From: Phycisphaerae bacterium
GTDB lineage: Bacteria; Planctomycetota; Phycisphaerae; WQYP01
NCBI GenBank assembly: GCA_049965755.1
Contig: JBMFVY010000001.1
Span: 14,370 to 78,369 of the forward strand
Reading direction: 5' to 3'
Length of the DNA: 64,000 nt
A program made the translations under genes and the position numbers. Of the stretch, positions 1 through 64,000 are shown piece after piece; positions within the stretch are counted from its first letter, which is position 1, and each line of letters opens with the position of its first letter. The notes beneath the pieces are model-generated. The model ran no database searches. It worked only from the letters and a program-made list of their open reading frames with translations, and was not told where the DNA came from.

Positions 1-717
1 CGTCGGCTTGTCGGTCTGTCGGAGGGCTTCATCGTAGGCCTTGCGTACCGCCGCCACATCATGGCCGTTAATCTCGATGGCATGCCAGCCAAAACCCCGT
101 GCGCGAGCTGCGTACACATCACTGTGCCACCCGATATCCGTTTCTCCCCGCTGACCAAGACGATTCATGTCGATGATGGCGATCAGATTGTTGAGTTTAT
201 AGTACGACGCTTTATCAAACGCCTCCCAGATCGAACCTTCCGCCATTTCGCTGTCGCCGCAGAGCACCCATACGCGGTAGGGAAGTTTATCCAGATATTT
301 GCCGTTAATTGCCATGCCCACACCGATCGGCAATCCCTGTCCCAGAGACCCGGTCGCTACATCTACCCATTTGAGCACATGTGGGTTCGGGTGTCCCTGC
401 AGCACGCTGCCGAATTTTCGCAGCGAGAGAAGTTCGGCATCTGAAATCACCCCAGCCGCCTTGTACATGGCATAAAGCAATGGACAGGCATGCCCCTTGC
501 TGAAAATCAGCCGATCATTGCACGGACTGTGCGGATCGGAAAAATCATATTTCAGGTAATCGGTCATCAACACGGCCATCAATTCCGATGCGGACATGGA
601 AGAGGTCGGGTGGCCGGACCCTGCGGCGGTGGTACAGCGGATGGAATCAATCTTCAGTTGTCGGGCCAGTTCTGTCAGTCTGCTGGTTTGTGTTTCGGTT
701 AACGTTGCGGTGGTCAT
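1..717 (-). CDS. tkt: Transketolase, N-terminal (thiamine-diphosphate binding) part; 5' partial (runs off window start); resembles subunit A of split-type transketolases
   Basis: Reverse-strand translation from ATG near 717: MTTATLTETQTSRLTELARQLKIDSIRCTTAAGSGHPTSSMSASELMAVLM...SKGHACPLLYAMYKAAGV...GSLGQGLPIGVGMAI...LCGDSEMAEGSIWEA. This is the classic transketolase N-terminal TPP-binding motif set (GHxxxxxS, GSLGQG, GDG-type). Not in the ORF track because it lacks an in-window stop. Confidence 0.85.
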   Translation of the reverse strand, partial: MTTATLTETQTSRLTELARQLKIDSIRCTTAAGSGHPTSSMSASELMAVLMTDYLKYDFSDPHSPCNDRLIFSKGHACPLLYAMYKAAGVISDAELLSLRKFGSVLQGHPNPHVLKWVDVATGSLGQGLPIGVGMAINGKYLDKLPYRVWVLCGDSEMAEGSIWEAFDKASYYKLNNLIAIIDMNRLGQRGETDIGWHSDVYAARARGFGWHAIEINGHDVAAVRKAYDEALRQTDKPT

Positions 718-954
718 AAATACGTTCTCCTGTCATCTCACTAGGCATCCATGAATACCTTCTAAGCGAGAGCATACCGGAAGATTGGAGAGTTGAAAAA
801 TTTACAGCGGCGACTCGGGCGCCCAACATTAACCGTGCAGATGTCCGGGATAGGTATTAAATCCGAGCAACCCATGGGGGGATCAGTTACCGTGCCCTGA
901 TTTGCAGTGCACAAGTGGAGAAAATAAAGCCCACACCAATGATTGCATCGGCAG

Positions 955-1182
955 CTAAATGCGAGTCTTGATTCCCATGGCTCGCAGTACGCACCACCCA
1001 TTGAACCCCTCAAACAGCATCACGCAACACGCGCACAGGAATGCGACTGTCGGCCACCACAGCCAGGTAATTCCAGTCCACCACGCCGACACCGCCCATG
1101 CGATGCCGATCAGGCCCGCCACAGAACCTCCTATCAAACGCATTCGAGCACCCCGGCGATCAATATTGCAGGCCAATTTCAT
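955..1182 (-). CDS. Small two-helix membrane protein, hypothetical; 4-nt ATGA overlap with the upstream NHL/thioredoxin gene suggests translational coupling
   Basis: 75-aa ORF with two hydrophobic stretches (LIGGSVAGLIGIAWAVSAWW; WWPTVAFLCACCVMLF). Its start overlaps the stop of the 1179..3239 gene on the same strand. Confidence 0.35.
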   Translation of the reverse strand: MKLACNIDRRGARMRLIGGSVAGLIGIAWAVSAWWTGITWLWWPTVAFLCACCVMLFEGFNGWCVLRAMGIKTRI

Positions 1183-3239
1183 GGAATAAATCCTCGGAAT
1201 GACGCATGACTCAGTTTCAATTCAATCTTTCTTCCGGTTCCCGCTTCAACCTCCACCTTCCACGCGCAGGTAGCCGGTACGCATTGACCCATCGTCGCGT
1301 TGGTGCAGTAATCATAATACACTTCGGTTAGCCATGCTCCGGTGGGAAGCCCGGCAGGGAGAATGAATTGAATTACCGGATTTCCTTTGGATTCTGCGGT
1401 AGTTTCGAAAATCAACTTTCCTGAAGGAGTGGTGATGCGGATAGAAATCGGCACTCCAACCGTCAAATGGGTACCATGCGGTATCTTCAGGTGAGCCGTC
1501 AGATAAACTTTCGCTCCCGATGCGAATTCGGCATTGACTGTTGGTATGCGGTCGAGCCGCAGGGCAAGATGAGATGGCTTGGCAGAATTCGTGCCCGCAC
1601 GCAGGCCGGTGATCACCAATTGCCGCCAATGTCCCGTCTTGCCATTGAGAATCACGATGCGTTGATTATCCGTATCCGCCACAAATATCGTATGGCCCAT
1701 TACCGATAATCCGCCGGGCTCGGCAAATTCTACGGGCCCGCCGATATGACCTGTGCCTGCTTTACCGATGCCCGCAAATGTAGTCACCCGCCTGCTTTTC
1801 AGATTGATAAGCCGCAGCTTGTCGTTGTAAGTGTCCGCGACCAGCAGCCGGGTTCGGCCCCACGCCGCCACCCCCATGCAGTGCTGAAGCAGAGCCGAGG
1901 TCAGGCTTCCATCCCTGTCACCGAAGGTGAACAGCCCCTGGCCCACTATCGTGCGCACCTGCCGACTCCTAAGATTAATCTGCGCCACGGCCGATGCCTC
2001 CGGCTCCGCAACATACAGATAATGTCCCCGCAGTGCCAGACCGGATGGTTGGGCCATTTCTGCCGCCAATCCGACCCCGTTCTCCAACCCCTCAAATCCC
2101 GATCCCGCATACGCTCGTGCCACCAGCGTTTGGGTATTAAATTTCCATATCTGATGTTCGCCCGCCATGGCGATGTACAGCGTGTGCCCGCGTCCAGCCA
2201 ATGCCCACGGCGAATTAATTCCCTGCTGAGTTCCCTTGCCGCCGCCAGCAAAATCAAAAACCTCCGAGCCAGTTCCCAGAATGGTCCGCACTATATCCGT
2301 TTTCAGATTAATCGCCCGGATCAGGTGGTTGTTCGTATCCGCCACGTAAAGTGTGTCCCCCAGCAGCGCCATCCCTTGAGGGGAATTAAATTCGCACTCT
2401 TTCGCCGATCCGTTGCGCCGGCCACTTTTACCATTACCGAATATTGCAATTAATTTTGCAACGCCGGCTTGGTTTGGAAGTCTCGTCTCCACAATCCGGT
2501 TATGGTCGGTGTCGGCTATAAACAGCCGCTTGAGCCGGGCCGATGCCAGAACCTTGCCGGGAAAAGCCAGGCCGCTGGCAGAATATTCTTGATCCCGAAT
2601 GGGAAATACCAGCGGATGGCGGGCTAACAAATGATGTTTGCGATCATATTTTAACTGCTGACTGATTGCCTTCTTCAGGCTGCGATAGTTCACCTCGCCC
2701 GCGACTGACCCGTCAATGTGCCCACCCGCGCCCACCAGCACGAATGTCGGCCACGAATCAACCCCGTAGGCATTCCATATCTGCATATTTTCGTCCACGA
2801 TGACGGGATGATCGATCTTGTAGCGCATCACCGCCGCACGAACATTTCGAGGGCGGCTCTCAGCGGCAAATTTGGCACTGTGCACGCCGATAATCAGAAA
2901 CGGCTGATTGGCAAAATGCCTTTGTAGGCGATCCAGCACCGGAAACATGTGAATGCAGTTGATGCAGCCGTACGTCCAGAAATCCAGCAACACCACCTGC
3001 CTCTTGAGTTGATGCGTAAAGCTCAGCGGTTCCGGTGTGTTGATCCAGGCAAAATTGCTTGGAAAATTGGGGGCCTTCGGGCCGCGGCTCTCCGCCGTCC
3101 AACCCCTCTGTGAACACGCGGTCAGCATGCTTAAGAGGAGCAAAACCATCAGGGTGACGCGCCCTTTACCCCTTGAAATAAGCCCTAATCCCTTCTCGAT
3201 CACCGACTTCGCATAGCCCATTTTCATAACTATCTCCAA
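1179..3239 (-). CDS. Thioredoxin-like (redoxin) domain fused to NHL-repeat beta-propeller (NHLRC2-like); probable lipoprotein/secreted
   Basis: N-terminal hydrophobic signal with lipobox-like LLSMLTAC. Redoxin-like segment VVLLDFWTYGCINCIHMFP (CxxC), followed by repeated NHL-type motifs (LYVADTNNHLIRAINL, LLVADTYNDKLRLINL, IFVADTDNQRIVILN). Confidence 0.8.
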   Translation of the reverse strand: MEIVMKMGYAKSVIEKGLGLISRGKGRVTLMVLLLLSMLTACSQRGWTAESRGPKAPNFPSNFAWINTPEPLSFTHQLKRQVVLLDFWTYGCINCIHMFPVLDRLQRHFANQPFLIIGVHSAKFAAESRPRNVRAAVMRYKIDHPVIVDENMQIWNAYGVDSWPTFVLVGAGGHIDGSVAGEVNYRSLKKAISQQLKYDRKHHLLARHPLVFPIRDQEYSASGLAFPGKVLASARLKRLFIADTDHNRIVETRLPNQAGVAKLIAIFGNGKSGRRNGSAKECEFNSPQGMALLGDTLYVADTNNHLIRAINLKTDIVRTILGTGSEVFDFAGGGKGTQQGINSPWALAGRGHTLYIAMAGEHQIWKFNTQTLVARAYAGSGFEGLENGVGLAAEMAQPSGLALRGHYLYVAEPEASAVAQINLRSRQVRTIVGQGLFTFGDRDGSLTSALLQHCMGVAAWGRTRLLVADTYNDKLRLINLKSRRVTTFAGIGKAGTGHIGGPVEFAEPGGLSVMGHTIFVADTDNQRIVILNGKTGHWRQLVITGLRAGTNSAKPSHLALRLDRIPTVNAEFASGAKVYLTAHLKIPHGTHLTVGVPISIRITTPSGKLIFETTAESKGNPVIQFILPAGLPTGAWLTEVYYDYCTNATMGQCVPATCAWKVEVEAGTGRKIELKLSHASFRGFIP

Positions 3240-3481
3240 ATCCGCCTGACGGATATATAGTACGCATTACCTCGAATCACGGATGATTTCCTTCGCGAGG
3301 GCCCTATTGCCATGTGCAATCTTTCCACCAGGCCGGGGCCGCATCGTATGAATGCAACCGTTCACCGGCGCGGTATATCGTCCCGGCCGCCAAGACACCG
3401 GTTTAGCGCGGACTGACACTGCTGAGATGAAGCGACTATAATTTCGAACTGGTTTATTCGTTTGGAAGGATATATACCTGA

Positions 3482-6424
3482 ATGAATGTCATTGTGGCAA
3501 AGCCCGTTACGGTCGAATCTTCACACCCTTCTACCGGTAGTATCTCCTGGGATATGCTCGAAAAACGTCGTCCATTCCATGAACGGCACATCGGATCTTC
3601 AGAGCAAGATATCGCGGCTATGCTCTCATCACTCGGTCTGGGCACATTGGAAGAGTTGCTGGCCGAAACCATTCCCGATTCCATTCGCTTTCATAAGCCG
3701 CTGGCGCTTCCTCACCCCATGTCCGAAACGCAGATGGCGGAAAATCTGCGCCGACTGGGTCGTCAAAACCGCATCTTCCGCTCCTACATCGGTATGGGCT
3801 ACTACCCCTGCATCACCGAACCGGTCATTGAAAGAAATATCCTCGCCAATCCGGGGTGGTACACCCAGTACACGCCATATCAGGCGGAGATTGCGCAGGG
3901 ACGGCTTGAAGCACTGTTAAATTTTCAAACCATGACCGCTGATTTGACCGGTCTGCCGCTGGCCAATGCTTCCATGCTGGATGAGGCAACCGCAGCCGGT
4001 GAAGCGATGAGCATGTGCCGGGCATTAACTGTGGCGGATAAGAACGTGTTTTTCATCGCCCGCGATCTGCACCCGCAGGTGATCGAAGTGGTCGCCGCCC
4101 GCGCAGCCGGACTTCATCTCACCTGTGAAGTGGGGGATGTGGATCAATTGGCGGCGGACGATCCGGCTTATTTCGGCTTTCTCGTCGGATATCCCGCATC
4201 AGATGGCAAAATCAGAGATATCCGCTCCCTCGCCACCGCCGCCCATCGACACGGTGCACTGGTGGTGACGGCCACGGATATGCTGGCGCTGACCATTCTG
4301 GAATCGCCCGGTTTACTCGGTGCCGACATCGCCGTCGGCAGTGCACAACGACTCGGTATGCCGATGGGGTATGGCGGGCCGCACGCGGCATTTATGTCCA
4401 CCCGCATGGAATATGCCCGTAAACTGCCCGGACGCATCGTCGGTGTCTCCCGTGATGCGGCGGGGCGTCCCGCTTACCGTCTGGCCATCCAGACGCGGGA
4501 GCAGCACATCCGGCGCGAAAAAGCCACCAGCAACATTTGCACCGCTCAGGTGCTGCCGGCAATTATGGCCGCCATGCACGCGGTATATCACGGCCCGGAC
4601 GGATTGAAGAACATTGCCAATCGCATTCACGGCTGGACCTGTGTTCTGGCAACCGGATTGCGAAAGCTTGGCCATCAAATCGTCCACGAACATTATTTTG
4701 ACACCTTGCGAATCATGCCGTCCGTAGAGACGGTCGCCGACGACATCCATCGCGAGGCGCATCGGCGGCAGATCAATCTGCGACGCTATCCGGATGATAC
4801 CATCGGAATTTCACTCGATCAGCGCTCCACCATGGATGACGTTCATACCCTGCTGCATGTGTTTTCCCCCAACCGCCCGCTTCCATTCCTCCTTGATCCG
4901 GTGGTCAAGGCGGCCCGAATTGCGATTCCAACCGCGTTGCAGCGACAGAGTAAATTCATGACGCACCCGGTATTTAATCAATACCATAGCGAAACGGAAA
5001 TGCAGCGTTACATGCGCCGATTGGAATCACGCGATCTCTCGTTGACGCATTCCATGATCCCGCTCGGGTCATGCACCATGAAACTCAACAGTGCCTCGGA
5101 GATGATGCCCTTCACCGAACCGTGCTGGGCGGATATGCATCCCTTTGCCCCGACCGATCAGTGTACCGGCTACAGCCTGCTCACTACGCAATTGGAACGA
5201 TTTCTCTGTGAAATCACCGGCTTTGATGCCGTATCTCTACAGCCCAATGCAGGTTCGCAGGGAGAATATGCAGGGCTGCGAGTGATTCGGGCGTATCACC
5301 AATCAATCTCACAGGGCGATCGAAACATATGCCTGATTCCCGTTTCCGCCCACGGCACCAATCCCGCCAGCGCCGTGATTGCCGGCATGGAGGTGATCAC
5401 CGTGGAATGCGATGAGCACGGAAGTATCAGTCTGGACGATCTGCGGGCCAAAGCGCAAACCCATCGGGATCGGCTCGGCTGCCTGATGGTCACGTATCCG
5501 TCGACCCACGGCGTATTTGAAGAAACCATCGAGGAGGTGTGCCGGGTGATCCACCAGGCCGGGGGGCTGGTTTACATGGATGGCGCCAACATGAATGCCA
5601 TGGTGGGCCTGTGTCGCCCCGCGGATATCGGTGCCGATGTATGCCATCTGAATTTGCACAAGACCTTCTGTATCCCGCACGGCGGTGGGGGGCCTGGCAT
5701 GGGTCCCATCGGTGTAACGCAGAAACTCGCTCCGTTTCTTCCCGGCCATCCCACCGCATCCATCGGCGGGCCGACGGCTATTGGTCCCGTGTCCGCGGCC
5801 CCGTATGGCAGTGCATCCATTCTCACCATTTCCTGGGCATACATCGTGATGATGGGCGCCGCTGGGCTCTGGCGTGCAACGGCGGCGGCCATATTGAACG
5901 CCAACTACATGGCCCTGCGGCTCAAGGAAGATTTCCCCATTCGCTTCCGAGGGGATCGCGGCCGGGTAGCGCATGAATTTATTATTGATTGCCGTCCGTT
6001 TGAGACCGCCGCCGGTGTAAAGGTTGAGGATATCGCCAAACGTCTCATGGACTATGGATTTCATGCGCCGACCGTCTCCTGGCCAGAACCTGGCATGCTC
6101 ATGATCGAACCGACTGAGAGCGAATCTAAGGCGGAATTGGACCGTTTTTGTGACGCTCTGATTCAGATTCGCCGCGAAATCCGCGATATCGAGCAAGGAC
6201 GCTCCGACAATCGCGATAACCCCTTGAAAAATGCCCCGCATACCGCCGAGATGATGACGCAAGACTGGCATCACGCCTACAGCCGGGAGCAGGCCGTCTA
6301 TCCGATGAATGACCTGCGGAATTTCAAATTCTGGCCGACCGTCCGTCGCATTGATAACGCTTACGGCGACCGCAATTTATTCTGCGCCTGCCCGCCGATT
6401 TCCACTTATCAGGCGGAGTCATAG
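3482..6424 (+). CDS. gcvP: Glycine dehydrogenase (decarboxylating), glycine cleavage system P protein
   Basis: 980-aa single-chain P-protein. ERHIGSSEQDIAAML N-terminal region, NILANPGWYTQYTPYQAEIAQGRLEALLNFQTM, and the PLP-lysine region CHLNLHKTFCIPHGGGGPGMGPIGV. Length and motifs are canonical for GcvP. Confidence 0.95.
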   Translation: MNVIVAKPVTVESSHPSTGSISWDMLEKRRPFHERHIGSSEQDIAAMLSSLGLGTLEELLAETIPDSIRFHKPLALPHPMSETQMAENLRRLGRQNRIFRSYIGMGYYPCITEPVIERNILANPGWYTQYTPYQAEIAQGRLEALLNFQTMTADLTGLPLANASMLDEATAAGEAMSMCRALTVADKNVFFIARDLHPQVIEVVAARAAGLHLTCEVGDVDQLAADDPAYFGFLVGYPASDGKIRDIRSLATAAHRHGALVVTATDMLALTILESPGLLGADIAVGSAQRLGMPMGYGGPHAAFMSTRMEYARKLPGRIVGVSRDAAGRPAYRLAIQTREQHIRREKATSNICTAQVLPAIMAAMHAVYHGPDGLKNIANRIHGWTCVLATGLRKLGHQIVHEHYFDTLRIMPSVETVADDIHREAHRRQINLRRYPDDTIGISLDQRSTMDDVHTLLHVFSPNRPLPFLLDPVVKAARIAIPTALQRQSKFMTHPVFNQYHSETEMQRYMRRLESRDLSLTHSMIPLGSCTMKLNSASEMMPFTEPCWADMHPFAPTDQCTGYSLLTTQLERFLCEITGFDAVSLQPNAGSQGEYAGLRVIRAYHQSISQGDRNICLIPVSAHGTNPASAVIAGMEVITVECDEHGSISLDDLRAKAQTHRDRLGCLMVTYPSTHGVFEETIEEVCRVIHQAGGLVYMDGANMNAMVGLCRPADIGADVCHLNLHKTFCIPHGGGGPGMGPIGVTQKLAPFLPGHPTASIGGPTAIGPVSAAPYGSASILTISWAYIVMMGAAGLWRATAAAILNANYMALRLKEDFPIRFRGDRGRVAHEFIIDCRPFETAAGVKVEDIAKRLMDYGFHAPTVSWPEPGMLMIEPTESESKAELDRFCDALIQIRREIRDIEQGRSDNRDNPLKNAPHTAEMMTQDWHHAYSREQAVYPMNDLRNFKFWPTVRRIDNAYGDRNLFCACPPISTYQAES

Positions 6425-6460
6425 CGATCTTCTCAGTGCGGAGCAGCGGGCCCCTTGCCG

Positions 6461-8284
6461 TCATGCCCCGGAAGCCGGATGCTGAATCTGCATGAAGATC
6501 ATCATGGCCCCGGCGAGAATACGGTGCAATTGCTGCGAACTGACACGCAGTGACGCTGTCGGCATAAACAGTTTGATCTCTGGCTTATTCCGCAAGCAGC
6601 TGGCGCTCAGCGCCCATACCGGTGTGCGACCCGCCTGGACCGGGTTGGGAATCTGCATCATCCCGCTGTCTGCGCTAACGTCCGCCGTCAATTGACCGAG
6701 CTCGACGGCCGGGTCGAAAAATCCGGCGATAAAAGCACCCGGCAGATAATGCGATGGTGCCGCCGCACCGGCGATCTTCGTTGCCGAAATTCCGTGCCCT
6801 TTGAGATATTCAATATATTTCTTCAACTGCGAAGGCCGCAGGTTGTTAGCCTCAATAACCCGGTGCCCCAGGTAGCCGACTGCAAACTGAGATGTGGGGC
6901 CGCCGAATTCCGCGTCAATACCGTCTCTGAACACCTTAGCGAAGGCTTCGCCGGAGATACCCAGCTTTTGCACGCCCGGCGTCAATGATGCATGCAACGC
7001 AACGCGATTGAATGTTATTCCATCGACGGTCATCGGCGCCTCGCGCACAGTGATCATCTTGTACATCACCGGACCCGTCTGCGGAGCCGTTTTAGAGGCT
7101 GTTTGATCAAGCACCGCCTTGAATGCCAGGTGGCATATCGCCTGCGGATCGTTCACATTGAAATCCTCGACCGTTGCCAGCAACGGAGCCTGCATTTTTA
7201 CCGGCGCGATCAGGAAAAAGTTCTGTCTCAGATACTTTCCGTCTGGATGTTTCGCCTGCAGTTCCAATATTTTGTCTATGTCTGCCATGGCGGGCGGGGT
7301 CTTCGTCGCATTTCTCGGGAAAACATGTTTGAACGCTTCGGCGATGCGGGAGGTTGATAGCGTATACGGCAATTTGAGGCGCAGGGCCATTGCCAATGGC
7401 AGATCAGGCATTTGCCTGGCAGGCAACAATCGACTCTCGGAGAGGGCCTCAAGAAATGCACCAGCCGTACCGCGAACACGAACATCTGCGATCCCTTCAA
7501 CCGTAATACCCTTTTTGTTCACACGAATCCCGCCGACCATCGAGCGGTAACGTTTGGCAATCAATTTCGTCATCGCGCCAATGACGTGAAAGCCGAGTTT
7601 CTGTTTTGCGGTTTCACCCATCGGCTCGGCCTTGAGTGCCGAATTCATCTTGGAGATCGCTGACCTGATTCGCGGCCCCTCGACTTGGAGCAGGCGACGG
7701 ATATTCAGATATACACTCACATCGCTGTTGGTAAACATCGCCTTAGCGCGGCCCGTAAGTGCGGGGATCGCAGCCCCCGGATGATGTAACACCATTCGCA
7801 GTGCCTCCCGATGAGATGCAAAGAGCACCGCATGCTTTTTCAAAGCCACATATCCGCTGGTTCCATTATTCAGCACCACCATCGATATGCCGTTCACCGG
7901 TGCCGGCGGATTCAGTTTTGAAACCGCCAGAGCAGGATTTGATGCTGAAAAGATCAGGACCGGTTCCAGAGCACCGCTCTCCACACCCGTCGGCATGAGA
8001 AGTAATTCCATCGGTTTGGAATTGTGTATGCCGCCGGGAATATCGATTTGCATTTCCATCGCTTTAACGGATGGAATGACGCCGGGAATAAAAATATGTT
8101 CCGCCATCCACTGGATGTTGCTGCGAAAGAGCCGTGGATTGGCGATCCGCATGACCATCACGGCGCGACCGCCTTCTGCAGGCGGCAGGTTTCCAGCCGA
8201 CACCGCTGCAAAGATCGGGGCGCTCACGGCGCTTGCGGCAAAAAGTGCACAGACGATAGGTATGCGGATTCGAATGTTGCTCAT
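6461..8284 (-). CDS. Hypothetical secreted protein (signal peptide), 607 aa
   Basis: Long ORF with N-terminal signal-like sequence MSNIRIRIPIVCALFAASAVSAPIFAAVSA. No recognisable catalytic motif. Coding-like composition across its full length. Confidence 0.5.
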   Translation of the reverse strand: MSNIRIRIPIVCALFAASAVSAPIFAAVSAGNLPPAEGGRAVMVMRIANPRLFRSNIQWMAEHIFIPGVIPSVKAMEMQIDIPGGIHNSKPMELLLMPTGVESGALEPVLIFSASNPALAVSKLNPPAPVNGISMVVLNNGTSGYVALKKHAVLFASHREALRMVLHHPGAAIPALTGRAKAMFTNSDVSVYLNIRRLLQVEGPRIRSAISKMNSALKAEPMGETAKQKLGFHVIGAMTKLIAKRYRSMVGGIRVNKKGITVEGIADVRVRGTAGAFLEALSESRLLPARQMPDLPLAMALRLKLPYTLSTSRIAEAFKHVFPRNATKTPPAMADIDKILELQAKHPDGKYLRQNFFLIAPVKMQAPLLATVEDFNVNDPQAICHLAFKAVLDQTASKTAPQTGPVMYKMITVREAPMTVDGITFNRVALHASLTPGVQKLGISGEAFAKVFRDGIDAEFGGPTSQFAVGYLGHRVIEANNLRPSQLKKYIEYLKGHGISATKIAGAAAPSHYLPGAFIAGFFDPAVELGQLTADVSADSGMMQIPNPVQAGRTPVWALSASCLRNKPEIKLFMPTASLRVSSQQLHRILAGAMMIFMQIQHPASGA

Positions 8285-8335
8285 ATTAAAAACTCCTGAA
8301 TCATGCTGAATCGTAACGGGCGGGTATCCAATTCA

Positions 8336-9964
8336 TTAAAATGAGAAAAGAGGGTTCATGTGTCGCGACATATTCAAGGGGACAAAGAAAATCAGCTCCA
8401 GCCGGCTGCCGGATCGGGAAACGGCGACCATAAGCGGCCTATGATGGACCGGAAACGCGAGAGCTCCGGCCGCCGCCTGAGGAGCCCCAGCTTCCAACGT
8501 GCGTGCACTGGTAATATCAATGGCGATCACCTTGGAGGGTAGATATCGCTTCATCATTCTCTGCAGCCGGGCATCAATTGCCGATGCTGCCGATGGACCG
8601 CGTTCCACTCGCGCGGCCAGCCGCTTGAACGCATCCGTGGGGGCCATCAAAACTCTCCGCCCACCCACCTTGTTGATGAGGTACGCCCTCTCTCCAGCCC
8701 AGCTTTTACTTAAATGAATGTTCAACCCATTTGGACCTGTCGCACCGACTTTTATCCCATCTGAATCGACCGACGGCAGAAAATGAGCCAATTCCTCGAC
8801 GTGAGCACGCATCACGCTCATATCAATGCGAGAATCCATATCCGCAAGAATGCAGGCGGCATAGTGCGTTTGACTCGATGCATCACTTCGGATCACCATC
8901 GTCCCCAATTTCGCGTGATTGAGCAACCATGGAAAACGCCAGATTTTATTTCGGGCCTTTTTTCCGTATTTTGCCGACTTCGTCCTCACATAATGGCCGA
9001 AGCTCGGTGCCAGATAATCCCCAACGGCACGCCAGTTCACGGCCTCTATGAAGGCCGTCATGTAATCGTGCATGGGTAGAGCATCAGTGGCATTCAGCGG
9101 CATCGTACGCTGGGCGGCAATTAATTCGGCAAGCCGTGATCCCGGTTGAGGCGATATTCGCAACCTATCCAGCATGGCACCATGCCTGACATCGAGCGTC
9201 AGAGCAAGCGTCTGAGTCTCGTTGATGATCCGATCCGCAAAATGCTCCCACTCCAACGTCTGCGGATCCGGCTTGGCCGCACCGCCCATCAATTGCATGC
9301 GCAAACCGATCATCGCCGTGATGCCGGATCGCAGTTCAAATGCTTCCTGTTTCATGTTCATACGCATGGCCACGAGCGGGGATCGTCCCCCCGCAGTCCC
9401 GGCGACTTGTGCCGGCTTCAGCCATGTCGCTGCATGCTCAAATGCGGCAAGTGCCTTGGCGTTTTTGGCACAGATCACATGGTGGCCGCTGAATTGAAAC
9501 ACAAATTTTTCACTGTGCGGCATACCAACGTCAAAGTGATTGATTTCTCCCCGATAGACCCCATTTTTCACTGGTCGCCCCTGCGTCGCATCCAAGAAGC
9601 TCTTACGATGCCGAATCGGCAGAATGAAAATGGACGGTACATCATCCAAAGCCACGCCGATACTGTTCCCCGGCACCACGATGAAGACACTGCCGCTTGG
9701 ATCAATCGCATCGGCTAATCCCATCGACGTAATCGCATGCCAAAGGGCCGGTTGTGAATTCGGAGGGGGAACCCCGTTGACTTCCACCTCAAGGAATGTT
9801 GGGAAGGCATGATCGAACTTTCGTATGCTCGGCATATACACCACCAACCGGCTGTTGGCGGGAATTCGTGAAAGCAGCTTGGAATCGGAAGCCAGAACGG
9901 CATGGCTGCTATACAAAAGAACTGTTAGAGCCACAAGGTAGAATGACGAAAAAACTTGGCGCAT
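8336..9964 (-). CDS. Hypothetical secreted protein (signal peptide), 542 aa
   Basis: N-terminal MRQVFSSFYLVALTVLLYSSHAVLASD signal peptide. No family recognised by eye. Same strand as, and adjacent to, the 607-aa secreted protein. Confidence 0.5.
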   Translation of the reverse strand: MRQVFSSFYLVALTVLLYSSHAVLASDSKLLSRIPANSRLVVYMPSIRKFDHAFPTFLEVEVNGVPPPNSQPALWHAITSMGLADAIDPSGSVFIVVPGNSIGVALDDVPSIFILPIRHRKSFLDATQGRPVKNGVYRGEINHFDVGMPHSEKFVFQFSGHHVICAKNAKALAAFEHAATWLKPAQVAGTAGGRSPLVAMRMNMKQEAFELRSGITAMIGLRMQLMGGAAKPDPQTLEWEHFADRIINETQTLALTLDVRHGAMLDRLRISPQPGSRLAELIAAQRTMPLNATDALPMHDYMTAFIEAVNWRAVGDYLAPSFGHYVRTKSAKYGKKARNKIWRFPWLLNHAKLGTMVIRSDASSQTHYAACILADMDSRIDMSVMRAHVEELAHFLPSVDSDGIKVGATGPNGLNIHLSKSWAGERAYLINKVGGRRVLMAPTDAFKRLAARVERGPSAASAIDARLQRMMKRYLPSKVIAIDITSARTLEAGAPQAAAGALAFPVHHRPLMVAVSRSGSRLELIFFVPLNMSRHMNPLFSF

Positions 9965-10377
9965 TGGATACCCCCAGAATACCCCTCAGACATATAAATT
10001 CTCATGGTAATCGATCGTTCTGGCTGCGGGAAGTTCGATTTACGGAAGTACTATGGGGAAATCGCGGCAATGTTTCCGGTTACCCATGGAGCCGGCCTTC
10101 AACTACCTGCTTTCTCTGCCTCGCCTAAGTTTCATCCCTCTGAATGAGGGCCGTCGCCAAAGTACTTCAGTGACCGCTCCGAAAAGCTGCCGAACCGATA
10201 TCCGGGGTTTGCATTCAATTGACGCCGTCGAGGACTTGAGCATATTCTTACCATCAACTGGATCGGAGCAATACTCAAAATGCACTTACGTTTTAAGCTG
10301 TTGGCCACCAGTTGGGAGTAAATCGCAATCAGGATAGTTTTAATTGTTTTGATCAACCAAGCTTCAAGGAGTATCAC

Positions 10378-11223
10378 ATGGGATTGACCAGACAGGTTAT
10401 TTCAACGTTGACAGGCGATGGCGTGGATGTGATGGGGCCTGATACACTCGCCTATCATTATCCGGATCAAAATATTGTTTCAGGAAGCCTGCTGACCGTC
10501 GAAGCCAATCACTTTGGGGTACTCAAATCACGCGGCGCGGTTCTGGGTGTTTACGATACGGGGCAATTCCCCATTCAAACTCCGGATAAACCTATCCTCG
10601 GGAGTTTTGTTCCCGCATTTTTTGGCGGCCAGTCGCCTTGGCAATATGAAGTGTTGTACATCAATCGCGCCAAATTACTCGTGCGAAACAACGGTGTGGC
10701 CACCTCAGCCGAAATGGCTGAGATGTCTTACCAGGTTGAATATTATGTCCATGTGGACACCAAAGAGGGTGCGTTGAAGTTGGTTACGCATATGCCCTTC
10801 ACCAAGCACTCTATTCTTACGGAAGAGGTTGCAGGCTATGCCGGGCCGGTGGTAGAGCAGGCCATCAACCAGATTGTGCAGGTCACACCGATGGAGCGGA
10901 TCAATGAGAAAATTCATGATATCGTGGAGTTGGTGAAGGGGCATCTGGGCGAGTTTTTGGGGGTGTACGGCATAACGCTCAACGACGCCAAAGTGCTCAT
11001 CGTGCCGAAGGATGAACGCATGCGCGAACTTATCTCTTTGCGAGCCTTCGGGCTTTCCGAACTTGACGCCGTGCGATATTATCTGGCGCTAAAAATGGCT
11101 GAAAAAGGGTTGGTATCGGCACCCAACGCCGCCGTAGGACAGCCGTACATTATCGGCGGCGCCACCATGGGCACCTTTCCGGTGCCGGCGGCAACTTCAC
11201 CCGTGGCGCCACCGGCAAAATAG
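10378..11223 (+). CDS. SPFH/Band-7-related protein (COG4260-like, 'virion core protein'-type SPFH family)
   Basis: Start at internal ATG (MGLTRQVISTLTGDGVDVMGPDTLAYHYPDQNIVSGSLLTVEANHFGVLKSRGAVLGVYDTGQFPI). The pattern resembles the N-terminus of COG4260/PF13421 SPFH-domain proteins. Moderately AT-rich promoter-like region upstream. Confidence 0.55.
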   Translation: MGLTRQVISTLTGDGVDVMGPDTLAYHYPDQNIVSGSLLTVEANHFGVLKSRGAVLGVYDTGQFPIQTPDKPILGSFVPAFFGGQSPWQYEVLYINRAKLLVRNNGVATSAEMAEMSYQVEYYVHVDTKEGALKLVTHMPFTKHSILTEEVAGYAGPVVEQAINQIVQVTPMERINEKIHDIVELVKGHLGEFLGVYGITLNDAKVLIVPKDERMRELISLRAFGLSELDAVRYYLALKMAEKGLVSAPNAAVGQPYIIGGATMGTFPVPAATSPVAPPAK

Positions 11224-11294
11224 CGGGAGGGCTGATACACCGAACTTGGCGGTGAGATCTGGGAATTCGCTCGGCATAATCAGGCCCCGGGAAT

Positions 11295-11909
11295 GTGGAA
11301 GCGGTATCGTTAAGACGCTCGAAACAGCTTTATCTGGAGATCGTCGTGGATATTAAATACGTCCCCAACCCGATTGACAGTGCCGGCCCCATTAAAGCCA
11401 CCCTCAGCAATCTGTTTCATGGTTGGGGATACAACTTCTACCGAAAAGAAAATCAGCTCAGAGCCGATGATTTGCTCGTCCGTGGAAAAATCAGCGAACT
11501 GCTCGGACAGATTCGTGCCCATCTATCTGATTTAGCTGCCGCGTTTCGCGCAGATCATCTGCCACCGCCGAGCCGCGAGCATCCGTTTCCCGATTCGGCG
11601 GCAGTTCATACCGTTCAGGTGCTTGACTCCTTCGTCAAAAACATCGAGCAGTTGGAAGTAAAAATTCGTACAGCCGCGGTTCCGGAGATGGACCGCATTA
11701 ATCAACGGCATCGCAACGAACAGGCCACGCTGGAATCGCTCGCCGCAACCGATCTTGAACTCGTGGGCGAAATTTTGACTCTGCAGCAGGCTATATCAAA
11801 CCTTGCCGATGCGCAGGCCGTCGCATCAAATGGTCCGCAAATCTTAAAAGGCTCGCGGATTGAGGCAATCTGGCAGCAGCGTGAAGAGATTCTCTCTGGG
11901 TTGGTTTGA
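11295..11909 (+). CDS. Hypothetical protein (helical), downstream of SPFH gene
   Basis: 204-aa ORF on the same strand 70 nt after the SPFH gene. No recognisable motifs; start codon uncertain. Confidence 0.3.
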   Translation: MEAVSLRRSKQLYLEIVVDIKYVPNPIDSAGPIKATLSNLFHGWGYNFYRKENQLRADDLLVRGKISELLGQIRAHLSDLAAAFRADHLPPPSREHPFPDSAAVHTVQVLDSFVKNIEQLEVKIRTAAVPEMDRINQRHRNEQATLESLAATDLELVGEILTLQQAISNLADAQAVASNGPQILKGSRIEAIWQQREEILSGLV

Positions 11910-12128
11910 GCTCTCACCTGCTGATCAATTTCCCACTGACCTTCTTTCCTCATCGAGTCCGTCGCAGCGGCCGTTGGGAATACGGCTTCCTACTCGTGCC
12001 ATGAGTGCTATGAGCCGCTGGGGATGCGGTATCCTCCAGTCATCATCAATTGCGCAGCCCCCCGCGATCAACACTCTCGACGCACGATCAAACATGGATG
12101 CTCGATCTGAGCGGGTAATCTCGCCAAT

Positions 12129-13955
12129 TCACGACAGACTGACGCGCAGAAATTTAACCGCGTCGGCAATCACCGCACCATTGGCCTCATTGGTCAATTT
12201 CACATAAAGGAGGTCGTGATAACGGCCGATAAGATACCATTTGGCCGGCTCGTGCGAAAAGTCGATCTTGGTGATACTTTCCCCCTGCTCAGTTACTACC
12301 GTGACTGGGGCGTCGGTTGCAAGTTTGCCGATCGACGGTTTGCCATAATAGATATAGATATCAAAATCGCCGAGTTTCGGGCAGTCCGTGCGCCAGATGG
12401 CATAGTGCAATCCGTTACCGCCTTCGGTCCAGAAACAGCCGCCGTTATAATTTTCACTTGCGGGAACCGTATCCGATTTCCAATGCCCCCCCTCAATCAT
12501 CATCTGACTGCCGATCGTCATTTCATCCACAATAAGATTTTTGAACGGAAGTGTGTAGATTCGCCAGCGGCGCAGTTGAAGCCGGGTTGCGGGTTCATAT
12601 GTTTTCAACCACTCATCTAACTGAAGTTGCAGAGCTTTGAGTTCCGGAGGAGTTTGATCAATGATGTTGCGGAGTTCCTGCGGATCGGATTCGAGATCAA
12701 AAAATTTCTCCGCGCCGGTCCATAGGCTCCGGGTGAGTTTACTCTTCATACTGCGGACGGCACGCAGCGGCACTTCCACATCCTCTTCGCAGAATACGTA
12801 ATCCCGCACTTTCTCCCGATCGCCGGTGACCAGCGGCAGCAGGCTCTCACCTGAGGCGCCCGGAAGCGGGGGCAGGCCCGCATACTCCAGCAGCGTGGGG
12901 GCAACATCAATATTGCATGTTAAAGATTCAACAACTTTCCCCTCCGGCACGCCCGGCCCCGCGAGAATCAGAGGAACGTTGATATCGGTGTCATAGCACG
13001 ACCGGTGGTCGAACGTCTGAAAATCCTCTGGATGCGAGTAAATCAACTCACCATGGTCGGAAAGGATCGCCACCAGGGTGTTGTCGGTCAGGCCGAGCTT
13101 GTCCAGGTGATCAAGAATTTTGCCCACATACCGGTCGACGAAGTGAATTTTGCCGTCGTAAAGCTGATAAAGACGCTCGATAGCCTGTTGGTTGCCGAGC
13201 ATGGCAAGGCGCTTCAGCGGCGCAGTTTTAATGTTATATCCGGTATCGTGAAGATGGATATACGGGCCTGGGGCGAAGATGTCATCCTCGGGCGGCGGAT
13301 TATACGGAGAGTGCGGCTCGAGAAAGTGGACATACAAAAAGAACGGTTGTGCGGCGGGGTCCTGTCGCTTGTCGAGCCACGGCAATATCTTTTCCGTCAT
13401 CAGCGGCGCGTAAAGATCGGTATGTCCGCTGCGCTCGGTAATGTTCACATCATTGCGGCTCCCCTGAAACTGATAGTATTCAACAAAACCGCGGCCGGTG
13501 AGTTCGCGACCGGCGAGACCGTTCCCCACAAAAGCCGCGGTGTAGTACCCGTGGTAGGCGAAGTGCGGCACCAGCATGGGTGTGTTGTTTGGAATTAAAG
13601 GCATGTCGGAGTGCCAGAAAAGGGTAACTCCGTGCTGCGACGCGTAGAGCGATGTATGCAGCGGTGCAAAAGAGGGTGTCGTCCATGAGGCCACAGTGAA
13701 AAATTTTGAAAACCGAACGCCGCGCTCCGCCAGCCGGTCAATGTTGGGTGTGGTAAGGCGGGGCTGTCCGAAACAATGAATCTGATCGGCGCGTAGCTGG
13801 TCCATGGCAATGATGACTACGTTTGGTTTTCGTTTCTGAGATTGCGTCGATTTGGCCGACGCGGATTGAGTCAGAGCGCTCGCGCCGGCCAAGCCGGCAG
13901 CTGTTCCGCCGACGAGTTTTACAAATTTACGACGTGTTACATCCGTCATGGGCAT
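12129..13955 (-). CDS. Sulfatase-family (alkaline-phosphatase superfamily) hydrolase with Tat signal peptide; active-site Cys replaced by Thr
   Basis: Twin-arginine signal TRRKFVKLVGGTAAGLAGASAL. Sulfatase N-terminal fold PNVVIIAMDQLRADQIHCFGQ...TPNIDRLAERGVRFSKFF. The FGly motif position reads SWTTPSFAPLHTS (T-x-P-x-F) instead of C/S-x-P-x-R. Extra ~150-aa C-terminal domain. Confidence 0.75.
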   Translation of the reverse strand: MPMTDVTRRKFVKLVGGTAAGLAGASALTQSASAKSTQSQKRKPNVVIIAMDQLRADQIHCFGQPRLTTPNIDRLAERGVRFSKFFTVASWTTPSFAPLHTSLYASQHGVTLFWHSDMPLIPNNTPMLVPHFAYHGYYTAAFVGNGLAGRELTGRGFVEYYQFQGSRNDVNITERSGHTDLYAPLMTEKILPWLDKRQDPAAQPFFLYVHFLEPHSPYNPPPEDDIFAPGPYIHLHDTGYNIKTAPLKRLAMLGNQQAIERLYQLYDGKIHFVDRYVGKILDHLDKLGLTDNTLVAILSDHGELIYSHPEDFQTFDHRSCYDTDINVPLILAGPGVPEGKVVESLTCNIDVAPTLLEYAGLPPLPGASGESLLPLVTGDREKVRDYVFCEEDVEVPLRAVRSMKSKLTRSLWTGAEKFFDLESDPQELRNIIDQTPPELKALQLQLDEWLKTYEPATRLQLRRWRIYTLPFKNLIVDEMTIGSQMMIEGGHWKSDTVPASENYNGGCFWTEGGNGLHYAIWRTDCPKLGDFDIYIYYGKPSIGKLATDAPVTVVTEQGESITKIDFSHEPAKWYLIGRYHDLLYVKLTNEANGAVIADAVKFLRVSLS

Positions 13956-14278
13956 TATCTTCTATTTATTTCGATCAAAACAGCAATCCAGCTTTGTATT
14001 TATTCTACGACGCGTCACCGGAAATTGTTCCCACATTGAGCAATCCTCTCGCCGGAGCCTAAAACCATCCTGAATAATTGGCAACCGAAAATGATGCTCA
14101 TTTACTCATGGATTGCACCATCGAATCGCCGAATGGGGCCGAGCGATTGCAACCAGATGCCGTGTTTGGTGTCTCAGTTCAGGTGGCGGAATCGAGAAAT
14201 ACCGGGTGAGGCCCGTTGATGGCGATTCCCCTCAAAATATCTGCGCAGCCCACCGCATGAAAATGGCCAACGGATCGC

Positions 14279-14920
14279 CTAAAAGTTCCTCTCATTTTCG
14301 CGCCGCAACGCCACCGGCGGACCGAGCACCTCCGATAGTATCCACGCCGTCGTGGAGCCACGATGGCTGCTCAGGATTCGTTGAATCTGCTGGCTGATGG
14401 GAACGCTCGCGACACCGGGCTTATCGGCAGGCGCCTTGCCGGAATCGGATGTGGCGGAAACGGATGCCTTCTTGGTGGCAGATTTCGCATGACCCGCTGC
14501 CGGTAACTCCTTCGCGCCCGGCGACGGTCGATCACGATTCGACTGGACACTTCTACGCACGGGATTCGTCTGCGGGGCAGTGGCTCTTGAACCGCTCGAT
14601 GGGCGATTGATCAGATTTGGCGTGAATTGGAGCCGTCGTTCGGCAGCGGTGCGGCTGAGGCTGGATTGCCGGGCCGGCTGAGTTGGTCGAGAAACCGGAT
14701 CTGGCCGGATTTGCGAGGTGGCGATTCGGGTTGAACTTTGAATGGGGGGTGAAATCGGACGGGCGGTGACGCCACGTACCGCCTGCGTCTGGATACGCCG
14801 CTGCCTCTCAATCTCCGCAAGTTGCGCAACGCTGATACGACCCTTTAATATGTCTTCCATCAGTTTTTGCTGATCAGACGGCGAAGGCCTGTTTGGAGGC
14901 GGCTGCGGCGATTCAGGCAT
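14279..14920 (-). CDS. Low-complexity Pro/Ser/Arg/Gln-rich (likely disordered) protein, immediately downstream of floA
   Basis: 213-aa ORF MPESPQPPPNRPSPSDQQ... rich in P/S/R/Q/T. 40 nt downstream of floA on the same strand. Could be a real IDP or partly an artefact of GC-rich sequence. Confidence 0.4.
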   Translation of the reverse strand: MPESPQPPPNRPSPSDQQKLMEDILKGRISVAQLAEIERQRRIQTQAVRGVTARPISPPIQSSTRIATSQIRPDPVSRPTQPARQSSLSRTAAERRLQFTPNLINRPSSGSRATAPQTNPVRRSVQSNRDRPSPGAKELPAAGHAKSATKKASVSATSDSGKAPADKPGVASVPISQQIQRILSSHRGSTTAWILSEVLGPPVALRRENERNF

Positions 14921-14960
14921 GTTAAATCTCCCGCGTCAAAACAACGCACTTACAAAGTGA

Positions 14961-15968
14961 TCAACTCGTCGACGAGGTAGTACCGGACGTCTCGCCACCG
15001 GCTATACTTTCCCGCATCTTGGTGTCAGCTTGAATGTTCTTCATACGGAAATAATCCACAACCCCGAGATTGCCATTTCGGAATGCTTCGGCCATCGCAA
15101 GCGGAATCTGAGCTTCCGCCTCTATGAGCTTGGCACGATTATACTGCGCCAAAGCTTTATTTTCCTGTTCGAGGGCGACCGCAAGAGCACGGCGTTTTTC
15201 CGCCTCAGCTTGGGCAAGTTGCTTGGCGGCATCGGCACTGGCAATCTGAAGTTTGGCGCCGACATTATCACTGACATCCATATCGGCAATATCGATGGAA
15301 AGTATCTGAAATGCAGTGCCGGCATCCAACCCCTTGGAGAGAACCATCTTACTGATCATGTCAGGCTGCTGCAGAACATGTTTGTAGGAATCCGCCGACC
15401 CGATGGCTGCAACGATCCCCTCACCCACACGGGCGACGATCGTCTCCTCCCCGGCACCTCCGGTGAGCTGGTGGATGTTGGTTCGCACAGTCACCCGGGC
15501 CTTGACCCGCAATTGAATACCATCTTTCGCCACGCCGTCATGAGTCTGACGGCCGCTGTTGGCGTTAGGTACATCGATGACACGCGGGTTAACACTGGTC
15601 TGCACCGCATCGAGCACATCCCGACCGGCGAGATCGATCGCCGCCGCCTGCTGCCATGGCAGGTCAATCGATGCCCGATGCGCGGCGATCATGGCGGTTG
15701 CCACGCGACTTACATGCCCATTGGAAAGATAATGGGATTCCAGTTGCTGGGTGGTGATATCCAGTCCGGCCTGCACCATCGCGATCTTCGCCGACACGAT
15801 CACCCGGATATCCACCTTCCGCATCTTCATTCCGATGAGATTGGCCATGCTGATGTCCGCCCCGGCCGAAGAGGCCTGCATCCATATCTTGAAAAACGGC
15901 CAGATCACCACCATGAAAATGATGGCGGCCACCACCCCCATAACGATCAATGTCCACATCAGCGCCAT
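14961..15968 (-). CDS. floA: Flotillin-like protein FloA (SPFH family, YqfA-type)
   Basis: N-terminal TM segment followed by the FloA-signature region [59 protein letters not shown]...[18 protein letters not shown]...[17 protein letters not shown]...[28 protein letters not shown]. Near-identical motif order to B. subtilis FloA. Confidence 0.9.
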
Positions 15969-16294
15969 AATTCGGTTCCTCCCCTGAAGAGTAAAATTCT
16001 TTCCGCTCTAGAGCGAGGATATGACTGGCCTGCGGCCGTGTCAACCGGCCTCGGCTGCGTTATGCCATGGAAACCGGCGTCTCTTCGGGCTTTCTCCTGT
16101 TGCGACCAATTCTCGATCGATATTCGAGCTTGGCCATTTGCGTTTTTGCTCTCGACGCCACTCCAGATCGAATATATCCGCCTGTATCAGATGATACTGT
16201 TGCAGCACCAGTTGCATGTCAGCGGTTGCGTGGGTATGATCATGCTGCGATAGAGTAATGGATGTTCACTCGAATTTTGATCAAGGAGTGTCTT

Positions 16295-17209
16295 ATGATC
16301 CTCAACCGCAATCTGACAAAACGCCTGATGATGGCATTGACGCTGGCTCTTACCGCAAGCCCGCTCGCGGTCGCCCGTATGTCCGAAACCGCACAGACGC
16401 CCGATATCAAAGCCGCCCCGCCTATGCACTGGCAACTCACCTGGCAGGAAAGTTTCAATCACGGTCAAAAGAATCTCAAAGGTTGGCACTATGATCTTGG
16501 CGGCAACGGCTGGGGAAATAATGAAGATGAGGTGTATACCCACAGCCGAGACAATGTTTTCGTAGCTCACGGCCATTTGAACATCATGGTCATCGGAAAG
16601 CGCCGGCACGGAACGGTCCACTACACCTCCGGACGAATTACCACCCGCAACATTTTCAGCCAGCGCTACGGGCTTTTTGTTTTCCGCGCTCGCCTCCCCA
16701 AAGGACGCGGATTATGGCCCGCCATATGGATGATGCCGAAAAAATCAGTTTATGGCGGATGGCCGCGCTCCGGCGAAATCGACATCATGGAATCGCGTGG
16801 CAACTGGATTCATCATGTTCAGGGAAGCCTGCACTCGGGAAATGTGTGGAACCAAGATAATACGCAGACGAAAATCTACCGCCTTCCGCAGGGCGAAACC
16901 ACCACGCAGTGGCATACTTACGCGCTTCGCTGGGAGCCGGCACGAGATCCGCACCATCCCGGCCGAAAGATAATAAAAATACAATGGTACGTGGACGGCC
17001 ACCTCTACGAAACCCGGCAGGGGGGGTGGACCGTGCCCAATTCCGCCCCCAAGGGGTCCTTGAACGCCCCCTTCAATCGCCGCTTCTACATCATCCTCAA
17101 TATGGCGGTCGGCGGTAATTATGTCGGAGGTAAAACGCCGGGGCCCGGCCGCTACGACATGCAGATCGATTACATCCGCGCCTACCGGCTTGCACCTGAC
17201 GGCGGCTGA
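16295..17209 (+). CDS. Glycoside hydrolase family 16 (laminarinase/beta-glucanase-like), secreted
   Basis: Signal peptide MILNRNLTKRLMMALTLALTASPLAVA. GH16 catalytic motif GEIDIME (E-x-D-x-x-E), plus conserved WPAIWMMP and NMAVGG blocks. Confidence 0.85.
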   Translation: MILNRNLTKRLMMALTLALTASPLAVARMSETAQTPDIKAAPPMHWQLTWQESFNHGQKNLKGWHYDLGGNGWGNNEDEVYTHSRDNVFVAHGHLNIMVIGKRRHGTVHYTSGRITTRNIFSQRYGLFVFRARLPKGRGLWPAIWMMPKKSVYGGWPRSGEIDIMESRGNWIHHVQGSLHSGNVWNQDNTQTKIYRLPQGETTTQWHTYALRWEPARDPHHPGRKIIKIQWYVDGHLYETRQGGWTVPNSAPKGSLNAPFNRRFYIILNMAVGGNYVGGKTPGPGRYDMQIDYIRAYRLAPDGG

Positions 17210-17259
17210 TGACGGATCCCGTTGGCGCCAAAACCCTGCGTACTCCTCATGGCACGCCG

Positions 17260-17925
17260 CTATTGAATGTGATAACGGATCAAGTCGATCCTGTTATGGT
17301 CAGCATCGCGTTCCACAAGTCCGACACCCCTGGCGTAATAATCGATGACCTTGGTTTTTGCATGTTTGACCCGTGAAATGTTTCCGACCGTTACACGGGT
17401 CGTGATATGTTCGATCGTTCGAACGCGGTAACAGTTGAATTTTCCTGCCGGCACGCTGATCTGCTTCATACCCGTTATTTTCGATATCCTGGTGATGGTG
17501 CTTTTTACCAGGATCATCACCCGATGCATGCTCACATGACGCGTGTTCGTGGTGGACGATAACCATTTGTATCCCGGCTTCCAGAGCGATGACTTCGGTA
17601 TTAAGACACCGGAACTGTGCGTGATGCTGACGGTCACCTTCTGAGGTTGCACCTCAATGGAATGGGGATGTCCGCCATCTCCGGATACCCATCCGTCGGT
17701 CGTCCGTTTGTATCGGATGGTTGCATGGACGGTGCCAGTCTGCTTTTCGGTAATATGCTTTTGCGAGGATGAAATCACCGTCAGGGTGTAGCTTCCCCCG
17801 GTGGAATATCGGTAATGCCAGGTTGAGCCTTTCGATCTGGGAAATACCTTCCCGGCATTGGATGCGAATACCGCTTGCGTCCCGGCGAGGATAACGGATG
17901 TGAAAATAATCACCCATCGACTCAT
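17260..17925 (-). CDS. Hypothetical secreted protein, 221 aa
   Basis: Signal peptide MSRWVIIFTSVILAGTQAVFAS; beta-rich composition; no recognisable motif. Confidence 0.45.
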   Translation of the reverse strand: MSRWVIIFTSVILAGTQAVFASNAGKVFPRSKGSTWHYRYSTGGSYTLTVISSSQKHITEKQTGTVHATIRYKRTTDGWVSGDGGHPHSIEVQPQKVTVSITHSSGVLIPKSSLWKPGYKWLSSTTNTRHVSMHRVMILVKSTITRISKITGMKQISVPAGKFNCYRVRTIEHITTRVTVGNISRVKHAKTKVIDYYARGVGLVERDADHNRIDLIRYHIQ

Positions 17926-18033
17926 GATGCAGCCTCCGCAAACAAAGATTCAGTCAACCCCTTCCGATTGTTCATAATTTCAGCGGATATTCAACCCCTT
18001 ACGCACACACCCATCATCGTTGTTACTTAAACA

Positions 18034-19335
18034 CTACAACTCAGGCACAGCCGCCAGCGGAGATTTGATGACCTCCCCCAGCAATACCGTCGCAAAACTG
18101 CCCGCCGGAAGTGAGAAGCTCAGTTCCAGATAGCCGCCACGATCGTCCTTCCCCGATTGAAGCTTGTGGTCCGTGAAGAAGAAACGCATGGCTCGGCGCG
18201 ATCCCTTGGCCTTCTGCGGACCGGCGTGCCGAAAATCGTCAAGCTTCAATCCGGCGGCGGCAAGCACCTCTTCCTCCATGCGTGCCGGTTCTTCACGCGG
18301 CTCGGACATGCGATACCCGAACAGCGGCCCGGATGGCGATATCTCATGCCGATCACAGCGCTGCTGCTCCTGCGATAGTTTCTCCGATACCACATCAAAA
18401 ACAGCTCCCGTTTCGTGCAGCCACGCCAGATCCCCGGCCATCATGGTGGTCAGGTTTGACAGTCGATGTTCAAGGACCCGATTAAACAAATGGGCCTGGA
18501 GAGCACTGATCAGCAGGCGACGAAGGCGGATATCCACCGCATGCAGCGCCTTGGCATGAGCCTGCGGATTTTTCTGCAGGATCGCCAGCGCCCCGCGTTC
18601 AGCCCGCAGGTGTCCCGGCCAGGCAGAAAACGCGGCCGCCATATTTCCCGCATCGTAATGCCGCCGTGCCTGGAGTACACCCCCTCGATCGACACTTTCG
18701 TCCGCTTTGCCCAACCACAAATCCATGAATTTTTTCGCATCCTGCCGCAGCAATGCCATGCCCAGAAGATGGTTATCCAGCCGCATGCCGAATCGCTGCG
18801 AGCCGAAAAAATTCGGCACCCCCGTTCGGGCCAGCGACCGCAGAATGGCGTCCGCCCGCCCCACAGCCTCCTGCAGCATGGCCGCCGACTTATCCCAATC
18901 CTCATGCCGGATGCGGATGGTAAAGCGATTACCCGCCAGATGTCCAAGCTTAAGTTTGTTGCGATGGCGACTCTGTGCGAGAACGCGAATGACCGGTAGA
19001 TCAAGTTTCTCGAAACGACTGTTCGGCTCGTGCTCTATGGATATCCATTGCCGGGTAATCGCCTGCGCATCCTTGAGCCCCGCATAGCCAAAATCCACAC
19101 TGCGGCGACCGATGGCTTTGGCCAGGATGGAAATCGCTGTATAAGTGCTCGTGCCGCGCTTCTCAATCAGTAAATAAGCGTGCTCGCCCACGCCCGCGAA
19201 CGGATAAAGCGGTATCTCCTCCACCTGAAAATCTTCCAAGTGTGTTTTTATCATTCCACCGGTTCCCGGCAGATCGGCGGTGATATAGGGGATTGACGGC
19301 ATGACCAACTCCATTCTGCGTGCAGCTTCCGACAT
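18034..19335 (-). CDS. truD: tRNA pseudouridine(13) synthase TruD
   Basis: Motifs EDFQVEEIPLYPFAGVGEHAYLLIEKRGTSTY and FGYAGLKDAQAITRQWISIE (catalytic Asp in the GLKD motif), NFFGSQRFG. Length 433 aa fits TruD. Confidence 0.85.
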   Translation of the reverse strand: MSEAARRMELVMPSIPYITADLPGTGGMIKTHLEDFQVEEIPLYPFAGVGEHAYLLIEKRGTSTYTAISILAKAIGRRSVDFGYAGLKDAQAITRQWISIEHEPNSRFEKLDLPVIRVLAQSRHRNKLKLGHLAGNRFTIRIRHEDWDKSAAMLQEAVGRADAILRSLARTGVPNFFGSQRFGMRLDNHLLGMALLRQDAKKFMDLWLGKADESVDRGGVLQARRHYDAGNMAAAFSAWPGHLRAERGALAILQKNPQAHAKALHAVDIRLRRLLISALQAHLFNRVLEHRLSNLTTMMAGDLAWLHETGAVFDVVSEKLSQEQQRCDRHEISPSGPLFGYRMSEPREEPARMEEEVLAAAGLKLDDFRHAGPQKAKGSRRAMRFFFTDHKLQSGKDDRGGYLELSFSLPAGSFATVLLGEVIKSPLAAVPEL

Positions 19336-19435
19336 GCACGGGGCAGGAGTTTAACCCACCGGAGCATTCTGAGCACGATCTCGCTCTTTTGTGCCGGTCA
19401 TATTGTCATGCTGGGAGATTTCGCAGCCACCGGAT

Positions 19436-20377
19436 CTACGCAGCGTTAAAAACGAATTTTTCCAGCGCAACCGCCACCCCGTCATCGCGATTGGATGGAA
19501 CGATGTAGCGCGCCGCCCGGCGGACACGTTCCGGAGCATTGGCCATCGCAACGCTCGTTCCCGCCCACCGCAACATCGGAACATCATTCGGACCATCCCC
19601 AATCGCCAATACCTTGGATGAAGGCACGTTATACCAGCCGGATACGATCTCCAGGGCGACGGCTTTATCGGTGTCGGGGGCAACCACCTGCAGCAGCCGA
19701 TGTTCGCTGCGCAAAAGACTGAAGCCGCTTTTGAATTTCTGCGTCAGGGCAGTGGTCAGTTCGTCCAGCGCGGCCGATGGTGCATGAAACATCACCCGTG
19801 TTACCGGAGAATGCAGAAAGCTGCTCATGTCGGCAATAACATCAGGACTGAACCGCCTTCCAGGCGGAATGGCCTCCACCGGCACGATTCCAAAGTGATC
19901 CGAATACAGGGTATCCACGATCTCAACGCTGGGAATGACGTCCGACCGACATTTGCGGGCAAAATCAATAACCTTCTTGACCGTTCGCTGAGAAAGACTG
20001 CTGTGCCTCAATACGCACTGCGCCCGCTCGTCCCATATTAATGCGCCATTGTGGCTGATAATCGGAGTGCGAAGTTTCAAAGCACGATGATAAAATCGGA
20101 CAGATCGCGGCGGGCGTGCGGTCGCCAGTACAATCTGCAAACCCATCTCCATCGCCCGATGGAGCGCGTGATGCACACGGGGCGTGATATCCTCGCGTGG
20201 GTCCAATAATGTGCCGTCCATATCCAGTGCAATCAGCGATATCTCCGAGCCCGCAGTCGCCGGGACCAGCGGCGGGGGAAAATTCACGTTCGGAGGCCTT
20301 ACCCGGGCTACCTGTCGTGACGCCGGTCGGGTCTGCAAGAGTTGTCTGATGTTTTCGACTACCTCGGCCACAGCCAT
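19436..20377 (-). CDS. HAD-superfamily hydrolase, Cof-like (subfamily IIB) phosphatase
   Basis: HAD motif I LIALDMDGTLLD, motif II VLATAR, C-terminal GDGPNDVPMLRWAG (motif IV). The N-terminal ~45-aa extension has no alternative ATG, so the true start is uncertain. Confidence 0.75.
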   Translation of the reverse strand: MAVAEVVENIRQLLQTRPASRQVARVRPPNVNFPPPLVPATAGSEISLIALDMDGTLLDPREDITPRVHHALHRAMEMGLQIVLATARPPRSVRFYHRALKLRTPIISHNGALIWDERAQCVLRHSSLSQRTVKKVIDFARKCRSDVIPSVEIVDTLYSDHFGIVPVEAIPPGRRFSPDVIADMSSFLHSPVTRVMFHAPSAALDELTTALTQKFKSGFSLLRSEHRLLQVVAPDTDKAVALEIVSGWYNVPSSKVLAIGDGPNDVPMLRWAGTSVAMANAPERVRRAARYIVPSNRDDGVAVALEKFVFNAA

Positions 20378-20585
20378 ATCTCCACGCTCACACCGCCGCC
20401 GTACCGGAACATTCGTTACACTTGCCGCCCAGTCGCAGCGTGCCGATGACTCTCTTCAACCCATCCGGGGCCTTAGTGTCATCGGTACGCCGTTATTCCG
20501 GAGTGAAGATGGATAACCAAAATATGCCCCTGAGGATAGCCCCATAATTCGGTAGCACGATACCGCCGCCGCTGCGGCCGCTACG

Positions 20586-20753
20586 GGCTTGGAAACAACC
20601 GGCTGTATTCAAAATAGTTGATCGATACCGGTGTGCCGCCCGCCAGCTTGATCAGCGTATTGGCCTGCCCCCGGTGATATGTACCGTGGTACAGCGTATG
20701 AAGGATCAGTTCCAGCAGAGGAAGCGTAAAGACCTCGCCACCACGTCTGCTCT
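20586..20753 (-). pseudogene. Remnant of a DinB/YfiT-like (DinB_2 family) gene: C-terminal ~55 codons only, no start codon
   Basis: Minus-strand frame between an in-frame stop (~20754) and the stop at ~20586 encodes KEDLRESRRGGEVFTLPLLELILHTLYHGTYHRGQANTLIKLAGGTPVSINYFEYSRLFPSP. The H-x-x-YHRGQ C-terminal signature is that of DinB_2 metal-dependent hydrolases. The upstream part is occupied by the FGGY kinase gene in another frame. Confidence 0.35.
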
Positions 20754-20769
20754 CCCGCAAATCCTCTTT

Positions 20770-22131
20770 TCACTTCCGCAATGCCAGTTCCGCCAGTGTC
20801 GCCAATCCCGGCATCGCCTCACCCGCCAGCGGCGTGAATTTCCATCGCTTCGGTTCCGGCCAATGGCGATGCAGATGCTCCGCCAACACCTGTTCGCCTC
20901 CCATCGTGTAAACCTCGGCTTCAATCTTATGCACCGCCTGCAGCGATTGCAGCCGCTGCCGACTCTCATTCGTCAGCGTTTGAACCACCGCCGCAAGCAT
21001 ATCCTCCCGCGTGGTGGCCAATGTCAGGCCTTCAAATGCACCGCTGCGCTCCTCCAATGACGTGCGATCACCTGCCAGCAGTGCCTCAAACCGCACGGCT
21101 GCCGATTCCCTTTCTGCCCCCTTGGATTCCTTCGTCTGCGGAGTGTCCAGCCCGTCAATCACTTTCTCAAGCAGCTTCCAGAACTGCTTGTGTGAAATAT
21201 CCTTGAAAAATTCATCGCGCATCCATTTAATGCTCGATCCGCCTGCCGCCATCGTGCTGACCGCCAACCAGCGCGGTTTGACATGCCGACCCGCACCCAG
21301 AGGCCTCCACAGCAGATGATCCGCCGGTTTGCACGCATCCACCACCAGCGCCAAAACATCGCTGGAGCCGGAACTGTGCACCAACCGACCCGGACGGCAG
21401 TCGGTCGCCATCACGGCGGCACTGGTATCCACAATCCCCGGCAGGACGGGAGTTCCCTCCGGCAGCCCCAGGCGCTCCGCCACCCTCTCCTTCACCGTTC
21501 CTGCGATCTCATCCGCCCAGAGCAGCGTTGGTAACTGCCCCGGCTCCAGGCCGAGAAATTTCAGCAACTCCGGCACCCATCCCTTCAACTCAGGTGTGTC
21601 ATAAAGCCCCGTGAATGCCGCCTGCGACGGATCGATGCTCCATTTCCCCGTCAGATGATGAACCAGCAGCGTGGTGGGCTGAACGACCATTGGCTTTTGT
21701 TTCCAGATGTCGGGCTGATTCTCTTTCAGCCACAGCAGGCTTGTCGATCCGATGCCACCCGGAATCGGGCGGTTGCCCGTCAGCCGTTGATGCTCCGTCT
21801 TGCCGAATTCCTTTTCAATTGCCGCCGCCTGCGCAAAACTCCGACGATCCTGATGCGTGATGAGATTGGCCAGCGGTTTTCCATGTCGGTCCGCCAAGCC
21901 GATGCCGGGACACAGCGTGTCAATCGCGATGGCATCAACATGCTTGTGGTGTTTCATCACCTCCCGAATCGTCTTTTCAAACGCCTTGATCAAACTCCCG
22001 GCGTCGATTTCCACCCGCCGCCCTTCGGAAACCGACGGCGTATCCACCTGATGAATCGTCTTCACCTTCCCGTTTTTGCACCACGCCGCCTTGATCGACG
22101 ACGACCCGACATCAATACACAACACACGCAT
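20770..22131 (-). CDS. FGGY-family carbohydrate kinase (xylulokinase/glycerol kinase-like)
   Basis: N-terminal actin-fold ATPase motif MRVLCIDVGSSSIKAAW, HQDRRS, GTVK...GLPEGTPVLPGIVDTSAAV and C-terminal MGGE block typical of FGGY kinases. Confidence 0.8.
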   Translation of the reverse strand: MRVLCIDVGSSSIKAAWCKNGKVKTIHQVDTPSVSEGRRVEIDAGSLIKAFEKTIREVMKHHKHVDAIAIDTLCPGIGLADRHGKPLANLITHQDRRSFAQAAAIEKEFGKTEHQRLTGNRPIPGGIGSTSLLWLKENQPDIWKQKPMVVQPTTLLVHHLTGKWSIDPSQAAFTGLYDTPELKGWVPELLKFLGLEPGQLPTLLWADEIAGTVKERVAERLGLPEGTPVLPGIVDTSAAVMATDCRPGRLVHSSGSSDVLALVVDACKPADHLLWRPLGAGRHVKPRWLAVSTMAAGGSSIKWMRDEFFKDISHKQFWKLLEKVIDGLDTPQTKESKGAERESAAVRFEALLAGDRTSLEERSGAFEGLTLATTREDMLAAVVQTLTNESRQRLQSLQAVHKIEAEVYTMGGEQVLAEHLHRHWPEPKRWKFTPLAGEAMPGLATLAELALRK

Positions 22132-22154
22132 GGTATGACCTCCTGATGACTATA

Positions 22155-23171
22155 TTATGCCTTTTGATCGGTTACGCTCCGTACAGCTCCCGGCGATGAT
22201 TCCGATTCTTGGCTTCCGAAATCCTCCCCCAGCCGCCGGATAATCTCGGCCGCAAAAGATTCCACCGGCGCCTCCGGCGTGGGGCGGATGGTCAGCGTTG
22301 GCGTATAGCGGCGCAGCCACGTCCGCTGCAGTTTCGCCAGATGCCGGGTATTAATTTTGATCTGCTCCGCAGCATCGTCCAGTGAACATCGCCCTTGAAG
22401 ATGTTCGATGATCTCCTTGTATCCCACCGCCTGCGCCGCCTGCATCGAAAGTCCGCCCGGCCGGGCCATCAGTTCCCGAACCTCATCCACCAGCCCGCCC
22501 CGGATCATCTGCATCACCCGGCGATTGATACGCTGCGACAGTTCCTCCCGCGGCCAATCCACCAGAATCAGTGGAAAATCAATTTGCGGCCGGTTCGCAA
22601 GCCATTGCTGCTGCAGCGTACTGATCGGCTCGCCGGTCATCTGATAAACCTCCAGCGCACGAATCAGGCGGCGACGGTCATTGGGATGAATGCGGCTCGC
22701 TGAAACCGGGTCCACCTCCGTCAACCGCTGATGCAGCACCGCCGAGCCCTGCAGATCGGCAATCCGTGAAAGTTCCTCCCGTACGTGCGCCACCGCAGGC
22801 GGTCCGGAAAATAGCCCTTCCGTCACGGCCTTGAAGTACAGGATCGTCCCGACCGCCAAAATGATGGGGCGGTTGTTGAGCCGATGTTCCTCAATAATCT
22901 TCAGGGCGGCCTCTCGAAAACGGGCCGCGGAATAACTTTCGGAGGGTTCTACCAGATCGATCATGGCGTGTGGGATGTGTGCCTGTATTTCACGCGACGG
23001 CTTCGACGTGCCGATATCCATCCCGCGATAAACCTGCATGGAATCGACCGCCATGACGGTCGGCGCAGCGCCCCCTCGGCGGTGGATTTCACCTGCAATC
23101 GCTTCGGCGAGCGCAGATTTTCCCGATGCAGTGCACCCCAATATCGCAATCATCCCGGCCATCGGTAACAT
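22155..23171 (-). CDS. miaA: tRNA dimethylallyltransferase
   Basis: P-loop IAILGCTASGKSALA, then DSMQVYRGMDIGTSKPS, PHAMIDLVEPSESYSAARF, TILYFKA, RRLIRALEV. Canonical MiaA; start may be one of three close ATGs. Confidence 0.9.
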   Translation of the reverse strand: MLPMAGMIAILGCTASGKSALAEAIAGEIHRRGGAAPTVMAVDSMQVYRGMDIGTSKPSREIQAHIPHAMIDLVEPSESYSAARFREAALKIIEEHRLNNRPIILAVGTILYFKAVTEGLFSGPPAVAHVREELSRIADLQGSAVLHQRLTEVDPVSASRIHPNDRRRLIRALEVYQMTGEPISTLQQQWLANRPQIDFPLILVDWPREELSQRINRRVMQMIRGGLVDEVRELMARPGGLSMQAAQAVGYKEIIEHLQGRCSLDDAAEQIKINTRHLAKLQRTWLRRYTPTLTIRPTPEAPVESFAAEIIRRLGEDFGSQESESSPGAVRSVTDQKA

Positions 23172-23187
23172 GATAGCGGGAAACTCC

Positions 23188-23246
23188 GAGATTTGAGATT
23201 TGAGATTTGAAATCTGGAATCTGAAATTTTAGATTTGAGATTCTGA
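23188..23246. repeat. Degenerate tandem heptad repeat (GAGATTT x ~8) in the miaA upstream region
   Basis: Sequence gagattt gagattt gagattt gaaatct ggaatct gaaattt tagattt gagattc. It lies between the miaA start (23171) and the RNase H stop (23267), on a GC-rich background. Confidence 0.6.
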
Positions 23247-23266
23247 CGATCCCGCAGATCGCCCAA

Positions 23267-23737
23267 TCACGCCTTCGCGCTGCCCACCGAATTCATATTT
23301 TCAATCTTCCGCCGCCTGTCCATCGCCAGGTTCGCAAGCTCATCCGCACGCGAATTCGATTCCCGATACACATGCGTGATCGACCAGTCCGATATAAACG
23401 ACAATTCCCGCATCACCTGCGCATAAAGGGGCTTAAGGTCCGGGCTTTTCACACGGTATTGGCCGTTGGCCTGCCGCACCACCAGCTCACTGTCGGCACG
23501 AATCCGCAGTTTCTTCACTCCCAGCCGACGCGCCGCCTGCACCCCGCGAAGGAATGCGGTGTATTCCGCAACATTATTCGTGGCGTGATCCAGCACATCC
23601 CCCAATTCATAAACCAGCCGTCCGTCCGGTGTGCTGATCGTCACGCCGATACCCGCCAAGCCGGGGTTGCCGCGCGAACCGCCGTCAAACTGCATATGCA
23701 ACTCTTCAAAATTTCCGTTTGGAATATCCGTTTGCAT
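23267..23737 (-). CDS. rnhA: Ribonuclease HI (RNase H type 1)
   Basis: From internal ATG: MQTDIPNGNFEELHMQFDGGSRGNPGLAGIGV...NNVAEYTAFLRGVQAA...VRQANGQYRVKSPDLKPLYAQVMRELSF...HVYRESNSRADELAN. The D-E-D-D catalytic residues are in the RNase H-like arrangement. The longer ORF in the track overlaps the upstream gene and is probably not translated. Confidence 0.8.
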   Translation of the reverse strand: MQTDIPNGNFEELHMQFDGGSRGNPGLAGIGVTISTPDGRLVYELGDVLDHATNNVAEYTAFLRGVQAARRLGVKKLRIRADSELVVRQANGQYRVKSPDLKPLYAQVMRELSFISDWSITHVYRESNSRADELANLAMDRRRKIENMNSVGSAKA

Positions 23738-23835
23738 GGAAATGGCTCTCACCTGCAGGCCAAGGATTACTATGATTGCCGGCCGCACTCGCCCAGCCGT
23801 TTGGGCTCTCAACATGCCGCCGCCTGTCCGGTCGG

Positions 23836-24603
23836 TCAGTTTGCGGTGCTTTTTTCGCCGGCGCCGGTCGCCTGAGCAAAATACAGAATTCGGCCGCAGG
23901 AGCGACATCGGCGAATTTCATCGCGTCCACGGATCAAATTGATATCTTCCCGGTTCAGTCCCATGAAACATCCGCCGCAGGCGATATTTTCCAAGTCGCC
24001 TTCCTCATATTCCACCGGAGCCATGGCCTCGCCGGGGAGGCGCTGGGCGATGCGCTCATACTGCTTGAGCGCTTCGGCGGGGACTTTCTCCGCCGCCTCC
24101 ACCCTCAAATTCTGCAGTTCTGCAATCCGCTGGTTGAATTCGTTCACCTTCTCGGCACTCGATTCCCGCAACTTTTCCAGCATTTCAGTCGCTGAGGCAC
24201 GCTTGGCCGTAAGGGCGGTTATCGCCCCCTTCATTTCCTCCTCCTTGGTCATCAGGCCTTCCGTTTTGGTTTCCATCTCCGCCACCAATGCCTTTTCCGC
24301 CGAAATCTGAACCAGAATGGCGGAATACTCTTTATTGGTTTTGGTTTCATTCAGGGCGGTGCGCATCTTTTCAATGTGCTCCACCTTGACGCTGGTTTCC
24401 AATTCCTCGGCGGCAATTTTGGCCTGCACTTCCCGCAGGTCATGTTCCATCTGGGCCAACTCGCCATCGAGTTTGGCAAGATTGACCTCGGCCGAACGCT
24501 GGTCGCGGGTTACATTTTCAAGCCCTTCGCGCGCCTCACGCAGCGCACGATCCGTATGGTGCAGATTCAGAAGGGCGGGAATGGTTACAAACTCTGGCAT
24601 CAT
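23836..24603 (-). CDS. Coiled-coil protein with C-terminal C4 zinc ribbon (COG1579/DUF164-type, commonly adjacent to rnhA)
   Basis: Long heptad-rich helical region, then the zinc-ribbon ending CGGCFMGLNREDINLIRGRDEIRRCRSCGRILY with two CxxC pairs. Gene order zinc-ribbon then RNase H matches the conserved COG1579-RNase H neighbourhood. Confidence 0.7.
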   Translation of the reverse strand: MMPEFVTIPALLNLHHTDRALREAREGLENVTRDQRSAEVNLAKLDGELAQMEHDLREVQAKIAAEELETSVKVEHIEKMRTALNETKTNKEYSAILVQISAEKALVAEMETKTEGLMTKEEEMKGAITALTAKRASATEMLEKLRESSAEKVNEFNQRIAELQNLRVEAAEKVPAEALKQYERIAQRLPGEAMAPVEYEEGDLENIACGGCFMGLNREDINLIRGRDEIRRCRSCGRILYFAQATGAGEKSTAN

Positions 24604-25024
24604 TCACCTCTCAACGAATTCCCGAGTGTATCCGTATCCGGCCGTTCTGCCAATTCAAATCCCCTAAAGCCCGCTCGCCGGGTGTGGCCATTTTTCCGGG
24701 CATCGCTGGGGGCGCGGGTGTCCTCACCCGCTTTTGTTCAGGAAACGGTCTTGCCATGGCCACAATGGGGCGATATGGTGCAGATCTTTTAAGGCCGCCC
24801 GGGAAATTGCCACTCACCCCGTTCGCCGGAAAATTCGATGCGGAATCTCGATGCACGGTCCACGGGTCGATCTGCCGCTTTTCCGAACGTTCAAACGGCG
24901 GTCAGATCTGGCGGTAGCAGCCCGGCATCCGCTGATGGCAGAAAAATTTTCAAAAAATTTGCTTCCAAACTATACGAATTGAAGTCCGGTGTGTATTATC
25001 TCATCGTTCGGATTCGGCAGGAGA

Positions 25025-26161
25025 ATGAAAATGAATCAGACAGCGGTCAATCAGGCAATCGACGGGCTTCGGGATGTGGTGGCCCTGAACTCAGATATCT
25101 GCTCCATAGAGAACGGGGTTCTCTGCTATCGCGGGTACAACATTGACGATTTGGCGGAGAATTCCAATTTTGAGGAAGTGGTTTACCTTCTTTGGAACGC
25201 CCGACTTCCCAAACGCGATGAACTCGAATCACTCCGGCTCTCCATTGCCGAACAGGCCCAGTTGCCGGAAGGCTTGCTCGCCATGATGAAGTCCTTTCCG
25301 CGTCGCACGACGCCGATGGAAGCGATCCGAACAGCCGCCAGTGCCATGGCCATGTTTGATGCGGAATCGGAAGATATGTCGCCGGCGGCCAATGGTCGCA
25401 AGGCGGTCCGGATTCTGGGCCAGATGGCCAGCGTCGTGGCGGCGTGGGACCGGATACGCAACGATCGTGCTCCACTGGCACCCCGTCGCGATTTGACGCT
25501 TGCGGGCAATTTCCTCTACATGCTCACAGGCCTGCAGCCCGAACCGCTTGCCGCCCGCGCTCTGGATAAGGCGTACATTCTTCATGCCGACCATGAACTC
25601 AACGCCAGCACCTTCGCAGCCCGCGTGGCCGCCGGAACCCTTACCGATATGCACTCCGCCGTCACGGCCGCCATCTGTGCACTCAAGGGCCCGCTGCACG
25701 GAGGCGCCAATGAGCAGGTGATGCGGATGCTTAACGAAATCGGCGGCGAAAAGCAGGTGGAACCATACATCCGCCGCAAACTGGATAATCATGAGAAAAT
25801 CATGGGCTTCGGACACGCAGTATACAAAAACGGCGATCCCCGCGCCCGCCATCTCAAGGAAATGTCGCGCCAGCTTGGCAAGCTCACCGGACAGGAACAG
25901 TGGTACCGCATGTCGACCAGCATCGAAGACATGGTCATCAAGGCGAAAAACCTCAAACCAAATGTGGACTTCTACAGTGCTTCGGTCTACCACTATCTGC
26001 ATATCCCGTCCGATCTCTTCACTCCCATCTTTGCCATCAGTCGCTCCAGCGGTTGGATCGCCCACATTTTGGAGCAATACAGCCGCAACAAGCTGATACG
26101 GCCGCGGGCCAATTACATCGGCGAGCGCAACCAGAAGTGGATTCCGGTGGATCGTCGCTGA
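25025..26161 (+). CDS. gltA: Citrate synthase (short/type I form, also compatible with 2-methylcitrate synthase)
   Basis: GGAGAA RBS before ATG at 25025. Motifs LCYRGYNIDDLAE, YILHADHELNASTFAARVAA (catalytic His), ICALKGPLHGGANE, MGFGHAVYKNGDPRA (catalytic His), DFYSASVYH. Confidence 0.9.
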   Translation: MKMNQTAVNQAIDGLRDVVALNSDICSIENGVLCYRGYNIDDLAENSNFEEVVYLLWNARLPKRDELESLRLSIAEQAQLPEGLLAMMKSFPRRTTPMEAIRTAASAMAMFDAESEDMSPAANGRKAVRILGQMASVVAAWDRIRNDRAPLAPRRDLTLAGNFLYMLTGLQPEPLAARALDKAYILHADHELNASTFAARVAAGTLTDMHSAVTAAICALKGPLHGGANEQVMRMLNEIGGEKQVEPYIRRKLDNHEKIMGFGHAVYKNGDPRARHLKEMSRQLGKLTGQEQWYRMSTSIEDMVIKAKNLKPNVDFYSASVYHYLHIPSDLFTPIFAISRSSGWIAHILEQYSRNKLIRPRANYIGERNQKWIPVDRR

Positions 26162-26239
26162 TGGGTGGGGCGGCGAATCGCTTTGCAGGCGTGTGCGGGC
26201 AACGTTATTGAATAAGGAATTCCAAACGGGCTGCAAATC

Positions 26240-26929
26240 ATGAATATTGTCGTGGTCGGGCCGCATCCGGATGATCAGGAAATAGCCATGGGCGGAACCA
26301 TCGCTCTGCTGGTATCTCAGGGGCATTCCGTGACCTTGATCGACATGACCACCGGCGAGCCGACACCTTTCGGTTCCCCCGAAGTGCGCAGCCGCGAGGC
26401 GGCGGCCGCCGCCCAAATCCTCGGCGTCACCCGGGTTCCCCTTGGGCTGGTCAACCGGGAGGTGATCTACGGCCTTGCAGCCCGCCACAAGCTGGCGGCT
26501 CAGTACCGCGGGCTTCGACCCGATATCCTCTTTATTCCCTACCCGCAGGATGCCCATCCCGACCATCGCCAGGTGACGCAGATTGCGGAAGATGCCCGCT
26601 TTGACGCCAAACTCACCAAAAGCACCATCCCCGGCGAGCCGTATCATCCACCCCGCGTGATTTATTATTTCTGCAGCCATCTGCGGTTTAATTTTCCGGC
26701 GAGTTTCTCGGTGGACATTTCCGCACAGATGGATATAAAAGTTTCAGCCATAAAATGCTACAAGTCTCAGTTCGAGACCGGCCGCGGCCAGGCGGAGCAG
26801 TGGCGGATATTGGATCAGATCCGCAGCGTGAACAGTTATTTCGGCTCAACCATCAAGCGGTCATTCGCCGAACCTTTTTACGTACTCGAGTCACTGGGGC
26901 TCAGCGGGTTTCATGATCTTATTCTTTAA
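26240..26929 (+). CDS. PIG-L/LmbE-family N-acetylglucosaminyl deacetylase
   Basis: N-terminal signature MNIVVVGPHPDDQEIAMGGTIA (HPDD motif), later HPDHRQV. Confidence 0.75.
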   Translation: MNIVVVGPHPDDQEIAMGGTIALLVSQGHSVTLIDMTTGEPTPFGSPEVRSREAAAAAQILGVTRVPLGLVNREVIYGLAARHKLAAQYRGLRPDILFIPYPQDAHPDHRQVTQIAEDARFDAKLTKSTIPGEPYHPPRVIYYFCSHLRFNFPASFSVDISAQMDIKVSAIKCYKSQFETGRGQAEQWRILDQIRSVNSYFGSTIKRSFAEPFYVLESLGLSGFHDLIL

Positions 26930-26953
26930 GTCTCTTTAACAGCGGAGCGCAAC

Positions 26954-28102
26954 ATGCCGGATCAAACGACCGAGGAATCCAAACAACTGGAAGTCAGCGG
27001 GGGGGATGTAAGCGTCAAAAGTGCCGTTCCACGGATCAACCGTTTCTTTGAGGCGGTTACCAAGGTGGAAGGAAGCGATCTGCACATTAAGGCCGATGCC
27101 ATTCCGCGTATCCGCAAGGGGGGGCGACTGATGCAGACCAATTCCCCGGCGATGAAAAATGCGGAAATCGAATCCATGGTTAAGGAAATGCTCAACGACG
27201 AGCAGTGGCATGATTTCAGTCACCGCGGGTCGCTGGATATCGCCTACGCCATCACGCCCGTCGACCGTTTTCGGGTCAACATCTTCCGTCAGCGGGGAAT
27301 GGTGAGTCTGGCGGCACGCCGCATCAACCCCAAAATTCCGAATTTCAGCCAGCTTAATCTTCCCCCCATTTTCGAAAAAATCGCCGAACATGAGCAGGGG
27401 CTGGTCATGCTTGCCGGTATCACCGGCAGCGGCAAGAGCACCACCATTGCGGCGATGCTTGAGCAGGTCAATCAACGTCGATCTTGCCATATCGTTACGA
27501 TCGAAGACCCCATCGAATATCTGTATGTCGATAAAAAGGCGTACATCAACCAGCGTGAAGTAGGGCTGGATGTCGAGAGTTTCAGCGATGCCATCCGCTA
27601 TCTCATGCGCGAAGACCCGGATGTGATTCTCATCGGTGAGATGCGCGATAAAAACACCTTTCAGGCGGCGGTGCAGGCCGCTGAAACCGGCCACATGGTG
27701 TTTTCCACCATTCACGCCAGTTCCGCGCCCGGCGCCATCACCCGTCTGCTGGAACTTTTCCCGCCGGATATGCACACCAACATCCGCCAGGCCATCGCAA
27801 CGAATATGAAGGCAATTATTTTCCAGAAACTGGTCCCGTCGATCAAATCGGGCCTCGATCGCGTACCCGTTGTGGAAGTGATGCTCACCTCACCGTCGGT
27901 GCGTAAGTACATACTTGAAGGGCGCGAAAATGAACTCGGCCAGGTCATCCGTGGCGAGCGGCATGCCGGTATGATTGACTTCAACGACATGCTGGCGGAA
28001 CTGGTGCAGAGCGAATTTATTGCTTCCAAGGAGGCGTATCTCGCATCCCCCAATCCGGACGAACTGCGCATGCGGATGAAAGGTATCAAGACCTCAACCT
28101 GA
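26954..28102 (+). CDS. pilT: Type IV pilus retraction ATPase PilT/PilU family
   Basis: SDLHIKA, Walker A LVMLAGITGSGKSTT, Walker B DPDVILIGEMRD, His-box HMVFSTIHASSAPGAITRL and the PilT-specific block. 382 aa. Confidence 0.9.
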   Translation: MPDQTTEESKQLEVSGGDVSVKSAVPRINRFFEAVTKVEGSDLHIKADAIPRIRKGGRLMQTNSPAMKNAEIESMVKEMLNDEQWHDFSHRGSLDIAYAITPVDRFRVNIFRQRGMVSLAARRINPKIPNFSQLNLPPIFEKIAEHEQGLVMLAGITGSGKSTTIAAMLEQVNQRRSCHIVTIEDPIEYLYVDKKAYINQREVGLDVESFSDAIRYLMREDPDVILIGEMRDKNTFQAAVQAAETGHMVFSTIHASSAPGAITRLLELFPPDMHTNIRQAIATNMKAIIFQKLVPSIKSGLDRVPVVEVMLTSPSVRKYILEGRENELGQVIRGERHAGMIDFNDMLAELVQSEFIASKEAYLASPNPDELRMRMKGIKTST

Positions 28103-28261
28103 CCCCCGGCGCAGCGGACGCTTTCAGGTCGATGCGATTGGAGTCGTCGGGCCTGCAGGAGGTTGACGGTGCTGTTGCTGGCAAGATTTTCAATCTATGG
28201 TACCTTTACCCAAGTCGGTGGTCGGGTTGATCCCGAGTGAATTTCTTTCCGGCTTATTTAC

Positions 28262-29995
28262 GTGGCGGTGGTGATGCACGGCTTTGTTTATGTCAATCCG
28301 GTTTTTCTGATCGTTTTCTTCCTGATCATCCTGGGTTGGGCAAAATTTGCCACATGGATCAGCACCGATCTCGATCAGCTCAATGATCAGAACGAAACCG
28401 TCTGGCGATCTGTACTTCTCGGGTCGTTTGGCCTCAACCTCCTGCTCTGGATCATCATCCCCAACTTTGCAGGAGCCTTGATTACCAATCTGATCGTGAT
28501 CGGCGGCATCTTCGGCTATTACATCAAGATACGTGTCGCACAACTCGGCCCGCCCCCCAATCCCCTCGATATGCTCACCGGCAAACTCGGTTCCACGGCC
28601 GAACAGCGGCAGGCCAAGAAATCGGCCGGGCAGTTGGCCCTCTCTTACCTCAATGCCGCCGGGCGCGGCGCCCCGCTTCCCAAAGTGGATGATCCCGCTT
28701 ATAACGGCGTGGTGTTGCTGGACAACCTCATATTCAGTGCCTTGGAGGCCCGCGCCCAGCGTATTGATCTGATACCGTCCGAGCAGGCCTACGATGTCAC
28801 CTACACCACCGATGGCGTTGGATATCCGCAATCCGGCATGCAGCGCAGCGCCGCAGAACCGATCATCCAATCCGTCAAACTGATATCCGGGCTCTCATTG
28901 GACGAGAGGCGACGCCCTCAGAAATCATCCCTCACGGTGGTCGACGCAGCGCACCATCGGACGCCTCTGGTCATTCGTACCAGCGGAACCACCGCCGGCG
29001 AACGCCTTACTCTCGTCATGAGCAGTTCCGACAGTTACAAGATGCCGCTGGATAACATCGGCCTCTCGTCGGAGCAACTCGCCGCCGTGCGCACCATCGT
29101 CAGCGATAATTCCGGTCTGGTCATTGTGGCATCGCCGCCTCATATGGGCCGCACCACCACGCTCTATTCCCTGATTGGTGCACACGATGCGTACACCCGC
29201 AGCATTCAGACGATTGAGGCCAATCCCCGGGCGGAATTTGAATCCATCACCGTCAACCCATTCGATCCGCAGGCGATCAACGCCAGTCACAGCAAGTTGC
29301 TTCAAAGCATCTGTCTGAAAGATCCCGACATTATCCTGGTCGGGCAGTGTCCCGATGCCGCGACCGCGGAAGTCATCTGTCGCTATGCCTCCAACGATCA
29401 TCGGGTTTATCTGGGCCTGCGGGCCGGTTCCGATGCCCCGACCATCATCGATTTATGGCGAAAGCTCCTCCCGGACAAGGAACTCGCCGCCCGTCCATTG
29501 CGCGCGGTGGTCTGTCAGCGTCTCATCCGTCTCCTGTGTCCGACCTGCAAAATCCCCTATCAGCCCGACGCCGAGACACTGGCCAAATTAAATCTTCCCG
29601 TCGGCCGACAGATGCAGGTTTTCAAGGCTAACACCCAACCGGCACGTGATCCCAAGGGTAATCCGGTCAAATGCCCCGATTGCGCCAGCCTCGGATATCG
29701 CGGCGTGACAGGCTTGTTTGAAGTACTGGTGGTGACGCCGGAAATTCGGGATATGATCGCGCATGGTCGGCCGGTTGAGGAAATACGCAACGCCGCCCGG
29801 AAAAACGGCATGATGATGCTCGTGGAACAGGGCATACGCAAGTTTGCGCTGGGCATTACCTCCATCCAGGAGGTGACCCGGGCACTCAGCGCAGAGCGTG
29901 CCAAGAAAACGCGCGAGGAAAAAATTACCTCCGCCAGCGGCAGCAGCACCACCGGTGCGGGATACGCCTCTCCCGGCGAGAGTCGATCGGAATAG
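28262..29995 (+). CDS. Membrane-anchored GspE/PilB-fold protein with degenerate Walker A (predicted pseudo-ATPase)
   Basis: Three N-terminal hydrophobic helices, then GspE-like N2 block (RIDLIPSEQAYDVTYTTDGV...LDERRRPQKSSL...RTSGTTAGERLTLVM). The P-loop position reads VIVASPPHMGRTTTLYS instead of G-x-x-G-x-GK-T/S (no Lys). Walker B-like DPDIILVGQCPD; tetra-Cys zinc motif CPTCK...CPDCASLGYRG; disordered S/T/G-rich tail. Confidence 0.7.
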   Translation: MAVVMHGFVYVNPVFLIVFFLIILGWAKFATWISTDLDQLNDQNETVWRSVLLGSFGLNLLLWIIIPNFAGALITNLIVIGGIFGYYIKIRVAQLGPPPNPLDMLTGKLGSTAEQRQAKKSAGQLALSYLNAAGRGAPLPKVDDPAYNGVVLLDNLIFSALEARAQRIDLIPSEQAYDVTYTTDGVGYPQSGMQRSAAEPIIQSVKLISGLSLDERRRPQKSSLTVVDAAHHRTPLVIRTSGTTAGERLTLVMSSSDSYKMPLDNIGLSSEQLAAVRTIVSDNSGLVIVASPPHMGRTTTLYSLIGAHDAYTRSIQTIEANPRAEFESITVNPFDPQAINASHSKLLQSICLKDPDIILVGQCPDAATAEVICRYASNDHRVYLGLRAGSDAPTIIDLWRKLLPDKELAARPLRAVVCQRLIRLLCPTCKIPYQPDAETLAKLNLPVGRQMQVFKANTQPARDPKGNPVKCPDCASLGYRGVTGLFEVLVVTPEIRDMIAHGRPVEEIRNAARKNGMMMLVEQGIRKFALGITSIQEVTRALSAERAKKTREEKITSASGSSTTGAGYASPGESRSE

Positions 29996-30008
29996 CGAGC
30001 GATAATTC

Positions 30009-31649
30009 ATGATCATAGATATTGTAGTATTATTATTTCTGGCGTTGATCGTCTTCCTGATGGTCAATGAAGGCCCGTTTTCGGCATTGATCCTTCTTTT
30101 CTGCTCTCTGATTGCTTCCTTGACCGCCATGGGTTACTACGAACGCGCGGCGAATATCTTTGCCAAATGGCCGGATATGGCACGCGGGGTCGCCTTCCTT
30201 CTGATCTTTTTCGTGCTCCTTACGTCAACCCGCACCATTTTCGACTTTCTTGTCCGGGATGACATTGAACTTCCCCCTCTGCCCGCCAAAATTGTTTCCG
30301 GAGTGATCGGGTTTTTCGTCGGCATGGTTGTCATGGGTACCGTACTCATCGGCATTCAGATGCTCCCCCTCACATCCAGCATCGCCGGATACGACCGCTA
30401 CCCCAACGGTATGGCTCGAAGTTCATCTGCCATCTGGTTTGACCCGGATGGATTTGTCGAATCCATCTGGGATATGACCAGTGGTAATTCGGTCGGCGGC
30501 TCGCCGGCGTTTGCCATCGTCCATCCGCATCTGCTGCGGGAACTTTACGGCCTGCGCTACACCGTCCAGTTTGCCGGACGTAAAACACTCGCCCCCTCGC
30601 TGTTGAAAGTCATGGCGGCTGGAACCATTCCGGCTGATAAAGCATCGCTGTTCCACATTCCGCCCATGCTGGGAAAGAAAATTGTGGTTATCCGAACGGA
30701 AGTCCATCACGGATCCACGCAACCGGCCGTCTCCTCCGACTCCGGTTATTTCCGCCTCACGCCGTCCGAGGTCCGGCTGGTTACCACCGATGGGCATCAG
30801 TATTATCCCGTCGGTTTTCTCAGATATGGCGCGCTATTTCAAAAGCTCACCTTTAATTCGGCCGTGGTTGACGACTATCGGCATGTAAATGGTCACCGAG
30901 TGGTCATACAGAACTGGATATTCGCCCTTCGTCCATCGCAGAAGCCTTATTTTATTGAACTCAAAGGTACCGCACGCGGTATGATTGCCGGTGCCGCGAT
31001 CTCCAAAACGCTCGCCGCGCTTCCCATGCACGATTATCCCAAACTGGCCTATGAAAATTCCAAGCTTACCATTACCGTCGCTGCTGACGCCAAGTTGGGA
31101 ACATTGGTGGGCGTGGCGGTGCCCGCCCAGATTCGCATGTTGAAAGTCGCGGGGCTTGTGCAGGCGGCCTACAGACGCCTCGGTGTCATCAGCCGTGCCA
31201 TCACCAACAGTCAACCCCCGTGGTCGGATGCCTCTTCCCATACGGTCGGAACACCCACCGCCGAACAGGCCGGTCAGTGGCGGAGCATGGGAAACCAGTT
31301 GATTGCCAACGGCAATTCGCATGAGGAACCGTGGTGGGAAGTGTTGCAACTGCTGACGACCAGCCAGGTCAGCACCGATACGAGCCGCTCGCTGGCGCGC
31401 GAGCGTCACTTTTTCAAAAATCAGATCATTCCCCTGCTCAATGGCCAGGAGCCTGTCAATCTTCGCCTCACCCCGGGTAAGTCCACGACCATCAAGATTG
31501 CGCCGGGTAATTGGCAGATTATCCTCTGGAGCATCCACTCTTCACAAATGTACGTCTGGAGTAAGTCGGCTTCAGTGCGAATCGGGCAGTCGAACAGTGT
31601 TACGCTTGGTGGATCGGATCAGATTGTCAATTACAATCTGAGTAAATAA
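30009..31649 (+). CDS. CvpA-domain (colicin V production-like) membrane protein with large C-terminal extension
   Basis: The first ~130 aa (MIIDIVVLLFLALIVFLMVNEGPFSALILLFCSLIASLTAMGYYERAANIF...) match the CvpA multi-TM pattern. The remaining ~400 aa has no recognisable motifs. Starts 14 nt after the preceding gene. Confidence 0.5.
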   Translation: MIIDIVVLLFLALIVFLMVNEGPFSALILLFCSLIASLTAMGYYERAANIFAKWPDMARGVAFLLIFFVLLTSTRTIFDFLVRDDIELPPLPAKIVSGVIGFFVGMVVMGTVLIGIQMLPLTSSIAGYDRYPNGMARSSSAIWFDPDGFVESIWDMTSGNSVGGSPAFAIVHPHLLRELYGLRYTVQFAGRKTLAPSLLKVMAAGTIPADKASLFHIPPMLGKKIVVIRTEVHHGSTQPAVSSDSGYFRLTPSEVRLVTTDGHQYYPVGFLRYGALFQKLTFNSAVVDDYRHVNGHRVVIQNWIFALRPSQKPYFIELKGTARGMIAGAAISKTLAALPMHDYPKLAYENSKLTITVAADAKLGTLVGVAVPAQIRMLKVAGLVQAAYRRLGVISRAITNSQPPWSDASSHTVGTPTAEQAGQWRSMGNQLIANGNSHEEPWWEVLQLLTTSQVSTDTSRSLARERHFFKNQIIPLLNGQEPVNLRLTPGKSTTIKIAPGNWQIILWSIHSSQMYVWSKSASVRIGQSNSVTLGGSDQIVNYNLSK

Positions 31650-31780
31650 TTCCCCATGGCGCTTGACGTAAAGGGCACTATGTAACTATAACCCGGATAG
31701 GTGACGCCCAAACGCGAAGGCCATTCGCTGCACGCGTCGACCGGTTGGAACTTCAGACTTTCATGAAAGGAGATCACATC

Positions 31781-32416
31781 ATGGCATTTACTTTACCATC
31801 CCTTCCGTACGATTTCGCGGCACTCGAGCCGATCATCGATTCCCAAACCATGCAGATTCACCATGGCAAACACCACGGGGGTTACGTCGCCAACCTCAAC
31901 AAGGCCATTGAGGGGAAGTCAGCCCTTGAATCCAAATCCCTCGAAGCCCTCATCGGTGATTTGGCGGCGGTACCCGAAGATATCCGCGGTGCCGTACGCA
32001 ACAACGGTGGCGGACACGCCAACCATTCTCTGTTCTGGCAGATCATGGCGCCGCACGGCCACGGCGGAGGTGGCGAACCCACCGGTGAATTGCTTGCTGC
32101 CATCAATGCGGATTTCGGAAGCGTGGCGGAATTGAAAGCCAAAATCAATGATGCCGGGACCAAACGGTTTGGTTCAGGCTGGGCCTGGCTGGTCGTCAAG
32201 AATGGTAAACTGGCTGTCGGGTCAACCGCCAATCAGGATAATCCGCTCATGGGTGACACCGTTGCAGGCTTCTCAGGCAAGCCCATTCTCGGCGTGGACG
32301 TCTGGGAACATGCCTACTATCTCAAATACCAGAATCGGCGTCCGGATTACCTTGCCGCCTGGTGGGGCATTGTAAACTGGACCAAAGTTGCCGAATTGTA
32401 CAAAGCCGCCCGGTGA
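31781..32416 (+). CDS. sodA: Fe/Mn superoxide dismutase
   Basis: [40 protein letters not shown], metal-ligand His/Asp blocks ([17 protein letters not shown]). Canonical Fe/Mn-SOD. Confidence 0.95.
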
Positions 32417-32497
32417 CCGGTTCGCCGGCCGGAAATGACTCAGGCGGCCGATCAAAACCGCTCTTAGACCGTGCCGCCGTATAAAAAGAGGTGACCG

Positions 32498-32770
32498 ATG
32501 GGGAAAGCGAGTGTTGATCCGGCCGAACTGCGGCGCTTTGCGCAGGGCCTCAATCAATTTAATAACGATCTTCAGACCCTGATGGCCGGTCTCAGCGCCC
32601 GCATGCGGGCGCTGGAGAGCACCTGGCGCGATCAGGAGCAGAAGAAATTCGCCGAAGCCTTCGATCAGACGGCCAAATCGCTTTCGGTTTTTCTAGAGGC
32701 CTCCAGCCAGCATGCCAAGGTGTTGATGAAAAAGGCGCAGCTGATCGAAAAATATCTCAGCGAACATTGA
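32498..32770 (+). CDS. WXG100-superfamily-like small helical hairpin protein (variant W-R-D instead of W-x-G)
   Basis: 90 aa, AAAGAGGTGA RBS. Central motif STWRDQEQKKFAEAFDQT aligns with EsxA/YukE W-x-G-x-x-x-x-x-F-x-E-x-F (e.g. NWEGQAFSRFEEQF). Predicted all-helical; Trp at residue ~43 of 90. Confidence 0.6.
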   Translation: MGKASVDPAELRRFAQGLNQFNNDLQTLMAGLSARMRALESTWRDQEQKKFAEAFDQTAKSLSVFLEASSQHAKVLMKKAQLIEKYLSEH

Positions 32771-32784
32771 GTTGAGTTGAACCG

Positions 32785-33771
32785 ATGCCACAAGGTGCCA
32801 ATGTTCAATCCATTGAACTGCTCCGGGAATTGCAGACGGTGCTGTGGAAATTTCGCGAAGCCTGCGTCAGTTCTCTCAATGATGTGGAATCGGACCTGCG
32901 CCGCACGGTGATCTGGCTTGAGACGGAACAGGATAGCTATTGGAAAAGCCAGATACGCATCCGTCATGAGGCCCTCGAGCGGGCTAAAGAGGCGCTTCGC
33001 AGTAAAAAAATATTCAAAGATGCCTCCGGCCGCCCGCAATCCGTTGTCGAGGAGCAAAAGGCGCTCAAGATCGCCATGGCGCGCATGGCGGAGGCCGAAC
33101 AGAAGCTCGCCAATGTCCGCAAATGGGTGCGTGCCCTGCAGAAAGAAATTGAACTCTACAAATCCTCGGTGGGCCGCCTCTCTCACAGCGTGGAATCGCT
33201 CGTGCCTGCCGCCGTGCATCAGCTTGACCGGCTCACGACGTCGCTGGAAGCCTACGTAAACCTTGAGATACCCCAATCCGCTGCCCACAACAGCTCAGAT
33301 CATGCAGCCGGTGCCGGATTTGCCAACCGGGCCGAGGTTCTCACGGAAACCTCCGTACCAACCACACCTGCACCGATGGAAGTTCCCACTGACCAACAGC
33401 GTGCATCTGCACAACCTGCCTCGTCGATCGATATCCCCTGTCCGCAGATATCCGGCGACATTCTGGATCAGCTAACCATCGCCGCCGGGCAACTCCCCGT
33501 AGATTCACATAAGACTCTGGTCGCGCGTTCCATCGTCCGCGCGCCGATGGGGTTCACCCTCCTGCGCCGCTCACCTGCGGATGCCGATGACAGCGGTTGG
33601 ATGTTGCTTATCGATTCGGCGGATATTTCATCCGACGCTGCATGGGTGAAACTGAGCGTTGAATCTTTGCCGGGTGATGCGGCTCTTTGGAATATGATTT
33701 TGAGACTTCCCATCAATTCCAGCGTTAGGGTGATGGATGGTGCGGTGGTGCAGATCAGCCACGTGGAATGA
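32785..33771 (+). CDS. Hypothetical protein: N-terminal ~150-aa helical/coiled-coil domain, disordered linker, C-terminal ~100-aa domain; candidate secretion substrate or adaptor
   Basis: 328 aa. Starts 15 nt after the first WXG-like gene and ends 50 nt before the second. Heptad-rich N-terminus (LRELQTVLWKFREACVSS...KEIELYKSSVGRLSHSVESL), then a Pro/Ser/Thr/Ala-rich linker. Confidence 0.5.
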   Translation: MPQGANVQSIELLRELQTVLWKFREACVSSLNDVESDLRRTVIWLETEQDSYWKSQIRIRHEALERAKEALRSKKIFKDASGRPQSVVEEQKALKIAMARMAEAEQKLANVRKWVRALQKEIELYKSSVGRLSHSVESLVPAAVHQLDRLTTSLEAYVNLEIPQSAAHNSSDHAAGAGFANRAEVLTETSVPTTPAPMEVPTDQQRASAQPASSIDIPCPQISGDILDQLTIAAGQLPVDSHKTLVARSIVRAPMGFTLLRRSPADADDSGWMLLIDSADISSDAAWVKLSVESLPGDAALWNMILRLPINSSVRVMDGAVVQISHVE

Positions 33772-33821
33772 GATGCAAGCCGTGGCGGTGAGAACTCGGT
33801 TTACCTCAGGAGGACCTGCCG

Positions 33822-34034
33822 ATGGGTGTACATGAAAGCCAGGGGCGTCTGATCAAAGCCTTCAAAATGCTCCAGACACGCTGGGCACAGATCCATACCG
33901 GCTGGAACGACGCGGCCAGCGATCATTTCCAGGAAACATTTCTGGATCCGCTTGAAGCGGATGTCCGCAGTGCCGCTCAGGCCATCGATCATATGGCGGT
34001 CATATTGGGCAACGTAAAGAGAGATTGCGAGTAA
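33822..34034 (+). CDS. WXG100-superfamily-like small protein (second copy, motif W-N-D)
   Basis: 70 aa, CAGGAGGA RBS. Motif TGWNDAASDHFQETF matches W-x-[G/D]-x-A-x-x-x-F-x-E-x-F. Immediately upstream of the FtsK/SpoIIIE ATPase gene. Confidence 0.5.
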   Translation: MGVHESQGRLIKAFKMLQTRWAQIHTGWNDAASDHFQETFLDPLEADVRSAAQAIDHMAVILGNVKRDCE

Positions 34035-34067
34035 CACGGCAGATCATTTTGCCGGTATAAGGATGTC

Positions 34068-37000
34068 ATGCAGCAGATAGCCGATCAAGCCAACAGCAGC
34101 AACTCCACATGTCCCGCCGGGCCCGCCGATGGTGTCGGCCCGCTCGAGCGGCAGCGCAGCGCCCTGCGAGACCTTGTCGCGCTGGCTTCAGAATGTGCCC
34201 GGCGCGAAGCTGAAATTAATGAAGAATTCACCACCCAACGCGATACCGCCCGGGAGCGTTATAACGCTTCGATGAAAGAAATCGAGGCGCGGTTCAAGGC
34301 CCGCACGGACGAACTGGAAAATAAAATACACGAAGAAATGGACGGCATCGAACAGCAATACCGCCGGAAATTACAGACATTCCAGGCGGCTCATCAACAA
34401 ACGTGCGCCGGCATTCAGTGGGATTATTCCGCCGCCGAGAAGACCGCCCGATCGAGTTACGACGAAGCAAAACTCCTGATTGAAACCGGGCTTGATGCGT
34501 CTCACAACCGTGCACTGCAGGAAAAAGAAACATTAAAAGAAGAGGTCGCCTCTCATCTGGAAGCCGTCGAGAATCTCTTCAAGGAAACGGCGCAGGTCAT
34601 GGCCCGATACTCGCTCGTTCCTCCGGGTATCGAACCTGAAAAGGTAAAACCCCGGCTTCCTGCCGATCTATCCGTCAAAAAAGTGATGGCCGAGGAGCTT
34701 GAACAGGCGCGCTCCCGCCTTGCGGCGCTGGCTAAACTCCCCTTGCCGAAATTCATGTCGGGAATACTGCCGATAATGATCGGCCTGGCTCTTTGCAGTG
34801 TCGCAGGGATTGCCGCTCAGATGATCAAAGGGGGCTCCGTTCCGCACATCAAGACCATCACCATCGCAGTGGGTGTGGCGGTCGTCATTGAGGTGATCAT
34901 CTACATCCTGCTTCGGCGGGCCGCCAAGAAGCAGTTCAGTGCAGCATCCTTGCCGATCATCGAGGCGCTGGCCAGCAGCCACGCTGCATCTGAGCTTTTC
35001 TCGCAGGCACAGTTGGTGGAAATTCAAGCGGCTAACGATGCGGCCCGACGCAAAGGGCAGGCTGAACTGGATCGACTCAAACAACGCACCATCCAGACAA
35101 TTAAATCACTGCAGGAAAAGCGTTCGGCCCGCCTTGCCGCTGCCGAGGCCGATCGGGCTCGATCTACCGGCGAAGCGGATGCGGAAAAAGCTTCCCTGAT
35201 GGCGGCGCAGGCCACTTCCGCCGATGCCCGGCGAAATGAACTCAAACACAACTACGAAACGGAAATGGAGGCGGCGCGCAGAACGTTCGAAGGATCGAAT
35301 GCCGCCAACGAAGAACGAACCCGGCAGGCGTGGAGTGAACTTGATCAGCGTCTTCGAACCGGTCTGGCGCAAATCGCAGCTCCCACCGTTGATACCGGAA
35401 CCTCCGGCGGATACGCACCCGACGGTCGGCCGATCTGGGATCATTGGCACGCTCCTGAGAAATTTCCCGAATTAATGCCTTTCGGCCGTCTGAGCGTCAA
35501 CCTGAAGCAGATTGTGGATCAGGATTCAGCCGGCGCTCAGGTGAAATTGCAGTTTCCAGCGGAATTCACCGTGCCGGCATCACTGGCATTCCCGCACGGC
35601 GCATCCCTCGCGGTTCTTCATCAGCGCTCCGGCCGTGGCTTGGCTGTCGAGTTTCTGCGTGTGGTTATTCTCCGTCTGCTGACCTGTCTTCCCCCCGGTC
35701 GCGCCCGCTTTACCTTGATAGACCCCGTGGGCCTGGGGCAGAGCTTTGCGGGTTTCATGCGCCTCGCGGATTACGATGATGCCCTCGTCAACGGCCGAAT
35801 CTGGACTCAGCCCGATCAGATTGAACAGCGTCTCTCGCACATGACGGAGCACATGGAAACCGTCATCCAGAAATATCTTCGTAATGAATTCCCAACCATC
35901 GACGACTACAACGCCCAGGCCGGCGAATTGGCCGAACCGTATCGATTTCTGGTGGTGGCTGATTTTCCATCCGGCTTCGGCCCCGATGCACTTCGCAGGC
36001 TGGATGCCATCGCCGCCACCGGTGCCCGCTGCGGCGTCTACGTCCTGCTGTCATCCGAACGCGAGCAGAGCGGCGATGCGGCCGTCACACTTGATAAACT
36101 TCTGTCGCATTGTGTGGTACTTACTCAGGCGGAAGGTGGCTTCCAGTGGCGGGACGACATCTTCGGCAAGTTCCCGCTTACGCTCGATACATCGCCGACA
36201 GAAACAGTTATGACTACGCTGCTCGATCAGGTGGGCAAGGCCGCCAAAGCCAGTCAGCATGTTGAAGTCTCCTTTGAAACCATCGCCCCCAAAGAATCCC
36301 AGTGGTGGACCGGTAACAGTACCGCCGATCTCACCGTAGCCATCGGTCGTATGGGGGCTACGCGGCTCCAGATGCTGCGCCTGGGTAAAAATGTGGCGCA
36401 GCATGCACTCCTTGCCGGTAAGACGGGTTCCGGTAAATCGACGCTGCTTCATGTGCTGGTGACCAATCTTGCCATGTGGTATTCGCCGGACGAGGTGGAA
36501 CTCTATCTGATCGACTTCAAAAAGGGTGTGGAATTCAAAACCTACGCAGCGCACCGCCTGCCCCATGCCCGAGCCATTGCGGTGGAAAGCGATCGTGAAT
36601 TCGGTCTCAGCGTGCTGGAGCGGCTCGATGCGGAACTCGCCCGTCGCGGTGAATTATTCCGTGCCGCCGGCGTACAGGATCTCCCGTCCTATCGCCGCAC
36701 CACCGGCAAGCCGATGCCACGAACGATTCTCGTTATTGACGAATTTCAGGAATTTTTTACGGAAGATGACACCCTTGCCCAGCAGGCGGGACTGCTCCTC
36801 GACAGACTTGTTCGGCAGGGGCGCGCTTTCGGCGTGCACCTATTGCTCGGCTCGCAGACCGTCGGCGGTACTTCAGGCCTTGCCAGAAGCACGCTTGGCC
36901 AGATGGCCGTGCGCATCGCCCTGCAGGTGAGCGATGCCGATTCACAACTGATCCTCGGCGATAATAATTCTGCCGCCAAATTGCTCTCCCGCCCCGGTGC

Positions 37001-38039
37001 CGCGATCTATAACGACGCCGGCGGTCTCATCGAGGCCAACAGCCCATTTCAGGTTGCCTGGCTCTCTGATGAAAAGCGGGACGAATTTCTTGAAGCGGTT
37101 TCCCGTCGTGCCGCCCGCGTCGCCCATGACGGAAAAACCGCATGGCAGTCGAAGCCACCGGTCGTCTTCGAAGGCAATGCCCCGGCGGATGTGCATAACA
37201 ACGAACCCCTGAAAAAACTCCTCGTTTCGCTGCCGCCTGCTGCCATTCCTCTCGAACCCCACGCCTGGACAGGCGAACCGGTGGCGATCAAGGAACCGGC
37301 GTTCGTCACATTCCGACGCCAGAGCGGCGCTAATGTCATGCTCGTCGGTCAGCAGGAAGAACAGGCGCTCGCCGTCTTGAGTTGGATGCTCATCTCTCTC
37401 GCAGCCCAATTTCCAACCAATGGTGCGAAGTTTTATCTTCTTGACGGCACGCCCGCCGGATCGCCGCTTTCCGGTATCTTCCCCCAGTTGCCGTCACTGA
37501 TGCGCGGCGACGTTCAGGTTCCCGCCTGGCGCGATATTGAAAGCGCGATTGCCGCCATCGCCGCCGAGCTTTCCCAACGGCAGAAGGACCGGCGGCCCGA
37601 CGCCCCGGCCATCTTTCTGGTCATCTATGGCATGCAACGATTCCGCATGCTGCGAAAATCCGATTCCGATTTCGGGTTTTCACTTGGCGGCGCCGATGAG
37701 GAGAAAAAGGCCGACCCCGCAAAGGATTTCCAGGAGATCATTCGCGAAGGACCCGCCTTGGGCATTCATGTGCTGACCTGGGTTGATACGATGGCTTCCA
37801 TCGAGCGCACATTTGATCGTGCGATGCTGCGTGAATTTGATCAGCGTATTCTCTTTCAGATGAGCGCAGCCGACTCAAGCACATTGATTGATTCCGTCGC
37901 CGCCAACCGGTTGGGCTTTTACCGTGCCCTGCTGTGCAGCGAAGAACGCGGCACGATTGAAAAATTCCGCCCCTACGGCCTGCCCAAGGCCGCTGAACTT
38001 CAGCAGCTACGATCCGCTGATGCCGCAACGTCGGCGTAA
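34068..38039 (+). CDS. FtsK/SpoIIIE-family multi-domain ATPase, EssC/EccC-like (N-terminal coiled coil, 2 TM helices, three P-loop-type domains of which only the middle one is canonical)
   Basis: 1323 aa. Residues ~1-220 coiled coil. Two TM helices (ILPIMIGLALCSVAGIAAQMI; ITIAVGVAVVIEVIIYILL). Domain 1 has a degenerate P-loop (LAVLHQRSGRGLAVEF). Domain 2 is canonical: HALLAGKTGSGKSTLLHVL (Walker A), RTILVIDEFQEF (Walker B). Domain 3 is degenerate (NVMLVGQQEEQALAV; IFLVIYGMQRF). Confidence 0.8.
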   Translation: MQQIADQANSSNSTCPAGPADGVGPLERQRSALRDLVALASECARREAEINEEFTTQRDTARERYNASMKEIEARFKARTDELENKIHEEMDGIEQQYRRKLQTFQAAHQQTCAGIQWDYSAAEKTARSSYDEAKLLIETGLDASHNRALQEKETLKEEVASHLEAVENLFKETAQVMARYSLVPPGIEPEKVKPRLPADLSVKKVMAEELEQARSRLAALAKLPLPKFMSGILPIMIGLALCSVAGIAAQMIKGGSVPHIKTITIAVGVAVVIEVIIYILLRRAAKKQFSAASLPIIEALASSHAASELFSQAQLVEIQAANDAARRKGQAELDRLKQRTIQTIKSLQEKRSARLAAAEADRARSTGEADAEKASLMAAQATSADARRNELKHNYETEMEAARRTFEGSNAANEERTRQAWSELDQRLRTGLAQIAAPTVDTGTSGGYAPDGRPIWDHWHAPEKFPELMPFGRLSVNLKQIVDQDSAGAQVKLQFPAEFTVPASLAFPHGASLAVLHQRSGRGLAVEFLRVVILRLLTCLPPGRARFTLIDPVGLGQSFAGFMRLADYDDALVNGRIWTQPDQIEQRLSHMTEHMETVIQKYLRNEFPTIDDYNAQAGELAEPYRFLVVADFPSGFGPDALRRLDAIAATGARCGVYVLLSSEREQSGDAAVTLDKLLSHCVVLTQAEGGFQWRDDIFGKFPLTLDTSPTETVMTTLLDQVGKAAKASQHVEVSFETIAPKESQWWTGNSTADLTVAIGRMGATRLQMLRLGKNVAQHALLAGKTGSGKSTLLHVLVTNLAMWYSPDEVELYLIDFKKGVEFKTYAAHRLPHARAIAVESDREFGLSVLERLDAELARRGELFRAAGVQDLPSYRRTTGKPMPRTILVIDEFQEFFTEDDTLAQQAGLLLDRLVRQGRAFGVHLLLGSQTVGGTSGLARSTLGQMAVRIALQVSDADSQLILGDNNSAAKLLSRPGAAIYNDAGGLIEANSPFQVAWLSDEKRDEFLEAVSRRAARVAHDGKTAWQSKPPVVFEGNAPADVHNNEPLKKLLVSLPPAAIPLEPHAWTGEPVAIKEPAFVTFRRQSGANVMLVGQQEEQALAVLSWMLISLAAQFPTNGAKFYLLDGTPAGSPLSGIFPQLPSLMRGDVQVPAWRDIESAIAAIAAELSQRQKDRRPDAPAIFLVIYGMQRFRMLRKSDSDFGFSLGGADEEKKADPAKDFQEIIREGPALGIHVLTWVDTMASIERTFDRAMLREFDQRILFQMSAADSSTLIDSVAANRLGFYRALLCSEERGTIEKFRPYGLPKAAELQQLRSADAATSA

Positions 38040-38131
38040 CGCCACGGTCATCCATCGCGCCGTTGCTTGCGGCGGCCCGGTTGTGTATCGGTTGCCAAAA
38101 ATAACCGCACATCATGGCGGGGCTCCGACTT

Positions 38132-39244
38132 TCAGTGTATTCGGCGGAACATCCATGATGCCGTCAGCAGGCTCAGAACGGCAATGATGGACATCGGTAT
38201 GAGTTCCGGCATCAATTGGTGCACATTAGCCCCTTCAAGAAATGCCTCGCGTGCCGCCTGCACATCGTACCGCAGCGGATTGATAAGCGTGATCTTCTGC
38301 ACGAAACGCGGCATGTTGGATATCGGTGTCGCCAGGCCCGACAAAAGGGCACAAGGCATCACCAGCACAAATGTGCCCAGAAGAGCCTGTTGCATCGTGG
38401 ATGAAATCGAAGACACCAGCAGACCCAACCCCGCCGCTGCAATAATAAAGATGACAAAAGTGAGTACGATGGCCGCTGCCGAACCGTAATACGGAACATC
38501 AAACCAGTAGCGGACGATGACGAAGATGATGGCGGATTGACCCAACCCGATCAGAATAGGCGGAATGGTTTTACCCGCCATAATTTCCAGCGGTGTAAAA
38601 GGTGTTACCAGAAGCTGGTCAAATGTACCCTGTTCGCGTTCGCGCGCAATCGACATGGCGGTAATCACCATCACCGCCAGCATGGTGATAAGGCCGATCA
38701 TCCCCGGCACAATCTGCCATCGCGATAGCAGATTTGGATTAAACCAGGAACGTATCTGCAAAACCATCGGCGGAGCAATACCGGGATTCGCGGCCGATAA
38801 ATCTGCGTTGAACTGATTCTGAATTTCATTCAGGTAGCCGATAGCCAGAGCTGCCGTATTGGAATTGCGGCCGTCGGCAATAACCTGTACCTGCGCACTG
38901 CGGCCGGTGGCAATATCTCGGTCAAAGTGCTGTGGAATCTGGATGATCAGCAATGCCCTGCGCGAATCCAGCAAGGGGCGGGCGCGGCGGATATTTCCCA
39001 CCGATGCGACGCAATCAAAAATGCCCGAGCCGTTGATTCGACCGATGAACCGCGTCGACTCGCTGGAGTGGCTTTGATCCACCAGAACGTAGGGCACATG
39101 ATTAAGATCAAACGTGCCGGCATAGCCGAAAATAATCATCTGCAGGATCGGTGGCCCCAGCACAACAAATCGGCTGCGCGGGTCCTTGAAGATCGCCGTG
39201 AGTTCCTTGCGGATCAATGCCAAAATACGGAATATGATGTTCAT
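38132..39244 (-). CDS. ABC-2 type transporter permease
   Basis: 370 aa. One N-terminal TM, large periplasmic loop, then 5 C-terminal TMs (ABC-2/YhhJ-like topology). Part of a HlyD-ABC-permease-permease operon. Confidence 0.8.
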   Translation of the reverse strand: MNIIFRILALIRKELTAIFKDPRSRFVVLGPPILQMIIFGYAGTFDLNHVPYVLVDQSHSSESTRFIGRINGSGIFDCVASVGNIRRARPLLDSRRALLIIQIPQHFDRDIATGRSAQVQVIADGRNSNTAALAIGYLNEIQNQFNADLSAANPGIAPPMVLQIRSWFNPNLLSRWQIVPGMIGLITMLAVMVITAMSIAREREQGTFDQLLVTPFTPLEIMAGKTIPPILIGLGQSAIIFVIVRYWFDVPYYGSAAAIVLTFVIFIIAAAGLGLLVSSISSTMQQALLGTFVLVMPCALLSGLATPISNMPRFVQKITLINPLRYDVQAAREAFLEGANVHQLMPELIPMSIIAVLSLLTASWMFRRIH

Positions 39245-39245
39245 T

Positions 39246-40379
39246 TCATCCCAGCCGTTTCACTGTCAGCCGGCGCGTCAGGCCCAGAAAAATAACGGCC
39301 ATCAACACCAGCACCGCCGCATTAGGCAATATCACACTCCAGATATCACCCGCCAGAAACAACGTCTGCAGGAGTGCCACGAAATATCGTGCCGGAAGCA
39401 GGTAGGTGATGATCTGAATCGCTTCAGGCATGCTGCGTATATCAAAAATAAACCCTGAAAGCATCATCGCCGGTAGAAAGGTCAGCAGCAGCGCCGCCTG
39501 GCTGGCGATGAACTGGTTCTTTGTTCGCGTGGAAATCAGCAGCCCCATCCCCAGCGCCACCAGCAGGTAAAGCCCCGACACCAGAATCAACAGCGTCAGC
39601 GAACCACGGATCGGCACGTGAAACAATACTCTTGCCGCCGTCACCGCCACCGCCAGCCCGACCATCCCCAGACAGAAATACGGGACGATTTTGCTGATAA
39701 TGATTTCGCTCGGTTGCACGGGCGTAGCGAAAAGCGACTCAAACGTGCCGCGCTCCCATTCTCTTGCCACAACCAGTGCCGTCATCAGCGCCCCGATCAG
39801 CGTCATGATCAGCACCAATAACCCCGGCACCAGAAAATAGCGGCTGTCCATACTGCGGTTAAACCAGACCTGCTGCTCGATGGTGACCGGCTGCGCATAA
39901 CTGCGGCCGTGCGTCAGTTCCCACTGCGCAAGCCAGACACCCAGAACGCCCCGGGCATAGTTCTGAATTAATCGCGAGCGATTCGCGTCGATGCTGTTGA
40001 CCGTGAACTGAATATTCGCATGCCCGTTTCGCAAATTGCGGGAAAAGTCATGCCGCAGGCGCACAATCCCGTCGACGGCTCCCGCTGCCAGAAGTTTTTC
40101 CGCCTCAACCATGGAGTTAACCGCCTCCGGATGGAAATATCTCGACCCGGCAAACGCTCCAAATACCGATTGTGCCGACGGCGAGTGATCTTCCATCACC
40201 ACCGCCACGGGAACATGGTGGGCGTCAAGCGAGAGCCCGTAACCGAAAAGCAGGATCAGCAGAAGCGGAAGCACGATCCCCAGTGCAATGCTGCTCGGAT
40301 CGCGAATCATCTGCAGCGTTTCCTTGCGGCTCATCGCGACGATGCGGCGCAGCTTTCCAAGTGGAGCGGGGTGATTCAT
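39246..40379 (-). CDS. ABC-2 type transporter permease (second copy)
   Basis: 377 aa, same topology as the adjacent permease, 2-nt intergenic gap. Confidence 0.8.
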   Translation of the reverse strand: MNHPAPLGKLRRIVAMSRKETLQMIRDPSSIALGIVLPLLLILLFGYGLSLDAHHVPVAVVMEDHSPSAQSVFGAFAGSRYFHPEAVNSMVEAEKLLAAGAVDGIVRLRHDFSRNLRNGHANIQFTVNSIDANRSRLIQNYARGVLGVWLAQWELTHGRSYAQPVTIEQQVWFNRSMDSRYFLVPGLLVLIMTLIGALMTALVVAREWERGTFESLFATPVQPSEIIISKIVPYFCLGMVGLAVAVTAARVLFHVPIRGSLTLLILVSGLYLLVALGMGLLISTRTKNQFIASQAALLLTFLPAMMLSGFIFDIRSMPEAIQIITYLLPARYFVALLQTLFLAGDIWSVILPNAAVLVLMAVIFLGLTRRLTVKRLG

Positions 40380-42217
40380 GCAGCGCCTCTCGCCTTGGCG
40401 GCGGCTTTCTGCTCGTCCATCACCACCTGAATAAAGGCATCCTCTATCGTCGGTTCTTTTCGGTCGGGCGTGGCGGCAATTTTTCGGATTTCAGCAGGCG
40501 TTCCCCCGGCCAGTACACGCCCGTTCATCATGATCACCATGCGGTCGCAATATTCCGCTTCCTCCATAAAATGCGTCGTCACCACCACGGTAACCTGTTG
40601 ATCGGCCATGGCGGTAATCCGCTGCCAGAATTCCCGCCGGGCCAGCGGATCAACGCCCGATGTCGGTTCATCCAGAAATAGTATCTGCGGTTCATGCAGC
40701 AGGGCACACGCCATCGCCAATCGTCGCTTGAATCCGTCGGGAATCTCACCGGTTTTGTTCGGAAGGACGCGGGAAAGTTCAAATTCCTCTACCGCCCATC
40801 CCAATCGCCGTTTTCGGCGGCTTCCCCGCAAGCCGTAGGCACTGGCGAAAAAAGCGAGATTTTCCTCCACCGTCAATTGGCCATACAGCGAAAATTTCTG
40901 GGCCACATACCCCACCGCCTGCCGGGCCGACGCTCTTGCGTGCCGCAGATCGTACCCCGCCACCCGCAAAGTGCCGGAGGACAGCGGCAGGAGCCCGCAC
41001 AGCATGCGAAATGTCGTACTTTTACCGGCGCCATTCGGCCCCAGCAAACCAAAAATCTCTCCTCTGCGTATCTCAAAATTGACATGATCCACGGCGACGA
41101 AATCCCCGAATCGGCGCACCAAGTCGCGCACCGCCACCACGGGTTCATCGGAATGGTTCGCCGCCGGTGGCAGTGGGGGAGTGATATCGGGATTTCCTTT
41201 CGGGATATCACCACCGCCCGCCGATTCGGCCGCCGGTAACGTGGACGCCAGCGCCCGGCGCAGGACCACCATAAAACCATCCGCCAGATGCGGCTCAACC
41301 TCCCGTGCACCGCTCGGCGCCAATTCGCCCGGTGTCCGATCACCCGGCGCCTGTTCGCTGTCCGTGTTGCCCGCCTTAAGCACCAGACGCACCTCTCCCC
41401 CATTGGGCACTGCATCAGCCGTGCTGCTGACACGCAGCAGCGATGCCACCATCTGCCGCGGTTTCATGCCCGGCGGGGTGCGAAGTTGAAACGTCCGTCC
41501 ACGGGCATAATTCGCAACATCCCCCGGCGATCCCTGCGCCAATATCCTGCCGCGATACATCACCACAGCGTGATTACAGAATTCCGCCTCTTCCAGATAA
41601 GGCGTGCTGATTAAAAGCGTCAGCGATCGGGCTTTAACCAGATCGAGCAAAATCGCCCAGAGTTCCCGCCGAGAAACAGGGTCCACGCCGACGGTTGGTT
41701 CATCCAGAATCAACAACTCGGGCGATTGCACCAGTGCGCAGGCAAGTCCGAGTTTCTGTTTCATGCCGCCCGAAAGATGCCCGGCCAGTCGCTTTGTAAA
41801 TCGCCCCAGATTGGTCATGGCGAATAATTCCGGATATCGCGTGCGCCGATCCGCAGACGGTACACTGTGCAGATCCGCATATAAATCCAGATTTTCCTGC
41901 ACGGTTAAATCTTCGTAGAGACCGAATTTTTGCGGCATGTAACTCACGTGGGATTCCGCCGCATGCGGATGCTGAATAATATTGTGCCCCAGCACCTCAA
42001 TCTTGCCTGAATTCGGCGCCATCAACCCCATGATCAGCCGGATCAATGTGGTCTTGCCGGCGCCATCGGGCCCCACCAGCGCCACCATCAATCCCCGGCG
42101 CACTTCCAGTGAAATGCCCGCCAGTGCGGCTGTGATTCCTCCGCGTCCGTCGGGAAATGTTTTATGCACATCCCGACACGCAATGATCGGTTCCGTATCT
42201 GACTGGCCGAACTCCAT
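40376..42217 (-). CDS. ABC transporter ATP-binding protein with two fused ABC domains (RbbA/YhiH-like)
   Basis: Two Walker A motifs (GPDGAGKTT; GPNGAGKST), two LSGGMKQ-type signatures and Walker B (LILDEPTVGVD; LFLDEPTSGVD). Start taken at MEFGQSDTEP, adjacent to the HlyD stop. Confidence 0.85.
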   Translation of the reverse strand: MEFGQSDTEPIIACRDVHKTFPDGRGGITAALAGISLEVRRGLMVALVGPDGAGKTTLIRLIMGLMAPNSGKIEVLGHNIIQHPHAAESHVSYMPQKFGLYEDLTVQENLDLYADLHSVPSADRRTRYPELFAMTNLGRFTKRLAGHLSGGMKQKLGLACALVQSPELLILDEPTVGVDPVSRRELWAILLDLVKARSLTLLISTPYLEEAEFCNHAVVMYRGRILAQGSPGDVANYARGRTFQLRTPPGMKPRQMVASLLRVSSTADAVPNGGEVRLVLKAGNTDSEQAPGDRTPGELAPSGAREVEPHLADGFMVVLRRALASTLPAAESAGGGDIPKGNPDITPPLPPAANHSDEPVVAVRDLVRRFGDFVAVDHVNFEIRRGEIFGLLGPNGAGKSTTFRMLCGLLPLSSGTLRVAGYDLRHARASARQAVGYVAQKFSLYGQLTVEENLAFFASAYGLRGSRRKRRLGWAVEEFELSRVLPNKTGEIPDGFKRRLAMACALLHEPQILFLDEPTSGVDPLARREFWQRITAMADQQVTVVVTTHFMEEAEYCDRMVIMMNGRVLAGGTPAEIRKIAATPDRKEPTIEDAFIQVVMDEQKAAAKARGAA

Positions 42218-42218
42218 C

Positions 42219-43253
42219 TCAATGCCTCGCCTTGCGGAGCGGGATCGGCTGCGGTGTGATCGGAATTTCAACCGTCGCCGGCATTCCCAGTCGAAGTTGG
42301 TCGTGCGGATCTTTTACATAAACCCGAACTTCATAAACCAGACTGGTGCGAAGTTGTGTCGTCTCAACTGATTTCGGAGTGAACTCCGCTATCGGTGAGA
42401 TAAATCCTACCCATCCGGCAAATTTCTTCCCAGGAAAGCTGTCAACGGTGATCCAAGCCTTGGAGCCGCCATGGACAAATCCTAAATCCCTCTCCGGTAT
42501 ATACGCACGCACCCATTTGGGATTCATGATGGCGATGGTGTAAACGGGCGTTTGCGGACTGGCCATGTCGCCGGGTTCAAGAATCCGCGTTCGCACCACG
42601 CCATTCACCGGACTCTTCAGATAGGTGTCCGCAAGATATTGTTCCAGCAGGGCCAGCTGCGCTTTGTCCGCCTGCAGCTTGGCCGCGGCCTCTGCAATAT
42701 CTTCCACACGCGGGCCCAACACCGCCAACCGCAGCGTTTCCTTTGCCGCATGGGCCTGCTGGTTATCCACCTTCCATAAAGCCTTTTCGTTGTCATATTG
42801 AATCTGCGTGATATCGCCCGTGGCAAGCAATTTTTCATAACGCTTCACATTCACCAGATCATTGGCGGCCTTCGCCGCCGCCGCGGCATAGAGCGCCCGA
42901 TCCATCGCAATTTCCTGCGGACGGCTGCCACGCTTCAATCGCAACCACACCTGTTTTTGCGCTGCCAGAACCGCCTTTGCCTCGGCCGCCTGATGAATCA
43001 GCCAGTCGGTATCCAGGGTGGCGACCAGTTCTCCCTTTCTGACCGTTGCCCCCTCGTGCACCAGCTCCCGTGTGATGCGGCCCGATTCCTTAAACGCTAG
43101 TTGCACATCCCGCTCATCCATATTTCCATAAAGTACAACGCTCGTCAGCGGACCATGCTTCTGGCTTTGCTTCCAGCGGTAAATGCCATAACTCGCCCCC
43201 GCAATCAATAAAAGTACCACCAGAAGCCGAATTACTTTTCGCTTCATAAACAT
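42219..43253 (-). CDS. HlyD-family membrane fusion protein (periplasmic adaptor)
   Basis: N-terminal TM (LLVVLLLIAGASYGIY), long coiled-coil region, beta-barrel C-terminus. Canonical HlyD_D23 architecture preceding the ABC ATPase. Confidence 0.8.
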   Translation of the reverse strand: MFMKRKVIRLLVVLLLIAGASYGIYRWKQSQKHGPLTSVVLYGNMDERDVQLAFKESGRITRELVHEGATVRKGELVATLDTDWLIHQAAEAKAVLAAQKQVWLRLKRGSRPQEIAMDRALYAAAAAKAANDLVNVKRYEKLLATGDITQIQYDNEKALWKVDNQQAHAAKETLRLAVLGPRVEDIAEAAAKLQADKAQLALLEQYLADTYLKSPVNGVVRTRILEPGDMASPQTPVYTIAIMNPKWVRAYIPERDLGFVHGGSKAWITVDSFPGKKFAGWVGFISPIAEFTPKSVETTQLRTSLVYEVRVYVKDPHDQLRLGMPATVEIPITPQPIPLRKARH

Positions 43254-43419
43254 AACCTTTCAATGGACCGCCAAAACTTACATGTTGCCCGCTTGCGCAA
43301 CCGGTAAACTATGGCCCCCATGCAGCAGCTTGTTTTCTTTGCCCAATCAGCCGAACATTATTGTAAGTGGCGGCGGCGGCACACGCTATGAGCCGCAAAA
43401 CAGCTCTGGCACGGTTGAA

Positions 43420-45192
43420 TCAAACGGAAAACAATCGGTTTGCAAAGAGCTGCCGCAGTCCGGCGCGGCCGACCGGTTCCTGAGAAAGCCACGGAACAAC
43501 CGCCACGCGTTTGGCGCGGCGTTCGACCATAGCCAACTTTTCGCGTTCCGCCTCAGCGCGTGCGGCCAGTAATGCATCTTCAGGCCCCGCTGCCAGCAGA
43601 CTACTGTTAATAACCCACGCAAAGGGTTCAATGCCCGCCCGCTTTAAGTCTTCCTGCAATTCACCGGCTTCAAGAATGGGCGTCGTTTCCGGCAACGACA
43701 CCAGCAATGTTCGGGTGTATTCCGGATTCTGCAATTTCATCAGGGCCGTGTTCACCTGCTGTTGCGCTTTACCGGCCAAATTCCGCATCACATCTCGGTG
43801 ATAGGAACCGGTGGCGTCGAGCAGCAACAGCGAATGGCCCGTCGGGGCGGTGTCAACGACCACAAATTTGCCGGCCGCTTCATCAAGGCGTTGCGAAAAG
43901 GCGTGAAACACCGCCACTTCCTCTGTGCAAGGCGAACGCAGGTCTTCTTCCAGCAGGGCCCGTCCCTCTTCATCAAGCTCCTTACCTCTCAGTGCCATCA
44001 CCATCTCGCGATACCGTTCCGTTTCCCGTTCCGGATCAATACGGCTCAGCGTCAGGTGGCCGTCAGAATCCCGCACCGTTTCTGCGATGTGGGCCGCCGG
44101 ATCGGTCGTCGTCAAATGCACCTCATGCCCTCGCTCAGCCAGTTCCACCGCTATCGCGGCGGCGATGGTGGTTTTGCCCACGCCTCCTTTGCCTAATACC
44201 AGCACCGCTCCATGGCCCGCGCGTTCAATATCATCCACCAGATCAACCAGATGGGAGAGCGGTGGCGGGCTTACAGGTTTCCGCAAAACCGTCGGTGCCG
44301 GGCCGGTGCCCGCCAATGCCCGCAGCGCCGCCACCCCCACCGCGTTAAATGATTGCAGTGCTACCCGCGATTGCGGCAATTCCCGCAGCGGCTCCGGCAT
44401 TTCGGCCATAGCCGACTCCCCGCGTCGCTCCATCGCGGCCGCCAGTGGATCGGTTTTGCTGGTGGCCGTAAACACGCCGTTAATAATCAATCTCTGATTC
44501 GTCATACCCAGCGCTGCAAGTTCCACGCTGGTTCGGCCCGCTTCCGCCAGCGCCAGTCGATCCGGTCGGCTTACAAGAACCAGCGTTGTATGCATCGCGT
44601 CATGCAGTGCCGCAACCGCCTCGGAATACTGCTTCCGCTGCGACTGCAGAGCCGATACCGGCCCCATGCACGACGCTCCATGTTTATTACCGTCAAAGAA
44701 TTCCGTCCATGCGGAGGGCAGACTCAGCAGTCGCAGGGTATGGCCGGTGGGCGCGGTATCAAAAATAATATGGTCAAAGTTGGTCGCGGTGGCCGGATCC
44801 GTCAGCAGTGTTGTGAATTGATCAAACGCCGCAATTTCAGTCGTGCATGATCCGGAAAGTTCCTCGATCATACTTTTAATGGCTTCTTCCGGTAGCACAC
44901 CGCGCATCGGAGCCACCGCCCGTTGTCGATACGCCTCGGCGGCGGCCTGCGGACGGATATTAATCGCTGAAAGCCTCGGCACGGCGTCAATCTTCGTCGG
45001 CGCGTTTTCGCCGATGTCCGTTTGAAACACATGCTGAACATTCGATGCCGGATCCGTACTGATCAGCAGCACCCGCCTGCCCTGATCTGCCAAGGCCACG
45101 GCGGTGGCGCAGGCCAGAGATGTCTTGCCGACGCCCCCCTTGCCGGTAAAAAACATATAGCGGGTTGGTTCAGGAATCCATGTCGCCACCAT
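43420..45192 (-). CDS. arsA: Arsenite-stimulated ATPase ArsA (two tandem halves)
   Basis: Two P-loops (FTGKGGVGKTSLA; LGKGGVGKTTIAA), DTAPTGHTLRLL signatures in both halves. Metalloid-binding Cys contexts are conserved (GSCTTEIAAFDQF, GASCMGPVSALQ, RSPCTEEVAVFHAF). Confidence 0.9.
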   Translation of the reverse strand: MVATWIPEPTRYMFFTGKGGVGKTSLACATAVALADQGRRVLLISTDPASNVQHVFQTDIGENAPTKIDAVPRLSAINIRPQAAAEAYRQRAVAPMRGVLPEEAIKSMIEELSGSCTTEIAAFDQFTTLLTDPATATNFDHIIFDTAPTGHTLRLLSLPSAWTEFFDGNKHGASCMGPVSALQSQRKQYSEAVAALHDAMHTTLVLVSRPDRLALAEAGRTSVELAALGMTNQRLIINGVFTATSKTDPLAAAMERRGESAMAEMPEPLRELPQSRVALQSFNAVGVAALRALAGTGPAPTVLRKPVSPPPLSHLVDLVDDIERAGHGAVLVLGKGGVGKTTIAAAIAVELAERGHEVHLTTTDPAAHIAETVRDSDGHLTLSRIDPERETERYREMVMALRGKELDEEGRALLEEDLRSPCTEEVAVFHAFSQRLDEAAGKFVVVDTAPTGHSLLLLDATGSYHRDVMRNLAGKAQQQVNTALMKLQNPEYTRTLLVSLPETTPILEAGELQEDLKRAGIEPFAWVINSSLLAAGPEDALLAARAEAEREKLAMVERRAKRVAVVPWLSQEPVGRAGLRQLFANRLFSV

Positions 45193-45277
45193 GATGCACC
45201 CCTTTCAAAACATCGGTTCGCGCAAATCCGCGGGCCTTTTCTTCCATCTCTCCAGAAAACACTGTCTACCGGACCGC

Positions 45278-45658
45278 TCAGGTTGTCGATTGTTCGATCG
45301 CGGCAAAAATCGGTTCCGCATCGCCGATAATTCGCGTGGCCATCGCAAAGCGTACGATCTTGATGGTCTCCATGATTTTGCCCGGCGCGATACCCTGCAC
45401 CCGCGCCTTGTCGGCCATGGCTCGCACGCATGCCGGGCTTGATCCCGCGAGCGCCGCCGCCATGTAGATCAGCGTGCGCGTCTCTTCATCCAGAGCCGGT
45501 GCCTGATCCGGCATGGCATAGGCCCGCGACCGCATGTGTTCATAGACCAGATCAGGAGCGACACGTCCAAGTTTTTCCACCGCCGTCGGGACTGCGCCCA
45601 TGTTTTTGCGCATGCCTGCAAAAATTTGTTCGATTGTCGGTGGTTGTTTGCTGTCCAT
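45278..45658 (-). CDS. Carboxymuconolactone decarboxylase/AhpD-like family protein
   Basis: ~126 aa from internal ATG (MDSKQPPTIEQIFAGMRKNMGAVP...). Helical CMD-fold pattern with a conserved Cys (SSPACVRAM). Sits between arsD and arsA. Confidence 0.55.
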   Translation of the reverse strand: MDSKQPPTIEQIFAGMRKNMGAVPTAVEKLGRVAPDLVYEHMRSRAYAMPDQAPALDEETRTLIYMAAALAGSSPACVRAMADKARVQGIAPGKIMETIKIVRFAMATRIIGDAEPIFAAIEQSTT

Positions 45659-45750
45659 GTTACACATCCTTATCAGAAAAAAATCACCCGTAACACCGCG
45701 CGGCTTGCGCCGCTGGCTCCGATGCAAAAAGCTTCTGCGCATCGCACCGC

Positions 45751-46089
45751 TCAGATCGTCGCTGTCTCGCTGCCGTCTTCCACCTTTATTCCCGCCATCG
45801 CGGCCAATTCCGCACGATCAGGATAGCGCCCCTGACTTGCCAGCACTCCATCCACCAAAATGGCCGGTAACGCCCTTGGGCTGGATTTGATCAGTAATTC
45901 TCTGATCACCGCCTGCTGCGCAAAACGCGTCGGCTCATGGGCGAGGTTGTATCGCCACACTTCCACATGTTGCCTTTTCAACCAATCCAAATCTGCCGCG
46001 AATCGGATCAACTTCGGATCCACATCCACTCCGCATACGCCGGTGGAACAGCACATCGGCGGATCAAAAATTTCCACTACTTTGGTCAT
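45751..46089 (-). CDS. arsD: Arsenical resistance metallochaperone/repressor ArsD
   Basis: MTKVVEIFDPPMCCSTGVCGVDVDPKLIRFAADLDWLKRQHVEVWRYNLAHEP. The MCCSTGVCG vicinal-Cys motif and overall similarity to E. coli R773 ArsD. Confidence 0.8.
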   Translation of the reverse strand: MTKVVEIFDPPMCCSTGVCGVDVDPKLIRFAADLDWLKRQHVEVWRYNLAHEPTRFAQQAVIRELLIKSSPRALPAILVDGVLASQGRYPDRAELAAMAGIKVEDGSETATI

Positions 46090-46167
46090 TTTCATCTCCT
46101 TATCCAAGATTCCTCGCCCAAGCCGGCACTATTTGGCAAAAACGCCAAGTATTGGGAAAAAAATGCT

Positions 46168-46506
46168 TTATCCGATTTTGCAGCACGCTTTCTCCCGGCT
46201 CGCATCGAGCACGGCCTCCACGCACGTCATGAAATCCAGTACACACGGCACACGCAGTCGGTAGTGCACCCACAATCCATCCTTACGGTCTGCCACCAGC
46301 CCGGCCCGCTTCATAAGCAGCAGATGCCTCGATACCGTCGAAACATCCCCTCCGACGATATCCCGCAGGTCGCAGACGCACTTCTCACCGTCCGCCAGCG
46401 CGTGAAGCATCGCCAGCCGACTTGGATGCGCCATCGCTTTGATGATTCGCGCCCGCCTTTCAAAATCAATCGAATTGTTCATCTTCTGTCTCATACTATT
46501 TGGCAT
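46168..46506 (-). CDS. arsR: ArsR/SmtB-family metalloregulator
   Basis: HTH block IIKAMAHPSRLAMLHALADGEKCVCDLRDIVGGDVSTVSRHLLLMKRAGLV with the ELCVCDL-type metalloid-binding CVC motif. Start assigned to an internal ATG; the longer track ORF is probably over-extended. Confidence 0.75.
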   Translation of the reverse strand: MPNSMRQKMNNSIDFERRARIIKAMAHPSRLAMLHALADGEKCVCDLRDIVGGDVSTVSRHLLLMKRAGLVADRKDGLWVHYRLRVPCVLDFMTCVEAVLDASREKACCKIG

Positions 46507-46691
46507 TATAGCCAAATAGTCGGCGAAGTCAAATCCGGCCGTCCATCGCGGCAGGGGCAAATCTCCATCCGTTGGTTTAACAGGTTTCTCAACCGACGAA
46601 AGAAAAAGCGGCCTGACATTTCTGCAGGCCGCCTCTAAAAAATCTATCACTGCTCAAAAAAACTTCAGTCACCGTCGTCCGGCCGGGCATA

Positions 46692-47627
46692 TCACCCTTT
46701 TATGAATCCCTGTCGGCGCAGCCATTTCGCGCAGGCCGCCGGCCAACGGGTTGATGCCGTCCCCGCCACGCCCAGGCCGAAGCCATGTCTACCCGTCGCA
46801 TAAATGTGCAAAGCAGCTGGGATGTGTTCCCGCTTTAACGCATGGTAAAAGCTTATGCTGTTCTGCAACGGAACCAGTTGATCATTCTTGGCGACACAGA
46901 TGAACGTCGGCGGCGTGAGCTGTGATACCATCAAATTGGCGGAAAAGTATTTCTCCACATCCAGCGGGCAATGTGTGCCGAGCAGGTGATTGTGTGACCC
47001 GGGGTCCGTAATGCCGGGGATCATTGAAATCACGGGATAACCAAGAATCAGAAAATCTGGTCGGGTGCTGTACCGATTCAGCGGATTGGGAGCTTCCGGA
47101 TTGCCGGGAAGAAAAAGCGTTCCGGCCATCGCGGCAACATGGCCTCCCGCCGAAAAACCCGCCACACCCACATCGTGCGGATTGATGTGCCAGGCACGGG
47201 CATGGGCTCGTACGATCTGTACAGCTCTTCGCACATCCTGCAGCGGCCACGGTACACCGCTCGCTGGCAGCTTTCCGTCCGGCAGACGGTAGTTCAGCAC
47301 AAATGCGGAAACACCAAGTTTATTAAGCCATTCTGCAATCGCGTACCCCTCATGACGAACCGCCTCATAGCTATAGCCCCCGCCCGGGCATATGACGACG
47401 GCACATCCGTTTGCGGCAGGGGGTTTTACGAGATATTCGGTCAGGGTTGGCCACCGGTGAAATTTTCGCGCCCGCTCGGCCAGGGGCACCTTCAGATGGG
47501 GCCAGACCGGAATGACCTTCGTTCCCGGTTTCCGTTTCGGTGCAAACCAGCCATGCGTTCCGGCTTGAGCACAGACTGCCATTGCCAAAAGGGCGATTCC
47601 AATCATCATAGGTAATCTTCTCATCAT
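46692..47627 (-). CDS. Alpha/beta-hydrolase fold esterase (secreted), acetyl-esterase/BD-FAE-like
   Basis: Signal peptide MMRRLPMMIGIALLAMAVCAQA; oxyanion VVICPGGGY; nucleophile elbow GFSAGGH; C-terminal His region HIYATGRHGF. Confidence 0.75.
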   Translation of the reverse strand: MMRRLPMMIGIALLAMAVCAQAGTHGWFAPKRKPGTKVIPVWPHLKVPLAERARKFHRWPTLTEYLVKPPAANGCAVVICPGGGYSYEAVRHEGYAIAEWLNKLGVSAFVLNYRLPDGKLPASGVPWPLQDVRRAVQIVRAHARAWHINPHDVGVAGFSAGGHVAAMAGTLFLPGNPEAPNPLNRYSTRPDFLILGYPVISMIPGITDPGSHNHLLGTHCPLDVEKYFSANLMVSQLTPPTFICVAKNDQLVPLQNSISFYHALKREHIPAALHIYATGRHGFGLGVAGTASTRWPAACAKWLRRQGFIKG

Positions 47628-47779
47628 CGATAACTTCTTTCTAAGTTTCCAGTTTTTCCATCCATCTCGCGTTAGCGCAGTGCGAAAGGATCGTAGAGGT
47701 AGAAGACATTCTTGTAAAGTGGTGCGAGTAGAAATAATCGACCGGCTTACAGTCGTTATTCACTCTTCGTCTGGAAGCG

Positions 47780-47860
47780 ATAAGTATAAAAAAATAAAGA
47801 ATTCAATATACACCATACCTGTTTTGTGACAAACAGGAATTTCTGGCACGCGTGGCACGA
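47780..47860. promoter_or_regulatory. AT-rich intergenic island with 7-bp inverted repeat (CCTGTTT-N6-AAACAGG, 47818..47837) and direct repeat TGGCACG-CG-TGGCACG (47844..47859). Probable promoter/operator of the esterase gene and/or weak terminator of tsaB
   Basis: The local GC drops far below the window average (gataagtataaaaaaataaagaattcaatatacaccatac). The repeats were read directly from the sequence. Confidence 0.3.
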
Positions 47861-47879
47861 TCGGGTATGTACTTTACTT

Positions 47880-48608
47880 TCAACTCTCCTGCTTTTCCTT
47901 CATCCCAGAGGACTGGCCTTGGCGCTTTTCCCATAGTTCCTGTGCCTCGGGCTTGCGAAGGTACAGTGGCAACAGTGCTTCGCGCAGCACGAAGTGACCG
48001 CGGGCCGCCCTTCGGCGGCCAACCTGATAAAGGGCCGATGCACGCGGCACGGCGGTTTCGGCGGGCAGGAGGCGATCATCAAAACCGGCAGCGAACAGTG
48101 CCGCACGGTGATATTCAATTCCCTCCCCGAGCAATTGGATCGGCTGCGGCCAGCTTGTCGGCAGCGTCTTGGGCGAGCCGAGTGTCGGCTCCATGATGAC
48201 CTGCAGTTCTGGCCAGGTGGCGGGTTGGGTATGGTTCACCCGATAACAGGCGCCGAAGATCATGCCGCGGCGCGCATCGAGCACAACGCCGATGTTGGGC
48301 GCGGAACCTACCGGGGCATTGAGCGCCAGGACCTCGGTTGTCGGAACGGCGATGAGTTTGCATCCCAGCACTTGCGAAAGGGTTCGCGCCACCATCACGC
48401 TGATGCGCACGCCCGTAAACGAGCCCGGGCCGACGGAGACGATGATCTCCTTGATGTCGGCAGGCCGGCGCCCCAGCGAAAATAAACGCTCTTGCAAGGC
48501 GGGCACCAATTCCGTCGCATGCTGCATCGGGCCGGAAAAAGTGTGTTCAAGCAGGCATTCGTCGCCGCTGCCGATGGCAATCGAGCCGACGCGGCTACTG
48601 GTCTCCAT
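47880..48608 (-). CDS. tsaB: tRNA threonylcarbamoyladenosine biosynthesis protein TsaB (YeaZ)
   Basis: From internal ATG: METSSRVGSIAIGSGDECLLEHTF...ADIKEIIVSVGPGSFTGVRISVMVARTLSQVLGCKLIAVPTTEVLA, the inactive Kae1/TsaD-homologue signature. Confidence 0.8.
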   Translation of the reverse strand: METSSRVGSIAIGSGDECLLEHTFSGPMQHATELVPALQERLFSLGRRPADIKEIIVSVGPGSFTGVRISVMVARTLSQVLGCKLIAVPTTEVLALNAPVGSAPNIGVVLDARRGMIFGACYRVNHTQPATWPELQVIMEPTLGSPKTLPTSWPQPIQLLGEGIEYHRAALFAAGFDDRLLPAETAVPRASALYQVGRRRAARGHFVLREALLPLYLRKPEAQELWEKRQGQSSGMKEKQES

Positions 48609-48775
48609 TGCGACGGTGAGCCGATCGTTTTGGTTGCCGCTCACTGAGTTGCCTCCGTGTGCCTCGGACGGGCGATTTGTAGCAGGTGTGTCAGATTCTG
48701 TCACGGCCCGGTTCACCTTATTTGCCATTCGTCCGATCCGCGCCGTACACTCTGGCAGCTTTTAGGACGAACTGT

Positions 48776-51700
48776 ATGTCTGTGCAATTCATACTTGGAC
48801 GAGCCGGAACTGGCAAGACCGAGCAGATTTTGGCTCAGCTTGCCGCCGGGTCGGAAGCTCGGCCGCTGGGGCCGCCGATTTTCTGGCTTGTGCCGACACA
48901 GGCAACTTTCATCACTCAACGCAGGTTGATGGATCGATTGTCGTCCACGGCTCGCGTGGAGGTGCTCGGTCCAAGGCGATTCTGTCAGCGTCTTGCGGCT
49001 CAGATGGGGCAGGCGGTACCCCAGGTGCTCTCGCCGGCGCGGCGGCTGCTGGCGCTCGGGCGGGCGGTGGAGGCGGTTGAGGATAAGCTCGGCTATTTCA
49101 AGCCCAGTCTGAAGATGCCGGGCTTTCTGCGCACGTTGGATGCCACCTTACAACAATTGGTACGGGAAGGGCAGACGGCAGAGGACTTACGGAGGGCCGC
49201 CGAAGCAATCGTCGATTACGGGCACAATCACCTTGGTGCCAAGCTGCGGGACCTCGCCTTGTTGGTCGAGGCCTGGAACGGCGTGCTGTCGTCGGTTCGG
49301 TTTGATCCCGACCAACTGCCGCAATGGGTGCGGAGCCTGCTGCCGGATCATCATCACAAACTTGCGGGCATTTCCATTTACGTTGACGCGCTGAGTTCCA
49401 TGGGGACGGGCGAAATAGAATTGCTCGCGGACCTGGCCAGCCATTCATGCAGGGTGGTGATGAGTCTGCTGCTTGACCCTGCGCTCGCCGATGCAAGGGA
49501 GCCGCCATCCGGCAATGTTTTTCGCCCGACGCTTAACCTGTATCGGCGCATCAATGCGCAACTAAAGAAAGTCGGTGCCGTGATTGATCCACCTGTGCTT
49601 CTGCGCGAGGTACGGCGTTTTGAATCGCCGGCGCTTGCCGCATTGGAATCGCAACTCGCGGGGGTGGCGGCTGTTGCCGTGGCGGCTCCCGCGGGGGGTG
49701 CTACCGGCGCGGACATCCGTATCCATCTGCTCCCCGATCCAGTCGCCGAGGGCGCATTTATCGCACGAAATATACGGCGAATGGTTGCCGGGGGAATGCG
49801 TTATCGGCAGATCGGCATCATCACCAACGCCATCGATCAGTATGAATCGGTATTTGAACAACTATTTCCATTGTACGGTATACCTTTTTTTATTGATCGC
49901 CAGAAGCCGGTAACGCTGCATCCGATGACGGTAGCGGCCAGAGCATTGCTGCGCCTCGGCGAAAGGGGCGGCGAATTTGCGGATATACTGCAATTTTTGC
50001 GGAGCGGGCTGACGGGCTGCAGTCCGGCGGATATTGACGAATTTGAAAATTTTGCCCTTGCCTACGCCATGACACGCCGCAGTCTGGAGCAGCACTGGAG
50101 CGCGGCAATGTCACCTGCCTCAGGCCGATTACGCAACGCCGAACCCCGCGAAGCCGCCGCCAACCGCGTGCGAGCGGCCTTGCTGCGCATTCTTCAGCCG
50201 TGGCTGACAACCTGTGCGAATGACGATTTTACCGGCGAGGCTTGGGTGAAGGCATTTGGTGATATTCTGCTTTCTCCGGTTGCTCTGAACGGACTTGGCG
50301 CCATGGCCGACGAGGCGCTGGCCGCAGGCGATGCACAGGCATCTCAACTGCATTCCGCCATGCCGGTGCAATTGCGGGAACTTTTGGAGGCGGCGGCAGC
50401 GGAATTTCACGGTCGGCGAATGACGTACGGCCGCTTTGCCGGGCTAATGTCAACGTTGCTTGATAGCTTGACGTTGCGGGTGATTCCTCCAACGACCGAT
50501 CAGGTGCTGGTGACATCCGCGCAGCGATCACGCCACCCGGAATTTGATGTGGTTTTCCTGGCCGGTTTCCGCGATGGACAGTTCCCGCTGATATCTGATG
50601 AAAGCCTGCTTTTGAGTCCCGCCGATCGGCAGAGGGCAAAGGATGTTTTGCCGGGTGTTTTTACGCTGCCGGAGGAGCAGGTGCTCGCCGCACCCTTCTT
50701 TGATTATGTTGCCATGACGCGGGCGTCGGATCGCCTGATCATGACGCGACCGCGCTTGGATGGTGCAGGCAACCGAACGGCGCCGTCGGTTTATGAATCG
50801 GAATTGGTTGAAAGCGGTGCGGCCGTCGTCATATCGGAAGGGGACGAGGAAACGCTCGGCATCGCAGATCTGGCAAGCCGCCACGATGCCATCATGTATG
50901 CAGCGCGGCAGGCGGCCATTGACGAGGGGCGGCGCAGCGCCGATGCGGCGGCATTTCAGCAGTGGCTAGCGGACAGGGCGCCGGAAACTCTGCGCTCTCA
51001 ATGGCTGGCGTTGGAGGCACGGCTCTCACCGCAATCCATCGCTCCGATGGATCGCCGACTGATTGTAAACGGCGCTAATCAAATAAACGTCAGCTTTTCG
51101 TCGCTGGAAACCTACGCCGAATGTCCGCTGAAACATTATTTTAAGTACATCCTGCATCTTTCGCCGCGTGAGGAGTGGCAGGTTGACGCTATGGAAATCG
51201 GTTCTGTCGGGCACAGCGTGCTGGAAGCGATTTTCAATGACATCATCAAAGGCCGAGGCCCCTTGGTCCGGTGGCCGGCCGTGAGCGAGGCGGATATCCG
51301 CGCCGCCATCGATGATCAGTTTGCGACCATCGGGATGACCGCTATGGCGCAGGAGGAATCTCCGGAATTGCGGCCGCTGCTGACGCTTCTTAAAAGCAAT
51401 CTCCTTGCCATGCTTGCTTATCAGGCCGAGTTGGCCGAGGCGCTGCGGTTGCGGCCGCTGGCGACGGAGCATCGCTTTTCGGTGCCGATTGCGCAACTTG
51501 CTGAGGGACTTGAATCAGGCATCGCTACCACAGGCGACCTTTCCGCCGTCATGCTGGAGGGTAAAATAGACCGGCTGGATGGCATTTCTAGCGGCTCCGA
51601 CGGCGCGAGAAATCTCATTATCTTTGACTATAAAAGTTCCAAAAATCGGATCAATTGGAATCAGATGCGTGCCGGAACAGAATTGCAGTTGCTCGGCTAC

Positions 51701-52174
51701 CTGTTGGTATCAGCTTATCTGCCGGAGTTTGCGGGCAGCGTGGGGATCGGAGCATTCTATCAACCTTTGAAGCCGCAACCTGCCAAGCAGGCCGCAACGG
51801 ATGAGTCCGATGACAGTCAGGCAGCGCCAAACGTCATGGTCGGCGGGGTATTAAGTTGGGATACTAACGCACCTCCGAAATTGGAGCGGCTGCTGGGTGC
51901 CGGGACCAAGAAGATGGGGGGGCACCGTGCAGACAGCCCATTGAAAACCTCGGCGCAGGTGCAGGGATATAAACTAATGGTTCTCGATCGGACGGTGGAA
52001 CTGGTGCATGACATCATGGACGGCGTAATCGCGCCGGCGCCGATTCGCTTGAGCTCAAATGAAACCGCATGCGATCGGTGCGATTTCAAGGCGTGCTGTC
52101 CGTTTGATCGCATTCGCGGCCAATACCGCTCGGTGAAGGCGGTGGCCGCGGCGGCTCAAGAGGTGCACGCATGA
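48776..52174 (+). CDS. addB: ATP-dependent helicase/nuclease subunit B (AddB/RexB-type, PD-(D/E)xK nuclease with Fe-S cysteines)
   Basis: N-terminal P-loop MSVQFILGRAGTGKTE; large inactive-helicase-like body; C-terminal RecB-family nuclease with the cysteine cluster (ETACDRCDFKACCPF). 4-nt overlap with the downstream addA. Confidence 0.85.
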   Translation: MSVQFILGRAGTGKTEQILAQLAAGSEARPLGPPIFWLVPTQATFITQRRLMDRLSSTARVEVLGPRRFCQRLAAQMGQAVPQVLSPARRLLALGRAVEAVEDKLGYFKPSLKMPGFLRTLDATLQQLVREGQTAEDLRRAAEAIVDYGHNHLGAKLRDLALLVEAWNGVLSSVRFDPDQLPQWVRSLLPDHHHKLAGISIYVDALSSMGTGEIELLADLASHSCRVVMSLLLDPALADAREPPSGNVFRPTLNLYRRINAQLKKVGAVIDPPVLLREVRRFESPALAALESQLAGVAAVAVAAPAGGATGADIRIHLLPDPVAEGAFIARNIRRMVAGGMRYRQIGIITNAIDQYESVFEQLFPLYGIPFFIDRQKPVTLHPMTVAARALLRLGERGGEFADILQFLRSGLTGCSPADIDEFENFALAYAMTRRSLEQHWSAAMSPASGRLRNAEPREAAANRVRAALLRILQPWLTTCANDDFTGEAWVKAFGDILLSPVALNGLGAMADEALAAGDAQASQLHSAMPVQLRELLEAAAAEFHGRRMTYGRFAGLMSTLLDSLTLRVIPPTTDQVLVTSAQRSRHPEFDVVFLAGFRDGQFPLISDESLLLSPADRQRAKDVLPGVFTLPEEQVLAAPFFDYVAMTRASDRLIMTRPRLDGAGNRTAPSVYESELVESGAAVVISEGDEETLGIADLASRHDAIMYAARQAAIDEGRRSADAAAFQQWLADRAPETLRSQWLALEARLSPQSIAPMDRRLIVNGANQINVSFSSLETYAECPLKHYFKYILHLSPREEWQVDAMEIGSVGHSVLEAIFNDIIKGRGPLVRWPAVSEADIRAAIDDQFATIGMTAMAQEESPELRPLLTLLKSNLLAMLAYQAELAEALRLRPLATEHRFSVPIAQLAEGLESGIATTGDLSAVMLEGKIDRLDGISSGSDGARNLIIFDYKSSKNRINWNQMRAGTELQLLGYLLVSAYLPEFAGSVGIGAFYQPLKPQPAKQAATDESDDSQAAPNVMVGGVLSWDTNAPPKLERLLGAGTKKMGGHRADSPLKTSAQVQGYKLMVLDRTVELVHDIMDGVIAPAPIRLSSNETACDRCDFKACCPFDRIRGQYRSVKAVAAAAQEVHA

Positions 52175-55100
52175 CCAGTCAGAGCGGCATACGATTTACG
52201 CCGAGCCAACAGAAAGCTGCCAGGCACCGCGACGGGACCATGGTGGTGTTGGCGAGCGCGGGGTCAGGAAAGACCGCAAGTTTGACCCAGCGATGCGTGG
52301 AGATTCTGCTTGATACAGAGAACCCATGCGCGGTGGATCAGCTTCTGGTGGTGACCTTCACCAACGAAGCGGCCGGAGAAATGCGCAGCCGAATCGGCCA
52401 GGAGATGCGCAGGCAATCCAGGCAGATCACCGATCCGCTGAAGCAGCGCCATGCGCAGCGGCAGGTGAATCTGATCGATGCGGCGAAGATCATGACGCTT
52501 CACGCATTCTGTCATTCGCTGGTGCGGCACAACTTTGTCATTTGTGGCGTTGACCCCGCGATGACCATGCTGGATGAATTGGAAATGGGTTTGATGCTTC
52601 GCGATGCCGTGCTGGAAACGGTTCGCCTCTACGCCCAGGACCGGCGCCCAGCGGCACAGACATTCATTGATTTTTATACCTTTACCTGCGGTGCGCGGGT
52701 GGACTCTCTGCTCAAAGCCATCAAGCCGTTGCTTGATCAGATCAACAATTCGCCCGATCCGGATGCGTACATAACCAAGGCTCTTGCGTTGCAATCGCAG
52801 CAGCAATCGCCGCCGAAAGCCCGTTGGGCGCATCTCCGCGAGCAACTCCTGGCACATGTGGACTTTTTGCAGCACAGCATTGATGCGTTGGGCGGTTTCA
52901 GGCACGGAAATATCATGACGGGGAATCTCCTCGTTCTGCAGGATCGGCTCTCCGATATCTTCAAGGCGATTGAGGAAGGTGATGAAGGACGCCTGAATCA
53001 ACTCGCAGCACTCGGAGCACCGGAGACGAAACGGGTGCCCTCGCCCAGGGGAGCGGCCGCGGCTGAAAAGGAAGAGTTTGATCGCCTTAAGGGACACCAT
53101 TATGACACGATTAAAGAAGCCGCGACGAAATTCATCAAGGCGTTGCCCGCCACTTTGCGCTATTCCGAGCAATCTCGCTTGGAGGAAGAATCGAAGTATG
53201 CCGTCGGTATCATCGAATTTGCGCGCGACGCCCGTCAATGTTACGGCCGGATGAAGGCCCAACGCCATGTGCTGGATTTTTCTGATCTGGAACACAAAGT
53301 GCTGGCCGCTCTGCGCGATGAATCCAATGGTTTGCTTGCGGGCTTGCAAGTCGAGATTAAGCATGTCATGGTGGATGAATATCAGGACATTAATCCGGTG
53401 CAGGAAGCGATTATCAATTTGCTTTCGGGCGATGGGTCCGCCGGTGTGACGGATGCAGATTCCGGCGGCCGGAGCCGCTTTATGGTGGGGGATGTTCTCC
53501 AGAGCATCTACGGCTTTCGGGGGGCAGCTCCACATCTGCTATACGCCCATCACCAAAAGGCGATGGGCAAATCCGGGCGTGGAGGGCATGTGGAGATGCA
53601 GGAAAATTTCCGGACGGCGCCCGATCTGTTGCGGGCAATTAACGCTGTTCTTCTGCCCGTACTGAATCAGGCGGACGCAATCGTTGCCGCACCGCCGGAT
53701 GCACCCCAGATATCTAAAGCTGATTCCGCGGCCAGCAGGGGCGGCGCTCAGCAGGGCGACGCGTCTAAAAGCCCCGAGCATGGTGGGGAAGATTCGCAAA
53801 TGATGCGGCTCGGAAGTCTCCCCCTGCCGGTACCCGCCAGAGAGCATCCTTCATCGCTTGGAATAGAAGAGGGTACATACACACTGCGGCTTACGATTGT
53901 CGCTGGCGGCAGTTCGGATAACGGCCATCATGATGGCGCAAGCGAGGTGCAGAATTCTTCAGGTGGCGATTCAGATGGCGAGTCGCTCCGCACCGTCGAG
54001 GCCGAGGCACGCCACGTCGGCCGGGCGATACGCGAAATCATCGCCGGTGGGGGAATGGTGCATGCAAGCGAAGGCCCGCGGCCTTTGCGATATTCAGATA
54101 TTGTAATTCTCATGCGTGCCCCGCGCACCGCCGCCCCGACCTATGTACGTGAACTCCGGGCCATGGGCATAGCCGCCCATGCCCAGCTTTCCGGCGGATT
54201 TTTAGAATCTCCCTGTGTACTCGAAACACTGAGCCTGCTCCGCGTGCTCGACAATCCGCGGCAGGACATTGATCTGGCGTCTACCCTGGTGGGGATTTAC
54301 GGTTGCATGACGCTCAATGAACTTCAAACGCTGCAACTTGCCGCCGACAACCCGTACATGCCGCTGCACGAGATCCTCGAGAAGATGGTTGAGGGATCGG
54401 CAGGGAATAACGCCGACCGCGTGCCGGCCGATCTGCGTCGCCGCATTGCGAATCACATGGAACGCCTGAATCGCTGGCGGCAGGTGCTTCGTAACCGAGG
54501 TATTGCCGGCGGGATGATGGCGATATTTGAAGATGCCGCAGTGCGGCCGGTGCTTAGCGGTCGACGGGATGGGGGAACCGAGCTGGCAAACCTCGAATTG
54601 CTCATGGCGCGTGCTGCACAGTTTGCGGAAGATGGAGCACGCGGCATCGGCCGCTTTCTCGAATTCTGCGACATGCTCTCCGAAACGGATGAAGACATGG
54701 CAGCAGCCCTGGTCGAGACCGGCAACAGCGTGCGGATTATGTCGGTGCACGCGAGCAAAGGGCTTGAATTTCCGGTGGTGATGTTGGTCGGGCTTGGAAA
54801 ACAACTCAACGCACGGAGCGCCTCCGCAGATGTTCTTGCCGACCGGGATTCGCATGTGGCCGTCAAATGGGTCAGCGGAACGGATCGCTTGCGAATACAA
54901 ACCGGGCGGTATGACGCCGCCGCCGATCGGCTCTGCAGACAGATATTACACGAAGAGGTGCGGCTGCTGTATGTGGCCATGACGCGGGCACGCGATCATC
55001 TGATGTTATTTGGTGCTTTGAAGAGCGACAAAAAGATTAATCAATATGGGGTATGGTCGGCGGATCCGGCGTCGGCGGCGTCCGCGCTTCGTACCAAGCT

Positions 55101-56049
55101 TTCGTCCATCAGCATGCTTGACATCATGGCGCCGATCATGCTTTCTCTCCCGCAGGAGAGCGGTGTCGATGTGCGGATTTGCGCTGCCGATGAAAAAGCC
55201 TTGCCCCCCGATCCAATTCTGCCGCAGGCGGAAGTATTGACTGCATCCGCGATTCCGGTCGATGATCAGGGGCAGCAACTTTCAGAAATATGCCGGCGCA
55301 TTGAATTTGAATATCCGCATCGGACGGACATACCAGCCGCGGTATCGGTGAGCCGGCTCAAATCGATGCAGCTTCAGTCTGCAAATCCCCCGCCAGCGAC
55401 CGTCATAACGGGAGCGGTCATGGACGACGACGCCGCCAACGACGCGCTGAGTCGCGGCCTGGCGGTGCACGCATTTTTGCAGATGGTCGATCTTCACGCA
55501 CTCGCAAAAGCCGCTCTCGATGCAGATGCACCGGCATCCATCCGCAGGCTTATCCGCGATCTCATCGCTACCGGTGCACTGGATCCGGCGGCGGAAGACC
55601 AGATTGATTTGGATGTCATGATCTGGTTTGCGACCTCGGACGTATTCCGCATGATGCTTGCCGCTGCATCGAATAATGGACTTTATCGCGAGCAGGCCGT
55701 CACATGGAAAATGCCGGCTGAAACGGTGGCGGAAAAACTGGGCCTCGCAGCGCCGACTTCTCCCGGGAATCATGGCGTTGCCGGCGGGCACCCCGCCGCC
55801 AAGACCACCGACACCGTGATGATCCGCGGCATTATTGATGTGTTAATTTATCAGCATGGCAGGCCGGTGATTGTGGATTACAAGACCGATCGGGCGGAGA
55901 GTGTGAACGACCGTCTGCCAGCTTATCGCGAGCAGATCGCTTTGTACGCCGGTGCCGTGGAGCAACTGCTCGGCACGCCGGTGGATGAAGCGTGGTTGGT
56001 GTTTTTGTCCGCCCGCCGCATCGAGCGTGCCCTCCTCGGCAAACACTGA
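52171..56049 (+). CDS. addA: ATP-dependent helicase/nuclease subunit A (AddA/RecB-like UvrD-family helicase with C-terminal PD-(D/E)xK nuclease)
   Basis: UvrD motif I VLASAGSGKTASLTQR, motif II VMVDEYQDINPVQ, motif VI MSVHASKGLEFPVV, LYVAMTRARD. C-terminal nuclease motif GIIDVLIYQHGRPVIVDYKTD. Confidence 0.9.
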   Translation: MTSQSGIRFTPSQQKAARHRDGTMVVLASAGSGKTASLTQRCVEILLDTENPCAVDQLLVVTFTNEAAGEMRSRIGQEMRRQSRQITDPLKQRHAQRQVNLIDAAKIMTLHAFCHSLVRHNFVICGVDPAMTMLDELEMGLMLRDAVLETVRLYAQDRRPAAQTFIDFYTFTCGARVDSLLKAIKPLLDQINNSPDPDAYITKALALQSQQQSPPKARWAHLREQLLAHVDFLQHSIDALGGFRHGNIMTGNLLVLQDRLSDIFKAIEEGDEGRLNQLAALGAPETKRVPSPRGAAAAEKEEFDRLKGHHYDTIKEAATKFIKALPATLRYSEQSRLEEESKYAVGIIEFARDARQCYGRMKAQRHVLDFSDLEHKVLAALRDESNGLLAGLQVEIKHVMVDEYQDINPVQEAIINLLSGDGSAGVTDADSGGRSRFMVGDVLQSIYGFRGAAPHLLYAHHQKAMGKSGRGGHVEMQENFRTAPDLLRAINAVLLPVLNQADAIVAAPPDAPQISKADSAASRGGAQQGDASKSPEHGGEDSQMMRLGSLPLPVPAREHPSSLGIEEGTYTLRLTIVAGGSSDNGHHDGASEVQNSSGGDSDGESLRTVEAEARHVGRAIREIIAGGGMVHASEGPRPLRYSDIVILMRAPRTAAPTYVRELRAMGIAAHAQLSGGFLESPCVLETLSLLRVLDNPRQDIDLASTLVGIYGCMTLNELQTLQLAADNPYMPLHEILEKMVEGSAGNNADRVPADLRRRIANHMERLNRWRQVLRNRGIAGGMMAIFEDAAVRPVLSGRRDGGTELANLELLMARAAQFAEDGARGIGRFLEFCDMLSETDEDMAAALVETGNSVRIMSVHASKGLEFPVVMLVGLGKQLNARSASADVLADRDSHVAVKWVSGTDRLRIQTGRYDAAADRLCRQILHEEVRLLYVAMTRARDHLMLFGALKSDKKINQYGVWSADPASAASALRTKLSSISMLDIMAPIMLSLPQESGVDVRICAADEKALPPDPILPQAEVLTASAIPVDDQGQQLSEICRRIEFEYPHRTDIPAAVSVSRLKSMQLQSANPPPATVITGAVMDDDAANDALSRGLAVHAFLQMVDLHALAKAALDADAPASIRRLIRDLIATGALDPAAEDQIDLDVMIWFATSDVFRMMLAAASNNGLYREQAVTWKMPAETVAEKLGLAAPTSPGNHGVAGGHPAAKTTDTVMIRGIIDVLIYQHGRPVIVDYKTDRAESVNDRLPAYREQIALYAGAVEQLLGTPVDEAWLVFLSARRIERALLGKH

Positions 56050-56092
56050 ACCCGAAGTTGGCCGGAGGCAAAAGCGGTCGCAGGAAGGATAT

Positions 56093-56566
56093 CTATGCGA
56101 TCGGTTGAACGATCAGGTAGTTTCCCGAAACACCAATAACACGTACCTTTTGTCCCGCTTCGATCTGAGCATTTTCACTCACGCAGGCGAGGCGCTGATT
56201 CTCGATGGTGCAGACGCCGGACGGCCGCAACACCGATCCCGCCACCCCTTCTTTATTGATGAAGTGTTTCAGTTCACTGGTGGCAAGGACGGGAGGACGC
56301 TGCCCACGCAGAAATATCCTCTGCGCGATGGGGCTTCGCGGATAGTAACGGAATCCGCACCAACCCGCCGCCGGAATAATAATCAGCAGAATAATAACCG
56401 TCAGTGCTGCGAAATCGACCGATACAAACAGCGAAAGTACGAGCGCTGCCATGCAGAGCAGCAGAAAGCAGAGTGCCAAAATTCCGTGCGATGGCACTAC
56501 AAATTCCAGCCAGATGCAGATGACGGCTCCCAAGAGTATCGCAAATACCGAAAGTACCAAATCCAT
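56093..56566 (-). CDS. NfeD-family membrane protein, short form (TM region + C-terminal OB-fold)
   Basis: 157 aa. Three hydrophobic helices, then a beta-rich C-terminus (GQKVRVIGVSGNYLIVQPI) typical of short NfeD/YuaF-like proteins. Confidence 0.65.
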   Translation of the reverse strand: MDLVLSVFAILLGAVICIWLEFVVPSHGILALCFLLLCMAALVLSLFVSVDFAALTVIILLIIIPAAGWCGFRYYPRSPIAQRIFLRGQRPPVLATSELKHFINKEGVAGSVLRPSGVCTIENQRLACVSENAQIEAGQKVRVIGVSGNYLIVQPIA

Positions 56567-56593
56567 CGCTTTTGTGCCCCCGAAACGCCCGGC

Positions 56594-58213
56594 TCATTTG
56601 TCCAGCGCTTTGACCAGCAGTTGATGCTGTGCTTTGCCTACAACCACAATGGCTGTGCCGGAAAGTATATAGTCACCGTCCGTCACGACATCCGTCAACC
56701 GTCCGTCAAAATTGGCTTTTCCGCTTGGTCGCAAATCCGATATGGCCCGTCCGATGGCTCCGACAAAAGGTTCCGAAGTATCCGATGCGGCACCGGCAGC
56801 GGACGATTTCGGCGGCGTAAGAATCATGCGGCGGGCACCGGGGAGGTGCTGCATATATCGGATCAGCACAATACTGCCGATAATTCCGCACAGCAGCGCT
56901 CCGGCAAGTACACCGCCGCTTTCCTGCGCCGCGTTCCAGAGGGGGGCCGCTGACGTAAATCCACCGGAGAGGGGGACCAGCGAGCATCCAATGCCGACGA
57001 GAATCAGGACGAAACCCGGTACCGCCAGCAGGCCCAGACCACCAAAATGGAAGATGTCGTAAATAATAAGTACAACTCCGACACCCACCAGAGCGACTTC
57101 CCACCACGCTCCCACACCCGTAAGCATCGGCGCACCGAGCAGCAGTGCCAGCGCAACAAGCCCCATCAGGATCGGCACGTGCCAACCCGGATGCGTCAGC
57201 GTGAGCCAGCCGGCGATTACCAGAATGATGATCAGAATGAATCTCGCCTCCGGCGAAATGAGAACCCGCACCGCGTGCTCCATGAAATCAAGCCGCAGAA
57301 TCGGTACTCGCACGGCAGTCACGTTCAGATACGCCAGCAGGGCCGATCGTGATCGCACCGTCGCCGCAGAAAGCCCGAATTGCCGTGCCCGCCGGGCCGA
57401 GAGTGTCAGCACCGAGCCGGACGGCTTGAATCGCTTTACAAATTCCCACGGGTGCTCGGCGGCCCGCCCCGGAACGGTCTCTTTCATCAATGCGCGACGC
57501 TGCCGTGGAGTTACCAGCTCCGTCTTCCCGGTCACGCGATTACTGATCTCATCAAGCACCACCGTTGGATCAACCATTGCCGCAAGTATCTCGGGCGGAT
57601 AGTGATGGGCTACGGCATGCTGCAGCAGAAGTTTCAGCGGCCCGTCCGTCACCGACCGAGCCATACCGGCGAAGGTCAAATGCTGCCGCGCTTGGAATGT
57701 CTGCCCGTCGCCGATTATCGCGCCGCGATGCATGATGATTTGGTTGCAGGCCGTTGCCATGAGAATCGCCGGTCCGATGGCAGCTTTTCGAATATAGGCA
57801 ACCGTGGGGAGTTGGCAGCTTTCAATCTCCTTTGCGGCGTTCATGGCCGAAGATACCAGTCCGGTTGACGAATGAAATCGAAAAATCAACAGGGACGCAT
57901 GCCGCCGAATCGCCGCGTGAATCCGGCGCTCAATCGCCGATACCTGAATCTGATCTATCCCGCCGTCCACGATAATCATCGCAGCATGGCGGTAAGTGTT
58001 TTTATTCAGTGGCTGCAGGCCGACGGGATGCCCTGCAGCCAATGCGGTTGCAGGCAAAATAGCAGCGATTGAAATCACAAGCAGCGACGCAGCATAAACG
58101 CCCGCCATTTTCATAATGAGACGCAGATGTTTTACCAGTGCCGCAGCAAAATTGTTATCGATGTCCGATATCCGCCCCGTCCCGGAGATCATTGAGTCAG
58201 ATTTCATCCACAC
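56594..58213 (-). CDS. NfeD-family membrane-bound ClpP-class serine protease, long form
   Basis: Signal/TM N-terminus, ClpP-like domain (RKAAIGPAILMATACNQIIMHRGAIIGDG), central multi-TM region, C-terminal OB-fold (SGTAIVVVGKAQHQLLVKAL). Confidence 0.7.
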   Translation of the reverse strand: MWMKSDSMISGTGRISDIDNNFAAALVKHLRLIMKMAGVYAASLLVISIAAILPATALAAGHPVGLQPLNKNTYRHAAMIIVDGGIDQIQVSAIERRIHAAIRRHASLLIFRFHSSTGLVSSAMNAAKEIESCQLPTVAYIRKAAIGPAILMATACNQIIMHRGAIIGDGQTFQARQHLTFAGMARSVTDGPLKLLLQHAVAHHYPPEILAAMVDPTVVLDEISNRVTGKTELVTPRQRRALMKETVPGRAAEHPWEFVKRFKPSGSVLTLSARRARQFGLSAATVRSRSALLAYLNVTAVRVPILRLDFMEHAVRVLISPEARFILIIILVIAGWLTLTHPGWHVPILMGLVALALLLGAPMLTGVGAWWEVALVGVGVVLIIYDIFHFGGLGLLAVPGFVLILVGIGCSLVPLSGGFTSAAPLWNAAQESGGVLAGALLCGIIGSIVLIRYMQHLPGARRMILTPPKSSAAGAASDTSEPFVGAIGRAISDLRPSGKANFDGRLTDVVTDGDYILSGTAIVVVGKAQHQLLVKALDK

Positions 58214-58282
58214 CCCGCCATGCGTTGAAACAGGATTTCCGGATGCGCGTGTTAATCTCGTACCGGAACCGTCGCATTGCCG

Positions 58283-58912
58283 TTACATTTTAACACGTCC
58301 GGTGAGCGCATCGTGCAGAATGGCGCGATTGGAATGTTCAATCTGCGCCCCTGGGGGTAATCCACGTGCCAATCGGGTAATGGTAACCCCGCTTGGCGAA
58401 AGTCGCTCCTGAATGAGCAGGGCGGTTGCATCACCATCCATGGTGGGGTTGGTTGCCAGAATAACCTCCCGAACGGCTGGTTTACCGTCGGAACCCCGTT
58501 GATTCACGCGGTTCTCCAACGCATCAATGGTGAGCGCCTCGGCACCGATGCCGTCCAGCGGTGCCAAACGCCCCAACAGCACATGATAAACACCCGTGTA
58601 CGCCCCCGAGGTTTCGATCTGGTAAACATCTTTGGGTTGTTCCACAACACAAATGATGCCATGATCGCGGCGCGGATTGGCGCAGATGTCACACGGATCA
58701 TTTTCCGTCAAATGGTAACAAATGCTGCAATGCCGAACCTGATCTTTAACCGCAACAATGGCGTCTGCCAGCTTGGCGGCGTCCTCACGGCTTCCCTTGA
58801 GAATATGAAATACGATTCGCTCGGCGGAGCGCGAACCGATGCCCGGAAGCTGCCCGAACAGATCGAGGAGAGTTTTTACCGCCGCGCTGTATGCGTGTCG
58901 ATTATCCGGCAT
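58283..58912 (-). CDS. recR: Recombination protein RecR
   Basis: HhH LPGIGSRSAERIVFHIL, C4 zinc finger CSICYHLTENDPCDIC, Toprim domain ICVVEQPKDVYQIE...GVYHVL, Walker-B-like ILATNPTMDGDATA. Confidence 0.95.
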   Translation of the reverse strand: MPDNRHAYSAAVKTLLDLFGQLPGIGSRSAERIVFHILKGSREDAAKLADAIVAVKDQVRHCSICYHLTENDPCDICANPRRDHGIICVVEQPKDVYQIETSGAYTGVYHVLLGRLAPLDGIGAEALTIDALENRVNQRGSDGKPAVREVILATNPTMDGDATALLIQERLSPSGVTITRLARGLPPGAQIEHSNRAILHDALTGRVKM

Positions 58913-58924
58913 TTCTAATCACTT

Positions 58925-59272
58925 CTACCCTTGTCCCAGCATGGATCGCATGGCGTTGAGGTCAATATCGCCGAGCGATTCCTGCATCTTCGCCTGTACT
59001 TCCGCCTGCACCGCTCGCAGGGCGGCATTGGTAGCCTCGCGGCACATATCTGAAAGTCGGGCCGGGTCTGAAAATGGCGCACTGGGTGCGAATTCAAAGG
59101 AGATAATCTCCAGGCGGCCGTTGGCCGAAACTCGAACTGCCTCATCTCCGGCAGAACCGGTCGCGTGAATAAACGGCAGTGTCTTTTGGAATTCTGCCAG
59201 CCGACTTTGCATTTCTTTTGCTTTGGCCATCATCGGGCCAAGCTGTGAAAGTGCTTTGATTGAATCAAACAT
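58925..59272 (-). CDS. ybaB: Nucleoid-associated protein YbaB/EbfC
   Basis: 115 aa, MFDSIKALSQLGPMMAKAKEMQSRLAEFQKTL...ATGSAGDEAVRVSANGRLEIISFEF. Classic YbaB, in the conserved ybaB-recR arrangement. Confidence 0.9.
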   Translation of the reverse strand: MFDSIKALSQLGPMMAKAKEMQSRLAEFQKTLPFIHATGSAGDEAVRVSANGRLEIISFEFAPSAPFSDPARLSDMCREATNAALRAVQAEVQAKMQESLGDIDLNAMRSMLGQG

Positions 59273-59609
59273 TCATAAACCTCAAAATATGGATATCACG
59301 TCTTGTCAGGGCATCGCTCACGAATATCTGCCCGATGGCGAATCCGAAATTCGGCGGACCGCATTCCAATTTGATAATAACGCCTTTGAGCCCGTTACAC
59401 CAAGCTTGGGAATTTACATCCGGGCGCGGCCGGAGCGAATACAAAATCGTACGGCCTGGCAATCCATGACGAATGTCCGTGAACAAAGAATTAGGCAATT
59501 CGGGAATAAATCTTGCTCGGCGATGCACTACATAGGTGTGGAACCGGGGCATGTTGTTGAACCGTTTGACCACACCAATATCGTGAATCAACTTTTTGGA
59601 AAGGAAAAC

Positions 59610-60200
59610 ATGACAACCAAAGGAAAATGGATCGCTCTGACCGCTGTCGGACTCTTTGCGATGGCGACGTCATCGAAACTGATGGCATCTGTATCTGCCA
59701 CGGGAACCATTTCAGACACCCCGATTACCAGCGGTGCCGACATGGGTGATTACAATTACACGATTGAACTGACCAATACGGGAAGCCAGAGCATTGATTT
59801 CCTCTGGTTTGCCTGGACGCCCGGGCAGGACTACCTCTACTCAACGCCGCTCTCAGCCTCAGCCCCGGCTGGTTGGACAACCAACATTCTGTCGGTGGGC
59901 GGAGGAAGTGGAGCATCGATTCAGTTCTCCAGCACCACCATGTCCATCGCATCGGGAAATTCTCTCGATTTCAGTTTCATTTCCGCCGACATTCCGAGCA
60001 TGGTCTATTCTGACAGTTCATACTGGTTCCCCGGTAAACCGGTCGGTACCTCCGTCGTCTACAACGGCGCAGCCTTTTCAACGCCAAGTGATACGATTGT
60101 CGTCACACCGACGCCCGAACCCGCATCCCTTGGCTTGCTCGGACTGGGTTCCGCTTTATTGCCGTTTGTCCGGTTCGCGCGCCGCAGGGTTGTCGGTTAG
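59610..60200 (+). CDS. PEP-CTERM sorting-domain secreted protein
   Basis: AAGGAAA RBS, signal peptide MTTKGKWIALTAVGLFAMATSS. C-terminus VTPTPEPASLGLLGLGSALLPFVRFARRRVVG is P-E-P, then TM helix, then an Arg cluster: the exosortase PEP-CTERM signal. The upstream in-frame extension of the track ORF is intergenic. Confidence 0.8.
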   Translation: MTTKGKWIALTAVGLFAMATSSKLMASVSATGTISDTPITSGADMGDYNYTIELTNTGSQSIDFLWFAWTPGQDYLYSTPLSASAPAGWTTNILSVGGGSGASIQFSSTTMSIASGNSLDFSFISADIPSMVYSDSSYWFPGKPVGTSVVYNGAAFSTPSDTIVVTPTPEPASLGLLGLGSALLPFVRFARRRVVG

Positions 60201-60233
60201 AATACCATCGCACCGGGCAAACAAGGCGATTGT

Positions 60234-60794
60234 GTGTCGGCAGACGAGCATCGTCTCCTGTATGAGAAGTTGGTGCACGCCCATTGGCGTGAGCTCTACG
60301 CCTATGCCTACCGCCTCCTTTTCAGCCGGGTAGAGGCGGAAGACGCAGTCCAGCAAACATTTCTGCAGGCTTGGATATCCATCCGCCAGTTACAAGATAT
60401 TTCATCGGCCCGTGCCTGGCTTTACACCATCCTGCGGCGAACCTGTTGGCGGATGATCGATCGGCCGGACGAGGCCAGAACGTCGCTTCCCACCGATTTG
60501 GCGGATCACAATGATCATCACCGTCAGATCGACGAGCAGGATTCGGTCTCCATCGCATTGAGTCAGTTGGAACGTAAATTTCGCGATCCTTTTCTGATGG
60601 TGGCGATGGAGGGACTCACCTGCCGCGAGGCCGCGCGGGAACTCGGTATCCCATTGGGCACGGTTTTATCGCGTATTGCCCGCGCGCGTGAGAGGTTAGA
60701 ATGTCTGTTGGCCCAACCGCATGACGCGACGGAAACTCGGACGAGTAAACAAAAGCCCGCGTCGGATCAGGCCGGATCGGGAGGTGATCGATGA
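60234..60794 (+). CDS. ECF-subfamily RNA polymerase sigma-70 factor
   Basis: Region 2 (YAYAYRLLFSRVEAEDAVQQTFLQAW) and region 4 HTH (LTCREAARELGIPLGTVLSRIARARERL). Confidence 0.85.
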   Translation: MSADEHRLLYEKLVHAHWRELYAYAYRLLFSRVEAEDAVQQTFLQAWISIRQLQDISSARAWLYTILRRTCWRMIDRPDEARTSLPTDLADHNDHHRQIDEQDSVSIALSQLERKFRDPFLMVAMEGLTCREAARELGIPLGTVLSRIARARERLECLLAQPHDATETRTSKQKPASDQAGSGGDR

Positions 60795-61579
60795 ATCACC
60801 TGCGTCTTCGTAAATTAATTTCTGCCGTTGCATCACTCCGGCGGGATGATCCGCTTCGAGTAAAAACCGAAGAACGGCTCAAGACCACCGGGACGGAAAT
60901 TCAGAAAGAGGCGGCACAGATATTCGCGCGGCAGGAGCAATTTACGCAAAAGCTGGCAAGTTCTCCGCCGCCGCCGGATAATCTGTGTGCAAAATTACTC
61001 GACATCCCGCATCAACATCAGACTGATTCCGATCATCGGAGTTTTCTTCACGCACATTGGATGAAGCTGGCATGTGCTGCAGTATTGGTCCTGGCATCAT
61101 GGATCGCTGTCCATCTGGTAGTTGAGCGCAACTTGTCCACACGTCGATATGCGTTTGCCACAACATTGGCTCACCTGAAACTGCCGAAACCCTCCGGCAC
61201 CGCGTCTCATGTCCGCCGGTCTGCCGAAGCGATCGCTGCGCACACCAAGATGGGATTCAAAGCGGTCATTCCACATTATGTCGGTTACCGCCTGACGGGC
61301 TTCGCTGTTCTAGCTGTGGGCGGGCGAAAGGGGCTTGTCACCTCTTGGCGCAACGAGATGGGGCGACCCTGCACACTGGTGCAGTTACCCGGTTCATTGG
61401 CACAAAAACTTTCGGTTAATAAGCCCGTGGTCATACATGTGAAGAATTCAACCGGATTGGTCACCTCGACGGTAACGGTCTGGAAGGATGATCGCGCTGG
61501 GTGCACGTGGGCGGAAATATTACCCGGAGATGTCAACTTTTACTTTCCGCGACTGACGCTACACGGGCTGCCGATTTGA
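60791..61579 (+). CDS. Putative anti-sigma factor / membrane protein co-transcribed with the ECF sigma gene
   Basis: 4-nt overlap with the sigma gene; single TM helix (LACAAVLVLASWIAVHLVV) separating N-terminal cytoplasmic and C-terminal domains, as in anti-sigma factors. No strong motif. Confidence 0.45.
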   Translation: MNHLRLRKLISAVASLRRDDPLRVKTEERLKTTGTEIQKEAAQIFARQEQFTQKLASSPPPPDNLCAKLLDIPHQHQTDSDHRSFLHAHWMKLACAAVLVLASWIAVHLVVERNLSTRRYAFATTLAHLKLPKPSGTASHVRRSAEAIAAHTKMGFKAVIPHYVGYRLTGFAVLAVGGRKGLVTSWRNEMGRPCTLVQLPGSLAQKLSVNKPVVIHVKNSTGLVTSTVTVWKDDRAGCTWAEILPGDVNFYFPRLTLHGLPI

Positions 61580-61617
61580 TACGCCATATCCATGCCGACC
61601 GCGCGGCAAAAATTCAA

Positions 61618-62124
61618 TCAATCGGCCAACGCCAGCAGCGCCTGCAAATCCAGCGGCTTAGTAAAAATGTCCAGACGGCCGTTGGAAAGCTTGGGCCACT
61701 GTGCCCGCGGGCGATCCCAATACAGCTCCACACCATTGGAATCCGGGTCTTCAAAATAAACCGCTTCACTTACGCCGTGATCCGCGGCCCCGACAAACGT
61801 AGTGCCAGCTCCAATCGCCCGTTTCACGGCAACAGCAAGATCGTGTCGTGTGGGATAGAGAATCGCAAGGTGATAGATGCCGGTCGATCCCGGCGGTGCG
61901 GGGCTGCCACCGCGGCTCTCCCAGATATTTAGTCCGATGTGATGGTGGTAGTCGCCGGCGCCGAGAAAAGCGGCTGAATCTCCCATTTCCGCCATCAGGC
62001 CAAATCCGAGCACATCGCGGTAAAACTTTACCGCCCGCTGCAGATCGGCAACTTTCAAATGGACATGCCCGATGCGAGTATCCGCAGGTGCACGGTAAAC
62101 TCCGGACGGTGTGGTCTTTCTCAT
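61618..62124 (-). CDS. VOC-family (glyoxalase/bleomycin-resistance/dioxygenase) protein
   Basis: IGHVHLKVADLQRAVKFYRDVLGF...HHHIGLN...YHLAILYP...VSEAVYFEDPDSNGVELY, the paired beta-alpha-beta-beta-beta modules of the VOC fold. Confidence 0.75.
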   Translation of the reverse strand: MRKTTPSGVYRAPADTRIGHVHLKVADLQRAVKFYRDVLGFGLMAEMGDSAAFLGAGDYHHHIGLNIWESRGGSPAPPGSTGIYHLAILYPTRHDLAVAVKRAIGAGTTFVGAADHGVSEAVYFEDPDSNGVELYWDRPRAQWPKLSNGRLDIFTKPLDLQALLALAD

Positions 62125-62173
62125 TAATCATTTACTCCGGTTTAGGGCGAAATGGAAAACACCGGGATCGGTA

Positions 62174-63496
62174 CTAAAAATGAATCCCGGCGATCCCCGC
62201 ATACACCCCAGTTAATGCCGTAATAATTACCACCGCTCCGACGAGCCATGCATACCACCCCTTGAGTCGCCACCGCTCCGGAAGGGTACGCAGGGCCAGC
62301 AAATACAAAAAGCCGAGAACAATCGGCAGCAGCAGTGCATTCATCACCTCGACGCCGACCGTCAACTTCACCAGATTGATTCCCGAGAGCACAACTCCCG
62401 CACCGACGAGAAGGCTCAGAATGTAGACAGCATAAAACCAGGGCGCTTCGAACGGATGATTGGCCAATGATCGTTTGTAGCCGGTGACCTCTCCCAATCC
62501 CCATGATGCGGTCAATGATACAACGATGGTTGCCACCAGTGCCGCACCGAGCATGCCCAGCGAGAAGATGGCGCGACCCCACCAGCTTCCCAAGATCGGC
62601 GTCAGCGCGCCGGCAATCTGCTGCACCGTGTCCAACGGCAGATTCGGGTTTTTCAGACCGATGGTGGCAGCCGTCAGAATCAGCACCGCAGACATGATGA
62701 TCTGCGTCACCACCGCGCCGATGGCGGTGTCCACCCGCTCCGCCTTCATATGACTTTCATTAAGCCCTTTATCGATGACTGCGGACTGCTGATAGAAAAT
62801 CATCCATGGCATGATGACGGCCCCCACGTTACCGGCAATCAGAAAGAGATAATTGGAATTGCCCAGCGGCTGGTGCCCGAGAGCGGTGACCATCGCATTT
62901 AGAGAAGGGTGCGAAACTGCCGCCACCGCCACGAATGCAAGTTCAAAGAGGCCAATCAGAATGGCAATTACTTCCACCTGCCGATAAGAGCCCGTAGCAA
63001 CAACAATCACCATGAATAAAACCGTCATGGAGATGCTGATCCATGGGGGAACGCCAAAAAGTTGTCCGACGCCCTCGATGCCCGCAAATTCTGTAAGCAG
63101 TGCCCCGATGCATGATACCATCAGAGTGGTGACGGAAAGCCAGGCCCACCCCTTGCCAAAATGTTCGGATATCAACTCCCCGTGTCCCTTCTGAGTCACA
63201 AGGCCAAGCCGGACGGCAAGTTCCTGGGCGATGAAGAGAATCGGGATGAGAACAAGCTGAAAAATAAGCAGGCTGTAGCCGAACTGGGCACCGCTTTGTG
63301 CCGCAGTAATGACGCTTCCCGCATCCGTGTCGGCAAGCATGACGACCAATCCAGGGCCCGCAACGAGAAGCAGGAGTTTCCAGAATGGGAGCGACCGCCT
63401 GCCCAACTTCCCGTCGGCAGCAGGGGCATTTATGGCATTCACGGGCTTGGGATGATGGTCTGGCGACGTCGCCTTGAGTTGAGAGTCAGTCGGCAT
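62174..63496 (-). CDS. mntH: NRAMP-family divalent metal (Mn2+/Fe2+) transporter
   Basis: 11-12 TM protein with the NRAMP signature region LADTDAGSVITAAQSGAQFGYSLL (the DPGN-equivalent metal site) and conserved MPH-like helix 6 (VIMPWMIF). Confidence 0.85.
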   Translation of the reverse strand: MPTDSQLKATSPDHHPKPVNAINAPAADGKLGRRSLPFWKLLLLVAGPGLVVMLADTDAGSVITAAQSGAQFGYSLLIFQLVLIPILFIAQELAVRLGLVTQKGHGELISEHFGKGWAWLSVTTLMVSCIGALLTEFAGIEGVGQLFGVPPWISISMTVLFMVIVVATGSYRQVEVIAILIGLFELAFVAVAAVSHPSLNAMVTALGHQPLGNSNYLFLIAGNVGAVIMPWMIFYQQSAVIDKGLNESHMKAERVDTAIGAVVTQIIMSAVLILTAATIGLKNPNLPLDTVQQIAGALTPILGSWWGRAIFSLGMLGAALVATIVVSLTASWGLGEVTGYKRSLANHPFEAPWFYAVYILSLLVGAGVVLSGINLVKLTVGVEVMNALLLPIVLGFLYLLALRTLPERWRLKGWYAWLVGAVVIITALTGVYAGIAGIHF

Positions 63497-63693
63497 TTAT
63501 CACTCCGTCGCGACCGAAAACCATCGCCTTGTAAATGAGAATCAGTCTCAGTATTGGCGATTGAACAGGTTATACTCGAAATGAGATTAAATCTCAACTA
63601 TCAATCGTAATTTCCGCTTTTTAGCATCACTGCAGCGACCACTTTCGGGGCATGGGGCGGAGAATCCTGCCGTTGGGGTGCGATTGTTCCTCA

Positions 63694-63735
63694 CTTGAAA
63701 TAAAAAAGGGCGAGCGACCCGGTGATCGCCCGCCC
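63694..63735 (-). terminator. Rho-independent terminator (minus strand) downstream of the DUF1559 gene
   Basis: Minus-strand reading: GGGCGGGCGA-tcaccggg-TCGCTCGCCC is a GC-rich 10-bp stem with 1 mismatch, followed by TTTTTTATTT (plus-strand aaataaaaaaa at 63694..63704). Confidence 0.6.
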
Positions 63736-63768
63736 AACCTTTTGAGCATCGAAAAAAACAACCCGCTG

Positions 63769-64000
63769 TCAGAACAATCCAATCGATGACGGCAGTTCGG
63801 GGTTGACGATGTTGAGAATGCGGAGTCCGCTCGATCCATTGGAGCCAGGTGAATTCACCGGTGCCCCTGCAATGTTATTATTGATTTGGATCGTATCAAC
63901 GTGACCGTCGAAGAACAGCGCATTGGCTTCGCCGGTACTTGCGCTTGATGACATATGCCGATATCGCATACCCGTCACATTGTTGATGCTGTTGGGTAAA
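63769..64000 (-). CDS. DUF1559-family (Planctomycete prepilin-like 'H-x9-DG') protein, C-terminal fragment; 5' end beyond window
   Basis: C-terminal motif ...EANALFFDGHVDTIQ... matches the conserved DUF1559 C-terminus. The track shows a GTG read as M, but the frame is open to the window edge. Confidence 0.65.
   Translation of the reverse strand, partial: LPNSINNVTGMRYRHMSSSASTGEANALFFDGHVDTIQINNNIAGAPVNSPGSNGSSGLRILNIVNPELPSSIGLF

What the first reader, a model, noticed from the sequence alone, without database searches (positions are those of the whole stretch)
32498..38039. Candidate type VII-like (WXG100/ESX-type) secretion locus in a probable Planctomycete
Four co-directional, tightly spaced genes. 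They encode two ~70-90-aa helical proteins with WXG100-like central motifs, a 328-aa helical protein, and a 1323-aa protein with N-terminal coiled coil, two TM helices and three FtsK/SpoIIIE-type P-loop domains. That is the EssC/EccC architecture. A WXG100 pair plus a membrane FtsK/SpoIIIE ATPase is the defining minimal signature of T7SS. Characterised T7SS are in Actinobacteria and Firmicutes. The genomic context here (DUF1559, PEP-CTERM, Tat-sulfatase) points to a diderm Planctomycete-like host, where to my knowledge no such system has been described. No EssA/EssB/EsaA or EccB/D/E/MycP homologues are visible nearby, so this would be a stripped-down or divergent apparatus.
Basis: partly seen in the sequence, partly recalled or inferred. 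Interest (0 to 1): 0.85.

Follow-up and report, generated by a model that had tools for sequence, protein, structure and literature searches.

The report
Minimal type VII-like secretion cassette
A conserved four-gene cassette in a Phycisphaerae (Planctomycetota) genome pairs ESAT-6-like helical proteins with a membrane-anchored EccC/EssC-like ATPase; comparative-genomics papers have noted this kind of module since 2012, but nobody has tested what it does.

Summary
The four co-directional genes exist exactly as described, but two details need correcting. Neither small protein has a literal W-x-G; both have an invariant W-x-D. The ATPase has three FtsK-like domains, but only the middle one keeps Walker A/B motifs.

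p1 passes the Pfam WXG100 threshold, and its closest solved relative is Helicobacter pylori HP0062. p3 is a weak WXG100 relative. p2 is a roughly 100 Å helical hairpin with a clade-specific Imm33-like domain. The modelled ATPase matches the EccC triple-ATPase structure best.

The cassette is conserved in order and strand in 48 of 55 testable genomes across Planctomycetota, Verrucomicrobiota and Lentisphaerae. It has no other conserved neighbours and no EssA/B, EsaA or EccB/D/E.

The claim of novelty does not hold. Zhang et al. [quoted passage not shown] 2024 described soluble relatives inside CoCoNuT defence loci.

The PVC form differs in having a conserved two-helix membrane anchor. That favours real export across the inner membrane, but export is inferred, not shown.

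The parts
32498..32770 (+). p1: 90-aa WXG100-family helical hairpin protein of the HP0062 type. It has W43-R-D45 at the bend and an invariant Y86 in a C-terminal I-E-E-Y-L.
   Evidence: PF06013 E=4.7e-10, 40 bits against a cutoff of 27.3. The family profile matches H. pylori HP0062 (3FX7/2GTS) at E=2e-14 over the full length, then EsxB at 3e-9 and EsxA at 1e-5. NCBI name: 'WXG100 family type VII secretion target'. Invariant residues are listed. No hydrophobic segment.
32785..33279 (+). p2 N-terminal domain (residues 1-165): a long antiparallel helical hairpin (H7-76, H88-159). It is the universally conserved core of p2 and ends in L154-E-x-Y157, with Y157 invariant.
33391..33762 (+). p2 C-terminal α/β domain (residues about 203-326), Imm33-like. 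It follows a disordered linker (residues 163-194) and is a clade-specific addition.
   Evidence: Confident fold in the AF2 model. PF24719 is found in 29 of 42 close homologs, best E=3.8e-12, but this protein itself scores only E=0.082. Only 10 of 58 cassette loci carry the extension. 4 of 6 sampled long relatives have PF24719.
33822..34034 (+). p3: 70-aa divergent WXG100-like helical protein with invariant W28-x-D30 and near-invariant C69.
   Evidence: PF06013 E=0.018, below cutoff; TIGR03930 E=0.0022. hhalign against the p1 family 76%, E=2.4e-5. The p1 HMM hits it at E=8e-4. The family profile's best PDB hit is S. aureus EsxA at E=0.0044. Present in 60 of 80 loci.
34068..38039 (+). p4: 1323-aa membrane-anchored EccC/EssC-like ATPase.
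34068..34727 (+). p4 N-terminal cytoplasmic helical region (residues 1-220), A/E/R-rich and putatively coiled coil.
   Evidence: Composition. Relatives are described as having an N-terminal coiled coil of more than 200 residues. Not modelled here.
34740..34922 (+). p4 transmembrane hairpin (residues about 225-285; TM1 about 228-249, a 10-residue loop, TM2 about 260-279, then RRAAKK).
   Evidence: Hydropathy. 60 of 65 PVC family members show two hydrophobic segments and 5 show a single segment (possibly two merged helices). The hairpin is absent in the Helicobacter, Caballeronia and Rhodococcus plasmid relatives.
35475..36302 (+). p4 domain DA (residues 470-745): a degenerate FtsK-like domain with no Walker A, analogous to the EccC DUF domain.
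   Evidence: hhalign DA vs DC 95%, E=2e-8. α/β fold in the AF2 model.
36303..37097 (+). p4 domain DB (residues 746-1010): the only catalytically competent FtsK/SpoIIIE domain. Walker A is at residues 784-791 (nt 36417-36440) and Walker B at 887-892 (nt 36726-36743).
   Evidence: PF01580 best stretch 750-979. PDB sequence hits: EccC 4NH0 at 2e-37 and EccC5 at 1e-30. Motifs invariant in 65 sequences.
37098..38036 (+). p4 domain DC (residues 1011-1323): a degenerate FtsK-like domain ('VGQQEEQAL' replaces Walker A, 'IYGMQRF' replaces Walker B). It is the candidate substrate-receptor domain by analogy with EccC D3.
   Evidence: hhalign DC vs DB 97%, E=8e-11 with the alignment shown. AF2 model and EccC match. 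The receptor role is inference only.

Best explanation
This is a stand-alone, four-gene member of the 'WXG100 + three-domain FtsK-like ATPase' module that comparative genomics has called a minimal or mobile type VII secretion system. Here it occurs in a membrane-anchored form that is widespread in Planctomycetota, Verrucomicrobiota and Lentisphaerae.

Proposed mechanism:
1. p4 sits in the cytoplasmic membrane through a two-helix hairpin, with both its long N-terminal helical arm and its three stacked FtsK-like domains in the cytoplasm. Like EccC, EssC and FtsK, it assembles into a ring (inferred).
2. Only the middle domain hydrolyses ATP (shown by motifs). The two degenerate domains act as scaffold and substrate receptor (inferred from EccC DUF and D3).
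3. The substrates are the three signal-peptide-less helical hairpin proteins encoded upstream. p1 is HP0062/ESAT-6-like and probably a homodimeric four-helix bundle. p3 is a shorter W-x-D hairpin. p2 is a roughly 100 Å hairpin. They probably assemble into an elongated helical bundle, much as LXG proteins do with their small Lap partners. The bundle would be recognised through the conserved [I/L]-E-x-Y helix ends and pushed across the inner membrane into the periplasm (inferred).
4. No outer-membrane component is encoded, so the products would act in the periplasm or on the envelope.

Shown: the gene set, its conservation, the domain anatomy, homology to T7SS core parts, and the membrane anchor. 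Inferred: oligomerisation, substrate identity, and translocation itself.
For: - Genes and spacing.
- p1 is WXG100. It is closest to HP0062, which also has WRD at the bend, forms a dimeric four-helix bundle and sits near an FtsK/SpoIIIE gene.
- p3 is weakly WXG100-like by four independent weak signals.
- p4 is EccC/EssC-like: NCBIfam EccCa 125, EssC 109 and EccCb 96 bits against FtsK 29 bits. PDB sequence hits are EccC 2e-37 against FtsK 5e-12. Foldseek gives 4NH0 at E=1e-31 across all three domains.
- Three domains with only the middle one active.
- The TM hairpin is conserved in 60-65 of 65 PVC members and absent in plasmid or CoCoNuT-type relatives.
- Synteny in 48 of 55 loci, with no other conserved neighbour.
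- 418 confirmed loci among species-representative genomes.
- At least 7,886 p1 clusters and 2,546 p2 representatives.
- p1, p2 and p3 lack signal peptides and TM segments.
- Homologous cassettes in Helicobacter, Caballeronia and Rhodococcus plasmids place toxin-like proteins in the p2 slot (a helical N-terminus joined to an HNH or REase-like domain, followed by immunity genes). That fits a helical export domain.
- Literature.
Against: - No secretion has ever been shown for any member of this module, including H. pylori HP0062/HP0066.
- Close relatives lack TM helices and sit inside CoCoNuT/TerY-P defence loci, where Bell et al. argue for 'a different mechanism'.
- The canonical YxxxD/E secretion motif is not conserved in p2; only 6 of 58 sequences have the acidic residue.
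- All NCBIfam EccC/EssC equivalog cutoffs are missed.
- The active domain is not robustly closer to EssC/EccC D1 than to FtsK in a single-domain tree.
- No accessory membrane proteins and no outer-membrane conduit are present.
- The Imm33-like (immunity-type) domain on p2 is hard to fit with an exported protein.
Confidence: 0.55

Rival explanations
1. The cassette is an intracellular conflict or defence module, not a secretion system. In this reading the ATPase ring works inside the cell as a sensor or remodeller, here tethered to the membrane. The helical proteins are its regulators or effectors, as proposed for the soluble relatives embedded in CoCoNuT/TerY-P immunity loci. The Imm33-like domain would be a remnant of a toxin-immunity pair.
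For: - The PVC ATPases form a 100/100 clade with plasmid relatives that lack TM helices.
- The Caballeronia relative lies among VWA, CARF, PP2C, Ser/Thr kinase and AAA genes, matching the CoCoNuT extension described.
- The Helicobacter relative carries an HNH nuclease plus a SUKH immunity gene.
- p2 carries an immunity-type Imm33-like domain.
- The Rhodococcus relative lies beside TerD stress genes.
Against: - The PVC cassettes are stand-alone, with no defence genes conserved nearby.
- There is no PADLOC system match; only generic P-loop hits to SspH, mad8 and HerA.
- The TM hairpin is conserved across the PVC family, which fits a membrane translocase.
- In this lineage the cassette sits stably between housekeeping genes, and the upstream synteny is kept at 72% identity.
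- No compositional anomaly.
- Most PVC p2 proteins have no nuclease or immunity domain at all.
Confidence: 0.25
2. The cassette is the core of a conventional multi-component T7SS whose other membrane parts (EssB/EsaA-like or EccB/D/E-like analogues, and possibly an outer-membrane channel) are encoded elsewhere in the genome.
For: Characterised T7SSa and T7SSb need several membrane proteins besides EccC/EssC (established knowledge; PMC11217815). Only a 64-kb window and ±10 kb of the related loci were examined.
Against: The four genes travel together across three phyla through completely different neighbourhoods, with nothing else co-conserved. That argues for a self-contained unit. The earlier literature likewise treats it as a stand-alone mobile operon.
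Confidence: 0.1
3. p4 is a DNA translocase of the FtsK/TraB/TcpA type, involved in DNA transfer or segregation, and the small proteins are accessory factors.
For: In the family-HMM comparison, true FtsK proteins score 62-73 bits, similar to EssC D1 at 65-91 bits. The NJ tree places the clade beside FtsK, although with only 20/100 support. FtsK and TcpA motors are significant single-domain fold matches.
Against: - No FtsK alpha, gamma or 4TM domains (PF17854, PF09397, PF13491) in p4.
- The NCBIfam FtsK model gives only 29 bits against 125 for EccCa.
- Triple tandem domains with degenerate flanks are an EccC/EssC-type architecture, and the whole-protein fold match is EccC.
- There is an obligate association with a WXG100 protein.
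- No relaxase or conjugation genes in the window flanks or among the conserved neighbours of related loci.
Confidence: 0.05

Closest known systems
The 'solo WXG + YueA-like three-domain FtsK/HerA ATPase' module, called a mobile or minimal T7SS (Zhang et al. 2012, Biol Direct 7:18, Table 1 footnote 6; Anantharaman et al. 2012, cited; H. pylori HP0062/HP0066, Uchiyama et al. 2016)
   Same: - Three FtsK-like domains with only the middle one active.
- An adjacent WXG100 protein with W-R-D in place of W-x-G, as in HP0062.
- Explicitly reported from planctomycetes and verrucomicrobia.
- A self-contained operon found in varied genomic contexts.
- The p1 profile matches HP0062 at E=2e-14.
   Different: - The held sources do not describe the conserved p2 hairpin or p3 in PVC bacteria, the TM hairpin, or the Imm33-like fusion.
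- The scale found here (418 species-level genomes, thousands of protein clusters) was not known in 2012.
- In this lineage the cassette looks chromosomally stable rather than recently mobile.
EssC-like module in Type III-A CoCoNuT / TerY-P extensions (Bell et al. 2024, eLife 13:RP94800)
   Same: - An ATPase with a long N-terminal coiled coil and three domains, only the central one active.
- Two WXG100 proteins, one without WxG.
- A coiled-coil protein encoded between them.
- The Caballeronia plasmid example is homologous gene for gene to p1 (E=4e-26), to the p2 N-terminus (E=4e-4) and to the ATPase domains DA, DB and DC.
   Different: - Those ATPases lack TM helices; the PVC ones have a conserved TM hairpin.
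- There the coiled-coil protein carries a D-ExK nuclease and is followed by an inhibitor-like gene. Here it is a bare hairpin or a hairpin plus an Imm33-like domain.
- Those modules sit inside defence loci; the PVC cassette stands alone.
T7SSa (ESX; EccC with EccB/D/E/MycP) and T7SSb (EssC/YukB with EsaA/EssA/EssB/EsaB) of Actinomycetota and Bacillota
   Same: - A WXG100 substrate-type protein plus a membrane FtsK/SpoIIIE ATPase with a two-TM N-terminal anchor and stacked tandem ATPase-fold domains.
- The best structural match is EccC (4NH0), followed by EssC.
- The arrangement of small helical partners flanking a longer helical protein recalls LXG toxins with Lap partners (PMC9600955).
   Different: - No accessory membrane components.
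- Three rather than four (DUF + D1-D3) domains, and a single nucleotide-competent site.
- No FHA domains; instead a 220-residue helical N-terminal arm.
- W-x-D instead of W-x-G, and no conserved YxxxD/E.
- A diderm LPS-type host.
- All NCBIfam equivalog cutoffs are missed.

Membership tests
WXG100 superfamily (PF06013), tested on p1 | Score above the Pfam gathering threshold over nearly the whole ~100-aa protein | tested here: met
   40 bits against 27.3; residues 5-83 match model positions 3-81 of 86.
WXG100 superfamily (PF06013), tested on p1 | Central W-x-G motif at the hairpin bend | tested here: not met
   The motif is W43-R-D45. W43 and D45 are invariant in 57 sequences. The same WRD occurs in HP0062.
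WXG100 superfamily (PF06013), tested on p1 | Helix-turn-helix hairpin that forms four-helix-bundle dimers | tested here: inconclusive
   The profile matches the full length of the solved HP0062 dimer (E=2e-14) and EsxB/EsxA structures. p1 itself was not modelled, and no multimer prediction was possible.
WXG100 superfamily (PF06013), tested on p1 | NCBIfam TIGR03930 (WXG100_ESAT6) cutoff | tested here: not met
   31.5 bits against 44.85.
WXG100 superfamily, tested on p3 | Significant match to WXG100 models | tested here: inconclusive
   PF06013 gives 15.7 bits against 27.3 (E=0.018), and 6 of 59 relatives reach E<0.05. TIGR03930 E=0.0022. hhalign to the p1 family E=2.4e-5. Best PDB hit is EsxA at E=0.0044.
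EccC/EssC T7SS ATPases | NCBIfam equivalog cutoffs (TIGR03924 EccCa, TIGR03928 EssC, TIGR03925 EccCb) | tested here: not met
   125 against 509, 109 against 778, and 96.5 against 347 bits. Only the middle domain aligns.
EccC/EssC T7SS ATPases | N-terminal two-TM anchor followed by stacked tandem FtsK-like domains | tested here: met
   TM hairpin. Three tandem domains. Foldseek top hit is the 4NH0 EccC triple ATPase at E=1e-31.
EccC/EssC T7SS ATPases | Several nucleotide-binding domains (Walker motifs in D1 plus D2 and/or D3) | tested here: not met
   Only one Walker A/B pair, in the central domain.
EccC/EssC T7SS ATPases | FHA domains at the N-terminus (EssC type) | tested here: not met
   No PF00498 or PF16697 hit. 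The N-terminus is a helical A/E/R-rich region.
EccC/EssC T7SS ATPases | Active domain groups with EccC/EssC D1 rather than with FtsK DNA translocases | tested here: inconclusive
   In the NJ tree, PVC plus plasmid relatives form a clade at 100/100, but its position is unresolved: sister to FtsK in 20/100 bootstraps, FtsK separate from all others in 62/100. Mean distances are 1.72 to EssC D1, 1.88 to FtsK and 2.13 to EccC D1.
Complete T7SSa / T7SSb systems | Accessory membrane components (EccB/D/E/MycP or EsaA/EssA/EssB/EsaB) in the locus | tested here: not met
   No other gene family is conserved within ±10 kb across 80 loci; the next best is found in 9 loci. The window's flanks encode T2SSE ATPases, a CvpA-like protein, SOD and an ABC-2/HlyD exporter.
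Complete T7SSa / T7SSb systems | YxxxD/E secretion motif after the helix-turn-helix of a substrate | tested here: not met
   In p2, Y157 is invariant (58 of 58) but the +4 position is D or E in only 6 of 58. p1 ends in I-E-E-Y-L-x-Q-R.
Complete T7SSa / T7SSb systems | ATPase-dependent export of WXG100 proteins | not testable with these tools
   Requires fractionation or secretome experiments.
Stand-alone WXG + three-domain FtsK module (Zhang 2012; Bell 2024) | Three FtsK/HerA domains with only the middle one active | tested here: met
   literature definition.
Stand-alone WXG + three-domain FtsK module (Zhang 2012; Bell 2024) | Adjacent solo WXG100 gene, a second WXG100-like gene without WxG, and a coiled-coil protein | tested here: met
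   p1, p3 and p2. Homology to the Caballeronia, Helicobacter and Rhodococcus cassettes.
Stand-alone WXG + three-domain FtsK module (Zhang 2012; Bell 2024) | ATPase without TM helices; coiled-coil protein fused to a nuclease (CoCoNuT-associated subtype) | tested here: not met
   The PVC ATPases keep a TM hairpin. p2 has no nuclease domain. This makes the PVC cassette a different subtype of the same module.
FtsK DNA translocases | FtsK alpha and gamma (winged-helix KOPS-binding) domains and the 4TM N-terminus | tested here: not met
   No PF17854, PF09397 or PF13491 hit. NF007615 FtsK gives 28.7 bits against a cutoff of 1566.
Known anti-phage defence systems (PADLOC-DB 2.0) | Match of the cassette proteins to a system's component models | tested here: not met
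   Only P-loop-level hits of p4's middle domain to SspH, mad8 and HerA. Nothing for p2 or p3, and a weak coiled-coil hit of p1 to ZorA.

The most novel reading that the evidence does not exclude
The PVC cassette is a self-sufficient minimal type VII-like translocase. A ring of the two-TM EccC-like ATPase alone forms the inner-membrane channel and exports a p1/p2/p3 helical bundle into the periplasm of diderm bacteria. It would be a distinct membrane-anchored T7SS subtype, ancestral or parallel to the Gram-positive systems and separate from the soluble defence-associated relatives.
Probability: 0.35. Interest if true: 0.75.

Novelty: new member of a known kind. Interest (0 to 1): 0.45.

Why it matters
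Reviews and recent surveys still describe T7SS as confined to Actinomycetota and Bacillota (PMC11217815; PMC3796261). This cassette is a reminder that a homologous WXG100/EccC-like pair is abundant in the diderm PVC superphylum: 418 species-level genomes and thousands of protein clusters.

If it does export proteins, it would be the simplest known T7SS-type machine, with one membrane protein and one active ATPase site. That would let researchers test whether an EccC-type ring can act as the channel on its own. It would also add a dedicated inner-membrane export route to Planctomycetes cell biology.

If it does not export proteins, it would show that the WXG100/FtsK pairing has a non-secretory, conflict-related role, and that would change how 'T7SS-like' annotations should be read. 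Either way the function is untested, and at least one cultured carrier exists (Verrucomicrobium sp. BvORR106, L070).

Tried and rejected
- Promoter and terminator scan of 31600-38400: no more sites than in shuffled sequence, so it says nothing about operon boundaries.
- PADLOC scan: no system-level match.
- hhalign of the p2 N-terminus against the p1 and p3 families: no relation.
- YxxxD/E motif in p2: seen in the window's own protein but not conserved, so rejected as a family feature.
- Phage records and IMG/VR viral contigs: no PVC-type cassette. Phage hits are single-domain FtsK-like genes of Firmicutes phages.
- Search of the 64-kb window for further p1-, p2- or p3-like ORFs: none.
- Crude heptad heuristic for coiled coils: did not flag the p4 N-terminus, so it is treated as uninformative.
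- The first tree attempt timed out. The numpy NJ tree is crude, the outgroup sampling is biased, and deep placement is unresolved.
- Sutcliffe 2011 and Anantharaman et al. 2012 are not held in the library, so their content is cited only through papers that quote them.
- Composition profile: the cassette's GC (0.57-0.59) does not stand out from the window, so there is no sign of recent horizontal acquisition.

Full report
OBSERVATION. The gaps between them are 14, 50 and 33 nt, and Shine-Dalgarno-like sequences precede three of the four start codons. GC content does not differ from the surrounding DNA. p4 is 100% identical to an NCBI protein from a 'Phycisphaerae bacterium' MAG, so the predicted Planctomycete host is correct.

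FAMILY ASSIGNMENTS. p1 passes the Pfam WXG100 gathering threshold (40 bits against 27.3) but misses the stricter TIGR03930 cutoff. p3 gives only weak WXG100 signals: PF06013 E=0.018 and TIGR03930 E=0.0022. Four independent weak lines agree, however. hhalign against the p1 family gives E=2.4e-5. The p1 HMM hits p3 at E=8e-4. The p3 family profile's best PDB hit is S. aureus EsxA at E=0.0044. WXG100 is also the family hit most often among p3 relatives. Neither protein has a literal W-x-G. p1 has W43-R-D45 and p3 has W28-N-D30, and W and D are invariant across 57 and 59 relatives respectively. p2 matches no family in its conserved part.

THE ATPASE. There is one canonical Walker A (GKTGSGKS, residues 784-791) and one Walker B (ILVIDE, 887-892), invariant in 65 family members. 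Profile-profile comparison within the family shows that the C-terminal region (1011-1323) is homologous to the active domain (97%, E=8e-11) and that the region 470-745 is homologous to the C-terminal one (95%, E=2e-8). Both flanking regions have lost the Walker motifs. An AlphaFold2 model of residues 451-1323 (pLDDT 83, pTM 0.67) shows three α/β domains. Its best PDB match is the triple-ATPase cytoplasmic domain of Thermomonospora curvata EccC (4NH0, E=1e-31, aligned across all three domains), followed by EccC and EssC two-domain structures. FtsK motors match as a single domain at about 1e-12. Sequence searches agree: EccC 2e-37 against FtsK 5e-12 in the PDB, and EccCa 125, EssC 109 and FtsK 29 bits in NCBIfam, all far below the equivalog cutoffs. 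There are no FtsK alpha, gamma or 4TM domains and no FHA domains. Two hydrophobic helices (about 228-249 and 260-279) are flanked by basic residues and joined by a 10-residue loop. This predicts an N-in/C-in hairpin with all large parts of the protein in the cytoplasm. A crude NJ tree of the active domain could not decide between an FtsK and an EssC/EccC D1 affinity. The EccC/EssC likeness therefore rests on architecture and the whole-protein fold match, not on single-domain phylogeny.

CONSERVATION. A scan of one genome per species found 418 loci encoding relatives of p4. Of the 80 retrieved, 66 are Planctomycetota (Tepidisphaerales, Phycisphaerales, Pirellulales, Isosphaeraceae and Planctomycetaceae), 11 are Verrucomicrobiota (including the cultured Verrucomicrobium sp. 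BvORR106), one is Lentisphaerae, one is an 'Alphaproteobacteria' MAG and one is unclassified. Of the 55 loci with at least 1.8 kb upstream of the ATPase, 48 carry homologs of p1, p2 and p3 in the same order and on the same strand. No other gene family is conserved within ±10 kb; the next most frequent is in 9 loci. A 72%-identical relative keeps the upstream neighbours (PIG-L, two T2SSE ATPases, a CvpA-like protein, SOD) but has different downstream genes. A 44%-identical relative has a mostly different context. The p1 family alone has at least 7,886 clusters at 90% identity. The TM hairpin is conserved in the PVC family: 60 of 65 sequences show two segments and 5 show a single segment, possibly two merged helices.

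RELATIVES ELSEWHERE AND PRIOR ART. The closest solved structure to p1 is H. pylori HP0062 (E=2e-14). HP0062 is a dimeric four-helix-bundle protein with WRD at its bend and lies near an FtsK/SpoIIIE gene. Uchiyama et al. [quoted passage not shown] Three-domain relatives of p4 occur on plasmids. Their gene contexts are as follows:
- Helicobacter: p1-like gene, a helical-N-terminus 'HNH endonuclease', a SUKH immunity gene, a 77-aa gene, then the ATPase.
- Caballeronia: VWA, WXG100, a coiled-coil protein with an REase-like domain, a 113-aa gene, a 76-aa gene, the ATPase, then CARF, VWA, PP2C, a kinase and an AAA protein.
- Rhodococcus: the ATPase first, then p2-like, a 73-aa gene (containing LWRD) and p1-like genes, next to TerD genes.
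The family HMMs for p1, for the p2 N-terminus (except against the Helicobacter protein) and for domains DA and DB confirm homology; the DC HMM recovers a C-terminal third domain in Rhodococcus and, weakly, in Caballeronia, but in Helicobacter it only cross-matches the active domain. The plasmid ATPases lack TM helices. Zhang et al. [quoted passage not shown] Bell et al. 2024 describe the same module inside Type III-A CoCoNuT loci. Their version has an N-terminal coiled coil of more than 200 residues, no TM helices, two WXG100 proteins (one without WxG) and a coiled-coil-nuclease fusion. They cite Anantharaman et al. 2012 for a stand-alone form. The 2024 survey of T7SS subtypes a-j covers only Bacillota and Actinomycetota.

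INTERPRETATION. The most likely reading (confidence about 0.55) is a self-contained, membrane-anchored T7SS-like exporter. A ring of p4, powered by its single active domain, would recognise and move the signal-peptide-less helical proteins p1, p2 and p3 across the inner membrane. This reading rests on four points: homology to the two universal T7SS core parts, the conserved TM hairpin that sets the PVC form apart from its soluble defence-associated relatives, the tight four-gene conservation, and the toxin-like proteins that occupy the p2 slot in related cassettes. Oligomerisation, substrate identity and translocation are all inferred. The main rival (about 0.25) is a non-secretory conflict or defence role, as suspected for the CoCoNuT-linked relatives. 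The immunity-type domain on p2 and the 100/100 clade shared with TM-less ATPases point that way. The absence of neighbouring defence genes, the lack of any PADLOC match and the membrane anchor point against it. The other rivals are less likely: components encoded elsewhere (about 0.1) and a DNA translocase (about 0.05).

NOVELTY AND VERDICT. The T7SS-like interpretation is sound at the level of homology and architecture. The claim that nothing like it has been described is wrong, because this kind of module, including its presence in planctomycetes, has been in the comparative-genomics literature since 2012, and p1 is already auto-annotated as a T7SS target. I found three things that the papers I could read do not state: the universal p2 hairpin and p3 in the PVC cassettes, the conserved TM anchor that separates PVC cassettes from the plasmid and CoCoNuT-type relatives, and the Imm33-like fusion. 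I classify the locus as a new member of a known, experimentally uncharacterised kind, with moderate interest (0.45).

Noticed in passing
window 33391-33762 (p2 residues about 203-326): The C-terminal domain of p2 is Imm33-like (PF24719 in relatives). Imm33/DUF2185 is listed as an immunity domain against HNH-fold nuclease toxins, and the Helicobacter version of the cassette has an HNH nuclease plus a separate immunity gene in this slot. An immunity-type domain fused to the hairpin is unexplained; one possibility is that the toxin domain was lost by deletion.
   Followed up: partly
window 32740-32770 (p1 C-terminus) and 33244-33258 (p2 residues 154-158): p1 and p2 both end their second helix with a similar motif containing an invariant tyrosine (p1 I-E-E-Y86-L; p2 L154-E-x-Y157). 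The p1-like proteins of the Helicobacter, Caballeronia and Rhodococcus cassettes also end in L-x-x-Y. This may be a shared recognition signal for the ATPase.
   Followed up: partly
window 26954-28102 and 28262-29995 (+ strand): Two T2SSE-family (PilT/GspE-like) ATPase genes lie 2.5-5 kb upstream of the cassette. The same pair is kept in the 72%-identical relative (L084), and T2SSE genes again lie about 5 kb upstream in a 44%-identical relative (L086). This may be lineage synteny or a loose association. The 577-aa one appears to have about 110 N-terminal residues with hydrophobic segments, which is unusual for this normally soluble family.
   Followed up: no
L082 (Rhodococcus sp. AH-ZY2 conjugative plasmid), 4480-9910: An actinobacterial relative has the gene order reversed (a 1322-aa ATPase first, then p2-like, 73-aa and p1-like genes) and lies directly beside TerD and DUF475 tellurite-stress genes. 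This echoes the published TerY-P association.
   Followed up: partly
L081 (Helicobacter sp. NHP19-012 plasmid), 3761-8163: A plasmid-borne Helicobacter cassette reads: p1-like 89 aa, a 340-aa 'HNH endonuclease' with a helical N-terminus, an SMI1/KNR4 (SUKH) immunity gene, a 77-aa gene and an 823-aa three-domain ATPase without TM helices. This is a toxin-immunity arrangement inside the module.
   Followed up: partly
L048 (MAG labelled Alphaproteobacteria, PBMH01000006.1): A complete PVC-type cassette (p1, p2, p3 and the ATPase at 38% identity) sits in a MAG labelled Alphaproteobacteria. This is either a binning error or horizontal transfer out of the PVC superphylum.
   Followed up: no
L050 and L066 (both from MAG CB11b_AW.61): One Planctomycetota MAG carries two separate copies of the cassette on different contigs, so the module can be multi-copy within a genome.
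   Followed up: no
window 38132-43253 (- strand): Convergent with the cassette is an exporter operon: two ABC-2 permeases, a fused double ABC ATPase and a HlyD-type membrane-fusion protein, followed by an ArsA-like ATPase. It is not conserved next to the cassette in relatives, so it is probably unrelated to it.
   Followed up: partly

What the first reader, a model, noticed from the sequence alone, without database searches (positions are those of the whole stretch)
32498..34034. Two WXG100-like proteins carry W-x-D instead of W-x-G and bracket a helical 328-aa protein
Both small ORFs match the extended EsxA/YukE turn motif W-x-[G]-x-x-x-x-x-F-x-E-x-F. In both, Gly is replaced by Asp (STWRDQEQKKFAEAF; TGWNDAASDHFQETF). 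A shared substitution in both partners suggests a lineage-specific variant of the hairpin turn, not random decay. The 328-aa protein between them has a long N-terminal helical domain, a low-complexity linker and a C-terminal globular domain. This resembles LXG/EsxB-type T7SS substrates or an EspB-like adaptor, though no toxin motif is recognisable.
Basis: partly seen in the sequence, partly recalled or inferred. Interest (0 to 1): 0.55.

Follow-up and report, generated by a model that had tools for sequence, protein, structure and literature searches.

The report
Planctomycete minimal WXG100–FtsK secretion-like operon
The three proteins belong to a four-gene operon found across the phylum Planctomycetota: two small ESAT-6-like hairpins with an invariant W-x-D turn, a long coiled-coil protein derived from the same fold, and a membrane-anchored EssC-like ATPase. 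It is a toxin-less, membrane-bound relative of a known but functionally untested "WXG100/FtsK" module.

Summary
ORF1 (90 aa), ORF2 (328 aa) and ORF3 (70 aa) lie at the stated coordinates, and the motif W-x-D-x5-F-x-E-x-F occurs only in ORF1 and ORF3. ORF1 is a genuine WXG100 protein. Its closest solved relative is H. pylori HP0062, whose "WRD" turn is already published. ORF3 is a shortened WXG100-type hairpin. W and D are invariant in both families across about 60 Planctomycetota loci. ORF1 relatives on Caballeronia, Helicobacter, Rhodococcus and Deinococcus plasmids also carry W-x-D, so it marks a subfamily across phyla, not one lineage. ORF2 is a long two-helix hairpin whose first 50 residues align to ORF1, followed by a linker and an Imm33-like domain. 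Its positional counterparts elsewhere carry nucleases. The fourth gene (ORF4, 1323 aa) is an EssC/EccC-like ATPase with one active P-loop and, unlike the plasmid relatives examined, two transmembrane helices. ORF1-ORF4 keep the same order across the phylum, among housekeeping genes. The most likely reading is a minimal T7SS-like exporter, but secretion is inferred, not shown. It is a new variant of a known kind, of moderate interest.

The parts
32486..32491 (+). AAGAGG Shine-Dalgarno-like site 6 nt upstream of the ORF1 ATG
   Evidence: Read directly from the sequence. The sigma-70 and terminator scans gave nothing above shuffled expectation.
32498..32770 (+). ORF1, 90 aa: HP0062-type WXG100 protein. 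The W43-R-D45 turn is at nt 32624-32632. Y86 near the C-terminus is invariant.
   Evidence: Pfam PF06013 E 4.7e-10, above the gathering score. Best PDB hits are HP0062 3FX7/2GTS at E 1.3e-6, 30% identity over the full length. At least 806 database homologues, many named WXG100/YukE by their sources. W43, D45, F51 and Y86 are invariant in 59 orthologues.
32785..33264 (+). ORF2 N-terminal domain (aa 1-160): a long antiparallel two-helix hairpin. Its first ~50 residues are WXG100-like, with the motif W44-[LI]-[EH]-x-[DE]48 ... W53. Y157 is invariant.
   Evidence: AF2 model with helices 6-76 and 88-159, pLDDT about 90. hhalign of the ORF2 N-domain family against the ORF1 family: probability 74.5%, E 2.7e-5, W44 aligned on W43. 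Column counts. The family has 2574 representatives at E<=1e-3, with the domain N-terminal in all 150 listed. No Pfam family matches.
33271..33366 (+). ORF2 low-complexity, disordered linker (aa 163-194)
   Evidence: pLDDT below 50. This region varies in length and composition among homologues.
33382..33768 (+). ORF2 C-terminal alpha/beta domain (aa 200-328), Imm33-like, with a D-S-G-W motif. It is an optional module found in a subset of Phycisphaerae.
   Evidence: The window protein itself is sub-threshold for PF24719 (E 0.082). 29 of 45 homologues match at E<=0.01, best 3.8e-12. pLDDT is 86-95. The domain is absent from most Planctomycetia orthologues, which are 176-250 aa.
33822..34034 (+). 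ORF3, 70 aa: short divergent WXG100-like hairpin. The W28-N-D30 turn is at nt 33903-33911. C69 is nearly invariant.
   Evidence: AF2 pLDDT 88.6 with helices 3-24 and 30-69. The top 18 Foldseek PDB hits are all WXG100 proteins, HP0062 first, though E is only 0.2-1.6. WXG100 scores are sub-threshold for this sequence: Pfam E 0.018, TIGR03930 E 0.0022. 25 of 57 orthologues hit PF06013, best 1.4e-7. The ORF3 family profile hits ORF1 at E 1.3e-4, and hhalign gives E 5e-4 with W-x-D in register.
34068..38039 (+). ORF4, 1323 aa: EssC/EccC-like FtsK/SpoIIIE ATPase. It has an N-terminal helical region (aa ~30-215, nt 34155-34712), two hydrophobic helices (aa ~228-285, nt 34749-34922), a second helical region (aa 290-440) and a three-part ATPase region (aa 533-1307, nt 35664-37988). 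The only Walker A is GKTGSGKS at aa 784-791 (nt 36417-36440).
   Evidence: PF01580 E 3.7e-35. The best NCBIfam hits are EccCa and EssC, partial and below cutoff. Best PDB hits are T. curvata EccC 4NH0 at 2e-37, then EccC5 and YukB. Walker A and hydrophobicity. 37 of 37 full-length orthologues have exactly one Walker A, and most have the paired hydrophobic segments. aa 533-1307 align to plasmid FtsK-like ATPases at E 1e-124 to 5e-74. The helical regions are inferred from composition only.

Best explanation
The finding is the substrate/adaptor half of a four-gene operon, ORF1-ORF2-ORF3-ORF4. This operon is the Planctomycetota version of the 'WXG100 / EssC-like FtsK' module known from H. pylori (HP0062/HP0066) and from TerY-P/CoCoNuT loci.

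ORF1 is an HP0062-type WXG100 hairpin. ORF3 is a shortened paralogue. ORF2 is an elongated, WXG100-derived coiled-coil hairpin with an exchangeable C-terminal module, here an Imm33-like domain rather than the nuclease seen in relatives. In this subfamily the turn is W-x-D instead of W-x-G. In the ORF3 model the Asp is the first residue of helix 2, so an N-cap role is inferred.

Proposed mechanism (inferred). The three helical proteins assemble side by side into an elongated helical bundle, as Esx dimers, PE-PPE pairs and the LXG-Lap1-Lap2 complex do. The bundle docks on a hexamer of ORF4. ORF4 is held in the cytoplasmic membrane by two helices per subunit and hydrolyses ATP only in its central P-loop domain. 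This exports the bundle, or inserts it into the membrane, with the ORF2 C-terminal domain as passenger. The invariant Tyr near the ORF1 C-terminus is a candidate recognition signal.

Shown here: homology, folds, motif invariance, gene order, ATPase architecture and the relationship to toxin-bearing modules. Inferred: complex formation, ATPase docking, export, and any route across the outer membrane.
For: WXG100 identity of ORF1 and WXG100 fold and relationship of ORF3. The ORF2 N-terminus is homologous to ORF1.

The four genes keep the same order and strand in essentially all sufficiently long loci among 61 from Phycisphaerae and Planctomycetia. No other gene is conserved nearby, and the neighbours are housekeeping genes such as proC and efp.

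ORF4 is closest to EccC/EssC among solved structures. It has one conserved Walker A and two conserved hydrophobic helices.

Cross-phylum modules have the same parts. In Helicobacter sp. the order is WXG100(WGD), helical protein with C-terminal WHH nuclease, SUKH immunity protein, a 77-aa protein, FtsK. In Caballeronia it is WXG100(WQD), a 436-aa protein (per Bell et al. 2024, a coiled-coil/REase fusion in such loci), a 113-aa protein, a 76-aa protein, FtsK. Rhodococcus and Deinococcus have the same parts in another order. This is the polymorphic pattern of trafficking domain plus variable C-terminus described for T7SS substrates (PMC3482391).

Precedent for a 1:1:1 bundle of an N-terminal helical domain with two helix-turn-helix partners: PMC10801868. 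A C-terminal Tyr is conserved in ORF1 orthologues of all five phyla.
Against: No secretion has ever been shown for any Gram-negative WXG100/FtsK cluster (PMC10765036).

The closest ATPase relatives lack a membrane-spanning pair: three (Caballeronia, Rhodococcus, Deinococcus) show no credible hydrophobic segment and the Helicobacter one only a single weak one. Bell et al. 2024 argue that such relatives need a different, non-secretory mechanism.

None of the other T7SSa or T7SSb membrane components, and no outer-membrane component, is conserved next to the operon.

The AF2 monomer model of ORF2 runs a continuous helix through W44, so the WXG100-like segment is not modelled as a turn. The ORF2 fold matches only generic coiled-coil hairpins.

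The YxxxD/E and HxxxD/ExxhxxxH export motifs are absent or not conserved. The ORF3 evidence rests on many weak signals rather than one strong one. No multimer prediction could be run.
Confidence: 0.55

Rival explanations
1. The operon is a cytoplasmic, non-secretory conflict or stress module. As proposed for the TM-less relatives in TerY-P/CoCoNuT loci, the EssC-like ATPase and its WXG100 partners would act inside the cell, for example remodelling or releasing an effector or sensing invading DNA. The Planctomycetota operon would then be a domesticated, toxin-less descendant tethered to the membrane, and nothing would be exported.
For: ORF4 aligns far better to the plasmid ATPases (about 770-800 aa, E 1e-124 to 5e-74) than to EccC (about 200 aa, E 2e-37). 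Those relatives sit in TerY-P/CARF/VWA or TerD contexts and next to nuclease/immunity pairs. Bell et al. 2024 discuss the same possibility. The ORF2 C-terminus is an immunity-type domain, not a toxin. PADLOC models SspH and mad8 hit the ATPase domain.
Against: The paired transmembrane helices are conserved across the phylum, which is hard to explain for a purely cytoplasmic machine. The operon lies among housekeeping genes, not in defence islands, and lacks VWA, kinase, phosphatase and McrBC partners. The PADLOC hits cover only the generic FtsK P-loop domain. ORF1-3 have no convincing defence-model hits: only weak partial matches of ORF1 to ZorA (E 4e-4) and CARF2 (E 0.01), and none for ORF2 or ORF3.
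Confidence: 0.22
2. ORF2 is a structural part of the machine rather than a substrate. Its long antiparallel coiled-coil hairpin would act like the central stalk of type III secretion and rotary ATPases (SctO/FliJ, V-ATPase subunit D). It would bind in or on the ORF4 hexamer, or pair with ORF4's own N-terminal helical region. ORF1 and ORF3 would be the true cargo or regulators.
Against: The fold matches are generic to any long hairpin: CT398, Smc arms, EnvC and chemoreceptors score as well or better. Counterparts in other phyla carry nuclease domains (WHH in Helicobacter; REase-like per Bell et al. 2024), which fits cargo better than a stalk. The N-terminus is homologous to a WXG100 substrate.
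Confidence: 0.15
3. ORF3 is not a WXG100 relative. It would be an unrelated small helical protein whose W-x-D...F-x-E-x-F match is coincidental or convergent.
For: ORF3 alone is below every curated threshold. It has no PDB sequence hit as a single sequence. Foldseek E-values are 0.2 or worse. hhalign probability against the ORF1 family is only 30%. The small third proteins of the Caballeronia and Helicobacter modules have no W motif and do not match the ORF3 profile.
Against: W28 and D30 are invariant in 57 orthologues, in register with ORF1. 25 of 57 orthologues hit PF06013, down to 1.4e-7. The family profile hits S. aureus EsxA (E 0.011), the window's ORF1 (1.3e-4) and the Caballeronia WXG100 protein (4.5e-8). 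All 18 top fold matches are WXG100 proteins.
Confidence: 0.04

Closest known systems
H. pylori HP0062 (PDB 3FX7, 2GTS) with the FtsK/SpoIIIE protein HP0066, called the 'WXG100 secretion system' island (Jang et al. 2009 as cited in PMC3397514; PMC4978471)
   Same: ORF1 is 30% identical to HP0062 over its whole length, with the same size and the same W-R-D turn. Both are encoded near an FtsK/SpoIIIE ATPase. A Helicobacter plasmid module has the same gene order as the window: WXG100-like, helical protein, small protein, ATPase.
   Different: The Helicobacter middle protein ends in a WHH (HNH-fold) nuclease and is followed by a SUKH immunity gene. The window's ORF2 ends in an Imm33-like domain with no separate immunity gene. 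The Helicobacter ATPase is shorter (823 aa), lacks the TM pair (one weak hydrophobic segment only) and aligns over only about 61% of the ATPase-region query. HP0062 itself has no established function.
EssC-like ATPase / two-WXG100 / coiled-coil-nuclease operon embedded in TerY-P triad and Type III-A CoCoNuT loci (Bell et al. 2024, PMC11090510; Anantharaman, Iyer and Aravind 2012, cited there)
   Same: Both have an ATPase with three ATPase-like regions of which only the central one is active, and a long N-terminal helical extension. Both have one recognisable WXG100 protein, a second small helical protein, and a coiled-coil protein with a C-terminal add-on. ORF4 aa 539-1303 align to the Caballeronia example over about 800 residues (E 2e-81). 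ORF1 matches its WXG100 protein, which has WQD (A4 profile E 5e-24).
   Different: The window's ATPase has two transmembrane helices, and the CoCoNuT-linked ones have none. The window has no VWA, CARF, PP2C, kinase or McrBC-like neighbours. ORF2 has no nuclease domain. The ORF2 and ORF3 profiles show at best faint similarity to the Caballeronia 436-aa and 76-aa proteins.
T7SSb LXG effector with Lap1/Lap2 targeting factors (TelA-LXG/LapA3/LapA4, PDB 8GMH; PMC10801868), and the related EsxB/C/D-EsaD complex
   Same: Both have an N-terminal helical domain with a variable C-terminus, flanked by two small helix-turn-helix proteins, next to an EssC-type ATPase. The LXG complex is a 1:1:1 elongated bundle that serves as the secretion signal. 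This is the working model adopted here.
   Different: ORF2 has no sequence match to LXG. It is modelled as a simple two-helix hairpin, not the nine-helix, two-subdomain LXG fold. No FxxxD or NKxxDD-type motif was found. No toxin domain is present. The host is a diderm.
Canonical WXG100 proteins and EccC/EssC of T7SSa/T7SSb (ESAT-6/CFP-10, S. aureus EsxA, B. anthracis EsxB)
   Same: The proteins are about 100 aa helix-turn-helix hairpins with W in the turn and the downstream F-x-E-x-F pattern. They are genetically linked to an FtsK/SpoIIIE ATPase that is closest to EccC/EssC.
   Different: Asp replaces the almost invariant Gly. Only one ATPase domain is recognisably EccC-like. There are no FHA domains, no EccB/D/E/MycP and no EsaA/EssA/EssB genes, and no conserved YxxxD/E or HxxxD/ExxhxxxH motif.
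Polymorphic toxins with N-terminal WXG/LXG trafficking domains, and Imm33 (DUF2185) immunity proteins (Zhang et al. 2012, PMC3482391)
   Same: ORF2 has a WXG100-like N-terminus followed by a variable C-terminal module. Imm33 is listed there as immunity against HNH-fold toxins, and the Helicobacter counterpart of ORF2 carries an HNH-fold WHH toxin.
   Different: In ORF2 the immunity-type domain sits where the toxin would be. No toxin is recognisable in the operon, and most orthologues lack any C-terminal domain.

Membership tests
WXG100 (Pfam PF06013), ORF1 | Profile match above the curated threshold | tested here: met
   40 bits against a cutoff of 27.3, E 4.7e-10. The stricter TIGR03930 subfamily cutoff is not reached: 31.5 against 44.85.
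WXG100 (Pfam PF06013), ORF1 | About 100 residues forming a helix-turn-helix hairpin | tested here: met
   90 aa. It aligns end to end, with one gap, to the crystal structure of the HP0062 hairpin. No model of ORF1 itself was made.
WXG100 (Pfam PF06013), ORF1 and ORF3 | Trp-x-Gly in the turn | tested here: not met
   W is present, but Gly is replaced by an invariant Asp in both families. HP0062 shows the same exception and is treated in the literature as ESAT-6-like.
WXG100 (Pfam PF06013), ORF3 | Profile match above the curated threshold | tested here: inconclusive
   The window sequence scores 15.7 bits against a cutoff of 27.3. At family level, 25 of 57 orthologues match at E<=0.1, best 1.4e-7. 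The profile hits EsxA at 0.011 and ORF1 at 1.3e-4.
WXG100 (Pfam PF06013), ORF3 | Helix-turn-helix hairpin fold | tested here: met
   AF2 pLDDT 88.6, helices 3-24 and 30-69 with W28 in the turn. The top 18 PDB fold matches are WXG100 proteins, with TM up to 0.77. The first helix is about half the usual length.
Type VII secretion system (T7SSa/T7SSb) | WXG100 gene(s) linked to a membrane-bound FtsK/SpoIIIE (EccC/EssC) ATPase | tested here: met
   Same operon. ORF4's best structural relatives are EccC, EccC5 and YukB. Two hydrophobic helices are present.
Type VII secretion system (T7SSa/T7SSb) | EccC/EssC architecture with three P-loop ATPase domains (and FHA domains in EssC) | tested here: inconclusive
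   There is one canonical Walker A. The flanking regions are not detectable as ATPase domains against the PDB, apart from YukB at E 0.036. They do align to the three-part plasmid relatives. No FHA hit.
Type VII secretion system (T7SSa/T7SSb) | Additional conserved membrane components (EccB/D/E and MycP, or EsaA/EssA/EssB) | tested here: not met
   No gene family other than the four is conserved in the 8-kb flanks of 61 loci. The window's neighbours are SOD, a CvpA-like protein, T2SSE ATPases and an ABC transporter. The rest of the genome was not searched.
Type VII secretion system (T7SSa/T7SSb) | ATPase-dependent export of the WXG100 proteins | not testable with these tools
   This needs fractionation or secretion assays. 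The literature says it is unconfirmed for all Gram-negative clusters.
LXG domain (T7SSb toxin trafficking domain) | Sequence match to the LXG family and the multi-helix, two-subdomain LXG fold | tested here: not met
   No LXG hit in the window protein or in 57 orthologues. The model is a two-helix hairpin. No LXG, EspB or PE-PPE structure appears in the top 50-60 fold matches.
Imm33-like domain (Pfam PF24719), ORF2 C-terminus | Profile match above the curated threshold | tested here: inconclusive
   The window protein scores 13.2 bits against a cutoff of 27 (E 0.082). 29 of 45 homologues match at E<=0.01, best 3.8e-12. The D-S-G-W motif and a confident alpha/beta model are present. No structural comparison specific to this domain was obtained.
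CoCoNuT/TerY-P-associated EssC-like / WXG100 operon (Bell et al. 2024) | EssC-like ATPase with only the central ATPase domain active and a long N-terminal coiled coil | tested here: met
   A single central Walker A in 37 of 37 orthologues. An 800-residue alignment to the Caballeronia example. The N-terminal region is helical by composition only.
CoCoNuT/TerY-P-associated EssC-like / WXG100 operon (Bell et al. 2024) | ATPase without transmembrane helices, with the operon embedded between VWA genes of a TerY-P/McrBC-type locus | tested here: not met
   Two conserved hydrophobic helices. No VWA, PP2C, kinase or McrBC-like neighbours.
CoCoNuT/TerY-P-associated EssC-like / WXG100 operon (Bell et al. 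2024) | Two WXG100-type proteins plus a coiled-coil protein fused to a nuclease | tested here: inconclusive
   Two WXG100-type proteins and a coiled-coil protein are present in the same order. The C-terminal module is Imm33-like or absent, not a nuclease. ORF2 and ORF3 similarity to the Caballeronia counterparts is not significant.

The most novel reading that the evidence does not exclude
Planctomycetota carry, as a conserved chromosomal feature across both classes sampled, a domesticated descendant of a mobile cytoplasmic WXG100/FtsK toxin module. The descendant lost its nuclease and sometimes kept or fused an immunity-type domain. Its ATPase gained two transmembrane helices. It now works as the simplest known T7SS-like translocon, in which a single membrane protein (hexameric ORF4) exports a three-protein bundle whose members all derive from the WXG100 fold. 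It would serve a housekeeping envelope function in a diderm bacterium.
Probability: 0.2. Interest if true: 0.75.

Novelty: new variant of a known kind. Interest (0 to 1): 0.5.

Why it matters
WXG100/FtsK gene pairs outside Actinomycetota and Bacillota have been listed since 2011, but none has been shown to secrete anything (PMC10765036). This work gives three concrete handles on that question.

1. W-x-D in place of W-x-G is a diagnostic signature of a WXG100 subfamily that spans at least five phyla and travels with one particular clade of EssC-like ATPases.

2. The two unannotated partner families can now be placed. The middle-protein family has at least 2,500 sequence clusters and no Pfam family. 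Both partners appear to derive from the WXG100 fold, and the middle one shows the polymorphic "trafficking domain plus variable C-terminus" pattern of T7SS effectors.

3. The Planctomycetota version is the one with a membrane-anchored ATPase. It also has very high sequence conservation and a housekeeping gene context.

The third point makes it the best candidate for testing whether a minimal WXG100/EssC pair can translocate proteins, and for asking what such a system does in a diderm. If it does not secrete, it would instead show that WXG100 proteins have a primary intracellular role as partners of FtsK-like ATPases.

Tried and rejected
- Conserved export motifs: HxxxD/ExxhxxxH is absent. YxxxD/E occurs once, in ORF2 at Y157-E161. 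Only the Tyr is conserved, and the acidic residue is present in 11 of 57 orthologues.
- Known anti-phage system: PADLOC gave only generic FtsK-domain hits for ORF4 (SspH, mad8), nothing for ORF2 or ORF3, and only weak partial ZorA and CARF2 hits for ORF1.
- Extra conserved components near the operon: none were found by clustering all ORFs of 61 loci. A recurrent upstream block in some Planctomycetia is proC/efp.
- Further WXG100-like paralogues in the 64-kb window: none.
- Promoter and terminator scans were no better than shuffled sequence.
- Detection of the degenerate ATPase domains of ORF4 against the PDB was essentially negative. They were recovered only through the plasmid relatives.
- A direct match of the ORF2 and ORF3 profiles to the Caballeronia and Helicobacter counterparts was not significant. 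The Rhodococcus and Deinococcus middle proteins do match the ORF2 profile (2.4e-8 and 2.3e-5).
- The AFDB fold library was unavailable.
- Anantharaman et al. 2012 could not be read and is cited only through Bell et al. 2024.
Full report
**What is in the sequence**

The window comes from a Phycisphaerae (Planctomycetota) metagenome-assembled genome. ORF2 is 100% identical to an NCBI protein from a "Phycisphaerae bacterium".

Four same-strand ORFs lie 14, 50 and 33 nt apart:
- ORF1, 32498-32770, 90 aa
- ORF2, 32785-33771, 328 aa
- ORF3, 33822-34034, 70 aa
- ORF4, 34068-38039, 1323 aa

An AAGAGG site precedes ORF1. The extended motif W-x-[DG]-x5-F-x-E-x-F occurs only in ORF1 and ORF3 among all six-frame ORFs of the window, against about 0.005 matches expected.

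Upstream lie a Fe/Mn superoxide dismutase, a CvpA-like membrane protein and two T2SSE-family ATPases. Downstream, on the other strand, lie an ABC-2/HlyD transporter and ArsA.

**ORF1**

ORF1 passes the Pfam WXG100 gathering score (E 4.7e-10). It has at least 806 close homologues, all 90 aa, and many are already named "WXG100 family type VII secretion target" or "YukE" by their sources.

Its best solved relative is not a Gram-positive Esx protein. It is H. pylori HP0062 (3FX7/2GTS; E 1.3e-6; 30% identity end to end). HP0062 has the same W-R-D turn. [quoted passage not shown]

So ORF1 is an annotated member of a known family, and its D-for-G change has been seen before.

**ORF3**

ORF3 alone is below every curated threshold (Pfam E 0.018, TIGR03930 E 0.0022). 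Several weaker lines of evidence agree that it is a shortened WXG100-type hairpin:
- Its AlphaFold2 model (pLDDT 88.6) is a helix-turn-helix with W28 in the turn and D30 starting helix 2.
- Its 18 best PDB fold matches are all WXG100 proteins, HP0062 first. E-values are weak, as expected for 70 residues.
- 25 of 57 orthologues hit PF06013, down to E 1.4e-7.
- The family profile hits S. aureus EsxA (E 0.011), the window's ORF1 (E 1.3e-4) and a Caballeronia WXG100 protein (E 4.5e-8).
- hhalign puts its W-x-D in register with ORF1's (E 5e-4).

**ORF2**

The AF2 model (pLDDT 84) shows three parts:
- one very long antiparallel hairpin (helices 6-76 and 88-159);
- a disordered linker (163-194);
- a confident alpha/beta domain (200-328).

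Profile-profile comparison does align ORF2 residues 1-50 to ORF1 residues 1-49, with W44 on W43 (probability 74.5%, E 2.7e-5). ORF2 carries W44-[LI]-[EH]-x-[DE]48 and an invariant W53. The N-terminus therefore appears to derive from the WXG100 fold, although the monomer model runs a continuous helix through this segment.

The C-terminal domain is Imm33-like. The window protein is sub-threshold (E 0.082), but 29 of 45 homologues match PF24719 at E<=0.01, best 3.8e-12. Imm33 (DUF2185) was defined as an immunity domain against HNH-fold nuclease toxins (PMC3482391).

**ORF4**

ORF4 is an FtsK/SpoIIIE ATPase. Its best solved relatives are EccC (4NH0, E 2e-37), EccC5 and YukB. It has:
- a single Walker A (GKTGSGKS, aa 784);
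- two hydrophobic helices at about aa 228-285;
- proline/glycine-poor, highly charged regions on both sides of the helices.

**Conservation across the phylum**

A scan of species-representative genomes with ORF1 returned 61 loci. Sixty are labelled Planctomycetota (Phycisphaerae, Tepidisphaerales, Pirellulales, Thermoguttaceae, Planctomycetaceae), and one (L021) is binned as Acidobacteriota.

ORF1, ORF2, ORF3 and ORF4 occur in the same order and on the same strand in essentially every locus long enough to show them. No other gene family is conserved in the 8-kb flanks. A recurrent upstream block in some Planctomycetia is proC/efp.

Family-level conservation:
- W and D of the turn are invariant in both small families.
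- ORF1 is unusually conserved, with 67% mean column identity across classes.
- ORF2 ranges from 176 to 381 aa. The roughly 165-aa hairpin is the conserved core.
- The ORF2 C-terminus is absent or low-complexity, or a different ~50-aa module, or the Imm33-like domain.
- The ORF2 N-domain family has 2,574 representatives at 50% identity clustering (E<=1e-3).
- All 37 full-length ORF4 orthologues have exactly one Walker A, and nearly all have the hydrophobic pair.

**Relatives outside the phylum**

Searching annotated plasmids found modules with the same parts.

| Host (locus) | Gene order |
|---|---|
| Caballeronia pSBC2-5 (L062), a TerY-P/CoCoNuT-type locus | VWA, WXG100 (W-Q-D), 436-aa protein, 113-aa protein, 76-aa protein, FtsK-like ATPase, CARF, VWA, PP2C, kinase, AAA |
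| Helicobacter sp. plasmid (L064) | 89-aa WXG100-like (W-G-D), 340-aa helical protein ending in a WHH (HNH-fold) nuclease (PF14414, E 1e-11), SUKH-1 immunity protein, 77-aa protein, FtsK-like ATPase |
| Rhodococcus (L063, next to TerD genes) and Deinococcus (L065) plasmids | The same parts in another order, with W-K-D, W-R-D and W-Q-D |

ORF4 residues 533-1307 align to these ATPases over about 770-800 residues (E 1e-124 to 5e-74; the Helicobacter one aligns over aa 529-1015, E 4e-61). This is far more than the roughly 200 residues shared with EccC. None of them has the hydrophobic pair; the Helicobacter ATPase shows one weak hydrophobic segment and the others none credible.

The ORF1 profile hits the small proteins of all four modules (E 5e-24 to 6e-10). 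The ORF2 profile hits the Rhodococcus and Deinococcus middle proteins (2.4e-8 and 2.3e-5), but not the Caballeronia or Helicobacter ones.

This matches the published description of an EssC-like ATPase with only its central domain active, an N-terminal coiled coil, no transmembrane helices, two WXG100 proteins and a coiled-coil/nuclease fusion. That source notes the operon also occurs on its own (Bell et al. 2024, PMC11090510). It also matches the H. pylori "WXG100 secretion system" island, which contains an HNH nuclease (PMC4978471).

**Interpretation**

W-x-D is not a quirk of one lineage. It is the signature of a cross-phylum WXG100 subfamily that travels with one clade of EssC-like ATPases.

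The middle gene follows the logic of a polymorphic effector: a helical, WXG100-derived N-domain with an exchangeable C-terminus. ORF2 is not an LXG or EspB family member, and here the exchangeable module is an immunity-type domain or is missing.

The Planctomycetota operon differs from its relatives in four ways:
- a membrane-anchored ATPase;
- no toxin and no separate immunity gene;
- a housekeeping gene context;
- distribution across the phylum with strong conservation.

I favour (0.55) a minimal T7SS-like exporter. In this model a bundle of ORF1, ORF2 and ORF3 is recognised by hexameric ORF4, by analogy with Esx dimers, PE-PPE pairs and the LXG-Lap1-Lap2 complex (PMC10801868). A Tyr three to five residues from the C-terminus of ORF1 is conserved in all five phyla and is a candidate docking signal.

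The main rivals are a non-secretory cytoplasmic role like that suspected for the TM-less relatives (0.22), and ORF2 acting as a stalk-like machine part (0.15).

No Gram-negative WXG100/FtsK cluster has been shown to secrete anything (PMC10765036). The mechanism therefore remains inference.

**Limits**

- No multimer prediction was possible.
- The AFDB fold library was unavailable.
- Anantharaman et al. 2012 could not be read.
- hhalign E-values are for single comparisons.
- The locus scan depended on exact peptide patterns, so it is not a census.
- The helical character of the ORF4 extensions rests on composition only.

Noticed in passing
window 26954-31649 (+): Two T2SSE-family secretion ATPase genes (26954-28102 and 28262-29995) and a 546-aa protein with a CvpA (colicin V production) N-terminal membrane domain (30009-31649) lie just upstream of the SOD gene and the operon. 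They are not conserved next to the operon in other loci.
   Followed up: partly
window 38132-45192 (-): Convergent with ORF4 are two ABC-2 permeases, a double ABC ATPase, a HlyD-type adaptor and an ArsA-type ATPase. This is an unrelated transporter cluster.
   Followed up: partly
L033:9643-11049: In one Thermoguttaceae genome a 468-aa ORF is inserted between the ORF3 and ORF4 homologues. This splits the otherwise tight operon and may be an insertion element.
   Followed up: no
L021 (labelled Acidobacteriota) and protein P0156 (labelled Bacillota): These carry ORF1 homologues 57-72% identical to planctomycete ones, and L021 has the full four-gene operon. Mis-binning of metagenomic contigs is the likely cause.
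   Followed up: no
ORF2 family members of 270-297 aa, e.g. P0173, P0184, P0192, P0195: A third C-terminal variant exists: a ~50-residue module with a recurring pattern like Y-[RK]-V-F-D-S...A..YA.......C.[IV]YD. It is distinct from the Imm33-like domain and is not annotated.
   Followed up: no
window 34026-34028 (ORF3 C69); ORF2 hairpin turn in Planctomycetia loci, e.g. L025, L027, L031: ORF3 has a nearly invariant Cys two residues from its C-terminus. Planctomycetia ORF2 orthologues have a conserved Cys in the hairpin turn (P-[AS]-C-[IV]-D-E), where Phycisphaerae have Ser. This could reflect a disulfide or a metal site between the partners.
   Followed up: no
L063 (Rhodococcus plasmid) 11465-14574: The related FtsK/WXG100 module sits directly beside TerD-family and DUF475 genes. 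This echoes the published link between this module and Ter stress-response loci.
   Followed up: no
L065:6554-9397 (Deinococcus plasmid): This FtsK-like relative aligns to ORF4 over about 800 residues but has no canonical Walker A (G-x4-G-K-[ST]) at all. It may be catalytically dead.
   Followed up: no

What the first reader, a model, noticed from the sequence alone, without database searches (positions are those of the whole stretch)
34068..38039. EssC-like ATPase has degenerate-active-degenerate P-loop domain order
Read directly from the sequence. Domain 1 (LAVLHQRSGRGLAVEF) and domain 3 (NVMLVGQQEEQALAV, Walker-B-like IFLVIYGMQRF) lack the Walker A lysine. The middle domain is fully canonical (LAGKTGSGKST; ILVIDEFQEF). 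In mycobacterial EccC and firmicute EssC, the first ATPase domain is the essential, canonical one. The inversion here suggests a different regulatory logic, e.g. the pseudo-ATPase domains acting as substrate/EsxB-tail receptors.
Basis: seen in the sequence. Interest (0 to 1): 0.6.

Follow-up and report, generated by a model that had tools for sequence, protein, structure and literature searches.

The report
Planctomycete three-domain EssC-like secretion ATPase
The gene encodes a membrane-anchored secretion motor found across the Planctomycetota, with one working ATPase domain between two dead copies; known type VII secretion motors also start with a dead domain, so this is a leaner version of them, not an inverted one.

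Summary
ORF 34068-38039 (+) encodes a 1323-aa protein with three tandem FtsK/EccC-fold domains. Only the middle one has Walker A (GKTGSGKS) and Walker B (DE), both invariant in 121 family representatives. The outer two lack the P-loop lysine and the catalytic glutamate.

The "inversion" reading is not supported. EccC/EssC also carry a degenerate ATPase-like domain (DUF) before the catalytic D1, so their order is already degenerate-active-degenerate-degenerate. The active domain here matches D1 best in every comparison.

Two caveats apply:
- D1 is the least diverged EccC domain and may attract any canonical domain.

What differs from described systems:
- Three domains, not the four reported for T7SSa-j.
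- A single nucleotide site per protomer.
- Coiled-coil regions on both sides of a two-helix membrane hairpin, and no FHA domains.
- A conserved four-gene cassette (WXG100, helical protein, small WXG-like protein, ATPase) in at least 579 species genomes. The 80 best are all Planctomycetota.

I rate it a new variant of a known kind, of moderate interest.

The parts
32498..32770 (+). WXG100-family gene (90 aa) with W-R-D in place of W-x-G; first gene of the cassette and the presumed substrate
   Evidence: Pfam WXG100 at 4.7e-10. Found in the same position in 64 of 84 related loci. Mean pairwise identity is 57% over 65 copies, and the C-terminal 'KKA..IEEYL.QR' is conserved.
32785..33771 (+). Cassette gene 2 (328 aa): conserved helical N-terminal region of about 165 aa plus a variable C-terminal part (weak Imm33-like match)
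   Evidence: The N-terminal profile is found in 64 of 84 loci between the WXG100 gene and the small gene. Imm33-like scores E 0.082 here and 3.9e-8 in the L001 homologue. Gene length varies from 170 to 343 aa.
33822..34034 (+). Cassette gene 3 (70 aa): small, possibly WXG100-like helical protein ('RW...W.D..A..FE')
   Evidence: Found in 67 of 84 loci immediately upstream of the ATPase. Weak Pfam WXG100 match at E 0.018. hhalign to the cassette WXG100 gives E 9e-4 but only 22% probability, with the W.D motifs in register.
34068..38039 (+). EssC/EccC-like membrane ATPase, 1323 aa (whole ORF including the stop codon)
34068..34751 (+). N-terminal region (aa 1-228), read as cytoplasmic coiled coil; takes the place of the FHA domains of EssC
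   Evidence: No significant Pfam domain. Length is conserved but sequence is not: 17% mean identity. The coiled-coil reading is from the sequence; this region was not modelled.
34752..34922 (+). Two-helix transmembrane hairpin (about aa 229-251 and 260-285)
   Evidence: Kyte-Doolittle 19-residue window peaks above 1.6 at aa 224-236 and 256-268 only, apart from a minor one inside domain A.
34923..35474 (+). Region between the membrane hairpin and domain A (aa 286-469), read as a coiled-coil 'stalk'
   Evidence: 17% mean identity across the family; alignment A1. Only its last 15 residues were modelled.
35475..36302 (+). Domain A (aa 470-745): pseudo-ATPase with a well-preserved FtsK fold. The P-loop position is 'LAVLH-Q-RSGRGLAVEF' (35607-35654) and the Walker-B position is 'RFLVVADFP' (35943-35969)
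36303..37157 (+). Domain B (aa 746-1030): the only canonical ATPase, D1-like. Walker A GKTGSGKS (36417-36440); Walker B ILVIDE (36726-36743)
   Evidence: Pfam FtsK_SpoIIIE at 3.7e-35. The best stretch in every EccC chain is D1. hhalign scores: D1 209, D2 141, D3 55, DUF 28. The motifs and R940/R949 are 99-100% conserved. The model shows a canonical strand, five-residue loop and helix starting at K790.
37158..37997 (+). Domain C (aa 1031-1310): C-terminal pseudo-ATPase. The P-loop position is 'VMLVGQQEEQA' (37335-37367) and the Walker-B position is 'IFLVIYGMQRF' (37611-37643). It is the candidate receptor for the WXG100 tail
   Evidence: hhalign to domain B gives 97% probability and E 1e-11; to EccC/EssC-like D2 79, D1 70, D3 48. 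Conserved motifs are G1094-Q1095-x-[DE]-[ED] and [YH]-[GD]-LQRFRxLR. The loop is shortened to three residues in the model. R1251 and R1260 align to R940 and R949 of domain B.

Best explanation
The ORF encodes the motor of a minimal WXG100 (type-VII-like) export module that is conserved across the Planctomycetota.

Architecture: a two-helix membrane hairpin, flanked on both sides by poorly conserved regions read as coiled coil, anchors three stacked FtsK/EccC-fold domains in the cytoplasm. Only the middle domain (B) can bind and hydrolyse ATP. It corresponds to D1 of EccC/EssC.

Domain A, nearest the membrane, is a pseudo-ATPase whose P-loop has collapsed into an extended first helix. It most likely forms a structural ring that couples the motor to the membrane part, the role proposed for the DUF domain of EccC. 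Domain C, at the C-terminus, has also lost the Walker A Lys/Ser and the Walker B Asp-Glu. It most likely acts as the docking and regulatory module for the conserved C-terminal tail of the co-encoded WXG100 protein, as D3 does in EccC/EssC. On this view, docking controls multimerisation and ATP turnover at the single active site.

The degenerate-active-degenerate order is therefore the ordinary EccC/EssC order (DUF-D1-D2-D3) with one C-terminal domain fewer. It is not an inversion.

Shown here: the folds, the motif states, their conservation, the D1-likeness of domain B, and the conserved four-gene cassette. Inferred: secretion of the WXG100 protein, ring formation, domain A's structural role and domain C's receptor role.
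For: - Three FtsK-fold domains are present, and only domain B has intact motifs.
- Domain B is most like D1: phmmer 68-73 bits to D1 versus 24-44 to D2 and 18 to D3, EccCa 125 bits versus EccCb 96, hhalign 209/141/55/28 for D1/D2/D3/DUF.
- The three-domain model (pLDDT 91.7) has T. curvata EccC as its top PDB match, at E 3e-32 over 953 columns.
- Domain A's P-loop is replaced by an extended helix in both models. The same feature is reported for the EccC DUF, together with loss of the Lys, the Ser/Thr and the catalytic Glu (PMC11154593).
- The literature gives EccC/EssC four NTPase-like domains, with a degenerate DUF, a catalytic D1 and degenerate, regulatory D2/D3. [quoted passage not shown]
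- The cassette WXG100, helical protein, small protein, ATPase occurs in the same order and strand in 64 of 84 loci. Nearly all misses are contigs cut off upstream, and the flanking genes differ between loci.
- Both dead domains are under constraint: 49% and 44% mean identity, against 17% for the N-terminal and stalk regions. Each has its own conserved replacement motif.
- The WXG100 protein and its C-terminal tail are unusually conserved, at 57% mean identity.
Against: - Domain B's preference for D1 could partly reflect that both are the least diverged, catalytically constrained domains.
- No other T7SS core component was found next to the cassette.
- Planctomycetota have an outer membrane, and no route across it is evident.
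- No NCBIfam EccC/EssC model reaches its curated cut-off.
- Secretion, hexamer formation and tail binding are untested.
Confidence: 0.68

Rival explanations
1. True inversion. Domains A, B and C are the orthologues of D1, D2 and D3. D1 has died, D2 has become the motor, and the DUF has been replaced by the coiled-coil stalk, giving a different regulatory logic.
For: - The hhalign ranking for domain A is D2, then D1, then DUF.
- The three-domain model aligns collinearly with EccC D1-D3.
Against: - Domain B matches D1 better than D2 in every test, and domain C matches D2 better than D3. None of the three pairings that this model predicts is the best one.
- The collinear match to 4nh0 is forced, because that chain has only three modelled domains.
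- Actinobacterial DUF profiles show the same D2 > D1 >> D3 similarity ranking as domain A.
- Even if true, the functional layout (a dead ring next to the membrane, then the motor) would still equal that of EccC/EssC.
Confidence: 0.12
2. Independent origin. The three domains arose by their own tandem duplication of an FtsK/D1-like domain in the planctomycete lineage, or in an ancestor older than the four-domain EccC/EssC. The flanking copies then degenerated in parallel with DUF, D2 and D3.
For: - Domains A and C are more similar to each other (hhalign 70, E 1.5e-9) than domain A is to any EccC domain.
- Domain A is not DUF-like in structure.
- There are three domains, not four, whereas all described T7SSa-j ATPases have four.
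Against: - Domain B is far more similar to D1 (E 1e-30) than to its own neighbours A and C (E 0.08 and 9e-12). Any such duplication would therefore be ancient.
- The shared link to WXG100 genes argues for common descent of the system as a whole.
Confidence: 0.2
3. The outer domains still bind nucleotide in a non-canonical way, for example with the conserved R523 of domain A standing in for the Walker lysine. The protein would then have more than one functional nucleotide site.
For: - G522-R523 is conserved (87 and 108 of 121) at the G-K position.
- Actinobacterial EssC-like D3 domains carry G-S-G-R-[ST], with Arg in place of Lys.
- Domain C keeps arginines that align with R940 and R949 of domain B.
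Against: - Domain A lacks the glycine-rich loop and the Ser/Thr. F633 sits at the catalytic-Glu position, and its loop is modelled as helix.
- Domain C has acidic residues where the phosphate-binding Lys-Ser should be, and no acidic Walker B pair.
- The analogous EccC5 DUF, which has an Arg in its degenerate motif, did not bind ATP in vitro; there the Arg forms a salt bridge to the Walker B Asp (PMC11154593).
Confidence: 0.08
4. It is not a protein-secretion motor at all, but a DNA translocase, a conjugation coupling protein or a defence ATPase that merely shares the FtsK fold.
For: - The central domain also matches FtsK, TcpA, HerA, SspH and mad8 models.
Against: - The best sequence and whole-model matches are EccC/EssC.
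- No Pfam match other than P-loop NTPase families was found on the protein, so no FtsK gamma or winged-helix domain.
- The gene is tightly and almost always linked to WXG100 genes.
- PADLOC hits are confined to the generic P-loop domain.
- The cassette is phylum-wide and the flanking genes looked at are ordinary metabolic or transport genes, not mobile-element genes.
Confidence: 0.04

Closest known systems
EccC (T7SSa, Actinomycetota; e.g. T. curvata EccC 4NH0, M. tuberculosis EccC5 7NP7/8RIN)
   Same: - A two-helix membrane anchor followed by stacked FtsK-fold domains.
- A degenerate domain next to the membrane, then one canonical catalytic domain (D1-like; best sequence and model match), then a degenerate C-terminal domain.
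- Co-encoded with WXG100 genes.
   Different: - Three domains rather than four.
- Domain C has lost the P-loop Lys entirely, whereas EccC D2 and D3 keep G-K-[ST].
- Long regions read as coiled coil lie on both sides of the membrane hairpin.
- No EccB, EccD, EccE or MycP genes are nearby.
- The host phylum has an outer membrane.
- Scores are far below the NCBIfam cut-offs (125 versus 509 bits).
EssC / YukB (T7SSb, Bacillota; 4LYA, 5FV0, 6TV1, 9QKS)
   Same: - A membrane-bound FtsK-related motor with a DUF, a catalytic D1 and a poorly binding or dead C-terminal D3.
- WXG100 tails are reported to bind a pocket on the EccC/EssC ATPase domains.
- 4LYA (EssC D2-D3) is the top Foldseek hit for domain A, and has a target-normalised TM-score of 0.64 against the three-domain model.
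   Different: - No N-terminal FHA domains.
- Three domains, not four.
- No EsaA, EssA, EssB or YukD/EsaB genes in the cassette.
- The WXG100 protein has W-R-D rather than W-x-G and is 57% conserved across a phylum.
T7SSg (Acetivibrio/Paenibacillus; Garrett et al. 2024, PMC11217815)
   Same: A simple system: two WXG100 proteins, an FHA-less membrane ATPase and very few other components.
   Different: - TsgC is reported with four NTPase domains.
- T7SSg also has a ubiquitin-like TsgB and a beta-propeller TsgL, which are absent here.
- T7SSg is found in Gram-positive hosts.
FtsK / TcpA DNA translocases and coupling proteins
   Different: FtsK and TcpA have a single motor domain per chain; FtsK also has DNA-binding elements, and neither is linked to WXG100 genes. 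Here there are three tandem domains, two of them dead, and no match to a DNA-binding domain.

Membership tests
EccC/EssC type VII secretion ATPase | N-terminal membrane anchor of two transmembrane helices | tested here: met
   The only two strong hydropathy peaks are at about aa 229-251 and 260-285; they are present across alignment A1.
EccC/EssC type VII secretion ATPase | Four cytosolic NTPase-like domains (DUF, D1, D2, D3), as reported for T7SSa-j | tested here: not met
   Only three FtsK-fold domains are present (aa 470-745, 746-1030, 1031-1310) in alignment A1 and in the model of aa 455-1323 (pLDDT 91.7). Residues 1-454 were not modelled and gave no significant Pfam domain. The four-domain statement is from PMC11217815.
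EccC/EssC type VII secretion ATPase | Canonical catalytic D1 (GxxGxGK[ST], hhhhDE) preceded by a degenerate ATPase-like domain | tested here: met
   Domain B has GKTGSGKS and DE conserved at 100%, and D1 is its best match. Domain A is degenerate with a collapsed P-loop. Orthology of domain A to DUF is not shown.
EccC/EssC type VII secretion ATPase | Encoded next to WXG100-family genes | tested here: met
   A WXG100 gene lies at 32498-32770. The cassette is conserved in 64 of 84 loci.
EccC/EssC type VII secretion ATPase | Reaches the curated NCBIfam equivalog scores (TIGR03924 EccCa, TIGR03925 EccCb, TIGR03928 EssC) | tested here: not met
   Scores are 125, 96.5 and 109 bits against cut-offs of 509, 347 and 778. 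Only the central domain matches.
EccC/EssC type VII secretion ATPase | Accompanied by lineage-specific core components (EccB/D/E/MycP, or EsaA/EssA/EssB/EsaB-YukD) | tested here: not met
   Pfam scans of 17 ORFs around the gene found none. The genes flanking the cassette differ between loci. Only the 64-kb window and about 6-8 kb of flank at four related loci were inspected, not whole genomes.
EccC/EssC type VII secretion ATPase | ATP-dependent export of WXG100 substrates; substrate tail binds the C-terminal domain | not testable with these tools
   This needs secretion assays and binding experiments. The only support here is indirect: strong conservation of the WXG100 C-terminal tail and of domain C.
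FtsK/SpoIIIE DNA translocase | Single alpha/beta motor domain plus a DNA-recognition (gamma, winged-helix) domain | tested here: not met
   No Pfam match other than P-loop NTPase families was found, so no FtsK gamma domain. The NCBIfam FtsK model scores 28.7 bits against a cut-off of 1566.
EccC DUF domain (for domain A) | Degenerate Walker A without Lys or Ser/Thr, folded as an extended alpha-1 helix; Walker B Glu replaced | tested here: met
   DSSP on both models shows a strand at aa 514-518, a one-residue turn, then a helix at aa 520-540. F633 is at the Glu position. The features are as described in PMC11154593.
EccC DUF domain (for domain A) | Specific sequence or structural similarity to known DUF domains, above that to D1-D3 | tested here: not met

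The most novel reading that the evidence does not exclude
The cassette may be a phylum-wide housekeeping machine of the Planctomycetota, not an effector-delivery system. It would be a distinct, perhaps early-branching, lineage of WXG100/FtsK-type translocases that runs on a single ATP site per protomer, flanked by two pseudo-ATPase rings. Its WXG100 protein is exceptionally conserved (57% identity; W-R-D motif) and might then serve a structural or envelope-related role in these unusual diderm bacteria. If so, it would also be a natural minimal model for separating catalytic from scaffolding roles in T7SS motors.
Probability: 0.18. Interest if true: 0.8.

Novelty: new variant of a known kind. 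Interest (0 to 1): 0.45.

Why it matters
T7SS research has been confined to Actinomycetota and Bacillota, where every described variant (a-j) has a four-domain motor. The roles of the extra nucleotide-binding domains there are still debated.

This family has only one nucleotide site, two clearly dead but strongly conserved FtsK-fold domains, and a four-gene cassette. It gives a natural experiment on what the non-catalytic rings do. It also raises the question of what a WXG100 system does in bacteria with an outer membrane.

The family is large: at least 1363 clusters at 50% identity with E <= 1e-30 and at least 579 species genomes. The source names seen are only generic or wrong, so better annotation is a practical gain. 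The specific claim of an "inverted" domain order, however, should not be carried forward.

Tried and rejected
- A profile of domain A (A2) against all PDB sequences gave no hit at E <= 10. NCBIfam gave nothing meaningful for domain A or the N-terminal region. Domain A was only placed by profile-profile and structure comparison.
- The word-index homologue search found only 18 full-length relatives and badly understated the family. The exhaustive profile search found 3090.
- PADLOC matched only the generic FtsK/HerA-type P-loop domain (SspH, mad8, HerA), with no system-level match. A defence role was rejected.
- I tried to show that the 328-aa middle protein is WXG100- or LXG-like. hhalign gave E 0.048 and 1% probability, which is not significant.
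- The promoter and terminator scan of 32200-38300 found no more than shuffled sequence gives.
- There are no tRNA genes and no Rfam families in the window.
- Three related loci with a full upstream flank (L002, L038, L070) lack the three upstream cassette genes even at E <= 10. I did not pursue whether these are paralogues or rearranged loci.
- Foldseek of the whole three-domain model against 4NH0 aligns all three domains collinearly. This says nothing about orthology, because that chain has only three modelled domains.
- A link between the cassette and the two T2SSE ATPase genes upstream was considered. They are absent from most related loci, so the link was rejected.

Full report
**Observation.** The ORF at 34068-38039 (+) is real. 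It encodes 1323 aa and is identical to an NCBI entry, [quoted passage not shown] (P0001). Pfam detects only one FtsK_SpoIIIE domain, at aa 750-979 (3.7e-35). The other two segments are also FtsK-fold domains:
- Domain C (aa 1031-1310) aligns to domain B over about 200 columns with the P-loops in register. hhalign gives 97% probability and E about 1e-11.
- Domain A (aa 470-745) aligns to domain C at E 1.5e-9.
- A model of all three domains (aa 455-1323, 80-sequence alignment) reaches pLDDT 91.7 and pTM 0.83. Its best PDB match is the cytoplasmic region of T. curvata EccC, at E 3e-32 over 953 columns.

**Motif states across the family.** An exhaustive profile search with domain A found 3090 cluster representatives, 1363 of them at E <= 1e-30. 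The best 150 include many of about 1300 aa (shorter ones look like fragments), and in these the domain sits at about residue 450. I aligned 121 full-length members.
- Domain B keeps G784-K-T-G-S-G-K790-S, D891-E892, R940 and R949 at 99-100%.
- Domain A has S-L-L-h-x(3-4)-G522-R523-x-x-A526 at the P-loop position. There is no Lys-Ser/Thr, and h-h-h-A-[D/N]632-F633-P634 sits at the Walker B position.
- Domain C has h-h-h-V-G1094-Q1095-[QR]-[DE]-[ED]-x-A, and h-h-h-h-[YH]-[GD]-L-Q-R-F-R at the Walker B position.
- In the models, domain B has the canonical strand, five-residue loop, then helix starting at K790. Domain A goes from strand (aa 514-518) to helix (aa 520-540) through a single residue. 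Domain C has a three-residue loop.
- The catalytic Glu is retained only in domain B. The arginines equivalent to R940 and R949 are retained in domain C (R1251, R1260).
- Both dead domains are under clear constraint. Mean pairwise identity is 49% for A, 67% for B and 44% for C, against 17-21% for the N-terminal region, the membrane hairpin and the stalk.

So the observation "degenerate-active-degenerate" is confirmed and is a stable family trait.

**Why "inversion" is the wrong reading.** Those proteins have four cytosolic NTPase-like domains. The first is the DUF domain. It has an ATPase-like fold, but its Walker A is shortened, lacks Lys and Ser/Thr, and folds as an extended alpha-1 helix. 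Its Walker B Glu is replaced, and it does not bind ATP. D1 is the canonical motor, and D2 and D3 are degenerate and regulatory (Ceballos-Zuniga et al. 2024, PMC11154593; Garrett et al. 2024, PMC11217815). The normal order is therefore degenerate-active-degenerate-degenerate.

The active domain here resembles D1 most in every test:
- phmmer: 67.7, 73.1 and 72.7 bits to D1 of three EccC chains, against 44.3, 33.8 and 24.4 to D2 and 18.3 to D3.
- NCBIfam: EccCa 125 bits, matched at model positions 413-658 (which I take to be its D1 part), against EccCb 96.5.
- hhalign against domain profiles built from actinobacterial EssC/EccC-like proteins: D1 209, D2 141, D3 55, DUF 28.

Domain C is closest to D2 (79), then D1 (70) and D3 (48). 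The simplest reading is DUF-position domain, then D1, then one D2/D3-like domain, which is one domain fewer than any described T7SS motor.

**Caveats.** Domain A is not demonstrably a DUF orthologue.
- Its profile scores D2 (55) and D1 (47) above the actinobacterial DUF profile (25, E 0.013).
- The actinobacterial DUF profile shows the same D2 > D1 >> D3 ranking. Both may simply be independently diverged copies.
- D1 is the least diverged EccC domain and may attract any canonical domain.

I therefore keep two evolutionary rivals open: a true inversion (about 0.12) and an independent duplication with parallel decay (about 0.2). Neither changes the functional picture. In EccC/EssC too, a dead ring lies between the membrane and the motor.

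**Genomic context and distribution.** The ATPase is the last gene of a tight four-gene, same-strand cluster with intergenic gaps of 14, 50 and 33 nt:
- A 90-aa WXG100 gene at 32498-32770 (Pfam 4.7e-10).
- A 328-aa protein at 32785-33771, with a conserved helical N-terminal region of about 165 aa and a variable C-terminal part. The Imm33-like match is weak here and 3.9e-8 in a homologue.
- A 70-aa protein at 33822-34034 that looks like a shortened WXG100 hairpin. Pfam gives E 0.018. hhalign to the cassette WXG100 gives E 9e-4 with the W.D motifs in register, but only 22% probability.

The same order is seen at loci whose ATPases are only 37-43% identical to this one, while the flanking genes differ. 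The 80 best are all Planctomycetota, from Tepidisphaerales, Phycisphaerales, Sedimentisphaerales, Pirellulales, Gemmatales, Isosphaeraceae (including Singulisphaera and Paludisphaera) and Planctomycetales. Across those 80 loci plus the four fetched earlier, all three upstream genes are present in order in 64 of 84. Almost all the misses are contigs truncated upstream; the exceptions are L002, L038 and L070.

The WXG100 protein carries W-R-D instead of W-x-G and has a conserved C-terminal 'KKA..IEEYL.QR'. It is 57% identical on average across 65 loci, which is unusually high for this superfamily; one paper puts typical identity among WXG100 proteins at about 15% (PMC6471051). No EccB/D/E/MycP or EsaA/EssA/EssB/YukD-type genes were found nearby.

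**Mechanism proposed.**
- Shown: the anatomy, the motif states and their conservation, and the cassette linkage.
- Inferred by analogy with EccC/EssC: the protein forms stacked rings under the membrane. Domain B is the only site of ATP turnover. Domain A is a structural ring that couples the motor to the stalk and membrane hairpin. Domain C docks the conserved tail of the WXG100 protein (or of a dimer with the 70-aa partner) and gates multimerisation and activity.
It is the known logic of these motors, not a new one.

**Comparison and novelty.** The protein works like an EccC/EssC motor but fails several membership criteria. It has three rather than four domains. It scores far below the NCBIfam cut-offs. 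It has no partner core components nearby. It has poorly conserved regions, read as coiled coil, on both sides of the membrane hairpin, and no FHA domains. Its host phylum has an outer membrane.

In the literature library I found no description of WXG100/FtsK systems in Planctomycetota. A paper citing Sutcliffe (2011) reports WXG100 proteins in Cyanobacteria, Lentisphaerae, Proteobacteria and Verrucomicrobia (PMC6471051). The 2024 survey of T7SS variants covers only Bacillota and Actinomycetota and states that all have four NTPase domains.

I classify it as a new variant of a known kind. The domain-order "inversion" itself is an artefact of how the domains were counted. Interest is moderate (0.45), and it comes from the minimal, single-site, phylum-wide system, not from the claim as originally framed.

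Noticed in passing
window 32498-32770 (+); 65 related copies in L001-L084: The cassette WXG100 protein has W-R-D-Q-E instead of the W-x-G motif. It is 57% identical on average across the phylum, with a conserved C-terminal 'KKA..IEEYL.QR'. That is far more conserved than WXG100 proteins usually are, which hints at a housekeeping role and not an arms-race role.
   Followed up: partly
window 33822-34034 (+): An unannotated-looking 70-aa ORF directly upstream of the ATPase is conserved in 67 of 84 loci. It resembles a WXG100 hairpin that lacks the start of helix 1 ('RW...W.D..A..FE'). It is probably the heterodimer partner of the 90-aa protein, but the similarity is weak (hhalign probability 22%).
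   Followed up: partly
window 32785-33771 (+); L001 6505-7536, L003 5033-5545, L004 5125-5748: The middle cassette gene has a conserved helical N-terminal region of about 165 aa and a C-terminal part that varies from absent (170 aa in total) to an Imm33-like domain (E 3.9e-8 in L001). This layout recalls polymorphic T7SS substrates, but similarity to WXG100 or LXG domains was not significant.
   Followed up: partly
window 34068-34751 and 34923-35474 (aa 1-228 and 286-469 of the ATPase): Two long regions that read as coiled coil flank the membrane hairpin. They are conserved in length but only about 17% identical across the family. If the second one is extended, it would hold the ATPase rings unusually far from the membrane.
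   Followed up: no
window 26954-28102 and 28262-29995 (+); L004 1-279 (-): Two T2SSE-family (type II/IV secretion or pilus) ATPase genes lie 2.5-5.5 kb upstream of the cassette, and one is also seen about 4.5 kb upstream in L004. T7SSg loci are reported to sit next to Tad pilus genes (PMC11217815). The association is absent from L001-L003, so it is probably coincidental.
   Followed up: partly
L002 (P0018), L038, L070: Three ATPase homologues with full upstream flanks lack recognisable WXG100, middle and small genes upstream, even at E <= 10. They may be paralogues, rearranged loci, or carriers of very divergent partners.
   Followed up: partly
P0004 and P0015: Source annotations for close family members are clearly wrong: 'plasmid maintenance system antidote protein VapI' and 'ABC-type multidrug transport system fused ATPase/permease'. 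The NCBI name is only the generic 'FtsK/SpoIIIE domain-containing protein'. No source name seen for this family is a proper one.
   Followed up: no
window 38132-45192 (-): Convergent with the ATPase gene is an operon-like run on the minus strand: two ABC-2 permeases, a double ABC ATPase, an HlyD-type membrane-fusion protein and an ArsA-like double ATPase. It appears unrelated to the cassette, as it is not seen at related loci.
   Followed up: no
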